64,000 nucleotides of DNA from Geosiphon pyriformis uo1 (taxonomy: Eukaryota > Fungi > Glomeromycota), in the NCBI GenBank assembly GCA_016748015.1, contig JAAOMT010000128.1, positions 1,123,538 through 1,187,537 of the forward strand. The letters are read 5' to 3'. A program made the position numbers and the translations under genes. Below, one piece after another: positions 1-64,000 of the stretch (position 1 is the stretch's first letter; each line of letters opens with the position of its first letter). The notes beneath the pieces are model-generated. The model made no database searches. It was not told the DNA's origin and was given only the letters and a program-made list of their open reading frames with translations.

Positions 1-3000
1 CATTGAACTCATAGTTTTCTTCTTGAGTGGTGAATGCTGTTTTGGGTCTATTTTTCAGGTCCATTTCGACTTGTTAGTATCCACTTTCCAGGTTTAAAGT
101 TGAGAAGAACTTGGCTTTTCCTAGAGCATCTAGCATGTCATCAATTCTTGGAAGAGAGTAGGCATCTCCAATTGTAATACTATTCAGTTGTCTATAATTA
201 ACACAGAATCTGATTTTTCTATTTTTCTTTTTAACTAAAACTACTGATGAAGTCCAAGGACTTCTTGATGGTTGAATCAATTCATTATTGAGTATTCTTT
301 GGACCTCTTCTTTGATGAATTGGTGGCTGGCAGGTGACGCTCAATAAGCTTGTTGATGTTTTGATGGAGCATCTCCTGTATGAATCTAATGTTAAACAAT
401 ATTCATTTTTCCCAGGTCATTGTTGTCTTTTGCAAATATATCTGCAAATTTAGCTATCAATTGTTTCAATTGTCTTTGTTGTTGAGGTTCTAAGGGACTC
501 ATGTTGATTCGAAAGAGTTTTTTTTCCAAAAGATGGTAGTTTTCAGTAATGTAAATAATATTTGGATTTGGGAGTAGAGTATGCCTTACAATATCGATGA
601 AATTAGAGACAATTTGAGGGTTTTCATTTTGAAAAATATTGCTGTGTATAATTCCAATTTCTAATTTGTTTAATAAGACAATAAGATAATTATTGGAGTT
701 GTAGAATGTAACTCAAATTTTTTTTATTCCTTTGGAAATATAAACGTTTGGAATTGATATTTCATGCTTCAAACAAATTTGTTCATTGGATTCAAAAATT
801 TGTTGGGTAGTAGTAGGTTTTGAGCAAATGTAAATTTCGTGATGTTCTTCAAAAGGTGAAATAGTAATTGGTTGGGAAAGTTGAAGAATCTGATGAGATT
901 TATTTTGTATATTAAGGGCTATGTTTACTGGAACTGTAAATCGTTCAGTTGAACCAAAACCTTGCATTCCTCTTTCACTTTTTCCCAATTGTTCTCTGTT
1001 GTTAACTGATTGTAGACCCGAAATATTAATTAAGAGTAAGTAAATTGCTTGAACAATTTTTTCAGCATGTTCAATCTTGAATGGTTTGTCTGTTTCATTC
1101 TGCAACATGATAGTAATGTCTCCAGTGTATCTTGCATCTATAACTCCTTCTCTAATATTGAATTTTTTGCTTGCCAATAATGATCTGGAGGCAATTTGAA
1201 CCATTGCTCTTGGTGGTATTTCAAGAGCAATTTTGAGATTAATTTTTGTTAAGGACTTTGGTTGAAGAATCAAAGTATCTTTTTCTGGATATCTTAGATC
1301 ATATCCAGCATCAATTTCATGTGCTTTTTCTGGTCTGATTCCTTGGCCATAATTGTCGAAATATTTAAGTTGTAGAGGTGATTGTTTTTCAAGAAGATAG
1401 ATGGGAGTGGTTGGTAGTTTTTCTACTAGTTCAGATACTCCAAATTCGATTTCATTTTCATCATTCTTATTTGGCAGAGAAATGCTAAGAGCATAGCATT
1501 CTAAACACCATTGGTTGTCACAAGGCATAATACATTCTTCACACAATTGAATGTTTATTTGCTCTAATCATTGAATTTGAGCTTCTTTGGTCGGATATGT
1601 GTGGCTTGCAATTTGGTAATATGTTTCTGCTTCATCTTCATAATCAAATCCAACTAATTCCATGGTGTACTCAATGTATTCAGCTTCTTTTATTTGGCAT
1701 ACATCTTCTTGGGTGGCTCCATTGATTAAAGCCATTGCTAAGTCAAAAATCATTTCAGCATTATGTGGGTAATAGTATAGTTTATTAAGAGCACTATTGT
1801 ATGCTGCATTAAATAGTGTTCCTCTTTTTACTTTTTCCGAGATTGCTAAAGCATATTGGCAGGTTTGGTCACAAACTCCTCCTCTCATTGCAATATCAAT
1901 CCAGTTGTATTCTTCTAGTAGCATATTTCCACATGTAAGGCAAGGAGTGTTGTCCTATTTTTCACTTTTTTTAGGATATCCAAATCGTTTTTTATGGCAT
2001 GTTTTGCAAAAGTAGCAGGTACAAGTTTTATATTCCTCTTTTGGAAAAATATATGCTTCCATTGATGAAAGTTTCTTGTTGCAATCTTTGCATTTAAGTG
2101 GAATATAGGGTGGTTGTTTCCATGGTTCTGGAATAGAATATCTAACTTTCTTCCATTCTTTTGATTCTTCAAAAATCTCTTGTTCTGTTTCCTCAGTCCA
2201 ATTGGATGTTAATCCAAGTGCCATGTAGGTTTTAATAAGTGGCATTTCTTTCTCTTCTTCAAATTTAAATACTGAGGCTTTTTTTGATTGTTTGTTGAAA
2301 GTACCATAAGTAGCAGATACTATAGTGTGTTGTCCTTGGTATGAGATTTTTAATTCTTGAGTTTCCCAATCTAAGTTTGCATTGGCTTTAAGGAGCCAAT
2401 TATTTCCGACCAGAGCTTGGTATTGGGGTGCATTTATGACTAGCACTTTAACTGGAATGGTGATTCCATTAATGGTGAATGGAAAATTGTCAATTTCTTC
2501 TACTGGTGTCTTCTTTATACCATCTGCTGTAACAATTACAGTTTGGGCTGGTCTGTTAACAGTTCTTTGAAGCTGTTGTATTAACTGGTAAGTAATAATA
2601 CTTCCAGCTGATCCACTGTCTAGAATTAATTGGATGGGTTTTCCTTTAACTGTAGCTTTAGTATACATAGTAGTAATAGCTTTTTGTTCATTAGCTGCTG
2701 CATTACTAAGCAAAAATAATGATTTATTTGCTTTAAATTCGAATGGGAATATATCTAAGAGGTTGGCATTTTGAGTAATTTGAGCTGGTGGAATGGTATG
2801 GTTGGAAGAGTTTGTTCTTGGTACTGCAGCTTCACCTTTAGAAAGTGCAGGTTGTTGAAAATCTGATTCTTCAGACATTGTTAGATAACTGGATTGAGTG
2901 TGATAGTGATTGGGTCTTTGCTAACCAGAATTTCGGGGAACCAATTGGTTATTTGAGTTGATTCTGTTGTTGTTATTCTGAAATTGATTTTGGAATGTGA

Positions 3001-4003
3001 ATTGGTTATGTTGAACTAATCTTCTGGCTGGTACTTGATATTGTTGAGTGGGTGGTGTCTGATATTGCTGAATTGGTAAAGGTTGCTGATATTGTTGCTG
3101 CATTGATTGTGGAGCTGATTGATAGTAACTGTTTTAATTTTGTGGTCTTGGTAAATAATAAGTTGGTGGTAAAGATTGGTAATAAAATTGTTGTGGTAAA
3201 GAATAACGTTGATTACTCCTATTTCGTTGGTCTCTTTGCAATTTCCTGCAATCCCATTTCCAGTGTCTTGGAATTCCACAATAATGACAATTTTGAGATT
3301 GGTTGTTAGATGATGATCCAAAATTGTTTTGGTTGCATTGTTGTAAAGGTTGGTATTTTTGTGGTTGTTGCTGTTGTTGTTGGTTTGTAAAGTAGCTTTC
3401 AACTTTTTTTGTGAGTTGGTCTATCTTCTCTTCAGCTGTTGACTGAAAATCTTCTGGTCTGGAGAAATGGTTAAGTAGTGAACTTGGTGTTTGTGGTTGA
3501 ACAAATGAAATTGGAAATGGTATAATAGAAAGTGGTAATTTGACACTGATTCTTTGTTCAGATGTTTGCAAGTGTTTGACAGTTGTCTTTTGTAGTATTG
3601 GAGTGTTTGGAGTGGTTCTTAAGTATTGCTTCAATTTTTGTTTGTCTTTGTTGCTTGTTTCTGTCTCTGATTTAAAATCAATAGAGTATTGAGACTGTAC
3701 TGGGTAATTTTCTTCACAATACTCAATAATGTTAAAATTAAGTTCTTGAAAATAGGTAGCAAGTGTTTCACTGTTCAGGTCTTCTGTTCCCAATTGTGAA
3801 TAGTATACTAAATTATTGTAGAGGTTGCTTCTAACTTTTGAAATATTGTAGTTTCCAAAAAGATAATTGTTAATGCAGTTTTTAATGTATTGGTATACTG
3901 ATTTTTTAATAACTTCAATTCCATCTGGGATGTTGAATCTTTGTTTGCAGTAGGTGTAAATTGACTGGTAATACTCTAAAGTTGTGTCTGGTGTGGTTGT
4001 CAC
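1..4003 (-). pseudogene. gag-pol of E1: capsid-deleted Gag with CCHC knuckle, aspartic protease, Cys-rich domain, dUTPase, start of RT
   Basis: CHYCGIPRHWKWDC knuckle; LILDSGS protease; AGYDL/RSLLA/GVIDARYTG/RGMQGFGST dUTPase; SPWTSSVVLVKKK..IRFCVNYRQLN RT; many premature stops. Confidence 0.92.
944..1333 (-). pseudogene. dUTPase domain within E1 pol
   Basis: All five trimeric dUTPase motifs are recognisable in ORF 713..1546. Confidence 0.9.
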
Positions 4004-4030
4004 TTTGAAGTTGTTTTTGCTGTATTGTTT

Positions 4031-4046
4031 CCATGGGAAAGCACCA
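4031..4046 (-). promoter_or_regulatory. Primer-binding site of E1 (TGGTGCTTTCCCATGG)
   Basis: Starts TGG, 2 nt after the LTR end; matches the PBS of A2 and C. Confidence 0.85.
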
Positions 4047-4048
4047 AA

Positions 4049-4939
4049 TGTTACTGGAGGTTTTTGGTCTCTTTTCTTAATGTTGTTAATGTTTGTTTGT
4101 TGTAAATTCACGTTTTCTAAAAGTAGTTGAACCTCCAATAACTGAATTTATCTTCAAATTATCTCCTATAATTTGAACTGCTAGGCTTATGAGTGGAATG
4201 GCCAATTCCGTGCCTATTTTGTATAGTTACATTGTAGTAAACATCAACTTTTTCCCAGGAATTGCTCTTCTGAAAGCTCCCTAAAATGTGTAGTTACTTT
4301 ACTGTGAAAGTCAACTTTTTTACAGAAATCTCATCTGTAGGCTACCCTAATGATTGTAATAAGAAAAAAAAAAAAATATAAAAGAAATATAAAAGAAATA
4401 GAATTTTGTCAAGGAAATCGTTTTCTATTTAGGCCTGGAGTCACTAACAGCTTATTGAAATTGGTAGCTAATCAATTTCAAAAACGTTAGTTGTGTTTAA
4501 GGGAATTTCAAGTGTAATAATTTTGAGAATTTGGTTTTCAAATATTTAATTTTTATTTGATTTTGTAAAAAGTGATTTGTTTCAATTAAGATATCTAAAG
4601 TAAGATACTATAGTAAGATATGGGAAGGATACATTTTCTTGAAGAGAGAAGCTCTTCTTTTATACAACTTGTTGTAGTACTATTCTTGAACTTGCACTTT
4701 TCTTTTTTTTTTTAATTTGGGTGAACTAAAGATACATTTCAGCGAATTTACAAGTTATTTCACTGAACTAATGATTATTTCGGCAAATTTTCATTAATTT
4801 TAGCGAATTTTAACTATGTTAAATAGTTTAGGATATTGTGTAATTTGATCATCTTAATTTCTAGAATACAAATCGGATTATTGATTGAATTATAAGGATA
4901 ATTTTATGCTAATTAATAACTAAAATTCTACTGGTAACA
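4049..4939 (-). repeat. 5' LTR of E1 (family A)
   Basis: TG...CA termini with 6-bp inverted ends; homologous to the solo LTR at 32050-33019. Confidence 0.95.
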
Positions 4940-7143
4940 CCACACCTAAAAACCCAGCATCCAGACCCAAAATAAACATTTTCACACCAGGAAACTTATT
5001 CGCAATCCAAGGCTTAACACTGGAGCAAAGCTTAGTCTCAGTAACTATTAAAATATTATTATTCAAAGCTGTATGCTATTTAATTATGTCATTCTGCTTA
5101 GCAGAAACATTTATACTTCTAATATTACAAGTAGCAATTTTCCAAGTTAAACTATTCATTGGGGAAGGGAAGGGGTTACCACACCACTGCCAAAACGAAA
5201 AGAGCCCAAATTATTCAATATTGCCTTAACTGAATTCTCCAGAACCACCAGATTAGCTTCTAGGCCACCTACTTTCACAGTTAAAACTTGGGAACCACTT
5301 GGAGAAATGTCTTGAAAGATGGCAGTGATCACACCAGACACAGGAGGAATAAACAACAGAGTGTCAACAGCCATATCCAGCATCAGGTTGTGTTTGAGAG
5401 TGGAAAAAACAGAAACATCTACTGACAAAACAGCCAGCAACTTGTCCAGCTTATGTGAAATATCAGCCATCTGATCAAACACATTTTCAAGTGAACACTT
5501 GAGAACACTAATATACAAAGCCAGAATTATAACTGCAGGCATCAAACTATCATGTCTGAATTGGTCTCAATAAATAGTGTAGAAGATAAAATTTTAGGGG
5601 AGCCACTTACTACAAAAGCCCAAGTCGTACCACCAAAGAAGATTAAATGAGACATGGAAGCTTGCTTTTTGGCATAGATGAATACAAGGTGCTTTTTATC
5701 TGAATCAGAACAAAGAAATCTTTTTTTGAAACTCTGTCCAAAGTTTTTCTCACTACTGTTACATTTAGAGGAAATGTGACCAAAATTACCATATGTGGCA
5801 CACTTAGGAGAAAACAAACCAGTTCAGATGAGGTTGACACTCTTAAACACTAGTATAAAACAAATGGCAGCCTCTTTGATATCTTCAAAATCAAAACATA
5901 TGACAATATAGCAGACTCTTGTATAAGATACTAAGTTCCTAAAAATATAGCAAGTTTTTTCATCATATGACTAGACCAGACCCAAGAAATTGTGGGTAGT
6001 CATGCTCATTGGCAGAGTATATAAGAGAGCATGATAGCTGTTTCTTAAATTTCACGTTTGTTTGTCAGTATTGGCTTTGGCAACACACACCAAGTCCTTA
6101 CCTAGCAAAATTGACCATTTAGATGCAACCAGGTCAGTGACCTAAGAATTCTCAAATTTCACCAGCACTTTCTGCCAAAAACCAATCAGCTGTATTTTGA
6201 TTGAAAAAATTTTTCCATACTTGACCAAAGCTGACTTAACTGCTGATTTGGGCAGATTGACCAGAATCTTTTTGATAACAATTTTCTGATCTGATCATAT
6301 GCTGATCTTCTTTAGATCAGCATTGACAACAATATTCTTAGACACAGCCAACTGTTTAGCCAAAGTGAGACTGGATTCAGATGTGAAAGATGCCTTAATG
6401 ATGCCTGGAAATTTTGATGGAGTCAATACACTCCCAAAATTATCAATTTTGTAGAATAGCTTTCTGACACCCTTGAGTTTGTCATGTAAAGTACTTTTAA
6501 GAACAGCCAACAGACCAATATTGAGCACAAAGAATTTGGTCAGTTCAAAGCAGAGTCTCTTCTTAACAGGAGCAACTGGACGAAAAGGGGATTTCAAAGA
6601 AACAGGGGAAGGTAAGTTCATGTCAACATTATCAATGATAGAGCCAAAATCACAGAGACCCAAAGATGAAGTCTTTACTATACCAGAGTTGAAGCATTTA
6701 GCCTTTAAGGTGTTGGTACAAGAGCCCAGTAGCCTATCACTCTCACTACCAGTACCATAGCCCAAGTCTTTGCCCATCTCATGCCCTAACTTTTCATTAG
6801 AAGAAATATCTATGTTTTCATATTGGCCAAGATTGCTTGCAGATAATTTGAAAAACAAATCAGCTTTGTCATCCAAGTGTTTAACTTTTCCAAGCAAAAC
6901 CTTTGGTTTTTGCCTTAGACTACCACTCACAGAGCTTGTAGTGGCACCTCTGACTAATTTCTTTATAGACATAGTGTTGACAGCATCAGATACCAAAGGA
7001 ACAACAAAAGGATTGGTAAGTTGAGAAATTGTGAAAACCAAGCAAAATTAAAAGATAAGAAAAGATATAAAAAAAAAACAAAAACTTCTTCAGAAAATAT
7101 GCTATTTCAGGAATTTGGGATGTAGAAGAGAAAGAAATTCTTA
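4940..7143 (-). mobile_element. LINE1: non-LTR retrotransposon 5' part (5' UTR, ORF1, start of APE), interrupted by E1
   Basis: Reverse complement is closely similar to LINE2 (7915-8246 plus 18404-20285), with the same 5' terminal motif. Confidence 0.9.
5156..7041 (-). pseudogene. LINE1 ORF1 (knuckle-like CxxxxxxGHxxxxC; C-terminal coiled coil)
   Basis: ORF fragments 6295..7041, 5542..5817 and 5156..5545 are homologous to LINE2/3 ORF1. Confidence 0.8.
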
Positions 7144-7897
7144 ATTTTTTAAACAAATTTACTTATTAAAAAATAAAATAAAAACAGAATTAATACATAA
7201 ATTATTTAAATTTATTGTAATTAATTTTACAAATTTTTTAAATTTTAATATATTAATTTTTAAGTTATTAATTTTAATAATAAAAATTTTTAAATTGCTT
7301 ATATTTAAAATTAAAACCTAATATTACTAAATAAATGCAGTAAAAACATAATAAACTTGTTTATAACTATATCTAATAAGTAATTATAACAAAATATTAA
7401 TTATATTAAGAGTTAACAAAAAAAACTAATATATTTAATTTGCTAAATAATCTAAAAATTTGATTAAATAAAAGTATTAAAAACCATTCTAACCAATTTT
7501 TTACTGAAAAAATAAATAATAAAAAAGATGATTTAATATTAAATAAAAAAAAACCACCAAAATATAAACCAAAAAAAAACACTAAAATATTTATTATTAG
7601 TTATTTAATTCCAAAAAATATTTTTTAAAAACATTAATCAAATAAAAAACCATTTTTTTGGCATAAATAATTGTCAATCTGTTTTTATTAAAATTTAAAA
7701 AGGCTTTTTAGTTTTAAAAAATAAAGTTTTATTTAATTTACATATTAATACAACATAACCAAATTTTTTATAATTTAAATACAAGAAAGAATCTAACTTA
7801 ATTTAATTTTAACTACAGTTTTTAAGAATTAAAATTATAGTTAAAATTAATATTAAACTTTTATTGAATTCAAAGCAAACAATAATATATTTTACAT
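7144..7897. other. Extremely AT-rich spacer 1
   Basis: Very few G/C and no ORF; lies between the 5' ends of LINE1 and LINE2. Confidence 0.9.
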
Positions 7898-8246
7898 AAA
7901 TATATATAAAATAAAAAAACTTCTTTCTTTCCTATGTCCCAAATTCCTGAAATAGTGCATTTTCTGAAGAAGTTTTTGTTTTTTTTTATATCTTTTCTTA
8001 TCTTTTAATTTTGCTCAGTTTTCATAATTTCTCAACTCACTAATTCTTTTGTTGTCCCTTTGGCATCTGATGCTGTCAACACTATGTCCATGAAAAAATC
8101 AGCCAGAGGTGCCACTACAAGCTCTGTGAGTGATAGTCTGAGACAAAAACCAAAGATTTTGCTTGGAAAAGTTAAACACTCGGATGACAAAGCTGATTTG
8201 TCTTTCAAATTACCTGCAAGCAATCCTGGCCAATACAAGAACATAG

Positions 8247-9127
8247 TGTTACTCATAGAAAAAGAAAACAGATATAGGAAAATAGGAGACTAATAGGAGA
8301 ATAGTAGTTAGCATATGAGCACATTGCTCAGCAATGTGGAGCAATGTCAGAAAGTATGGCACATTGCTTAGCAATATAGAGCCATATCAGAAATTATGGC
8401 ACATTACTCAACAATGTGGAGCAATGTCAAGAAAATATGGCACATTGCTTAGCAATATGAGCATTGCTTGAGAAATTATAGCACATCGCTTGAGAATGTG
8501 AGTGATTTCATAGAACCCAAATTATGTATATATAGTGGTAACATTAGAAGTAGAAAAAACAGACCTCTCAGTTTAGATTTGATCTAAGCAACCTTTTATT
8601 CACAAATATCAATAAATAATTATTTACCATCTTAATCCATTCTCCACTATCAACACTTCATGTTGATAGTAAGTAATACTTAACCACATGAGAACAATAG
8701 CTTTTGATCATGACTATTGACAGGATATTAACTTACCATTGCTTTCGTTTATTTCTTTATTTTTTTTTTTATTTTTTTTGTTTTGTCATTTTGTTGGTTT
8801 TATTAAACTGATTAAAAATTAAGTGCTGAGTTATTGACGTCAAGAATAGTTTGATAAAAGACCCCAAAGAAAGGGTATAGGAATTGAGAATTTAAGAATA
8901 GCTTGCCAGAAGGGCATTTCTGTCAAGATTACCGGCCATTATGCTGAGAAAAAAATTCGATGGAATTGCGATTCCAGGAGGCTATGGAAAAGACAACACT
9001 TAAATCTCTGTCTATTATACAAAAGACTTTACAACAAAATCTTCAGATATAAACACCAAAATACCAACCCAGTATCAAGTTACAGATTTGTTATTTGACT
9101 TGAGACCCCAAATAATTATCTGTAACA
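8247..9127 (+). repeat. 5' LTR of B
   Basis: TGTTACTC...CTGTAACA; colinear with 17522-18403, and the differences inspected are transitions. Confidence 0.97.
8320..8500 (+). repeat. Five 40-41-bp tandem units with palindromic core CACATTGCTCAGCAATGTG in LTR-B U3
   Basis: Cores start at 8320, 8360, 8400, 8441 and 8482; repeated at about 17595-17775. Confidence 0.9.
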
Positions 9128-9129
9128 TT

Positions 9130-9146
9130 TAGTGCTTCCTGTGAGG
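9130..9146 (+). promoter_or_regulatory. Primer-binding site of B (T[A<G]GTGCTTCCTGTGAGG)
   Basis: 2 nt after the LTR; shares TGGTGCT with the family A PBS apart from one G>A change. Confidence 0.75.
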
Positions 9147-9190
9147 TATAATCCTACAGAGAACCAGCACCAACTACACTCATCCCAAAA

Positions 9191-12100
9191 GTGACAGAAT
9201 CAGAAAGTATAGGAGCAAACTATTTAGAATTCACGAAATTCTTATTTCAATACTACTGTTAATACTTAGGATTAAACCAAAATCATATATCAGTGGAATC
9301 AGCCTTCAATTTCTACATTAACAAGAGAATTGCATATTTGTTAGGAACACTAGTAAACACTGAATCAGCAAGAGAAACTTTTTACCATGAATTAATCCAA
9401 AACACCAGCCTACCAACAAATTATAATTTCACATTCATCATTACTGAGATTAATAAAAAAATTGAACATCACACACAACAAAGATATCCAATTACTTATG
9501 CTAGTAAAGGCAAAAAAAAATTACAAACACCAGCAGTGACACCAAAACAAATACAACCACTTACTTGGAAGAAAACCAGAGTTGAATTACCAACAAATCC
9601 ATTATACCACTATACACCTAGAAGTGCCATCAACAGGCGCGTCCACATTACATGTGACATCAACTTTTGGACGATTCCTATTTCAGAGTAAACAAAGGAA
9701 AGAAAATCTTCTAGAACCATACAGTGTGTATTTTGAAGGATTTAAGTCTTGATTGCCAATGCCATCAGGACTTTGATCTCCGCCACTTCAACCAGATTTC
9801 AGAACTGCAAGTCCCTGAAAAGTAATGGAATTAGAGAAAGAACAAAAAGAAGAGGAAAAAGAATCTGAAGATTAAGAATTTACTTATCAGAACCCAATCT
9901 TAGAGAACCTAAACATTGAAACCCCGAATTTCCAGACTCAGCAAAATCTAAATTTAGAAAATCCAGAAATTGAAACTCCAAATTTTCAAACATAGCCAAA
10001 TCAGAACAACCGAAACCCTAACTTAATTAATCAACAAAACTTATCTCCTGAAATCATTATTAATCAGCCACTAGCCGAACCCATATGACAGCCACCCCAA
10101 CAACTGCTTCAACAAATTCATCAGCCATTTGTACTGCAACAACAACAACAAATGGCATATGCATCAATTGCGAAGCTCGATAAATTCACTGGTAAAGAAG
10201 ATGACACTCAAGTCTGGCTGAATGATATAGTTAAAGCAATTACAGCCAATAACTGGGACAATGCTAGAGCCATGCAAGCAATTCCCTACTTTCTTTAGGA
10301 CACTGCCAATGCATGGTACCAAAGTCTCGCCATCAAACCCCAAAATTTTAACGAATTCAAAACCGAATTCTTGAGGTACTTTAGTAACAATAATAGCATC
10401 AACAAGTTAGCCAACACCTTCACCACAATTAAACAAGAGAAAACTGAAGCAGTTACCATTTACTTGGGATGGTTCTACAAGAACCTATGCCAAATTCAAG
10501 TGATTCAAGCTGACTATTTTACAGCACCACAAATTCTAAACCAGTTCATCTGTAGGTTGTACAGTAGTATTCTCCAACATGTACGCCCAATGCACCTATA
10601 AACTTTCCAGAACACAGTTACCAATGCACAAGATTTTGAAGCAGCTGAACTAGAAGCCAATCATGCTCAAGCCATAAACTTGGTCATGAATGAATTATCT
10701 GAATTGGATTCCAAATTAAAACAATTCAGTAATTCAATTAATCAAAAATTAGAAGGATACTTAGCTGACAATCATGCAATATATCAACCACCACAATGAT
10801 GCAATAATTTTGGAAACATAGATCATTTTCAGAATTAGTCGTGTACAACATCTTCGACCAATTAACAGTGGCAGCAGGAAACGCATATTTGCCACTATTA
10901 TGGTAGACAAGGACATTTGCAATTTAAATGTCAAAAAAAGATAAGTGACTAGAGATTAGTTAATCAGTATCAAAACTCCAATTGCCAACTACAAATTCAG
11001 AATTACGTTAGTAATCAATTAAATCCAGCTCTATATCAACAAGATTACCTACTTATGATGCAGCTGATATATCAAACACCAATGACACAACAATTATACT
11101 TACCTCTAGTCTATCAGCCTCCAGTAGCAATTTATCAACTGCAGTTCCAACCCAATTATCAGCTGCAGTCTCAGGTAAATTATCCACCCCAACAATATCA
11201 AACACTGCTATAAAACTTACCTCAAAACAGAACTCAAAGACCAATATTAATACAGCAAAGCTAGAGATCATCAATGGTAGTCTATTAACTGATCTTCAGT
11301 TCTACAACACAACCATCAGGATCTTGACCATGGAATTTGGGCACTGGATATGTCCAAAACCCGAATTCCCAGAACTATTTAAATCTCCTGGTTACTCTAG
11401 AAGATGCTCCACCCAATAATCTAGAAACCAACCAAAAACAATCACTCACCAACAACATACCTCTAGCCACCATCACTAACAACGAATCACTAGCAGTAAT
11501 TTTTTCATTCAAACTTGAAGAAACTACACCAGTCCCATTATTTAGTGGAACCACTCTTGACACCAAACCAATCACCACTATGTACACTAATGCCAAAATC
11601 AATGGTCACTTCATCAAACTAATCCTAGATAGTAGATCAGCTGGCAGCATTATTACAAAGCAACTCATGGACCAATTAGGTCACCAAGTTGATTGTGCTG
11701 CCAGTGCTAGAATCATAACTGCCGATGAAGCAACCAAAACTCTCATTGGTAAGATTGATGACTTCCTTATAGAAGTTAATGGCATCATTATACCAATCAA
11801 AGTATTAATCATAGAAGCCACCCAATACCAAGCACTCATTAATAATGATTGGCTATCTAAAACCAATGCATTATTTGATTGGAATATGCAGGAGCTTCAA
11901 ATCAGCCAGAACAGACAACACACATGTGTACCAGCTATGTGTGACCACTTCACGACCACCAACTTGACAGCACCACTCATAGAGTTTGAAGAAGAAAAAG
12001 AAAAACCTATCTGGGAAGCTTATCAAGTGTCTTTGGCCAGTGAAGAACACAACAAGCTACTGTCAGTACCTTTATGGAATGACAATAATAGAAAAGAAAA

Positions 12101-15100
12101 GAAAAAAGAAGAATTTACCTAGAACGCTGATCAAAACTGGGAAACCCATAACAATTAGAACAAATTATCAACAATCTGGAAATGAGAAGTGGATAAAATA
12201 AAAGAAAAAGGGAAAGAAAAAGAAAAAAATTCTATACCAACCCCTATTCACTCTACATATACATATATAACACCACAATTAAGCTATTGTTATCCAAAAC
12301 TCATATGCGTTGATTGTGATAAGAAATTGTTGTCAATGGGCACGTATTGTGGTGATAATGAGAAATACTCAACAGCGACCAAATTTTATTGCCACACATG
12401 TGTTATAGAACACTTTGGACATCCAAAATGAAAAGAGAAATGGGACAATGAATCATGCTTGGCTTGTGGTGAAACTCTTCTGGATGAAGGAATATGGAAC
12501 AACATTCCTGGGCAAGGAGGAACATGTGATGAATTATGTTAATACACAATTCTCATAAGTGACTGGGTAAGAAAAGGAATGCCCATAGACGTTACCTGAA
12601 GACAAGTCATCAAACATTTGGATGGATATTCACACAACAATGACAAAATCTGGTGAATGGCACTTACCAAAATTGAAGGAGTAACCCCAGAAGAAATAAA
12701 AACAATCAAAGACAACCTACCTGAACCCATAGAACTTGACTAGGACCCAGAACCAGTTATAAATCTACTAAATCCAGAACAATTCCACGAACACTACCAG
12801 GAATTAGCACTCACTAGAGAGAAACAAAAGCAATAGTTGAAAGAAATCAATACTCAACTATGTGACCATTGTTTAATTTCCTGTGACTTCCAATATTGTA
12901 ATGAGTGTAACCTCATTTACAATCTACTACCACACATGATCTACACAATCCCAGAGGAAGAAAAACCAATCAGCAGCTGTGCATCAGAATCGGAATTAGT
13001 TTTCAATTCTGATTCAGACTTCGACAATAATGATGATGAAAATAACAGTTCCAGCTCTGTTCAAAATGGCAATAACAATGACAACAATTCCAACTCAGAT
13101 TTAAACTCCAATTCAAACTATGAACAATATATCACACTTCTTGACCTCACCACAAAGCAAAAACTAAAATGGTTCAGTAATAATGATGAAGTTATTATGC
13201 CAGAATGTGTGCATGATACCAATGCAGGGTTTGATCTGAGATATCTGGGAAAAAATCCCATCAAATTGGAACCACATTCGCACACTTATATCGATCTGAA
13301 AATAGCACTGGAAATTTCAGCAACAACAATGGTTCAACTAGCATCCAGGAGTAGTTTAGTGAAAAAGGGAATTAACATTAGAAGAGAAATAATTGACGCA
13401 GGATATGTAAGAAATATTATTGCTATGCTACAAAATGATTCAGAAAAAGCATATATCATAGATCCAAATGAAAAGATAGCACAGGCAATATTCCTACCTC
13501 TGGTGAAAATAGCTCAATTAGTGTCAGTAGGAAACAGGAAGGAATTAAGAATTACAGTTAGAAGGATACAGGGATTTAAATCAATGGGTAGAATAGATAT
13601 ACTAGTCAATATGACAGAGGAAGAAATTGTTAACAAAGGAGAAATTATCTCAACCCATTAAGCAATTTTCATTCCACCATATGACCAGTATATGTTAACC
13701 ATAAAAAAAGAAGTGAAGAATCAAGCTCAATTGTTTGAAGCAGAAGCCACCATTTGTGAATCAGAAGAGATTGGACTCACCAATTTCTACATCTCAGCCA
13801 ACAGCCCAAAAATATTAAAATTTCTATCCACAACACAACTGAAAATGTTATTAAAATACCAAAGGGAACCATCATTGGATATTTAACCACTGAAGTTGAG
13901 GATCAACCACCAAACCACATTCCAGATTTTTCACAACTGTGTGAATATGTGGACATTACATCACAAACCATCTATGGATGAAGTGAATGCTATCTGCTCC
14001 AACCAGAACAATTGGAACAGATAAACATAAAAAATCTAGACTCACTCCAACAGATGCAACTAAAGATGTTACTCAGCAACTTCAATGACATCTTTGCTAG
14101 CAAAAATGAATTTGGCTGCACCAATATCATCCAGCATCAGATCAAAACTGGAGATGCAATGCCAATTAAACAAAGAGCATACAGAGTATCACCAGCTAGC
14201 CATGAGATCATTTATTAAGAAATCAATCAGATGCTTAACAATGGGCTAATTCAGCCATCAATAAATCCATAGTCATTACCAGTAGTACTAGTCCAGAAGA
14301 AGAATAGAAAAATTCACTTTTGTGTAGATTACCAGAAATTGAATGGAATAACTAAGGGAGACAGCTATCCAACTCCAAAGATCCAAAAACTATTTGATGC
14401 TTTTGAAGGAAACAAATAGTTCTCAATACTGGATCTAAATAGTGGCTACTGACAAGTAGCCATAGATCCAGCTGACAAAGAAAAGACCGCATTTACAATA
14501 AGAAAAGAAAATTTTGAATTTGAAGTCATGCCATTTGGCTTGATAAACACTCCAGCAACATTCCAACAGCTCATGAAAATTGTATATACTGAACTACTAT
14601 GGAAATCAGTAGTCATATACTTAAACGACACCAATGTATTCTCAAAAACATTTGACAATCATCTGCATCATCTTCAGCAGGTGTTTAAAAGACTAAGAAG
14701 AGCCAGATTGAAACTAAATGCAATGAAATGTTTCTTTGGAAAAACTGAACTCAAGTTTTTGGGATATGTTGTAAGCAAAGATGATATCAAAACAGATCCA
14801 GATAAGATCACAATAGTAAAAAACTTTCCAGTACCAACAAACTTGCCAGAACTAAAGGCATTTTTGGGATTCGCAGGCTATTATCACCGCTTTATCAAGA
14901 ACTTTTCTAAACTAGCTCAGCCATTTTACCAGCTACAAACTAAGAATGTAAAGTATAAATGGACTGAAGCTCAACAAAAAGCATTTGACACATTGAGAAG
15001 AAAGCTTATTCAAGCTCCAGTGTTGATGTATCCAGACCACAACAAACCATTCATTATTACTACAGATGCATTAGGTCAAGCATTGGGAGCAGTACTATTG

Positions 15101-15445
15101 CAGAAAAGACCAGATGAAAGAGAACATCCAATAGCTTATACCAGTAGAAGCTTAAGTCCAGCTGAAAAGAACTATGGAACTCCAGCACTGGAACACTTAG
15201 TAATCTATTGGGCAGTCATAAAATAGAGAGAATACTTAAGCCAAAAGTTTGAAATATACATGGATCACAAGGAATTGACTTCAATTCAGAAACAAGAATT
15301 TGCAGATAATCACCATGCCAAATAGAAAATAGAACTTTCACCATTTAACTATACAGTACATTATAAAAAGGGAAAAAATAATGGAAATGCCGACAGATTG
15401 TCATAAATGAGACAAATCAAAAAACATTTCAACCCAAAAATATAA
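9191..15445 (+). pseudogene. gag-pol of B (N-extension, capsid, knuckle, protease, Cys-rich domain, dUTPase, RT, RNase H)
   Basis: Capsid MAYASIAKLDKF..WL; LILDS protease; AGFDL/RSSL/IIDAGY dUTPase; MPFGL..PATFQ/YLND RT; TTDA RNase H; stops and frameshifts. Confidence 0.92.
13200..13590 (+). pseudogene. dUTPase domain of B
   Basis: NAGFDLR, ASRSSL, IIDAGY, KIAQAI and RRIQGFKSMG in ORF 12837..13661. Confidence 0.9.
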
Positions 15446-15451
15446 CAAAAG

Positions 15452-16812
15452 ATGAATATACAAAAATACTAACAACTACAATATTATATAAAGACTCAAT
15501 TGTTCAAGGAGAAATTATCTTAAAAAGAACAAAGAGACATAAAACAACAATCCAAATATTTTATTAACCATCAAAATATACTTTACTGGAAAAACAAGAA
15601 AAATCCAGATCAACCAACCAGAGTAATCACAGAACCAGAGAAAGAGACAATATTATTCAATATGCATTCAGACCCAACAGCAGAGCATTTTCACAAAAAA
15701 GCAATCATAGAAAGAACCAGAAAAAGATACTATTGGCCAGCAATGTATCCAAACATCATCTAATATGTGCAAAATTGTGATGCTTGTCAGAGAAAAGGAA
15801 AAGCAAAACCAAGTAAACCATTAAGACCAATCAAAGTGGGACAACCATTTGATCGCATTGGAATTGACTTAGTTAGACCATTAACAATCACCAGCAGAGA
15901 CAACAAATATATCGCAGTAGTTATGGACTATCTTACCAAATGGCCAGAAACAAAAGCCATTCAAAGAGCAGATGCAGAATCCGTTGCCGAATTCATTCAT
16001 CAAGATTTAATTTGTTGACATGAATGTCCAAAAGAACTATTATCAGATCAAGGAACTCATTTTGTGAACAGAACACTGGCAGAATTAAGTCAAAGATTTG
16101 GAATTAAAAGACTATTATTATCACCATATCATCCACAAACCAATAGACTAGTTGAAAGATTCAATAAAACATTGTGTAAAGAAATCACCAAAATTAGTCA
16201 AGAAAACCAAGACAAATGGGATTTGTTCATACCATCAGTATTATTTGCTTATTGGATAATGAAACAAGATATCACACAAGCAACACCATTTGAACTAGTA
16301 TACGGTAGAACAGCAACATTACCAGTTGAAATAGAGGTCAATACATATTCAATTGAACCAATAACAGAAGATAATTTTCAAAAAACATTGTTGAGAAGAA
16401 CATATGACTTAATGAAAACACTAGAAAACAGACAACATACAAAAGTCACAAAAGAAACAAAAAGAGAGACACAATAACCAACTACCAGACAAACCAGTTG
16501 AATTCAAAATTGGAGACAAAGTACTTTTACATCGTACTAAAGCGGAAAAACAATGGAGTGGAAAAATTTGACCCCAAATGGGACAAATCATTTCACATTG
16601 AAAAAATTCTTGAAAATGGAGCTTACAAATTAAAATGGGACAACAAAATCTTAGCCAAAACAGCACATGATGATCAACTGAAACAATATCACCAGATAGC
16701 ATCATTATTTACCAATAACATTCCACAACTAGGAGTACAAAGAATACTAGTTCAACCAGATGAGATTCCACGAGATCTGGAACTAATCATAGTTATTAAA
16801 CCAAACATGTAA
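15452..16812 (+). pseudogene. Integrase ORF of B (HHCC, DDE, GPY/F)
   Basis: Starts at ATG 15452; H.DP..H, CDACQ, GIDLV, SDQGTHF, LVERFN. Confidence 0.92.
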
Positions 16813-16850
16813 AATCAAACAATCAGAGAGTATATAAAGACACAGTATAC

Positions 16851-17507
16851 GTGACAAAAGCAATCAAAAAAATGGAAATACCAGATCATATTCACATTAT
16901 AGCTCAACAACTGTTTCAGACCTTAAGTCAACAACAGTTAGACATGGAAATTATCATTAACAACCAAACAATTTGCTATCAAAACACTAAAAAAAAGACA
17001 AAGAATACACCATATCAGCAGGTACCAAAAAATGATAAAAACCGGTCAGATAACATAATAGAAAAAGTAAAAAACACATTTGGGAAAATACTTATTATAG
17101 CACCAACAGAAAAACTTACAAAAGAAAATTGAAAACAATAGACAAAACAATTTCCAATATCATACTGTTACTACCAGTTAGGTCGGAAGTTGAATATTCA
17201 GAAGTTGTATATTGACAAATCCAAGAAAATATTCAACCAAGACATAATACAACAAATTGAAAAATTTATCAGAAAGAAAACAAATTCAACACTACATGTT
17301 AAAACAATGTACTGACTACACAACATATTTTGAAATTATCTAGAAATACTATTACACTCTGACATGGAAACTATAACCATTAACCAATAGGGAAGAATGA
17401 ACAATACACAAGTAGAAGACGTAAGAAACAGAGTTGAACAAACAATACTTGAAAAAGAAGTATTAGAATTAATTCAAAACAAAGATTTTGATGGAGCTCA
17501 ATATTAA
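16851..17507 (+). pseudogene. Accessory ORF3 of B (unknown function)
   Basis: One frame through internal stops; homologous to 59954-60643 and, more distantly, to 57570-58289. Confidence 0.8.
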
Positions 17508-17518
17508 AAAAGAGGAGA
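17506..17518 (+). other. Polypurine tract of B
   Basis: AAAAAAGAGGAGA, 3 nt before the 3' LTR. Confidence 0.85.
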
Positions 17519-17521
17519 TAA

Positions 17522-18403
17522 TGTTACTCATAGAAAAAGAAAACAGATATAAGAAAATAGGAGACCAATAAGAGAATAGTAGTTAACATATGAGCACATT
17601 GCTCAGCAATGTGAAGCAATATCAGAAAGTATAGCACATTGTTCAGCAATATGGAGCCATATCAGAAATCATGGCACATCACTCAGCAATGTAGAGCAAT
17701 GTCAAGAAAATATGGCACATTGCTTAGCAATATGAGCATTGCTTGAGAAATTATAGCACATTACTTGAGAATGTGAGTGATTTCATAGAATCCAAATTAT
17801 GTATATATAGTGGTAGCATTAGAAGTAGAAAAAACAGATCTCTCAGTTTAGATTTGATCTAAACAACCTTCCATTCACAAATATCAATAAATAATTATTC
17901 ACCATCTTAATCCACTTTCCACTATTAACACTTCATGTTGATAGTAAGTGATACTTAACCACATGAAAACAATAGCTTTTGATTATGGCTATTGACAGGA
18001 TATTAACTTGCAATTGCTTTCATTTATTTCTTTATTTTTTTCTTTTATTTTCTTTGTTTTGTCATTTTGTTGGTTTTATTAAACTGATTAAAAATTAAGT
18101 GCTGAGTTATTGATGTCAAGGATAGCCTGGTAAAAGACCCCAAAGGAAGGGTATAGGAATTGAGAATTTAAGGATAACTTACCAAAAGGGCATCTCTGCC
18201 AAGATTACCAGCCACCACACTGAAAAAGAAATTCGATGGAATTGCGATTCCAGAAGGCTATGGAAAAGACAATACTTGAATTTCTGTCCATTATACAAAA
18301 GACTCCACAACAAAACCTTCAGATATTAACACCAGAATACCAACTCAGCACCAAGTTACAAATTTGTTATTTGACTTGAGACCCCAAATAATCATCTGTA
18401 ACA
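17522..18403 (+). repeat. 3' LTR of B
   Basis: Direct repeat of 8247-9127. Confidence 0.97.
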
Positions 18404-20069
18404 ATGGATATCTCTTTTGATGAAAAGTTAGGGCACAAGATGGGCAAAGACTTGGGCTATGGTGCTGACAGTAAGAGTAATAGACCACTGGACTCTTGTA
18501 CCAACACCCCAAAGGCTAAATGCTTCAACTCTGATATGGTAAAGGCTCTATCTTTGAGTCCCTGTAATTTTGGCTCTACTATTGATAATATTGACATGGA
18601 CTTACCTCCCTCTGTTTCTTTGAAATTCACTTTTTGTCTGGTTGCTTCTGTTAAGGAAAGACTCTGCTTTGAACTGACCAAATTTTTTACACTTGACATT
18701 GGTCTGTTGGCTGTTCTCAGAAGTACTCTATGTGACAAACTCAAGGGTGTCAGGAAGCTATTCTATAAAATTGATGGTTTTGGGGGTGTGTTAACTCCAT
18801 CAAAATTTCTAGGCATCATTAGAGCGTCTTTCATGTCTGAATCCAGTCTTGTTTTGGCTAAACAGTTGGCTGTGTCTAAGAATATTGTTGTCAATACTAA
18901 TCTAAAAAAGATTGGCATATGATCAGATCAGGAAATTGTTATCAAAGAGATTCTGGTCAATCTGCCCAAATCAGCAGTTGAATCAGCTTTGGTTAAGTAT
19001 GGGAAAATTTTTTCAATCAAAATACAACTAATTGGTCTTTGGTAGAAAGTGCTGGTAAAGTTTAAGAGTTCTCAAGTTGCTGACCTGGTTGTGTTTAAAT
19101 GGTCAATCTTGCTGGGTAAGGACTCGGCGCATGTTGTCAAAGCCAATACTGACAAACAAATATGGAATTTAAAGGACAGCTATCATGCTCTCCTATATAT
19201 TCTGCTAATGGGCACAACTGCCCATGATCTCTTGGGTCTGGTTCAGTTATATAATAGAAAGACTTGCTATATTTCTAGGAACTTGGTATCTTACACAAGG
19301 GCCTACTGTGCTGTCATATGGTTTGATTCTGAAGACACCAGAAAGGCTGCCATTTGCTCTACACTAGTGTTTAAGAGTGTCAACCTCATCTGGACTGGTT
19401 TGTCTTCTCTTAAGTATGCTGCATGTGATAATTTTGGTTACGTTTTCTTTGAATGTGGCAGTGATGAAAAAAACTTTGGACAGAGTTTCAAAAAAAGATT
19501 TTTTTGTTCCAATTCAGATAAGAAGCACCTTGTGCTCATCTATGCCAAAAAACAAGCTCCCGTGTCTTATCTAATCTCCTTTGGTGGTGTGACTTGGGCT
19601 TCTATAGTAAGCAGCTTTCCTAAAATTTTATCTTCTATACTGTTTATTGAGACCAATTTGGGCATGGGATTGGTTGACAGTTCAATGTCTACAGTTACAA
19701 TTCTGGCTTTACATATTAGTGTCTTCAAGTGTTCGCTTAAGAATGTGTTTGACTAGGTGGCTGACATTTCACATAAGCTGAACAGATTGCTGGCTGTTTC
19801 ATTGGTAAGTGTTCCTGTTTTTCCCACTCCTGAACACAACCTAATGCTGGATATGGCTGTTGACACTCCATTGTTCATTCCTTTTATGCCTGGTGTGATC
19901 ACTGCTATCTCCCAAGACATTTCTCCAAGTGGTTCTCAAGTTTTAACTGCGAAAGTAGGTGGCCTAAAAGCTAACCTGATGGTTCTGAAGAATTCAGTTA
20001 AGGCAATATTGAATAATTTGGACTCTTTTGGTTCTGATAGTGGTGTGATAACCCTTTTTTCCCCAATGA
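18404..20069 (+). pseudogene. LINE2 ORF1, 3' portion (5' portion at 8084-8246)
   Basis: Continues the reading interrupted at 8246; colinear with LINE1 ORF1. Confidence 0.85.
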
Positions 20070-23000
20070 ATAGTTTAACTTAGAAAATTACTACTTGTAA
20101 TGTTAGAAATATGAATGTCCCTGCTAAGCAGAATGACATAATTAGATGATATATGACTTCAAATAATGATATTTCAATAGTTATTGAGACTAAGCTTTGC
20201 TCCAGTGTTAAGTCTTGAATTGCAAATAAGTTTTCTGGTGTGAAGATTTTTACTTTGGGTCTGGATACTGGGTTTTTAGGTACAGGCATCACTTTAATCA
20301 TAAATGAAAGTTTAACCAAACATGTTTCAAAAATCTCTGAGATTCCGGGTAGACGTTTGATGGTCTGTTTGCTTTTTAAAAACAAATAATCTGTTTTTGT
20401 GTTGGGTTTATATGTGGAGGCTTCTCTGGATAGCCATATAATCTAGGCTGGTCTTATTAATTCCTTTATAGTCAGAGCTTATAATGAGAGTATTTTTGTT
20501 ATATTAAGTGGTAATTTCAATGAGGACAGGAACAAATATAGCTTTAGCTTTAGTAAATGTGTAGATCTAAATCTGGTCAATATATTAATCAATAGTTCTT
20601 ATATTAGGACTTCTATTTGGAGGAATTTCAGAGGTGTTGAAAGGATTATTGATTACATTTTTGTTTCATAAAGTTTGAATAATGCTTTAGTAAATGGGCA
20701 AGTTGTGGATGTAGATGAGTTTTTTAGCACTGATCATAGTTCTGTTTAAATTACAATTGGTCTTGGTAGAATTTTGGATCCTGTCTTGAAAGCCATTTGT
20801 GTTTAAGCCAACAAAAACAAGTAGAGATTTAATGTCAAATATGCTAATAGGGTTAAATGGAAGTAGTATAAAATTGCATTTTATGATAATCTTGCCATGT
20901 TTTCTAATGTATTTGCTGATTGTTATTGTTTGTTTAATCTGGATGACATGTGAAGCATTGTTTACAAAGCCATTTGTTTTTCAGCAAGTGAAGTTTTCTC
21001 GAAAACTTGGCCTAAGAATTTTAATGGTGGCTTTACCAAGTGTTCTTCTCACTATCATAGATTAGAACTTTTGGTTTCTAAGTTGGTGAAGGCTTTATAT
21101 TCTGTGTCATCTAATAAGTTTGTCTCTCTGTTGAATGTTTGAATATCTCTAAATTCTGTTAATGCTTCTGTTATCAAATCTCTTTTTCTTTTGGGATCTT
21201 ATTTTGATGCCATTAGATCAGCTTTGGCAAAGATTATAAAGTCTTATCATTCTCTTAAGATGATAGAATCGAAACATGCTAAGGACTCTCAAATCAGGCT
21301 GGCAATTGACAAAAAGATAGAAAACTTTGAGTTAAATAAGAGCCAAATCATTAAAAGTGTACTTGAGTAGCCATTTCACAAAATTATATTGGATCACCTG
21401 GTTGTAAATGAAGACCTCATTTTGAAGCCTGGTTTGGTTAAATTTTATATCAATAAAATTATGGAGGGCTGGACCAGAAAGTGTGTGGTGGTTGACAATG
21501 TTTCAGATGAATGGCTTCACCAATTTCAACCCTTGGAGCATGTTTTTGATAATGCTTTTTTGAATATGATGCACCCAATTGAGATGGATAAATTTTTTGG
21601 TGTGGTTTTGAATTTGCCTGATAATAAAGCTGCTGGCCTTTCTGGTATTACAAATAAACTATGAAAGCATTATGACAGGTCTGTTCTGGATTTGTTTTTG
21701 GTGCTTTTGAACTCTTGTTTGATTTGTGAATCTGTTCTGGATCCTTGAAAAGAGGCCTGAGTGTCTATGATTTCTAAACCCTATGACTAAAAGAGAGTTT
21801 TTATGAATATCTAACTCATAGCACTAATTGAAACTGCCCACAAAATTCTTTCTAAGATTTTTTCTGATAGGATTTTTGTGGTGTGTAGTAAGTATGATGT
21901 TTTTTATGGTGACAACTTCTCAGTTCTTAAAAGTACAATGACACAGTCTCCTATTTTTGCTATTGGTTCAGTGATTGAGGATGCTTTGAAAAAGAATTGT
22001 GAACTTTGGCTTGTTTTACAAGACATGAAGAAAGCATATGATTCAATTGGTTGAGAACATCTGAAAAAAAGTTTGGTCAGAATCAAAATGTGCAGTAGAT
22101 TCATAAAATTTTTTGAGAGTATTCACAATGGTTGCATGAACAGAGTGATGACTGATTTTGGATTGACTAATAGTTATAGTGTTCATGATGGCTTAGATTA
22201 GAAGAAAGTGTTTTTACTTCTTCTTTGGCATATTTTTTACAACACATTGTTGTATGAAGTAAAGAGACAAGAGGCAATATGTGGCTATAGAATGAATTCA
22301 CATTATGTTGCCAAAACTGGTTGCATAGATCTCCAGGATGGTTTGATTTTTTTTCTTGCTGCAGGTGTACTATATGGGTTGGTTCTAGTCAGACAGCTAC
22401 ACAACACATTTTCAATGTTGCCAGTGAATTTTTCAGGATGAATGATATCTCGATCAATACCAACAAGACTGTAGCAATTCTGATTAATTGCAGGGTAGCA
22501 GCTTCTTTTTTATCTGTCAGTGGCGCTCCTATTTTCATCACCAAAAAAGGTGTGTCTCACCAATATCTGGGTATTTTTTTTTTCCAATGGGTTGTCTAAG
22601 CCTAGCTTGGCCAAAGCACATTCAAATGTTTGGTTTTTTGCCAATCTTGTTCTGAGAAAAGCAATTTCAGACAAACACTTTTCTTACTTGGTTTCAGTAG
22701 TTTTTCATCTTATTGTTGGTTACAGGACCCAGTTTAGCTTCATTTCTGCTAGTGTGTGCCAAAAATGGGATGTTTTAATTTGAAAGAGCCTGAAATTGAA
22801 ATTGGGTCTGCCCTTGGACTTTCCTAATGATGTTTTGCACCACTCTTTGTTTTATGGCTTAAAGACTTTTGAGCAGGTCCAAGCCGAAGACAAGATTGCT
22901 GCTGTAATATGCTTTACTAACTCTGTTAAAATTTTGGGCCAATTGTTCACACATAGGTCGCATGACTTACAAGTCTTGAGTTGGTGTCCTGTACATCTCT

Positions 23001-24739
23001 TGTGTTCTTCACTTTACATTAGTGTTAATCTTTTGAACAACTTCTTGGCAGATGTGGTTTGGGTCTTTCTCGGCTCTGGTTTGTCTTTGGGTAATCTTAT
23101 GTATAATGTTTTTTGCTTTCAGCATGGAACTTCTTTGTCTGGTATCTTTGGTGAGTTAATGTATTTCAAGTGTCTTCTCTCTCTTTGTCATTATGAAATT
23201 GCTTTTGTTAAGCAGCTTCAGTGCTGGAATGGTGCTGTCTTTAACTGAAAGACTTTCAAGTGGTGAAAGAGACTTGACTTACATGATTCTATTCCTGTTT
23301 GATTTGTTACTGCCATTTAGTATCTCTATAATTCTGGTTCTCTTGATGTCAAATTTCTTCTTTCAGATGTTGCTGCTGCTGGAAACATTCTTGAATCTCA
23401 TGAGTTTAGGTCAGTACATGATCAGTTGTCTGGCATTAGTGTCTTTGGCTTTTCTGTGTACATGAATGATTTTCTTTGTAGCTTGAAGAGTGTTGATATA
23501 AAAGCTGGTGCTGCTGCATTCTTCGAAGACATTAACTTAGGTCTTGGGATGGAGATAACTGGCATAATGTCTTCTACACTGGTGGAGCTTCAAGCCATTG
23601 TGTTGGCTCTTAAGTGTATGCTTAGTTCAAGTTCAGTCTGTCTATTTTCTGACAGCCAAGCTGTTTTGAATGTGTGTAAATCTGAATTATTGTTGTTGGT
23701 TTTGGATTTTCAGAACAAATATTGGGTTGAATGTTGACACATTGCTGACATTATACGTAAGAGGAATTTGAATATTGGCTGGTATAAGATTAAAGGACAC
23801 TTAGGTGTTTTGGGTAATGATCAAGCTGACTTACTTGCTGATGTCTCTTCCCATTCGAACCAGTTCTTTTCTTCCCAGCTCAAGAAATGTTTTGTTTTGG
23901 CTAATGACAGTATTGTTTTTGGAAACTCTAGACACTTTGTTTGTGATATTTTTTGGTCTATCCATCATGCATGCTAGAAATTAAGATCTGGTGCCAAAAT
24001 TGTGAACAGTTGTCTGCTTACAGATATTAATTGGTTTAAATCATCTCTTGTTTGGCATCTTGATTCTTACATGGCTGCTGGTTTTACAAGTTGCCACTTT
24101 GCTAACTATTATTCCTATTTTATGAAAGCTTTACATTATAGACTACTTGTTGCTGTTTGCAAATGCCTCTTTGATAAATGTTACCCTAGTGTGGTGTGCC
24201 TATATTGTGGCAATATTGAAGTGTTGGACTATGTTTTCTCTTGTGCATTTGATGTGGCTGCTTGGAGTTAATTGTTTGTTGATTTTGCTTTTGCTTGGAG
24301 AGTTATTTTTGGTCTACCCCATGCCTCCTCTTGTGTGTCACAAATGTTATCTACCTGTTTGGTTGATTTGGGACTGGTTGCTTTGTTGTACAAAGATTTT
24401 ATACTTGTGGATTGGTATTAGGAGACCACTTCCTGCTTTGATAACTCTAAGATTGCATTTGATAAAGTAGTTGGGTTTGTTTGTAATTTGTGTCTGTCTT
24501 TTAAGAATGATATTTGGCTGGTCCACTTTAAGCATTGTGCTTTTATAGAGAAACATGATCTGATTCTTCGCAATAGTTTGATCCCTGTTTCAGTGTCTGG
24601 TGGCATGTCGACGCTTTCAGTCCAAGTGATTAGATTGCTTGGTATTGATGATACATTTGGTGTTAATTTTGGATTGCGCAGTTCTTGTTAGTTTTTTTCA
24701 GGTATAGATAATTTGATTTCTGTGTACATAGATGTATAG
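20066..24739 (+). pseudogene. LINE2 ORF2: APE endonuclease, RT, RNase H, C-terminal Zn finger
   Basis: TCNVR, GNFNE, IDYIFV, TDH; KAAGLSGI, QDMKKAYDS; the catalytic VDD segment is deleted near 22366; SSTLVELQAI, FSDSQA, KIKGH.G..GNDQAD; CLYCG. Confidence 0.92.
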
Positions 24740-24888
24740 TGTAATTCTGATTGGCTTGAGTGGCTAATCACATGTAGAAAAAGCATAATTCATACCTAGT
24801 ATAGATTATTATTTTGATGTATTGTTACTAGGCAGTGTTTGGATTTTGCTCGTTAAATTAATAAAAAAAAAATATATATATAATAAAA

Positions 24889-25564
24889 TTGTAATTAATT
24901 ATACAAGTTTTATTACTAATTAATTTTAAAAATTTTTATAGATTATATATATTTGTTTTTATTAATAAAATATAAACTAAATTTTTAATTTTTTATAAAA
25001 ATTTGTTAATTTTAATTTTAATTATATGTATTGTATTTTGTCTAATTAAAATAAACTATTTAAAAACCAGAAAATTAATTTAATTTTAATTATTAAATTT
25101 TAACTATACTCTTTGTTATGGTTTTATTAATTGTATTTTAATTAATATAATAATATTAAATTTAAATAATACAATATATATAATTTTTACAAATGTTTTT
25201 ATAAAATTTTTTTTAAGTATTATAGTTTAATTTATATAATTGTTTATTAGTTTTTTAAAATTAATATTTACTATTATATTAGTCAAATCTATAGTTTTAA
25301 AATAACTTATTATTTATTATTAAGAAATTTATATTTAAAATAATTTTTTTAATAAATATATTCAATTTAATCTTAAAAAAAACAAAAAAACATTATAGTT
25401 ATTGCTAACAATATTAAAGTTAATTTTGCTTAAAAATTTCATAATTTTTATACAAATTTTGACTTTAAATGTCTTTGAAATAATATTTAAATTATTTAAT
25501 TTTATATTATTATTAAAAACAGTTTTTTTATTAAGTATTGTTTATTTATATTAATATTTTTTGT
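24889..25564. other. Extremely AT-rich spacer 2
   Basis: Almost no G/C; lies between the LINE2 tail and the LINE3 5' end. Confidence 0.9.
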
Positions 25565-25693
25565 AAAAAACTTCTTTCTTTCTTACCTCCAAAAATCCTC
25601 AAAAAAGCACATTTTCTGTAAAAAGAAGTTTTTTTGTTTTTTTTAGTCTTTATCAATATTTTTTTACCTAATAATAACCCATTTTTTGTAGAT

Positions 25694-27568
25694 ATGAAGG
25701 CTACTGCTAGTAGCACCACATCTAAGAAGAAGGCTCTTAAGAACGCATTTCATGGTCCTACTGGTGGTTCCTTTTTTCAGAAGAAGAAAGTTGTTCTTGA
25801 CAATGTCAAACACTCTGGTGATGAAAGAGATATATCTTTGAACATATCTAGATCTAGTGATAGTGTTTATTCTGATGTGGAAAGTCTCTCTGGTGAAGAT
25901 AAGAATGTTAGCATGTCTAGTATAAATAGGTCTCTTTTGGGCTCAGCTGCTATTACACCTAAGGTGAAGCAAATTAACACTAGTGCTGTTTTTGGTTCTC
26001 CACTCGGCTCTCCCAACTTTCATATGGATGACAATAAAGTTGTGCTCCCTTCTTACTTGCCTATCTTTTTTGACAAGAAGTGTATTGACCCAAAGATTAT
26101 TAAGACTTCTGTAAAAGTGTCAATTAAAAAGTCATTTACTTTGGATATTAATTTCTCAGCTGTGGAAGGTAAATCAGTGACTGCAAAAACTCAGTTAATT
26201 AGAAAAATTTTTTTATCAGTCAATGGTTTTGGAGGGGCCACTACTCTCTCAAAATTTGAAGGAATTATCTGATCTATTTTTACTTTAGAAAAGAGCATAG
26301 AAATGGCTGCGTTATTGGCCAGAGAAAAAAGAATCAATGTAAACAGCAATCTTAAGAAACAAGGAATAAGGTCAGATTGGGCTGTGATAATCAAGAAAAT
26401 TCCCATGAATACACTTAAAAATATGATTGTTGCTACAGTATCTGAATTTGGGGAAATTAAGTTAATCAAAATTCAATTAATTGGAATATGGCAAAAGGCT
26501 GTAGTAGAGTTTGCTGAATTGAACCAAGCTAATTTGTTGGCCTCAAAGTGGTCATTCTTGATTGGTAAAAATTCTATGTGTGTAGCCAAAGCAGTAGGAG
26601 ATTGTAAGACTTGGGCATCTAGGGGTTAGTTTAGAGCACTTCTGTTTACTCTATCTGTGGAAACAACTACTCATGATTTGGGCAATCTTTTAGAAAAGAC
26701 TGGTGGGAAAACATGCATCATAAACAGGTCTATAGAAACTGGTAATAGAATTTGCTGTGCAGTAGTCGGTTTCACCTTTGACAATGATTTAGAATCTGTT
26801 TTTTACACAGAGCCTATCTTCAATAGAGTAAAACTTTCTTGGGCTAGAATGAATTTGGTTTGTTGTAAGAAGTATGGGCATTTTAGATATTTGGCTCTTG
26901 AATATGATACACCAGATGCAATCATGTGGTTGTTATCTAAGAGATCATACAAAAAGGGTGCTTTAGAGGAATTTCATTTTTGGCTTGCTAAATTATATGA
27001 AAAAAAATGTGTTCTGATATCTTGCCCTGCTGCTTTTGGTGGCAAATCTTGGGCCCAAGTGGTCTTACTCTCTAATTTTTTTGGTAGTGCTCACTTTGGA
27101 TTTGGTCCTAGTTTTTCTTCTCATGGACTTCTAGGTCTTGGTGGTATCTTTCTTTCTGCTTCTACAGTCTCTTCTGGCTTAAGTAATTGTTTAGCAGTCT
27201 TGGAAAAGTCTCTGGAGCTTTTGGCAGATCAGGTGCCTGACATTATAAAGAAGCTAAGTTTTGTGGAATTAGTGCCTTTAGCATCCAAGTCATCTATCTC
27301 ACCTCTGGTTGTTTTGGCACCTTTGGACTCTGTTGTGGATTCAGATATGGCTCTAGATAATACGTTGGCATCTCCTGTCTTTCCTCCTTTAGTTGTTGCA
27401 AACACAGTTGCCGATCTTAGCTTAAGTAGTTCTAAGGTTTTAACCACCAAGATGGGTGGATTGGAATCTAAGTTGGTGGCTTTGGAAGTGTCAATTGAGT
27501 CAGTTTTAAAGAAGTTGGATTGATTGTGTTCTGGTTTGGGTTTGTCAGCTCTTATTATCTTTCAATGA
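25694..27568 (+). pseudogene. LINE3 ORF1
   Basis: Fragments 25634..26272, 26303..26629 and 26657..27523 are homologous to LINE2 ORF1 (GFGG.T..SKF.GII, KW..L.GK.S, K.GGLE). Confidence 0.85.
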
Positions 27569-30500
27569 GTAATTTGGTCTGGAAATTTGCCATGTGTAAT
27601 ATCAAAGATTTGAACAATTTAGCTAAACAGGATAATGCTATTAGATGGCATAAAGATTCTTGCAATTCAGTTTCTGTTTTTACTGAGACTAAGCTCAAAG
27701 GTCACACTGGGCCATGGATTTAAAATAGGTTTTTTGGTTTGAAAGTTTTTAGCTTTGGGATGAATTCTGGACATTGTGGGTCAAGAGTTGTAATTGTTTT
27801 GAATGATAATCTTGTTTGTCATATGTGTAAAATTTCAGAGGTCCCTGAACACCTTATTTCTGTTCATTTTTTTTTTGCCAGCAAGGCTTTTGTTACAATT
27901 TTGGGTCTGTATGCTGGTGCTTCAGCTGGTGTAAGGTTCAAGCAGGCTTTTGCTGTCAATGTTCTTATTGCATCAGCAATTAGCTCTAGCTCTTATGTTC
28001 TTTTCAGTGGTGATTTTAATGAGGATGGAGCTGGGCATAGTGCAAGTTTCAAAAAATACTCGGATTTGGGATTACACAATGTACTTTCAGTAAGTTCTGT
28101 ATCCAAATCTTCTATGTGGTACAATTTCAGAGAGGTGAAGAAGACTATTGACTTTATTTTTGTGAGTAATTATCTCTTGTCAGCTGTGTTTAATGGATGC
28201 ATTGGTAGAATTTCTGATCATTTTGGTACTAATCACTTAGCTGTGTCAATCTTAGTAGAACTAAATGGTCTTTTAGACAAGCAGTTAAATATATTGTGTA
28301 AGCTTGCAAACACAGACCATTGGAAGTTTAATTTTAAGGACTCAAATGCTGCTAAATAGAAATGTTTTGATAATTGTGCTACTGCTAATATGTTGCTTTT
28401 AAAAAATGACTTTACTGCTGCTAAGAATCTTGGTGACTTGAACTCTATGTGGGAACTTTTGAAAAAAATGTTAACAAAGTCAGCAAACTCCATTTTTTCT
28501 AAACATTGGTACAATACCTTTGACTATTCTAGGAACAAACATTCATCCAGGTTCTACAGGCTTGAATTGTTAATTGCAAAGATAGTTAAGGCTCTGAGTG
28601 TGGGTAATTCTCTAAAATTTGTCTGTTTTATTAAAATTTGGTCAGTTTTGGATGATGTGGAATCTTCCAAAATTCCTGGTTTGCTAAAGGCATGTAACAA
28701 TTCTGTAGAGGTTTTCAAACAATTGTCAGTTGCTAGAAAACGTTACCATAAGGCTAAGTATAGCAAATCTGAGCTAACTAAGAGTGTCTTTATTAACAAG
28801 ACAATTGGTAAATGCATAGATGACTTTGTTTCAGAGAAGGGTAATATGATCAGTAGTATTCTAGAGTGCTCCTTTTGTAAAATTGTTCTTGATCACTTAA
28901 TATTGGATAGAAACTTAATTCTGGAACCAGCTGAAGTAAAAGCCAAAGTTGATAATATCATGATTAATTGGACTAGAAAACACAAAATACCTAAATCAGT
29001 GCCTAATTTGTGGTCCTGTCAGTATGCTTCTTTGGACTATGTGGTTGACAATGCTTTTTCTGGTGTAATAAATGAAATCAAGTTGGGTGATTTATGCACA
29101 ATTGTAAAAAATTTGCCAGATGGCAAAGCTGCTGGCCTTTCGGGTGTCTCAAACAAACTTTGGAAGCATAGTAGTAAGTTGGTATTGGTTGTCTTTTGAA
29201 CTTGCTGAATTCTTGTTTTATGCATAAAGATATTTCAGCTTTGTGAAAATACGCCTGGATCTCTATAATTCCTAAACCATACGAATAGAAAGAATGCTTC
29301 ACTAATATGTAGCCAATTGTTTTAATAGAAACAGCTTGTAAAATTTTGTCAAAAATTTTGTCTGACCATATATCTTTGGCTTGCAGTACATTTGATGTTC
29401 TCAGAGGTGACAATTTTTCAGTTTTAAGAGGTACTTCAACTCAGTTACCTGTGTTTTTTATTGAGTTAATTATAGAAGACACTTTGGAAAAGGGTAGGAA
29501 ACTTTGGCTGGTATTGTAAGACATACGGAAGACTTAAGACTCTGTAGGATGGTTTCATTTGAGATCTAGTTTGAGGCGCATTAAGATGTGCAATAGATTT
29601 ATTAAATTTTTTGAATATTCATTTGAACAGAACCAACAGGATTATAACAGATTTTGGTCTTTCTAATGGTTATAAGGTGTTGGATGGGCTTAACCAAGGT
29701 AAAGTGTTTTCTTCACTTCTTTGGAAAATCTTTTATGATCCTCTTTTGTGTGAAATCAAAAGTCAAGAACACTTGTGTGAATACAGAATTGATTCAAGAT
29801 TTGTTGCTAAGTTAGGCAAAGTGTAATCACAGGCAGGGATGACATTTTTTTTTGCTGCTGAGAGTTTTGTGGATAACACAATCTGGGTGGGCAGTAGTCA
29901 AGTTGCCATCCAACATATTTTGGATGTTGCAAGCAAGTTTTTTGCTCTCAATAATATTTTTATAAACAGAGAAAAAACTGTTGCTATTCCTCTTAATTAA
30001 AGAGTAAAAGACATTTCCTTGACTATTAGTGGCACACCAATTGCTGTAGCCAAAAAGGGTGAATCTCATCATTATTTGGGCATTTTTTTTATCAACAGAA
30101 GGGCTTTCAAAGCTGAGTTTGCTGAAGATGCATTCAGATGTGCACTTTTTTTTGAATGTGGTTTTGTGCAAAGCTATATCTGACAAACAATTTTGCTATC
30201 TGGTGTCATCCGTTCTGCAACCTATTATTAGCTACAGGATCCAGTTTAGTTTCATTCCTAGTGCCATTTGCTCTAGATGAGATGCTATTATTAGAAGAGG
30301 CTTAAAATTTAAGACACATTTCCCTCGTGATTTTCCTACAACTGTATTGTTATATCTTTCATTTTATGGTATCAAAACATTTGCCCAGGTACAGTCTGAG
30401 AGTAAGTTGTCTTCTGTTATTAATTTCACAAATACTCTGGGTATTTTAGGATGGCTTTTCATTCATTGGAGTTTGGATTTGCAAGTTGCCAACTGGTCAC

Positions 30501-32049
30501 CTGTTCATCTATTGTGTTGACTTATCAGATTGCAGATCAATTCTAGAGATAATTTTTTAGCCAGAATAGTGAAAATTTTTTTATTCTGTGAACTGTCTTT
30601 TTCTACTCTGCTGACAGCTTTTTATTACTCTGTTGGAATGCCAATCTCTGAAGTTCTTAATGACAGTATATTCTTTGGGGTGGCCTATTTACTGATGTGC
30701 TATGAAGTCGCTTTCACAGATTAACTGTTAAACAAAAAGAGTGAGTGCTTTGATTGGAAATACTTTAAGCATTGGAAGTAGTTGGATTTGCATGGCCCTG
30801 TCCTAGCTTGGTTTGACTTGGCCATTCACTTTTTGGGTGCCCATTTGCTAGCTGCTAATGTTAGATTGTGTATGTCTGTTAACCATCCAATGAATTCTGT
30901 TGTTGCCAGCACAATCAGTGAGGCTCAAATTATTCTTTTGGATTCTGGTCTGGTTTTATTTGATGTGTACACAGACAGTTCTGTGAAACATTTTGGTTCT
31001 TGTTCTGTTATTGTCAGGGCTGCTGCATTTTTCCCAAAGTTTGGCTTTGGTGTTGGTGCAAAAGTTCAGGGTGTCATGTCATTTACTTTAGTGGAACTCA
31101 AAGCCATTGCTCTCACACTCACTTGTGTTTTTTTAGGTAGTAGTGTTTTTATCCACTTTGATAGCCAGGCCACTCTTTCTGCTTGTTTAGACAAATTGCT
31201 TTTGGCTTGTCCAAACTTCAGGAAGAATCTATGGATAAAGCATAAGCAGATTGTCAATTTTATTAAGAGGAAATCACTTGCTGTGTTATGGTTCAAAGTT
31301 AAAGACCATTTTGGCATCCTGGGAAATAAGCATGCTGATGAGATCACCTTGAATGCCTACTGGTATAACATCTCATTTCTTACTTATGTCAATGAGTTTT
31401 TTTTAAAATTGGGTGATCTATCTTGTAATGTTTGACACTACATTAGAGACTTCTTTTGAACACTATATTGAACAAATTGGGAAAATAAGTTTGGTTCCAA
31501 AATTAGTGATACTTGTAATATCAATTTAATGGATTGGAAGAAAACTTTTGCAGTCTGGCACTCTGATGGTTACATGGCTTCTGGCTACACGAGCCATCAG
31601 TCGGCAGCTTTGAAGTTATACTTTATGAAATTATTGCATGGTCATTTGCCTGTAGCAGTTTACAAGTATGTATACTGTGTTTCTTACCTTAGTGTCAAGT
31701 GTCTGTTTTGTAATAAAATCAACACATTTGAATATTTTTTTGTGTGCTTCTTTGATACATTTGCTTGTAATGAAATCTTGTCTGGATTTTGCACAAGGTG
31801 GTTGTCACTGCTTAATATTATTGTCTCTTCTTTTATGATGGTACAGAACATATCTTTTTGTGCAAATAATGCTAGGTTTTATTTTATGTTGGCTAAAGGC
31901 TTCATGCCGAGTAACTGGTATCATGAGGCTTTGGATGCTCTTAGTTGCTCTGTTGTGGCTGGTGCAATGATAATTGATTTTGTCAGGAATCTGGCTTCAT
32001 TACACAAATCTGTAATATGGTGTGGAAAATTTAACCACCAATTGTCCAT

Positions 32050-33019
32050 TGTTACCAGTAGAATTTTAGCTATTAATTAGCATGAAATTTCCTTTATAAT
32101 TCCTATCATTAATTAGCATATATTATTATCGTTTCGAATTTCACTTATTATTTAATCAAATTAGCAATTATCATCATTTAATCAATAACCCGATTTGGAC
32201 CATAGAAATTGAGATGATCAATTTACACAATACCCTGAACCATATAACATAGCCAAAATTCGCCGAAATTAATGAAAATTGGCCGAAATAATTCATAGTT
32301 CAGCGAAATAACTTGTAGTTCGCCGAAATGTATCTTTAGTTCACCGAAATTCTAGAAAAAAGAAAAAGTGCAAGTTCAAAGACTAGTACTACAACAAGTT
32401 GTATAAAAGAAGAGCTTCTCTCTTCAAGAAAATGTATCTTCTCATATCTTACCATAGTATCTTACTTTAGGTATCTTAATTAGAACAAATCACTCTTTAC
32501 ATATCTCAAATAAAAATTAAATATTCGAAAACCAAATCCTTTGATTATTACACTTGAAATTCTCTCAACACAACTAACATTTTGAAATTGATTAGCTACC
32601 AATTTCAGTAATCTGTTAGTGACTCCAGGCCTGGATAGAAAACGTTTCCTTGACAAAATTCTATTTCTTTACGTTTCTTTTATTTTTCTCTTTCTTTTCT
32701 TATCATAATCATTTGGGTAGCCTACAGACGAGATTCCTGTAGAAGAGTTGACTTTCACAGCAAAGTAACTACACATTTTTAGTGAGCTTCCAGACGAGCA
32801 ATTCCTGGGAAAGAGTTGACGTTTACTACAACGTAACTACATAAAGTAACTGGCACGGAATTGGCCATTCCACTTATAAGCCCAGCGGTTCAAATTATAG
32901 GAGATAATTTGAAGATAAATTCAGTTATCGAAGGTTCAACTACTTCCTCTAGTCGTGAATAAAACAGCAAACAAGCATCAACAACATTTAAGAAAAGAGA
33001 CCAAAAACCTCCGGTAACA
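32050..33019 (+). mobile_element. Solo LTR, family A
   Basis: TGTTACC...GGTAACA flanked by a perfect 4-bp TSD CCAT (32046-32049 and 33020-33023); LINE3 ORF2 resumes after it. Confidence 0.97.
32257..32352 (+). repeat. Five phased 20-21-bp units with core TTCGCCGAAAT in LTR-A U3
   Basis: aattcgccgaaat, aattggccgaaat, agttcagcgaaat, agttcgccgaaat, agttcaccgaaat; equivalent arrays occur in the other A/C LTRs. Confidence 0.88.
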
Positions 33020-33352
33020 CCATGAAAAAGGCAGGACAAATAGTCACCTTTAACAGTGTGTTGCATTTAGTGAATAATGTTAGAAATAGGTTAAGTGTTG
33101 GAGTTGTCAGATTGCTTAGTGTAGATAAAACCAGAAGAGTGTATTTTGGTCTGCATACTAGTTGTCAGATTTTTTCAGATATGGGAAGTGTGGTATCAGT
33201 GATGGCTAATTTGTAGTATAGTCTGAACTGGCCCAAGTGGTTGGTCACATGTTATAAGTACATGAATCGCATTTAGCTTTGTAATGTGTATATATTATAT
33301 GTCTTCTAGATAGCAATTGGGCCACACTTATTAAACCAAAATAAAAATAAAA

Positions 33353-34278
33353 ATTTTTTTGTTTTTGCTATACTATTAATATTAATATTTTCTAAATTAC
33401 TTATTAAAATTATCATTAAATAAAAAAAAATCAGTATTATTATTATTTAGCTTTAAAAAAAAACTTTTTTTTATTTTATATATATATAAAAAATTCATTA
33501 ATAAAATCAGAATTTAAATTTTTAATATTCTTTTTAAGACTTATAATATTGTTAAGTTTGATAATAAAAAAATATAAAAGTATTAAGTTAAATATTAAAA
33601 ACTATAAAAAAAATAAAAAACCTTTTTTTAAAAAATAATTTTTTTAAAAAATTATAATATAAAAAAATAAGTTTTTATGTTTTTAAAAAGTTTATAATTA
33701 AAATTTTTTGTAAAAAAATTAATTTTTATTGTAAAGTAATTACATATTATTAAAAAGTTTATTGTAAAAAATTTCGATAAAAAGTTAATTTTTATTACAA
33801 AATATTTATTAATACAGAATTGATTATTTTATTATAAATTTAATAATATATATAGTTTAAAATATAAAAAATACTTAAAAATAAATAGCTTATTAAAAAT
33901 TTAATAATTTTTATTAATAATCAAATTAACAATAAAATTAGTATTAACAATATTAAAAAAAATGATTAAAATTTTTAATAACAATAATTAAAATAATATT
34001 TATTAATAATTAGTTTTAAAAAAATATTTACTTTCTTAAAATCCCAAGAAATTATCAAATTTATATTTATATTTGAATTTAATTTAAAAAAAGTTAAAAC
34101 TTTAATTGTTATTATTTAAAAAAAATACCAAAATTAAATAGTATTAAATTAGCCAATTAAATATTAATATTAAAAAAATAATATAACAAAAAAAATTTTT
34201 TATAAATAATAAAAATACCAAAAATAATATTAAAATAACAAAAAACATTAAATTTATTTTTTGTATAAAAACAAACCT
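33353..34278. other. Extremely AT-rich spacer 3
   Basis: Almost no G/C; lies between the LINE3 tail and the LINE4 5' end. Confidence 0.9.
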
Positions 34279-37200
34279 AAAAAAAGCTTTTTTTTCTCTT
34301 TTTTCTTAAATTCTTCAAAGAGTGTTTTTTCGAAAAAGAAGTTTTTTTGTTCTTATCTTTTCTTGTTAATTTCTTATAATATTTTGCAAACAATTAATTC
34401 CTTTGTGATAGATCTGATAGCTGCTTTGAATAACAATATATTAAAAAAAAAAGCATTCAAAGATGCTTTATAGAACTCTGTTAGAAATTCTTTTTTCCAA
34501 AAGAAAAAAATTTCAATTGGCAATATTAAGTATTCTAATAATAAGAAAAATATTTCTTTGGTTAAACCTGTTATTGACAATAACATATACTCGAATAAGA
34601 ACAGTATATCTGATAATAATAAAAATGATGATATGTTTTTGGATGTTAGTATTGGCTTTTTTTTTAGTTCTGTAACAAACACTTCTAAGACAGAAAAAAA
34701 AGTGAATATTAGTTTAAAGTGTGGTTTTCTTATTGGTTTTAGTGATTATAAAATGGATAAAAATAATGGGTCTCTCTCTTCTTTACTCAACATCTCCTTA
34801 GATAATAGATGAATTGACCCAAAAATTATAAAAACTCAGATTAAAGTGTTAATTAAAAAGTTTTTTGTCTTGAACATTAATCTTTCAACAGTAGAAGACA
34901 AATCTACAACAGCAAAAACTCAGTTTATCAGAAATTTATTTTTGATAATTAATGGTTTTGGGAGAGGCCATTACTCCTTTAAAATTTGAAAAAATCATTA
35001 AATTAATGTTTATTTCAGAAAAAAGCTTGGAAAAAACCATTTTATTGGTTAGAAAAAAAAACATTATTGTAAACAGCAATCTTAAGAGACAAGAAATTTA
35101 GTCAGATCAGGCTGTGATCATTAAAGAAATTTTTATGAATACACAAAAAAAATAATTGTTATTATAGTATCTGAATTTGGACTAAATAAGTTAATTAAAA
35201 TTTAACTCATTAGATTATGGCAAAAGACTGTGGTGGAATTTGCTGAATTGGAGCAAGCAGATTGATTGGCAACAAGATAGTCATTCTTGATTAGAAAAGA
35301 TTCAGTATACATAACCAAAGCTGTTAAAGATTGTAATATCTGGGCTTTAAAAAATTGGTTCAGAGCATTTTTGTTTACTTTACTGGTGAGAATAACTGCA
35401 CATAATCTTAGAACTTTTTTAGATAAAGCTGGTAAAAAAACTTGTATCATAAACTGGTTATTGAATACTAATAACAGAACTTGTTATGCTGTGGTTAGTT
35501 TTAAATCTGATAAAAAGTTAGAATCTGTTTTTTATACAGAGTCTATTTTTGGTGGTATGAAGTTTTTTTGGGCTAAAATGAATTTGGTTTGATATAAAAA
35601 ATATGGGTGTTTTAAACATTCTGCTTTAGAGTATAATACATCTGGTGCTTTTGCTTCTCCTTTTCTAAAGATATTTAAAAAGTCCATCTTAGATAAAAGT
35701 CATCTTTGGCTGACTAAGTTGTATGCTAAGAAAAGTGTTCTGATTTCTTATCTTGCTGTCTTTAGTAGCAAATCCTGAGTTCAAGTGATTTCACTTGTTG
35801 TCTCTTTTAATAATATTTATTTTGGTTTTGGTTTTTATTTCTTTGTTTTTGGTACTTTAAATAAAAAAGAAGATATTGTTAATTAATTAACATGGTTTTT
35901 CAATTGATAATCATCTGGCTTTTCTAGAATATTTCTTAAAGCTCTTAGTTGATCAAGTGTTAAATATTATAAGAAAACTAAGCATAATTAACTTGATGCT
36001 TCTGGCATCTATTTTCCAACCTTATTTTTCTACTGTAATTGCATCTTTGAGTTTGAATTTGAATATAAATATGGTTTTGGATAATTTGCAAGTTTTTTCT
36101 ATTATCTTTTCTTTAGTTGCTAATGACAAAGTTATGAATTTGGATATAAACAATTCAAAAGTTTTGACTACTAAAGTGGGTGGCTTAGAATCAAAGATAG
36201 TTATTTTAGAGGTTTTAGTCAGTTCAGTTCTGATGAGATTAAATTAAATATGTGCTGACTTAGTTTTTTTTGTGATCTTTTTTTCTTAATAAGTAAGTTT
36301 GTTTGAAAAATAACTATGTGTAATGTCAGAAAAATGAACAATCTGGCTAAACAAAATAATATAATCAAGTAGCATATTAATTTTAGCAATTGGGTTTTTA
36401 TTATTACTAAGACAAAACTGAAGAGACAGACAAAATTTTAAATTAAAAATAAGTTTCAGAGCATAAAAGTTTTTGTTTCTGGTTTGAACACTGGCTATAC
36501 AAATGCTAAAATGACTATTATAATAAACAACATTTTGGTTCAGCATGTATACAATGTTTCTAAAATATTTAGTTGGTTTATTTCAGTTTGTTTGCTGTTT
36601 AGCAACAAAATTTCTGTGACAATTTTGGATTTGTATGCTGGTACTTTAGCCAATATGCAATTTGATTAGGCCTGTGAAGTAAATTTTTTTATTGTCAAAA
36701 CAATTAATTTAAGTTCTTATGTTATTTTAGATGAAGATTTTAATAAAAATAGTATAAAACATAATACAAATTTCAAAAAGTGTATTGAGTTAAGTTTAAA
36801 CAATTCTTTAGTGAGTGATATAGTTGCAAAAACTTCCATGTAAAGCAATTCAAAGAGTGTGAAAAGAATTATTAACTATATCTTGGTCAATAATTATCTC
36901 TTATTAACAGTAATTAATTATGAAATTCTTAGTGTTTTTGAGTTTTTTGAGTTTAATTATTTGGCTGTTGTAATTTTAATTGGCTTGAAAAGTCTTCTGA
37001 ATAAATGTTTAAATTCAATTCATAAGCAGACAAACAAGGATTGATGAAAATTTGGCATTAAAAATACTGATAATTTGAAATAAACTCAGTTTAGGGAGCT
37101 TTCATAGGAGTGTATGTCTTGTGTACATAACAAATTTTATGTTGTAAAAGATCTAGAAAATCTGAATATAATATGGAAGTTTTTAAGATTGACAATGACT

Positions 37201-38676
37201 GAATTAGTAAACAAGATTTTTTACAAGGTTTGGTTTAAGAATTCTAGTGATTTTAGGAATAAAAAATCTTCAAGATTCTACTATTTAGAAGTTTTGGTTT
37301 TGAAGATTGTAAAGGCATTTTCATCTGAAGACACTTTAAAATTTAATTGTCTTGTAAAGATTTGGTCAAGCTTGAATGTTGATAACTCTCTTAAATTGTT
37401 GTTTTTCATCAGTAGTGAAAAAAAAAGTGTGGAAATTTTTTTGTTTTTATTAAAAGTCAAAAAAGGGTATTAAGCATTTAAATATTGAGAGTTTAAAGCC
37501 ATAAAAGTGGCTACAATAAAAAATGTAATTAATAAAAGAATAGAAGACTTCTATACAAACAAAGACTATATGATCAGAAGTATTCTGGAAAAGCCTTTTT
37601 GAAAAGTGATTTTAGATTATTTGGTGGTTTGAGAAAAGTTGATTTTGAAACCTGAAGAAATAAAGTGCAAAGTAGATGGAATAATAGAGAATTGAACAAG
37701 AAAAAAAAATAGTGTTTAAGATGGTACTGAATTTTTGGTCTTGGCAGTATATGCTTCTAAATTATGTTAGGAATAGAACTTTCTTTAAAATTATAAAGCA
37801 AATCAGTTTAAGTAAATTGATCTTAGTTGTGAAAAAGTTGCTTAATGACAAAACTGCTGACTTGTCTAGTACTCTGAAAAAGTTGTAAAAACATTGTGGT
37901 TCTGAAATCTTGAATTGTTTTTTGGTTCTATTAAATTGTTGTTTAGATATTGATACAGTTTTTACTTTATAAAAATAAGCATGGGTTTCTATAATTCCAA
38001 AGTCCTATAATTAGAATAGTGTGCTAACCAATACTAGACCTATAGTATTGATTGAGACAGCCAAAAAAGGTTTATTAAAGATTTTTTCAGACCAAATATT
38101 TTGTGCTTGCAGCAGATCTAGTGCTTTTTAGAATGATAATTTCTTAGTATTAAAGAGTACTTTAACTCATTTTATAGTGTTTGTAATTGGTTCTATTGTA
38201 AAGAATACTTTGAAAAAAAATAAGAAACTTTGGTTAGTTTTACAGAACATGTGTAAAACTTATAACTTGATTAAATAATATTATTTAAGAAACAGTCTAA
38301 AGTACATTAAGATATGTAAATAGTTCATTAGTTTCTTTGACAGTATTTATCAAGACAGGATAAACAGAGTGATGACTGACTTTGGTCTTTTAGAAAATTA
38401 TTGAGTTCATAATAAGCTAAACCAAGATGAAGTTTTTTTACTGCTTCTGTAAAGAATTTTTTATAATTCTCTTTTGTGTAAAGTTAAAAGACATGAGTAT
38501 TTGTGTGATTATTGTATTGACATAAAATTTGTAACCAGAACAAACAGGTTGGAAAACATAAGTAGAAAGACTTCTTTTTTTGCAGCTAGTGTTTTTGTTA
38601 ATGACACAATTTGGATGAAAAATAGCCAAGCTTCAACACAGTATATTTTAAACATTACTAGTAAATTTTTTAACAT

Positions 38677-39545
38677 TGTTACCGAAGGTTTTTGGTCTCT
38701 TTTCTTAAATGTTGGTAATATTGATTTGCTGTGAATTCATGTTCTCAGGAAGTAGTTGAACCTCCAATAACTGAATTTATCTTCAAATTATCTTCTATAA
38801 TTTGAACTTGCTGGGCTTATAAGTGGAATGGCCAATTCCATGCCAGTTACTTTATGTAGTTACATTGTAGTAAACATCAACTCTTTTCCAGGAATTGCTT
38901 GTCTGGAAGCTCACTAAAATGTATAGTTACTTTGCTGTGAAAGTCAACTCTTCTACAGAAATCTTGTCTGTAGGCTACCCTAATAATTGTAATAAGAAAA
39001 GAAAAGGAAAATAAAAGAAATATAAAAGAAATAGAATTTTGTCAAGAGAAACGTTTTCTATCCAGGCCTGGAGTCACTAACAGTTTATTGAAATTGGTAG
39101 CTAATCAATTTCAAAATGTTAGTTGGGTTTTGGGGATTTTCTAAGTGTAATAATTAAAGAATTTGGTTTTTTGAATTATTTAATATTTATTTCTTTTGTG
39201 TGTGTAGGAATGGTTCTAAGTGATAAATCTAAAGTAAGATACATTTTCCAGAAGAGAAAAGCTCTTCTTTTATACAACTTGTTGTAGTACTAGTCTATAA
39301 ACTTGCACTTTTTCTTTTTGCTCAAATTTCGGCAAACTAAAGATACATTTTGNNNNNNNNNNNNNNNNNNNNCTTGATCATCTTACTTTCTGTTATACTA
39401 ATTAGATTATTTTAATTGAATCGTGATATGTAATAATTGATTAAATAATAAATGATAATTTGAAATGATATTAATATACTAATGAATTATAGGAATTATA
39501 AGGGTAATTTCATGCTAATTAATAGCTAAAATTCTACTGGTAACA
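38677..39545 (-). repeat. 3' LTR of A2 (contains a 20-N assembly gap at 39353-39372)
   Basis: Direct repeat of 47444-48434. Confidence 0.95.
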
Positions 39546-40211
39546 TAATTTCTTCCTCAAAACTGAGCTCTGTCGAAGTCCAAGCACTATCTGTAATATT
39601 GAGATAGTGATCTAAAATAATTGAAGTAATCTGGTCTGAAAATTGTTGAAATTTCAGTTCTGTGAGTTTGTCAATGTATTGGACTTTCATTGGTTGCAGT
39701 ATTGGATTTTGTAGAACATTTTCACAAGTATTTAACAAGTTATAGAGTCTAAGAGCTGCTCTAAGTCTGTAGCGAGTGTTTGTTGATCCAGCTGCTGTTT
39801 TGAATTCATTGTGAATTTGTTTTTGTATAACTTCAGGAGTGAGATTTGTTGCTTCAAGTTCCAGTTTTCATTCATAAAGTGTTTTTCCAATTTGAAAGTA
39901 TTTATAGATAGGAGTGTGTTCATTGTTCTGTTCATTAAGAAGTAGTAGAAGTTTTTGTTGCATTATAGCATTTGGTAGAATGTCAATAGGGGCAATTAAA
40001 AGATTTTCTTCTAGTGTTTGCTTCAAAAGTCTTGGTAATCTATTTTCAAAGTGACTTCTTGTTTTTCTTCTATAGGGGTGATAGTTCTGTAAATGATTTG
40101 CTACTGGGGCTGTGGTTTCTTTCTGAATGTAATTAATTTGACTTTCATTAATTGTTACAAGGCTAACATTAATTTTTGGGATATTTGTTGAATATTTCGG
40201 GGAATAATCAT
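39526..40211 (-). pseudogene. Accessory ORF3 of A2 (frameshifted)
   Basis: MIIPRNIQQISQKLMLA... through ...TCENVLQNPILQP...TELSFEEEIMLPVEF; clear homologue of 57570-58289. Confidence 0.85.
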
Positions 40212-40353
40212 GATAAAATTGATTAATTATGAAAAGAGAAAATAAAAAAAATTATTTTTGGATATGGGGTTTTTATTTGTTTTTGGGTTTGAGTGTTTTG
40301 TAATTATTTACTATTTTTGTTTTTGTGTTTTTATTAGAGAATTATTGTAAAAT

Positions 40354-41739
40354 TTAAGTGTTCAAGTTTGGTTGTTGTTTTATTATAATTATTGGTTCTA
40401 AATTTCGGGAAATATCTTCAGAATTAATTAAAGAGGAATGTGTACCAATTTGTGGAATTAATGATTCAGGATTGTTTCTGGAATGATAATGTTTCAATCT
40501 GTCTCTATGTGCAACTTTTGCTAATATTTTGTCATCAAGTCTTAACTTATATGATTCATTGCCTAGAATTTCGTGAATATAAAATGGTCCATCCCATTTG
40601 TTTTCAAATTTCTCACTCCATTGTTTTTCAGCCTTAGTTCTGTGTAAGAGAACTTTATTTCCAACTTTAAATTCATTGGTAATAAGTGGTAATTTGTTGT
40701 TATGTCTTTTTTTTTGTTGAGCTTGGGAATGTTCAATATGAGTTGCTGCTATTCTTCTTTTTTCTTCCAGTGTACTAAAAAAAGTGTAGGCTCTTCTTTG
40801 AAGTGTTTCTTGAAAGTTTTCTTCATTGATTGGTTGCACTGGGTATGTTTCCACTGTGAAATTAATTGGTAATGTTGCTGCCCTTCCATAAGTAAGATCA
40901 AATGGTGTGTGTTTCATAGTATCTTGTTTTAGTATTCTGTATGCTAGTAAAACTGATGGAATAAAGATATCCCATTCCTGTTCAAAGTCTGTTGAGACTT
41001 TGGCTAGAGATTCACACAATGTTCTGTTGAAATGTTCTACAAATCCATTTGTTTGAAGGTGATAAGATGATGATAGAGGTCTTTTGACATTGAACCATTC
41101 ACAAATTTCTTGTATCAAGTTGTTCACAAAATGTGTTCTTTGATCAGATAAGAGTTCAATTGGGCATCTATGTCTACAGATAATGTCTTCATAGATGAAA
41201 TTTGCTACTGATTTTGCATCTGCTCTTTGGATGACTCTAGCTTCAGGCCATTTGGTAAGATAATCCACTACAACTGCAATATAACAATTTTCTTGGGTTG
41301 TGATAGGTAATGGTCCGACTAAATCAATTTCAACTCTGTCAAAAGGTTGTCCAATTTTGATTGGATTTAAAGGTTCTGTGGGGCAAGTTCCTCCTCTTCT
41401 TTGACAATTATCACAAGATTCTACATATTGTCAAATGTCTTTTTACATGTGAGACCAAAAATAATGTTCAAGGGTTCTTTGAATTGTTCCCTCTTTTCCC
41501 AAGTGTGCTGAAGATGGATCTGTATGCATGTTGTATAAAATTGTTTCTTTTTTATTCTCTTGTACTAATCTGAGTGGCTGGTTTGGTTTTCTGTGATTTT
41601 TATAATAGATTTTGTTCTGATGTATGAAATATTGTTTTGATTGGTGTTGTAAGCAGTGTTTTTCACTTGGAGACCAGTTTTCTGGTATGGTAAGAGTCTC
41701 CAAATAATTTTTAAGATTGTTGTAGTTTCTGGGATCCAT
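40354..41739 (-). pseudogene. Integrase ORF of A2
   Basis: Starts MDPRNYNNLKNYL; HTDPSSAH, SDQRTHF, FVEHFNRTL, WDGPFY. Confidence 0.93.
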
Positions 41740-41797
41740 TCTTGTTTGGTTATTTTTGTTGGTAAGTTGGTAAGTTGTGGTGGAATTGTTGTTGGTA

Positions 41798-44700
41798 TTA
41801 ATCTTGTCTCATTCTTAAAAAGCTATCAACATTGGTATGTAGTTTTCCTGGTTTGTGATGTACAATATATCTGTAGTCTGCTAGGAAGTCATTCCATTAA
41901 GACTGTTTGGCACTTTGTTTAGTTTTCTTTTTATTGAGCCATTTGAGGCCAATGTTGTCCGTTATTATGTCAAATTCTTTTCCATTCTTCAGATATTGTT
42001 GAAAATGTTTAAGAGCCCAAATAACTGCAGCAGCTTCTAATTCAGTTGAGTCATATTTGAGTTCTGTTGGCTTGAGTGTTCTGCTGGCATAGGCAATAAC
42101 TTGTTCTTGGCCATTTTCATCCAATTGTGATAAGATGGCACCAAATGCTATATGTGAAGCATCAGTGGCTAATTGGAATCGTTTGTTGAAGTCTGGATAA
42201 GCAAGAACTGGGGCTGTTGTCAATTTTGTTTTGAGAATTTCAAAAGCTTTTTGTTGTTCTTCAGTCCATTTGTATGGTACATTTTTGTTGGTAAGATAAT
42301 TGAGTGGTTTGGCAATTTCTGAAAATCCTTTTATGAATTTTCGATAGTAAGAGGCTAATTCCACAAATCCTCTTAGTTCTGTAGTATTTCTGGGGGTTTG
42401 AAAGTTTTTGAGCACTGATTGTTTCTGGATTTGGTTTGATTCTATCTTTACTAACTATGTGTCCAAAAAAGATCAAGCTTGTTTTTCCAAAGTGACATTT
42501 CTCAATATTTAACTTTAATTCTGCTTTCTGTAATCGTTGAAAAACTTCTCACAGGTGAATGAGATGGGCTTCAAAGCTTGGTGAGTATACATCAGTATTA
42601 TCAAGATAAACAACTACTGATTGCCACAAGAGCCCTTCATAAACAACATCCATGAGTCACTGAAATGTTGCTGGTGCATTGCAGAGTCTAAAAAGCATAA
42701 TATTAAACTCATAATTTCCTTCTTGAGTGGTGAATGCTGTTTTGGGTCTATCTTTTGGGTCCATTTCGACTTGCCAGTATCCACTTTCCAGGTCTAAAGT
42801 TGAAAAGAACTTGGCTTTTCCTAGAGCATCTAGCATGTCATCAATTCTTGGAAAAGGGTAGGCATCTCCAATTGTAACACTATTCAGTTGTTTATAATCA
42901 ACACAGAATCTGATTTTTCCGTTTTTTTTTTTAACTAAAACTACTGATAAGGCCCAAGGACTTCTTGATGATTGAATCAATCTATTATTGAGCATTTTTT
43001 GGACCTCTTCTTTGATGAATTGGTGGCTGGCAGGTGGCACTTGATAAGCTTGTTGATGTTTTGGTAGAGCATCTTCTGTATGAATCTGATGTTGAACAAT
43101 GTCTGTTTTTCTCAAGTCATTGTTGTCTTTTGCAAATATATCTGCAAATTCAGCTATCAATTGTTTCAATTGTTTTTGTTGTTGAGGTTCTAAGGAATCC
43201 ATATTGATTCGAGAGAGTTTTTCTTTCAACAAGTGGTAGTTTTCAGTAGTGGGAATGATTTTTGGATTTGGGAGTAGAGTGTGCTTTACAATTTCGATGA
43301 AATTAGAGACAATTTGAGGGTTTTTATCTTGAAAGATATTGCTGTGTATGATTCCAATTTCTAATTTGTTTAATAAAACAATAGGGTAATTATTGGGGTT
43401 GTAGAATATAACTCGAAATTTTTTCATTCCTTTGGGAATATAAACGTTTGGAATTGATATTTCATGCTTCAAACAGATTTGTTCATTGGATTCAAAAATT
43501 TGTTGTGTAGTGGTGGGTTTTGAGCAAGTGTAAATTTCATGATGTTCTCCAAAAGGTGAAATGGTAATTGGCTGAGGAAGTTGAAGAATCTGGTAAGATT
43601 CATTTTGTGTATTAAGAACTATGTTTACTGGGACTGTAAATCGTCCAGTTGAACCAAAACCTTGAATTCCTCTTTTACTTTTCCCAATTGTTCTCTGTTG
43701 TTTACTGATTGTAAACCCGAAATGTTGATTAAGGGTAAGTAAATTGCTTGAGCAATTTTTTCAGCATGTTTAATTTTGAATGGTTTGTCTGTCTTATTCT
43801 GTAACATGATAATAATGTCTCCAGTGTATCCTGTATCTATAACTCCTCCTCTAATATTGATTCCTTTGCTTGCCAATGATGATCTGGAGGCAATTTGAAC
43901 CATTGCTCCTGGTGGAATTTCAAGAGCAATTTTGAGATTGATTTTTGTCAAAAACTTTGGTTGGAGAATCAAAGTATCTTTTCCTGGGTATCTTAGGTCA
44001 TATCCAGCATCAATTTCGTGTGCTTTTTCTGGTCTGATTCCTTGGCCATGGTTGTCAAAATATTTAAGTTGTAGAGGTGGTTGCTTTTCAAGAAGATAGA
44101 TGGGAGTGGTTGGTAGTTCTTCTACTAGTTCAGATACTCCAAATTCGATTTTATTTTCATCATTCCCATCTGACAGAGGAATGCTAAGAGCATAACATTC
44201 TAAACACCATTGGTCATCACAAGGCATAACACATTCTTCACACAATTGAATGTTTATTTGCTCTAATCGTTGAATTTGAGTTTTTTTGGTCAGATATATA
44301 TGGCTTGCAATTTGGTGGTAGGTTTCTACTTCATCTTCATAATCAAATCCAGCTAATTCCATGGTATACTCAATATATTCAGCTTCTTTTATTTGGTAGA
44401 CATCTTCTTGGGTGGCTCCATTGATCAATGCCATTGCTAAGTCAAAAATCATTTCAGCATCATAAGGGTAGTGATAAAGTTTATTGAGAGCACTATTGTA
44501 TGCTGCATTAAATGGTGTTCTTCTTCTGATTTTTTCCAAAATTGATAGAGCATATTGACAGGTTTGATCACATACTCCTTCTCTCATTGCTACATCAATC
44601 TAATTGTATTCTTCTGGTAGCATTTCTCCACATGTAAGGCAAGGTATGTTGTCCCATTTTCTACTTCTTTTTGGAGATCCAAATCGTTTTCTATGGCATG

Positions 44701-47398
44701 CTTTGCAAAAGTAACAGGTACGAGTTTCATATTCCTCTTTTGGAGAAATACATGCTCCCATTGATGAAAGTTTTTTGTTGCAATCTTTGCATTTGAGTGG
44801 AATATAGAATGGTTGTTTCCATGGTTCTGATGTAGAATATCTAACTTTCTTCCATCCCCTTGATTCTTCAAAAATCTCTTGTTTGGTTTCTTCAGCCCAA
44901 TTGGATGTTAATCCAAGAGCCATGTAGGTTTCAGTAAGTGGCATTTCTTTCTCCTCTTCAAATTCAAATACTGGAGCTTTTTCTGATTGTTTGTTAAAGG
45001 TACCATAGGTTGCAGGTACTATGGTATATTGTCCTTGGTATGAGATTTTAAGTTCTTGAGTTTCCTAGTTCAGGTTTGCATTGGCCTTGAAAAGCCAATC
45101 ATTTCTGACTAGAGCTTGGTATTGGGGTGCATCCATAACAAGAACTTTAATTGGAATGGTGATTCTATCAATTGAAAAAGGGAAATCATCAATTTTTCCT
45201 ACTGGAGTCTTCTTCATACTATCAGCTGTGACAATAACTGTTTGAGCTAGTCTGTCTATGTTTTGTTTGAGTTGTTGCATCAGCTGGTAAGTAATAATAC
45301 TTCCAGCTGATCCACTATCTAAGATTAAGCAAATGGGTTTTCTTTCCACTATAGCTTTTATGTACATGGCAGTAATTGCTTTCTGTTCATTGACTGTTGC
45401 ATTACTAAGCAGAAATGATGATTCATTTGCTTCAAATTCAAATGGAAATATATCTGACAGATTAGCATTTTGGGCAATTTGAGCTGGTAGGATGGTGTGG
45501 TTGGAAGAATTTAATCTTAGCACTGTAACTTTATCTTCAGAAAGTGCAGTTTGTTGAAAATCCGATTCTTCTGGTATTGTAAGATAACTGGGTTGAGTGT
45601 GATAGTGATTGGGTCTTTGCTGACCCGAATTTCAGGGAACCAACTGGTTATTTGGATTGATTCTGTTGTGGTTATTCTGCAATTGATTTTGGGGTGTGAA
45701 TTGGTTATGTTGAACCAATCTTCTTGCTGGTACTTGATATTGTTGAGTGAGTGGTGTCTAATATGGCTGAATTGGTAAAGGTTGCTGATATTGTTGCTGC
45801 ATTAATTGTGGAGCTGGTGGATAGTAACTGTTTTGATTTTGTGGTCTTGGTGAATAATAGGTTGGTGGTGGAGATTGGTAATAAGATTGTTGTGGTGAAG
45901 AGTAATGTTGATTACTCCTGTTTTGTTGGTCTCTTTGTAATTTCCTATGATCTTGTTTCCAGTGTTCTAGAATTCCACAATAATGACAATTTTTAGATTG
46001 GTTGTTGAATGGTAATCCAAAATTGTTTTGGTTGTGTTGTTGTGGTGATTGATATTTTTGTGGTTGTTGCTGCTGTTATTGTTGGTTTGTAAAATAGCTT
46101 TCAACTTTCTTTGTGAGTTGGTCTATCTTTTTTTCAGCTGCTGAGCTGGTTTCTCCAATTGCAAGATTTACAAGCTTGGTGTGATTTGCTTCTTCCATTG
46201 CCATTTCATAGTTCTTTGCATGTCTAATAGCAGTTGTTAAGTCTGTTGGAGCATGTGGACAGACTTTTTTAATCAGTTTGTCTTTTAATCCTCCTATAAA
46301 CTGATCCAGAATTTGAGCATCAGAATAGTAGTCATTGGTTTCCAATTGTCAGATTTGTCTAAAAAGTTTGTTAAATCTTCCAAGATAGGTCATAACAGAT
46401 TCAGATGTTTCTTGTTTGATATTGCAAAAGCGGTTTCTGAGAGTGATAGAGGTATTGTTGTCAGTGAATTGTTGTAGAAAAGCATTTTTAAATACTTGCC
46501 AGTTTTCAAATGGTTCTTCTAAATTCTTAAACCATTTTCTTGCTGTCCTTTGGAGAAAGTAGGGAATTGCTTTGAGCATTCTTGCTGCAATCCAACCATT
46601 TGCATCTCCTGCTTTTTGAACTTTGTTAAGCCATTCTTGAGAACTGGTATCATTGTCTTCACCAGTGAATTCTGAGATTTTTGCAATGTAAGCAGTTGCC
46701 ATTTCTTCTGGTTCTGATTTAGTTTCTTCACTTTCCAAGCTTTTTGAGTGATTAGTTTCGTTTTCCTGTAAGTAATCAATAATATTGGCACTTGTTGATA
46801 TTGGTTCTTGCTGTTAAGTAGGATTTCTAGATGACTGAAAATTTTTTGGTCTGGAGAAACGGCTAAGTGGTGAACTTGGTATTTGTGGTTGAACAAGTGA
46901 AATTGGAAATGGTGTAATAGAAAATGGTAATTTGACACTGGTTCCTTGTTCAAGTGTTTGCAAGTATTTGGCAGTTGTCTTTTGTAGTGTTGGAGTGTTT
47001 GGAGTGGTTCTTGAGTATTGCTTCAATCTTTGTTTGTCTTTGTTGCTTGTTTTTGTCTCTGATTCAAAGTCAAAAGAGTATTTAGACTGTACTGGGTATT
47101 TTTCTTCACAATACTCAATAATGTTAAAATTAAGTTCTTGGAAGTAGGTAGCAAGTGTTTCACTGTTCAGGTCTTCTGTTCCCAATTGTGAATAGTGTAC
47201 TAAATTATTGTAGAGGTTGCTTCTAACTTCTGAAATATTGTAGTTTCCAAAAAGATAATTGTTGATGCAGTTTTTAATGTATTGGTATACTGATTTTTTT
47301 ACAACTTCAATTCCGTCTGGAATGTTGAATCTTTGCTTGCAGTGGGTGTAAATTGACTGGTAATACTCTAGAGTTGCTGTGTCTGGTGTGGTTGCCAC
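41798..47398 (-). pseudogene. gag-pol of A2
   Basis: N-extension, capsid (AYIAKISEFTGED..EWL), protease LDSGS, Cys-rich region, dUTPase (43645-44035), RT YLDN, and RNase H ATDAS ending RMRQD-stop. Confidence 0.94.
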
Positions 47399-47443
47399 TT
47401 TGAATTTGTTGTTGCTGTATTATTTCCATAGGAGAACACCAAA

Positions 47444-48434
47444 TGTTACCAGAGGTTTTTGGTCTCTTTTCTTAAATGTTGGTAATGTTGATTTGCTGTG
47501 AATTCACATTCTTAGGAAGTAGTTGAACCTCCAATAACTGAATTTATCTTCAAATTATTTTCTATAATTTGAACTTGCTGGGCTTATAAGTAGAATGGCC
47601 AATTCTGTGCCAGTTACTTTATGTAGTTACGTTGTAGTAAACGTCAACTCTTTCTCAGGAATTGCTTGTCTGGAAGCTCACTAAAATGTATAGTTACTTT
47701 GCTGTGAAAGTCAACTCTTCTACAGGAATCTTGTCTGTAGGCTACCCTAATAATTGTAATAAGAAAAGAAAAAAAATATAAAAGAAATATAAAAGAAATA
47801 GAATTTTGTCAAGAGAAACGTTTTCTATTCAGGCCTGGAGTCACTAACAGTTTATTGAAATTGGTAACTAATCAATTTCAAAATGTTAGTTGGGTTTTGG
47901 AGATTTTCCAAGTATAATAATTAAAGAATTTGGTTTTTCAAATTATTTGATATTTATTTCTTTTGTGTGTGTAGGAATGATTCTAAGTAATAAATCTAAA
48001 GTAAGATACATTTTCCAGAAGAGAAAAGCTCTTCTTTTATACAACTTGTTGTAGTACTAGTCTATGAACTTGCATTTTTTCTTTTTGTTCAAATTTCGGC
48101 AAACTAAAGATACATTTTGATGAACTACAAGTTATTTCGCTGAATTATTGATTAATTTGGGTGAACTATTGATTAATTTGGGTGAACTATTTATAATTTC
48201 GGCGAATTTCTGTAAATTTCGGCAAATTTTTGAATGTTACAAAGTTCAGGGTATTGTGTAATTTGATTATCTTACTTTCTGTTATACTAATTAGATTATT
48301 TTAATTGAATCGTGATATGTGATAATTGATTAAATAATAAATGATAATTTGAAATGATATTAATATACTAATGAATTATAGAAATTATAAGGGTAATTTC
48401 ATGCTAATTAATAGCTAAAATTCTACTGGTAACA
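47444..48434 (-). repeat. 5' LTR of A2
   Basis: TG...CA ends; followed by PBS TGGTGTTCTCCTATGG. Confidence 0.96.
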
Positions 48435-49378
48435 ACATCAATAATATTTCAATTAATAATGACAAGACTGTAATTATTTCCATTAACCAAAAAGTAAAGG
48501 GGGCTTTTTTGATAATTAATGGGAGTTTTATATCAATTGCAAAAAAGGAAGAGTCATATCACTACTTGGGAATTTATTTTTTGACTAATGGTCTTTTTAA
48601 ATCTAATTTGGCTAAAGCTTATTCAGATGTCAAGTTTTTTGTAAACATGGTTTTAAAAAAAAAATTTCAGATAAGCAGTTTTGCTACTTAGTTTCTATTA
48701 TTTTGTAGTTAATTATGTATTATCATACACAGTTTAATTTTATTTTAGTTAATGTTTACTGCAAATAAGATTTTTTAATCAGGAAGAGTTTATGGTCGAA
48801 AACAAGATTGCCTAAGAACTTTTCCAATAAGGTTTTGTATTATTTTTTGCTATACAACCTAAAATCTTTTGAACAATTACAAACTGAGGATAAGGTGGTT
48901 TCAATAGTTTTGTTTGCTAATTTTAAGGATATTTTTGGCAGACTTTTTGATCATTAGTTTTTGAATTTACAAGTTTTGGGCTGGGCTTCAATTAATTTTT
49001 TACAGTATCTAGTTAAATTAAAAGTTAATCATGTGAACAATTTTTTTGCTAAAGTGGTAAGAGTATTTTTAAGCAATAAGATTTTTTTATCAAACAGCCT
49101 GCTACAGATTTTCTATAATTCAGACAAGTTTTTGATGTCTAATATCTTAGAAAAGACAGTTTACTATAGAACAGTAATTTTTTTGAAATATTATGATGTT
49201 GTTTTTGGTAACAAACTATTGGATAAACATGATTGCTTAATGTTGTTGCAATTGATTATTTGGGGTCTCAAATCAAATAACAAACTCGTAACTTGGTGCT
49301 CAAAAGCTATTTCCATTGATGATGTTCTGAAAGTGTTGTATCTGAAGGTTTTAATGGAGTTCTTTGTATAATGGACAG

Positions 49379-50357
49379 TATTACCAGACAAAATTAGAGA
49401 TATTGTTTAGCATGAAATTATCTTTATAATTCTTATCATTAATTAGCATATATTATTGTTTCAAATTATCACTTATTATATTAGCAAAATGTCCGAAATT
49501 ATCATTTAATTAATAATCCAATTGGTACATAACACAAATATAACCTAAGTGCGATGATCAATTATGCAATAACCCAAAATATGTAACATTCAAAAGTTTG
49601 CCGAAATTTGTAGAAATTTGCCGAAATAATTGATAGTTTACCAAAATATCTAATAGTTTGCAGAAATAATTTGTAGTTTACCGAAATGTATCTTTAGTTC
49701 AGCGAAATTGTAGAAAAGAGCAAAGTTTAAGTTCATAGAATAGTATTATGACAAGTTGTATAAAAGAAGAGCTTTTCTCTTCAAAAAAATGTATTTTACT
49801 TTAGATTTATCACTTAGAACCATTCCTACACACACAAAAAAAAATAAATATCAAATAATTTGAAAAACCAAATTCTTTAATTATTGCACTTGGAAAATTC
49901 TTAAAACCCAACTAATGTTTTGAAATTGATTAACTACCAATTTCAGTAAACTGTTAGTGACTCTAGGCCTGAATAGAAAACGTTTCTCTTAACAGAATTC
50001 TATTTTTTTTACATTTTTTTTATTTTTTTTATTTTATTTTTTTATTATAATCATTAGGGTAGCCTACAGATGAGATTCCTGTAGAAAAGTTGACTTTCAC
50101 AGCAAAGTAACTACACCTTTTTAGTGAGCTTCCAGACAAACAATTCCTGGGAAAGAGTTGATGTTTACTACAACGTAACTACACAAAGCAACTGGCATAG
50201 AATTGGCCATTTCACTTATAAGCCCAGCAGTTCAAATTATAAGAGATAATTTAAAGATAAATTCAGTTATCGGAGGTTCAAACACTTCCTATAGTTGTGA
50301 ATTAACAGCATTACAACAAACATACAAGAAAAAAAAGACCAAAAACCTCTGGTAACA
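49379..50357 (+). repeat. 5' LTR of C (terminal TG mutated to TA)
   Basis: Direct repeat of 58258-59239. Confidence 0.95.
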
Positions 50358-50402
50358 TTTGGTGCTCTCCCATGGAAACAACACAGTAAAAACAACTTCA
50401 AA

Positions 50403-53400
50403 GTGGTAACCACATCAGATGCAACAACTCTAGAGTATTACCAGTCAATTTACACCCATTGCAAGCAAAAATTCAACATTCCAGACGAAATTGAAGTTGT
50501 CAAGAAATCAGTATACCAATACATTGAAAACCGCATCAACAATTATCTTTTTGGAAATTACAATATCTTAGAAGTTAAAAGCAACCTTTACAATAATTTA
50601 GTACACTATTTACAGTTGAGAACTGAAGACCTTAACAGTGAAACACTTGCCACTTACTTTCAAGAACTTAATTTTAACATTATCAAGTACTGTGAAGAAA
50701 CATATCCAGTACAGTCTCAATATTCTATTGATTTTGAATTAGAGACAGAAACAAGCAACAAAAGCAAACAAAAATTGAAACAATACTCAAAAACCACCCC
50801 AAATACTCCAATACTACCAAAAACAACTGCCAAACACTTACAAATACCTGAACAAGGAACCAGTTCAAAACTTCTACTTACTATCACACCTTTTTCAGCT
50901 TCATTTACACAAGCACAAACACCTAATTCACCCTTAAATCGATTTACAAGACTAAAAAATTTTACATTACCCAGAAGTCCTACCAGACAACAAAAACTTC
51001 TTTAAACTAGTTCCAATCTTCTTGACTTTCTAGCTGAAAATCAAAGTGAACACTCTAAGGCAGCAGCGAATGAAAAAAACGACTCTGAAATATCTGAAAA
51101 AGAATCAATAGACAGTAAAAACAAAGAAGACAAAATGACAGCATACATCACAAAAATCCCTGAATTTAATAGAGAAGACATTGAGACCAGTCTCCAAGAA
51201 TGGCTCAACCAAGTTACTAAAGCTGGAGATGCAAATAGATGGAATGCTACCAGAATGTTAAAAACAATTCTCTACTTTCTCAAAGGAACAGCAGGCGAAT
51301 GGTTTCAAAACTTGACCACCCCTTTTAATGACTGGACAGCTTTCAAAACGCCTTTTTAGAACAATTCACCAATAACAACACCTCAATCACACTTCAAAAT
51401 TGTTTTCGCAATATCAAAAAAGAACCCTCCAAATCTGTCATGACTTATATTGAGAAATTCAACAAACTTTTCAGATGAATTTGCCAACTTGAAACTAATA
51501 ATTATTATTCTGATGCTCAAATCTTGAATCAATTTATCGCTGGTTTAAAGGATAAACTGATTAAAAAGGTTCACCCACATGTCCCAGAAGATTTAAACTC
51601 TGTCATTTAGCATGCAAAGAAATATAAAATGGCCATGGAAAAAGCCAATCATACAAAACTAGTAAACTTAGCCATTGGAGAGACCAGCTCAGCAGCTGAA
51701 GAGAAAATTGACCAATTCACAAAGAAAGTTGAAAACTATTTCACCAACCAACAACAATAGCAACCCTAAAGATATTAACCACCCCAAAAACTGAATCAAA
51801 ACAACTTTGTATTATCCTCTAATAACCAGCCTCAGAATTGCCATTACTGTGGAATCCCTAGCCACTGGAAAAGAGATTGCAGAAAGCTACAATAAGACCA
51901 ACAAAACAGAAATAATCAACATTATCCTTCACCACAACAATCTTATTACCAACCACCACTACCACTAGTTTACTATCTACCAAGACCACAATATTAAACT
52001 GACTACTATCAACCTGCTCCACAGCCAATACAACAACAGTATCAACAACCCATTCAACATTACCAAGTATCTGCTCGAAGATTGGTTTAACAAAACCAAT
52101 TTGCACCACAAAACTGATTCACAACAAACAACAACAGAATCAACCCAAATAACCAATTAGTTCCCTGAAATCCAGCTCAACCAAGACCCACCCATTATCA
52201 TACTCAACCTAGCTATCTTACAATACCTGAAGAACAAAATTTTCACCATACTGCACTCTCAGAAGATAGAGCTGCAGCACGACAACAAAACCCTTCCTAT
52301 ACTTCTACCACAATCCTACCAGCCAGAATTGCTAAAAATGCCAATCTTTCAGATATATTCCCTTTTGAGTTCAAAGCAAATGAGTCACTATTCCTGCTTA
52401 GCAATGCAGCCGCCAATGAACAAAAAGCAATCACTACTATGTACACTAAAGCAGAAGTCGAAAGAAAGACAACTCACTTGATCCTAGACAGTGGATCTGC
52501 CAGAAGCATCATCACCTACCAATTAATGCAACAGTTAAAGAGAAATGTCAACCAACCAGCTCAAACAGTAATCGTTACTGCTGATGGCATAAAAAAGACT
52601 CCAGTAGGAGAAATTGACAATTTTCCATTTACTCTTGATGGAATCACCATTCCAGTCAAAGTTCTTGTAATGGACGCATCCCAGTATTAAGCTCTTGTCA
52701 GAAATGATTGGCTTTAAAAAGCCAATGCAAAATTAGATTGGGAAACCTAAGAATTACAAATCTCTTACCAAAGACAATATGCCCAAGTACCTGCCACTTG
52801 TGGTACATTCAACAAACGCTCCAAAAAAGCCCCGGCTTTTGAATTCAAACCAGAAGAAGAAAAACAAATAATCAAAACATTCATGGCTCTTGGATCAACG
52901 TCCAATTGGGCCGATGAAACTAAACAAGAACATTTTACTCCACACTCCGAACCCAAAACCCCTGAATGGAATATCCCTTACTCAAAGACTGAGCCAAGGA
53001 AACAACACTCCTACATTCTCCTTAAATATAAGAACTGCCACAAAAAATTATTGTCAATAGGAGCTTGTATTTCACCTGAGGAAGAATATAAAAGTCACAT
53101 CTGCTACTATTGCAAGGCCTGCCATTGAGAACGATGGGACCACTTGATTAAAAGAAGCGGAAAATGAGATGGAACACCCTGTTTTACTTGTGGAAAGCAG
53201 CTTCCCGATGAATGTGACTGGATTGATGTTGCATTTAGAGGAGAAGTCTACAATTAAATTTGTCAATATGCTTTTTCTATTGTGGAAAAAGTAAAACGTG
53301 GAACACCTTTCAATGCCACATACAACAGCACCTTCAGCAAACTTTATCACTACCCCCATGATGCCAAAATAATCTATGAACTTGCCATGATTTTAATTAA

Positions 53401-56014
53401 CAGAGGAACCAAAGAAGATGTCCTTCAAATAAAAGAAGCTGAATATATTGAATATACATTGGAATTAGCTGGATTTGATTATGAAGATGAAGTAGAAGTA
53501 TACCACCAAATTGCAAGTCACACCTACTCAACCCAAGAAGCTCAAATTCAATGATTAGAGCAAATAAACATTAAATTATGTAAGGAGTGTATAATGCCAT
53601 GCAATGAACAATGGTGTTCTAAATGTTACGCTCTTAGCATTCCATTGCCCAGCAAAAGTGATGAATACAAAATTGAATTCAGAGAATCTGAAGCAACAGA
53701 AGAAATTGGAACAACACCCATCATCGAAAATTAGCCTGCTTTACAACTCAAATACTTCAACAACAATAAACAAAGAATAAAACTGGAAAAAGCACATGAA
53801 ATTGATGCTGAATACAATTTACAATATTCAGAAAAAGACACTTTGGTTCTTCAACCAAATTTCCTTACCAAAATCAACCTCAAAATTGTCCTCGAAATTC
53901 CACCAAGAGCAATGGTCCAAATCGCTTCACAATCATCATTGGCAAGCAAAAGAATCAATGTTAGAGGAGGAATTATAGATGCTGGATATATAGGAGACAT
54001 TACAATCATGTTACAAAATAAAACTGATAAATCTTTTCAGATTGAACATGCTAAAAAAATTGCTCAAGCTATTTATTTACCCTTAATCAACATTTTGGGT
54101 TTACAATTAGTCAGTCAAAGAGAACAATTGGGAAAATATAAAAGAGGAACCAATAGTTTTGGTTCAACTGAACAATTCACAGTTCCAGTAAACATAGCTC
54201 TTAATGAACAAAGTGAATCTCACCAGATTCTACGACTTCCACAACCAATTACTATTTCATCCTTTGGAGAACACCCTGAAATTTACACTTGTAAAAAGCC
54301 AACAACCACACGACAAATTTTTGAGTCCAACAAACAAGTCTGCTTGGAACATAATATCTTAATCCCAAACATTTATATTCCAGAAGGAACAAAGAAAGTC
54401 CAAGTTACTTTTTACAATCCCAACAATTTCCCTATAGTTTTATTAAATAACTTAGAAATTGGAGTTATTCACAGTAATATCTTTTAACAAAAATTACCCC
54501 AAACAGTCCCCGATTTCTCTGAAATTATTAGACATTTATTACCAAAAATCAACCCAAACCCCAGCTCTGAAAACTACCATGTTGTTATGAAAAAACTATC
54601 TTGAATCAACATGGGACAACTTGAACCATAACAACAAAGCCAGCTCAAAGAGTTAATTGCAGAATTTGCTAATATCTTTGCTAAAAACAACAATGACTTA
54701 GGAAGAACCAATTTGGTTCAACACCAAATCTATACAGAAGATGCCAAACCAAGGCAACAGCAAGCCTACCAAGTTGCTCCAGAAAGTCACCAATTTATCC
54801 ATGAAAAAGTACAACAGATGCTCAACAATAGGCTTATTCAACCATCAATGAGTCCATGAGCTTCACCTGTGGTCTTAGTTAAAAAAAAAAATGGAAAGAT
54901 ACAATTTTGTGTTGATTATTGACAACTCAACAGTGTCACTATTGGAGATGCCTACCCTTTTCCCCAAATTAATGACATGCTAGATGCTCTTGAGAAGTCC
55001 AAATATTTTTTGACATTAGATTTAGAGAGTGAATACTGGCAAGTTGTCATGGATCCCAAAGATTGCTCCAAAACAGCATTCATCACTCAAGGAAGAAATT
55101 ACAAGTTCAACATAATGCCTTTCAGATTATGCAATACACCAGCAACATTCCAAAGATTCATGGATGTTGTTTACAAAGGCCTCCTTTGGAAATCAGTAGT
55201 TGTCTATTTCAATGATACTGATGTTTATTCACCATCTTTTGAATTACATTTAAAACACCTGCATGAAGTTTTTTAACAATTACGGAAAGCAGGATTGAAA
55301 CTGAACATTAAAAAATGCTACTTCAGAAAAATGAATTTGGCCTTTTTTGGTCACATTGTTAGCAAAGATGGAATTAAACCAGACCCCAGAAAAATCAGCA
55401 CTGTCAAAAACTTTAAGACTCCACAAAATACCACAGAATTAAGAGGATTTATTGGATTAGCATCCTATTACCAAAAATTTATTAAAGAATTCTCAGAAAT
55501 TGCAAAACCCTTCAACCAGCTCACTATTAAAAACATTGAATACAAATGGACGGAAAAACACCAAAAAGCTTTTGAAATTCTCAAGGAAAAGCTGACAACA
55601 GCTCCAATTCTTGCCTACCCAGACTTCAGTAACCAATTTCGACTAGCTACAGACACTTCTTACACTGCCTTTGGTGCCATCTTATCACAATTAGATAACA
55701 ATGGAAATGAGCGAGTAATTGTTTATGCTAGCAGAACATTAAAACCAGCCAAAAAAAACTACTCTGTCACAGAACTAGAAACAGCAGCCATAATTTGGGC
55801 CTTACATCACTTCAACTTTTATCTCAGGCCTAAATAATTTGACATTATCACTGATAATATTGGACTTAAATGGCTTTAAAATAAAAACACTCAGCTGAAT
55901 GCCAAACAAATCTGATGGACAAGATTTTTAGCTAACTACTAATATATTGTATACCACAAACCAGAAAAACTCCATACCAATGTTGATTGTCTTTCAAGAA
56001 TGAGGCAAGATTAG
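50403..56014 (+). pseudogene. gag-pol of C
   Basis: Same domain order as A2; dUTPase at about 53783-54172; RNase H ends RMRQD-TAG at 56012-56014. Confidence 0.94.
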
Positions 56015-56060
56015 AATACAAAACCAACACCCATTTGAATTAACAACAAAACAACAAACA

Positions 56061-57446
56061 ATGAACCCCAAAAACTACAACAATCTTAAACAATATTTGG
56101 AGACATTAACAATCCCAACAGATTGGTCCTCAGATAAAAAACATCAGTTACAACAACAAGCCAAACAATACTTCTTACACAATAACATGATTTATTATCA
56201 AAACTTCAGAAACCCAGACAATTCACTCAAATTAATACAAGAACATGAAAAAGAAACTATTTTATATAACATGTACTCAGACCCTTCATCAGCACACCTA
56301 GAAAAAGACAGCACCACCCAGAGAACATTAGAATATTACTTTTGGCCTCAAATAAAAAAAGACATTTATGAATATGTTAAGTTTTGTGATAGTTGTCAAA
56401 GAAGAAGAGGAACTCATCCTACAGAACCTTTAAACCCAATCAAAGTTGGACAGTCTTTTGACCAAGTTGGTATTGATTTAGTTGGACCACTACCTATCAC
56501 AAACCAAGGAAACCATTATATTGCAGTAGCTGTAGACTATCTTACCAAATGGCCTAAAGCCAGAGCCATTCAACAAGCAAATGCAAAATCAGTAGCAAAC
56601 TTCATCTATGAAGACATCATTTGTAAACATGGATGCCCAATAGAACTTTTATCTGATCAAGGAACACATTTTGTGAACAATTTAATTTAGGAAATTTGTG
56701 AACAATTTAATATCAAGAGACTATTATCTTCACCCTACCATCCACAAACAAATGGACTTGTAGAACATTTCAACAGAACATTGTATGAATCATTAGCCAA
56801 AGTCTCAACCGATTTTGAGCAAAAATGGGATCTCTTTATTCCATCAGTGTTACTAGCATATAGAACACTAAAACAAGATACCACAAAACACACACCATTT
56901 GATTTAACCTACGGAAGGACAGCAATGTTACCAATTAGTTTCACAATAGAAACATATCCAGTACAACCAATTAATAAAGACAACTTTCAGGAAACACTAC
57001 AACGAAGAGCCTATACTCTGCTTAGCACATTGGAAGGAAAATGATGAATAGCAGCCACCCATATTAAACACTTTCAAGCTCAACAAAAAGAATGGCATGA
57101 CAACAAATTGCTTCCAGTTACCAATGAATTTAAAATCAGAAACAAAGTTCTCTTACACAGAACTAAAGCTGAAAAACAATGGAATGGAAAATTTGAAAAT
57201 AAATGGGATGAACCATTCTTTATCCATGAAGTCCTAGGCAATGGATCATACAAGCTAAAACTTAATTACAAAATCTTAGCAAAAGTTGCACATGGAGATC
57301 GTTTGAAACACTATAATTCCAGACACAATTCTGAACTATTAATTCCACAAATTAGTACACATTTCTCTTTAATCAATCCCAAAGATATTCTCCAAAATTT
57401 AGAACCAATAGTTGTCATTGAACAACCTCCCAACTTGAACACTTAA
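56061..57446 (+). pseudogene. Integrase ORF of C
   Basis: Starts MNPKNYNNLKQYL; CDSCQ, GIDLVGP, SDQGTHF and a GPY/F-like module; three same-frame fragments. Confidence 0.93.
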
Positions 57447-57569
57447 ACTTAAATTTATTATTATAGTTATCTCCTTATAATTTAGAAACAATCTCACAAA
57501 AACAAAGCAAAAATAACATAAAAACCCATACACCAAAAATAATTTTCTTTTATTTTCAAATCTCTTATA

Positions 57570-58289
57570 ATGACTATTCTTCAAAACATTCAACAATTAT
57601 TCCAAAAACTAATGTTAGCTTTAAAAACAATACCCGAATTATCCATTACTGTTACTGGAAACTACATTAATTATACCCAAACAGAAGTAGTTACAAATTT
57701 AGCCCCAAATTCACAAAAATATCACTCATATAAAAAGAACACAAGAAGTTATTCTGGAATTCACCTGCCAAAACTTTTAAAGCTTGTTTTAAGAGAAAAC
57801 TTAATACTCACTCCTATTAGTATTCCACCAAATGCTACTATTCAACAAAAACTTCAACTGTGTCTTAATGAAGAAAACTATGACTATACTCCAATATATA
57901 GATATTTCTACATTGGAAAAACACTTTATGAACAAAAACAGGAGCTTACAGCAGCAAATCTCACAAAAGAAGCTATTCAGAAACAACTCCACAACGAATT
58001 CAAGACAACAGCTGGACCTACAAACAGTCATTATAAACTAAGAGCTGCCCTTAGACTTTATAACCTATTCCACACCTGTGAAAACGTCCTACAAAACCCA
58101 ATTTTACAGCCTTTGAAGATTCAATACATTGGAAAGCTCACAAAACTGAAATTTCAACAATTTTCAGACCAAATTTCTTCAATAATTTTGGATTATTATC
58201 TGGAAATTACAGACAGTACTTGGACTTTGACAGAGCTCAGTCTTGAGAAGAAGGTTATGTTACCAAATGAAATTAGAGATATTGTTTAG
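57570..58289 (+). CDS. Accessory ORF3 of C, uninterrupted 239 aa, unknown function, ends inside the 3' LTR
   Basis: ATG-to-stop ORF with homologues at the same position in A2, B and D. Confidence 0.8.
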   Translation: MTILQNIQQLFQKLMLALKTIPELSITVTGNYINYTQTEVVTNLAPNSQKYHSYKKNTRSYSGIHLPKLLKLVLRENLILTPISIPPNATIQQKLQLCLNEENYDYTPIYRYFYIGKTLYEQKQELTAANLTKEAIQKQLHNEFKTTAGPTNSHYKLRAALRLYNLFHTCENVLQNPILQPLKIQYIGKLTKLKFQQFSDQISSIILDYYLEITDSTWTLTELSLEKKVMLPNEIRDIV

Positions 58290-59239
58290 CATGAAATTAT
58301 CTTTATAATTTCTATCATTAATTAGCATATATTATTGTTTCAAATTATCACTTATTACATTAGCAAAATGTCCAAAATTATCATTTAATTAATAACCCAA
58401 TTGGTACATAACACAAATGTAACCTAAGTGCAATGATCAATCATGTAATAACCCAAAATATGTAACATTCAAAAGTTCGCCGAAATTTGTAGAAATTTGC
58501 CGAAATAATTGATAGTTCACTGAAATATCTAATAGTTTGCAGAAATAACTTGTAGTTTACCAAAATGTATCTTTAGTTCGGCAAAATTGTAGAAAAGAGC
58601 AAAGTTCAAGTTCATAAAATAGTGTTATGACAAGTTGTATAAAAAAAGAGCTTTTCTCTTCGAAAAAATGTATTTTACTTTAGATTTATCACTTAAAACC
58701 ATTCCTATACACACAAAAAGAAATAAATATCAAATAATTCAAAAAACCAAATTCTTTAATTATTGTACTTGGAAAATCCTTAAAACTCAACTAACGTTTT
58801 GAAATTGATTAGCTACTAATTTCAGTAAACTGTTAGTGACTCCAGGCCTGGATAGAAAACGTTTCTCTTGACAGAATTCTATTTCTTTTACATTTCTTTT
58901 ATTTTTTTTCTTTTATTTTCTTATTATAATCATTAGGATAGCCTACAGATGAAATTTCTGTAAAAGAGTTAACTTTCACAGCAAAGTAACTACACTTTTT
59001 TAGTGAGCTTCCAGACAAGCAATTCCTGAGAAAGAGTTGACATTTATTACAACATAACTATACAAAGCAACTGGCATGGAATTGGCCATTTCACTTATAA
59101 GTCCAGCAGTTCAAATTATAAGAGATAATTTGAAGATAAATTCAGTTATTGGAGGTTCAAACACTTCCCATAGTTGTGAATTAATAGCATTACAATAAAC
59201 ATACAAGAGCTAAAAAGAGACCAAAAACCTCCAGTAACA
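58258..59239 (+). repeat. 3' LTR of C
   Basis: TGTTACC...AGTAACA. Confidence 0.96.
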
Positions 59240-59712
59240 ACAGAGATTCAATAGTTGTTTTATCTGTAGCTTTTCAGACTCACAAGTTTGTCAATTTTTT
59301 TCTCAGCTTGGTGGCTGGCAATTCTCTGGTAAGTAATCTGTATTTTCTGTACATGTCCTACCCACTCACAGAAGTTTTTTACCAGGCAATCTTTGACGTC
59401 AGTAATTAGCACTTTTAATCAATTGGTTAGTGCACAATAACAAAATCACAGAAAAATAAAAAAAATAAAGAAATCTAAAAAAATAAGCCAAGGTGATTTG
59501 CAGATTAGTATCCCATCAATAGCTGTAATCAAGAGCTATTGTTCCAGCATGGTTAAGTATTAATTATTATCAACATGAAGTGTTGATAGTGGAGAGTGGA
59601 TTGAGATATAAAATAATTATTTATTTAATGATTGTGTTTCTAGGCTAAGAATTCTGTGGTATTGATTCTGTCTTTTCTGTTTCTAACACTACTGCTATAT
59701 ATACATATTTAA

Positions 59713-59862
59713 GATTCCTCAATTCCTCAATTCCTTGTAACAGGAATCCTGGAATTTCTGGAATCCTGCAATTTCTGATGAGAGAAATCCTGGAATTCTG
59801 GAATCCTGCAATTCCTCATTGGAGAATCCTGCAATTCCTCTAAGAAGAATCCTGGAATTCCA
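59713..59862 (-). repeat. Tandem GAATCCTG(G/C)AATTCC-type array in LTR-D U3
   Basis: About six copies of gaatcctg(g/c)aatt(c/t)c plus attcctca repeats. Confidence 0.85.
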
Positions 59863-59953
59863 CATTTACTATGTCTACCTCTGATTGGCTAATATCTACT
59901 GACTAATAATACTATATTTTTCTATATTTTATGAGTAACATTATTCCCTCCTT

Positions 59954-60643
59954 TTAATATTGAGCTTTGTCGAAATCTAATTTCTTTAATTCTTCCTCTT
60001 GAATTATTTCTTGAACTTCTTTTTCGAGTATTACTTGTGTTATTTGAATTTGTAATTCTTCAAATTGGGCATTGGTCATTTTTCCCAATTGATTACTTGT
60101 AACTATGTCCATTGCTGTGTTGAGTAAGATTTCTGGTCAGTCTTAAAATTCCATATATAGCTGGTAAATGACTCGAGCTTGTGTGGTTAGATTGTTCTTT
60201 CCCACAAATTGTTCCAGTTGTCTCAGTATTGTTGTGTCAAATAATTGTTTTGTTTTGTCGGTGTACAAATTCTGGATATTTACGTGTTGTCCCAAGTAGA
60301 AATGGCAATAGTTTTTTGGAAATTGTTGTGTCCACCAAGTCCAATTTTCTTTAGTAAGTTCTTGGTATAGTCCGACTATTTGTTGTTCTTTTATGGCCAA
60401 TTTTATCTTGGTTATGATCTTGTCAACAACATTTTCAAGTCTTTTCTGTACTTTGTGTTGTAGTATTTTTGCCATATTTTTGTAACAAATGGTTTGTTGA
60501 TTGATTGTAATTTTTATTTCCTGGTGTTGGATTAATTGAAAAATTTGTTGGGCTAGTGAATAGATATTGTCTATAATTTCCATTTTTCTGATCTTTTCTG
60601 TCACGTCAACCATGTTTTTTTTATATATTCTTTTGTCGATCAA
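59954..60643 (-). pseudogene. Accessory ORF3 of D
   Basis: MEIIDNIYSLAQQIFQ...YCHFYLGQ...ARVIYQLY; ends AQY-stop like B ORF3. Confidence 0.82.
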
Positions 60644-62022
60644 TTGGACATGTTATTGTCAATGATAATTATTGGTTTCAGATCTTGTGGAATTTCATCT
60701 GGTTGGACTAGTATTCTCTGTACTTCCAATTGTGGAATATTATTGATAGATGCTGATGCTATCTGGTGATATGGTTTCAGTCAATTACCATGTGCTGCTT
60801 TGGCTAAGATTTTGTTGTCCAGTCTTAATTTGTAAGCTTCATTTCCTAGGATTTCTTCTATGTGAAATGGTCTATCCTATTTGGAGTTGAATTTTCCACT
60901 CCATTGTTTTTCCACTTTGGTATAATGTAGTAATACTTTGTTTCCAATCTTGAATTCAACTGGTTTGTCTGGTAGTTGACTATCATGTCTTTCTTTTTGT
61001 TTTTTTTGTGACTTTTGAATATTATCAGCTGCTCTTCTTTGTTTGTTTTCCAATGTTTCCATTAAGTCATATGTTTTTCTTAGCAATGTTTCTTGAAAAT
61101 TTTCTTCTGTTATTGGTTTAGTTAGATATGTATTAATTTCTCTCTCTACTAGTAACGTTGCTGTTCTCTCATACACTAATTCAAATGGTGTTGCTTGTGT
61201 AGTATCTTGTTTCATTGTCCAATAAGCAAATAGTATTGATGATATAAACAAATCCCAATTGTTCTGGTTTTCTTGGCTGAGCTTAGCTATTGCTTTACAC
61301 AATGTTCTGTTGAATCTTTCAACTAATCTATTGGTTTGTGAATGGTATAGTAATGATAATGGTCTCCTAATTCTGAATCTTTGGCTCAATTCTGTTAATG
61401 TTCTGTTCACAAAATAAGTTTTTTGGTCTGATAATAATTCTTTTAGATATCCATGTCAACAAATTAAATCCTAATGAATGAATTCAGCAATAAATTCTGC
61501 ATCTGCTCTTTGAATTGCTTTCACCTCTGGCTATTTAGTGAGATAGTCCATAGCTACTGCTATGTATCTGTTTCCTCTGCTGGTGATTGTTAATGGTTCG
61601 ACTAAATCAATTCCAATATAGTCGAATGATTGTCCCACTTTGATTGGTCTTAATGGTTTACTGGGTCTTGTTCCTCCTCTTCGCTGACAAGCATCACAAT
61701 TTTGAACATATTGAATGATGTCTGGATACATTGATGGCCAATAGTATCTCTTTCTGGTTTTTTCCATGGTTGCTTCTTTGTGAAAATATCCTGCTGTTGG
61801 ATTTGAGTACATGTTGAATAATATGGTCTTTTTTTCTGGCTCTGTAATTACTCTGGTTGGTTGATCTGGATCCCTTTTATTTTTCCAATAAAGTATATTT
61901 TGGTAAGTAATAAAATATTTTGATTGTTGTTTAATACTCTTTCGTTCCATTTGAGATAAATTTTCCTTGAACTGTTGAGTGGTTATATAATGTTGAAGTT
62001 GTTAATATTTTTGTATATTCAT
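60640..62022 (-). pseudogene. Integrase ORF of D
   Basis: ATG at 62022; CDACQ, GIDLV, LVERFNRTL. Confidence 0.92.
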
Positions 62023-62086
62023 CTTTTGTTGTATTTTTTGTTAGTATTGTTCTGGCTTTTGTTATATTTTTGGGTTTGAAATGTTT

Positions 62087-63847
62087 TTAGATTTGTCTTA
62101 TTTGTGACAAACCATCAGCATTTTTATTGTCTTTTCTTTTTTTATAGTGTATAGTATAAGTATATTGTGAGAGTGCCATTTTCCATCTGGATTGGCGGCC
62201 ATCATCACATTTTTGCTTTTGAAGTGATGTTAATCCTTTATGATCTGTGTATATATCAAACTTTTGGCTCAAGTATTTGTTCCACTTCATAACTGCCTGC
62301 TAAGTGTTCTTGTTCTGGTGTTCCATAGTTTTTTTTGGCTGGTGTTAGACCTCAGCTGACATATGCTACTGAATGTTCTCTGCTATCTGGTCCTCTCTGA
62401 AATAGTACTGCTTCTAATGCTTGGCCAGATGTATTGGTAGTGATGATAAATGGTTTGCTGTAATCTGAATAGATCAGTATTGGAGCTTGGATGAGCTTTC
62501 TTTTCAGAATATCAAAAGCTTCTTGTTGACTTTCTGTCCATTTATATTTTGTATTTTTGTTTTGCAGTTGGTTGAATGGCTGTGCTATCTTGGAGAAGTT
62601 TTTGATAAAACGTCAATAGTAGCTGGCGAATTCCAAGAATGATTTCAGTTTTGTCATATTGGTTGGTACTGGAAAGTTTTTTACTATCTCTATTTTCTCT
62701 GGATCTGTTTTGATGCTGTCTTTGCTGACTATGTGTCTCAAGAATTTTAGTTCTGTCTTGCCAAAGAAGCACTTTGTTGCATTTAACTTTAGTTCTGCTT
62801 TTCTTAGTCTTTTGAACACTTGTTGAAAATGATGAAGATAATTATCAAACATTTTTGAGAATACATTGGTGTTGTCCAAGTATACATCTACTGATTTCTA
62901 CAATAAGCCAGTATAAATGATTTCCATTAGCCATTGGAAAATGGCTGGAGCGTTGGTTAAGCCAAATGGCATCACTTCAAATTTGAAATTCTCTTCTCTA
63001 GTGGTGAATGCTGTTTTCTCTTTGTCAGCTGGATTTATGGCTACTTGCCAATAACTACTATTCAAGTCTAATGTTGAAAACCATTTGTTTCTACCAAAAG
63101 TGTCGAATAATTCCTGTATTTGTGGAGTTAGATAGCTGTTTCTATGAGTTACACTGTTGAGTTTTCTGTAGTCTACACAAAATCAGATTTTCCCATTTTT
63201 TTTACAGACAAGTACCACTGGTGACAACCATGGGTTCATTGATAGTTGAATTAGCCCATTGTTAAGCATTCAGTTTATCTCTTGACAAATGATCTCATGG
63301 CTGGCTGGCAGCACTCTGTATGCTCTTTGTTTGATTGACATTACATCTCTAGTTTTGATCTGATGTTGGATGATGTCAGTTTGGCCAAACTCATTTTCGC
63401 TGGCAAAGATGTTGTTGAAATTGTTGAGCAATATCTTGAACTGCATACATTGGAGTGGATTTAAGTTTCCCATGTTTATTTGTTCCAATTGTTCTGGTTG
63501 GAGCAAATAACATTTGTCTTGTCCATAAATTGTTTGTAATGTGATGTTGACATATCCACAAAGTTGTGGAAAGTCTGGAATGGGGTTTGGTGGTTGGTTT
63601 TCTATTTCTGTGGTTAAATATCCGATGGTGGTTCCTTCTGGTATGTTGATGACATTGCCAGTGTTGTTGTAGATGGGAATTTTTATGCAGCTATAGCTTT
63701 TGGCTGGTATGTGGAGATTAATCACCCCAATCTCTCCTGATTCACAAAGGTTTGTTTCAGCTTCAAAAATCTGTTCTTGTTCTTTTTCTTTCTTTTCTAT
63801 TGCTAGCATGTACTGGCTATATGGTGGAATGAAAATAGCTTGACTGG
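62087..63847 (-). pseudogene. pol of D (dUTPase-like tether, RT, RNase H ending IRQI-stop)
   Basis: ORF fragments 63270..63809, 62613..62879 and 62087..62290. Confidence 0.9.
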
Positions 63848-64000
63848 TGTTACCAGTAGAATTTTAGCTATTAATTAGCATGAAATTACTCTTATAATTT
63901 CTATAATTCATTAGTATATTAATATCATTTCAAATTATCATTTATTATTTAATCAATTATCACATATCATGATTCAATTAAAATAATCTAATTAGTATAA
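63848..64000 (+). mobile_element. Start of another family-A LTR (A2 subtype) inserted in D pol
   Basis: TGTTACCAGTAGAATTTTAGC..., nearly identical to the A2 LTR 5' end; left flank CTGG. Confidence 0.93.

What the first reader, a model, noticed from the sequence alone, without database searches (positions are those of the whole stretch)
49379..59239. A 'complex' multi-ORF Ty3/Gypsy lineage with virus-like gene expression
Seen: five copies from two families with unrelated LTRs share one layout: AUG-free leader, GUG-started extension, Gag, PR, Cys-rich domain, dUTPase, dUTPase-like repeat, RT, RH, stop, stand-alone integrase ORF, ORF3, PPT, and an LTR with U3 arrays. There is no chromodomain and TSDs are 4 bp. 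Known: typical fungal Gypsy elements have RH-IN in one polyprotein and 5-bp TSDs. A PR-dUTPase-RT order alone has precedent (betaretroviruses, and as I recall Tuber Tmt1). Inference: this combination is a distinct lineage with polycistronic expression, analogous to complex retroviruses or caulimoviruses. I do not know of a description of it.
Basis: partly seen in the sequence, partly recalled or inferred. Interest (0 to 1): 0.9.

Follow-up and report, generated by a model that had tools for sequence, protein, structure and literature searches.

The report
Three-gene Gypsy with free-standing integrase
This jumping gene of a soil fungus, and dozens of relatives in soil DNA, ends its main polyprotein after RNase H and carries its integrase and a conserved third gene in separate reading frames, so it likely makes them by ribosomes restarting downstream, unlike textbook retrotransposons.

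Summary
The core observation holds. The element at 49379-59239 is a young, transition-decayed LTR retrotransposon of a Geosiphon-like fungus. Layout: extension-Gag-PR-Cys domain-dUTPase-RT-RH, stop (56012), separate integrase (AUG 56061), separate ORF3, 4-bp TSD, no chromodomain. The split is not decay. Contigs of run X1 show no variant at 12% or more at the stop or AUG. Of 80 metagenome loci, 49 show RNase H upstream of integrase; all 49 are split, in all three frame offsets. ORF3 is a clade-wide helical family with no fold match. New side result: 21 of 80 loci carry a covarying RNA structure just before the integrase AUG (not in Rfam, absent from window copies). Corrections: only three of five copies are complete. 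The leader is not AUG-free. The 'dUTPase-like repeat' is unproven. GUG initiation is plausible but untested. dUTPase and the Cys domain are local additions. Likeliest mechanism is termination-reinitiation (~0.55); subgenomic RNA ~0.3; no RNA data. Nine literature searches found no description; GyDB/Repbase could not be checked. The scan noted the split integrase before in other genomes (three notes). Verdict: new variant of Ty3/Gypsy, interest 0.72.

The parts
49375..49378 (+). left TSD ACAG (right copy 59240-59243)
49379..50357 (+). 5' LTR of E1 (family A); ends TGTTAC...GTAACA, first G decayed; U3 20-nt array 49595-49709; TATA-like 49759-49765
50360..50377 (+). primer-binding-site-like 18-mer starting TGG; holds a conserved out-of-frame AUG at 50372 that opens a uORF of about 40 codons (stop by decay in E1); tRNA not identified
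   Evidence: no tRNA in window
50403..51134 (+). 244-codon in-frame N-terminal extension of Gag, putative GUG start at 50403, AUG-poor
   Evidence: use of the GUG is inferred
51135..51880 (+). Gag: AUG 51135, capsid (Retrotrans_gag/Ty3_capsid), zinc knuckle 51839-51880; copy-specific frameshift near 51356 (E2 is in frame here)
52412..52762 (+). aspartic protease (LDSG)
53036..53626 (+). Cys-rich domain, 4 CxxC here, shared by families A and B, no Pfam match
53789..54169 (+). dUTPase PF00692
   Evidence: E=1e-14
54878..55939 (+). RT core (RVT_1) and RNase H (RT_RNaseH)
56012..56014 (+). Pol stop TAG directly after RNase H
56015..56060 (+). 46-nt A/C-rich non-coding spacer, not conserved with E2
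56061..57446 (+). stand-alone integrase ORF (H2C2, rve, SH3-like tail, no chromodomain), +1 frame, own AUG
57570..58289 (+). ORF3, 239 aa, clade-wide helical family; reads through the PPT into U3
58245..58254 (+). polypurine tract
58258..59239 (+). 3' LTR of E1
38677..48434 (-). E2, full-length family-A copy, 77% identical to E1, TSD ATGT; Pol stop 41800, IN AUG 41739
1..4939 (-). E3, family-A copy cut by the window edge inside RT; internal deletion at about 3442
32050..33019 (+). family-A solo LTR, TSD CCAT
8247..18403 (+). E4, full-length family-B copy; TAA 15443, IN AUG 15452
49244..63847 (-). E5, 3' half of a family-B copy; Pol stop 62089, IN AUG 62022; E1 is inserted in its 3' LTR

Best explanation
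This is a decayed copy of a fungal Ty3/Gypsy lineage whose Gag-Pol frame stops after RNase H and whose integrase and ORF3 are separate AUG-started frames, which are likely translated from the same genomic RNA by ribosomes that restart after the upstream stop (termination-reinitiation). SHOWN: the three-ORF layout, its conservation across the clade, start-codon-like context at the integrase AUG, and codon-level selection on integrase, ORF3, the Cys domain and dUTPase. INFERRED: one LTR-driven RNA is read into Gag-Pol. In these families a weak GUG likely gives a longer Gag form while scanning ribosomes reach the Gag AUG at 51135. A fraction of ribosomes ending at the RNase H stop would restart at the nearby integrase AUG, giving less integrase than Gag-Pol. 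Integrase would then enter the particle by binding RNA or Gag-Pol rather than by protease release. ORF3 is likely made the same way and is predicted to be a small helical accessory protein; my best guess (about 0.3) is a nucleic-acid-binding helper of expression or packaging.
For: Split in 4 of 4 window junctions and in 49 of 49 metagenome loci with RH upstream, of 80 fetched; none fused. No variant at 12% or more at 56012-14 or 56061-63 and no indel among 879 contigs of run X1 laid on 55900-56170. Spacer mod 3 is 24/15/11 over 50 junctions, which rules out one frameshift or readthrough rule. The AUG stays near the stop: 19 of 50 overlap (-1 to -20, including ATGA and TAATG), 2 lie within 20 nt, 21 at 21-100 nt, 8 beyond 100 nt (L042 corrects from 943 to 61 nt). 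68 of 78 integrases with a modelled N-terminus have ATG within 2 codons of the same position. Context: -3 A 69%, +4 G 72% (n=72) versus 31% and 30% at 423 internal ATGs. Upstream ATGs are depleted (20 versus 37 in shuffles) and YAG is not enriched (62 versus 70.5); 11 of 72 have no AG within 40 nt. In 7 of 7 loci checked the conserved RNA structure begins 21-30 nt after the Pol stop, a spacing tied to termination. ORF3 AUGs also overlap or closely follow the integrase stop in many loci. Precedent for stop-restart in SART1, LINE-1 (63-nt spacer) and a hypovirus: PMC5972666, passages read.
Against: No RNA, ribosome or protein data. Reinitiation after a long ORF is rare and usually needs a tethering element (PMC5972666); TGGGA lies within 100 nt upstream of the stop in only 1 of 20 close junctions. 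Some spacers are long (365, 521, 727 nt; ORF3 spacers up to 466 nt), which suits a subgenomic RNA better. A stable stem directly before the AUG would hinder plain scanning. A branch-point-like YTRAY is slightly enriched upstream (33 versus 24.3; 20 of 500 shuffles as high). Window copies lack the RNA structure. Two genuinely fused RH-IN polyproteins (P0125, P0127) fall inside the 31-row group, so split elements are not strictly one clade (3 changes). E4's single in-frame TAA could be decay.
Confidence: 0.55

Rival explanations
1. Same three-ORF layout, but integrase and ORF3 are made from subgenomic RNAs (splicing from a donor near the 5' LTR, an internal promoter, or processing at the structured element), as for retroviral accessory genes.
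For: Long spacers in 7-8 of 50 junctions; weak YTRAY excess; ORF3s of LTR elements are typically spliced (PMC5408684, passage); the RNA structure could mark a 5' end.
Against: No conserved AG acceptor within 40 nt of the AUG; 19 of 50 junctions keep tight stop/start overlaps, which a separate RNA would not require; E1 and E2 spacers share no motif.
Confidence: 0.3
2. Integrase is translated by internal ribosome entry on the genomic RNA, independent of the Pol stop, using the A/C-rich spacer or the conserved RNA structure.
For: A covarying structure ends within about 25 nt of the AUG in 21 of 80 loci; unstructured A/C-rich spacers in window copies.
Against: The structure keeps a fixed 21-30 nt distance from the stop; it is absent from 59 of 80 loci and from the window.
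Confidence: 0.1
3. Integrase is still made as a Pol fusion by frameshift or readthrough, or the split is a decay or assembly artefact of an ordinary gag-pol element.
For: Window copies are full of decay stops (35 stop codons in E1 frames); E4's junction is a single in-frame TAA; annotated 'fusions' exist (P0121-P0123).
Against: All three frame offsets and spacers from -20 to several hundred nt; conserved Met and start context; intact loci are split; stop invariant in run X1; the three annotated fusions lack the RH end or the IN start and look like gene-model joins.
Confidence: 0.05

Closest known systems
Canonical Ty3/Gypsy (Metaviridae) LTR retrotransposons, e.g. Ty3
   Same: LTRs, PBS, PPT, TSD; Gag CA and zinc knuckle; order PR-RT-RH-IN; best solved-structure match of the integrase profile is Ty3 Gag-Pol, E=9e-52.
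   Different: Integrase is outside the polyprotein with its own AUG, and a conserved non-env ORF3 follows. Reviews read describe IN only as a Pol domain (PMC3248453, PMC10224137, PMC2864245; passages).
Fungal dUTPase-bearing Gypsy elements (PosPlaTy3-5, Phanerochaete elements, Tuber Tmt1)
   Same: dUTPase between PR and RT is reported for PosPlaTy3-5 (PMC2864245, passage), and for fungal, rotifer and planarian elements (PMC6431247, passage).
   Different: No separate integrase ORF is mentioned in the passages read. Their sequences were not compared here, and that paper's structure table (old .doc supplement) was not read.
Bdelloid rotifer Juno/Vesta/TelKA elements
   Same: PR-dUTPase-RT-RH-IN plus a non-env ORF3 (PMC5408684, abstract and passages).
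   Different: IN is in Pol; their ORF3s are GDSL, DEDDy, env or TM types; this ORF3 matches none of these in Pfam.
Termination-reinitiation: SART1, LINE-1, caliciviruses, hypovirus, victoriviruses
   Same: Overlapping or closely spaced stop and start; SART1 needs a downstream structure; LINE-1 has a 63-nt spacer (PMC5972666, passages; victorivirus AUGA from search listing and recall).
   Different: None is an LTR retrotransposon integrase; the calicivirus UGGGA motif is not conserved here (1 of 20).
Foamy viruses, MLV glyco-Gag, caulimoviruses (recalled, no call)
   Same: Foamy Pol is made apart from Gag and must be packaged in trans; glyco-Gag is a non-AUG N-terminal Gag extension; caulimovirus Pol ends at RNase H and uses reinitiation.
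   Different: No env, no movement protein, no identified transactivator; the element integrates with LTRs and TSDs.

Membership tests
Ty3/Gypsy superfamily (homology and domain order) | LTRs TG...CA, PBS, PPT, TSD | tested here: met
   priming tRNA not identified
Ty3/Gypsy superfamily (homology and domain order) | Order PR-RT-RH-IN with RVT_1, RT_RNaseH, H2C2 and rve domains; Ty3-type capsid | tested here: met
Ty3/Gypsy superfamily (homology and domain order) | Placement among named GyDB/Repbase clades | not testable with these tools
   No reference set available. The tree used 37 database polyproteins, mostly unnamed, and only shows the group apart from the sampled plant and animal Gypsy elements (91/93, not starred).
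Canonical Metavirus genome plan | Integrase encoded within the Pol polyprotein | tested here: not met
   not filed as canonical
Chromovirus | Chromodomain at the integrase C-terminus | tested here: not met
   No chromo hit in window integrases; PF00385 listed for none of the 120 stand-alone hits
Env-bearing Gypsy (errantivirus-like) or complex retrovirus | ORF3 is an envelope glycoprotein | tested here: not met
   ORF3 is 120-280 aa; confident all-helical model of a 147-aa member (pLDDT 94.6); no env family in Pfam
Env-bearing Gypsy (errantivirus-like) or complex retrovirus | Spliced subgenomic RNAs | not testable with these tools
   no RNA holder listed
Caulimoviridae | No integrase or LTR; movement protein and transactivator | tested here: not met
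   Integrase, LTRs and TSDs present; features recalled from general knowledge
Ginger or Maverick stand-alone integrases | Integrase not preceded by RT-RH | tested here: not met
   RH lies upstream in 49 of 80 loci; most others are too short upstream or end in a Pol extension
Termination-reinitiation systems | Downstream translation depends on termination at the nearby upstream stop | not testable with these tools
   Only sequence signatures
dUTPase family (second domain at 54176-54580) | Sequence or fold homology to dUTPase | tested here: inconclusive
   hhalign 0.6% on shallow profiles; model pLDDT 37
ORF3 known fold | Structural match in PDB or BFVD | tested here: inconclusive
   No Foldseek match at E<=0.001; best Z 5.2, generic helical bundles

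The most novel reading that the evidence does not exclude
An old, widespread, undescribed Gypsy clade of Glomeromycotina and related soil fungi that is truly tricistronic on one RNA. It makes integrase and a new-family accessory protein by stop-restart translation, one branch using a new class of structured RNA element between stop and start, and it packages integrase in trans. It would be a living model for uncoupling integrase from Pol, the step that separates retrotransposons from pararetroviruses.
Probability: 0.35. Interest if true: 0.88.

Novelty: new variant of a known kind. Interest (0 to 1): 0.72.

Why it matters
In LTR retroelements integrase normally reaches the particle as part of Gag-Pol and is released by protease. 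A whole clade that has given this up must have another way to set integrase levels and load it, and both are testable. It supplies dozens of natural stop/start junctions and a new covarying RNA element for studying reinitiation after long ORFs in fungi, where this is thought rare. It matters for mycorrhizal-fungus genomics: LTR elements cover 41% of the G. pyriformis genome (PMC11952901, passage), and gene models join or mis-annotate these ORFs (P0121-P0123). ORF3 is a conserved protein family with a confident model and no structural match found.

Tried and rejected
No whole genome is held, so a genome-wide copy survey was impossible; run X1 contigs were used instead. No RNA holder listed; this says nothing on expression. 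Viral contigs gave only 3 weak integrase hits. Rfam: no gathering-score match in the window; in 18 loci only a MIR397 hit below threshold away from the motif. Self-cleaving ribozyme identity for the motif was considered from memory and not supported by Rfam. The motif pattern gave 0 hits in viral contigs and 8 in bacterial genomes that lack the stem and score 13-22 bits versus 57-71 for 19 of the 21 loci; treated as chance. TURBS motif not enriched. Splice acceptor next to the AUG not supported. RT-only FastTree did not resolve the group. The homolog search for the Cys domain was run in the wrong frame and is void, so that domain has only a Pfam blank. ORF3: no usable Atlas hit, no convincing Pfam (the single Glypican hit is one member below cut-off), PDB sequence hits only at E>=0.38, no fold match. 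Atlas look-up of the Gag extension did not complete three times. Fold of the second domain failed. That 119 of 120 hits start with M was not used as evidence by itself, because gene callers force a start and the search was limited to 253-805 aa; the DNA-level test was used instead. Literature: searches found no description of a separate integrase ORF; subscription journals, Repbase Reports and GyDB are not covered.
Full report
WHAT IS IN THE WINDOW. Self-comparison and six-frame reading show two LTR families. Family A: E1 49379-59239 (+), E2 38677-48434 (-), E3 1-4939 (-, cut by the window edge), and a solo LTR at 32050-33019. Family B: E4 8247-18403 (+) and E5 (-, 3' half only), into whose 3' LTR E1 is inserted. 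Both families end TGTTAC...GTAACA. TSDs are 4 bp in 4 of 4 testable cases. LTR pairs differ almost only by transitions (E1 67:1, E4 66:2), so the copies are young and were inactivated by C-to-T and G-to-A decay. ORF3's nearest database proteins are named Geosiphon pyriformis hypothetical proteins (83% and 68% identical), so the host is that fungus or a close relative.

CODING LAYOUT. Pfam finds Gag capsid, protease, dUTPase, RT and RNase H in one frame, integrase in another, and no chromodomain. E2 is in one frame from the extension to dUTPase, and E1 from capsid to the end of RNase H, so family A has one Gag-Pol ORF and the frameshifts are copy-specific. Of 35 stop codons in E1's frames, 4 are also stops in E2: the Pol end, the integrase end, and two internal sites that look like CGA decay. 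Transversions between E1 and E2 favour third codon positions in integrase (21/6/46), ORF3 (11/10/30), the Cys domain (18/14/44), dUTPase (6/0/15) and the second domain (8/7/20). The excess is weaker in the extension (16/11/22), and the spacers show none.

IS THE RH/IN SPLIT REAL? Yes. It is present in 4 of 4 window junctions; E4 is the weakest, a single in-frame TAA 6 nt before the AUG. In run X1, 879 contigs laid on 55900-56170 show no other letter at 12% or more at the stop or the AUG and no indel. An integrase alignment fetched the best 80 of 567 confirmed metagenome stretches, from a scan that covered 19 of 64 parts of the collection. RNase H lies upstream in 49 of these, and all 49 stop before integrase. 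The other 31 are mostly too short upstream or end in a Pol extension. A search for longer proteins gave, among the 120 listed, four hits above 40% identity. Three are Glomeromycotina gene models that lack the RNase H end or the integrase start and look like joins across the stop; the fourth (P0141) is a partial fish hit covering 37% of the query. The other listed long hits are 28-38% identical.

PHYLOGENY. A concatenated RT+RH+IN tree used 66 rows: 29 split elements and 37 fused proteins chosen from the 120 long hits; redundant plant and animal rows and the three joined gene models were left out. It puts all 29 split elements with two real fused proteins (P0125, P0127) in one group at 91/93, not starred. 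Window families A and B are sisters at 100/100. The label needs 3 changes. The split is therefore strongly clustered, but not strictly monophyletic, and the root is not inferred. No GyDB or Repbase reference was available.

ORF3. Of 40 loci with at least 600 nt after integrase, 30 have an ATG-started ORF of 100 aa or more within 700 nt. Most are linked by pairwise BLAST or a shared motif pattern, including window families A and B through L001 and P0269. Many run through the PPT. A 147-aa member folds confidently as all-helical (pLDDT 94.6) with no structural match. The lineage signature is thus Gag-Pol / IN / ORF3. dUTPase occurs in only 2 of 80 loci, and the Cys domain had no tblastn hit in them, so both are local additions.

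LEADER AND GUG. Relatives also have long extensions before the capsid: 208-580 codons in 8 of 10 stop-bounded loci, each with an ATG in the first 15 codons. In family A the 244-codon extension has no in-frame ATG and only 1.4-2.7 ATG per kb against about 20 per kb in Pol. AAA-GTG sits at its start in E1-E3 and in E4. This fits a non-AUG start with leaky scanning to the Gag AUG; I put it at about 0.5. The leader is not AUG-free: the PBS carries an out-of-frame AUG in 3 of 3 family-A copies, and family-B LTRs carry four shared AUGs; the transcription start is unknown. The 'dUTPase-like repeat' is a conserved domain but was not shown to be dUTPase-related.

HOW INTEGRASE IS LIKELY MADE. Over 50 junctions with a located AUG, all three frame offsets occur and spacers run from -20 to several hundred nt, which excludes a common frameshift or readthrough. 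The AUG is positionally conserved and has start-like context, upstream ATGs are depleted, and there is no excess of splice acceptors. Nineteen of 50 overlap the stop. In 21 of 80 loci a structured RNA of about 37 nt precedes the AUG. In 16 aligned copies all 176 cells pair, 6 of 11 pairs change on both sides, and slid controls pair 19-53% (the structure was drawn from these sequences, so the controls are favourable). It begins 21-30 nt after the Pol stop in 7 of 7 loci checked, has no Rfam match in the 18 loci scanned, and is absent from the window. I favour termination-reinitiation (0.55) over subgenomic RNA (0.3), internal entry (0.1) and fusion or artefact (0.05). Against it: some long spacers, no TURBS core, a slight YTRAY excess, and no expression data. 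Packaging of integrase in trans and the role of ORF3 are inferences.

COMPARISON WITH THE KNOWN. PR-dUTPase-RT order and non-env ORF3s have precedent (PMC2864245, PMC6431247, PMC5408684; passages). Stop-restart is known for SART1, LINE-1 and RNA viruses (PMC5972666; passages). I read keyword passages, not whole texts, of those and of PMC5911963, PMC10508981, PMC13468544, PMC3248453, PMC10224137, PMC11952901 and bioRxiv 10.1101/2021.03.30.436303; none described an integrase in its own ORF after RNase H. No supplements were read; the structure table of PMC2864245 and the TE libraries of PMC11952901 could bear on novelty. Nine searches found no description. Foamy virus, glyco-Gag, caulimovirus and NatB comparisons are recalled. 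Three earlier notes of this scan report the same split in other genomes; they are unchecked AI notes and were seen after my junction analysis.

VERDICT. A real feature: a new variant of Ty3/Gypsy with a three-ORF genome, mechanism inferred. Interest 0.72.

Noticed in passing
L007:1117-1153, L010, L011, L016, L020:5193-5229, L022, L026, L028, L029, L030, L033, L035, L039, L042, L044, L060, L062-L065, L069: Conserved, covarying RNA structure of about 37 nt (short outer stem, invariant purine-rich bulge, hairpin with CA-NN-GUGA loop) between the Pol stop and the integrase AUG in 21 of 80 loci, on at least two branches of the tree; no Rfam match; absent from the window.
   Followed up: partly
L020, L030, L033, L055, L063, L069, L075 (after RNase H): Pol continues 216-586 aa beyond RNase H with no Pfam match before the stop.
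   Followed up: partly
L012:1945-2889; L052:509-1237: Cargo swaps: a NUDIX hydrolase in the ORF3 slot (E=1.6e-10) and an Mrr-like restriction endonuclease ORF just before integrase (E=5.5e-9).
   Followed up: no
window 49379-50357 vs 58258-59239; 8247-9127 vs 17522-18403: LTR pairs differ by 67:1 and 66:2 transitions to transversions, pointing to a strong RIP-like or methylation-driven mutation process in this host; CpG observed/expected 0.23 in E1.
   Followed up: partly
L031, L040, L044, L049, L063, L078: Contigs read IN-ORF3-gap-Gag; probably LTRs collapsed in assembly, though tandem copies or one-LTR circles would look the same.
   Followed up: no
P0121, P0122, P0123: Public gene models of Cetraspora and Rhizophagus clarus join partial RT or RNase H to a headless integrase, hiding the split.
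   Followed up: yes
window 4944-6813 vs 18404-20281 (inverted, 85%); 6810-7161 vs 7897-8246 (inverted, 89%): Long inverted repeats around E4, with ORFs of up to 250 aa; the element that E4 sits in was not identified.
   Followed up: no
window 21611-22747, 29110-30259, 37527-38671; 26024-27069, 34753-35795; 27430-28194, 36154-36918: Older repeat families (64-72% identity) between the LTR elements, with ORF remnants up to 297 aa.
   Followed up: no
window 63848-64000 and 39353-39372: A family-A LTR end interrupts E5 at 63848; E2's 3' LTR contains a 20-N gap.
   Followed up: partly
integrase starts, 72 loci: The second codon always has A in the middle position (D, E or N in the listings), the pattern of NatB N-terminal acetylation substrates (recalled).
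   Followed up: no
P0272, P0273: Large repeat proteins with weak similarity to ORF3 (E 2e-6 and 2e-4).
   Followed up: no
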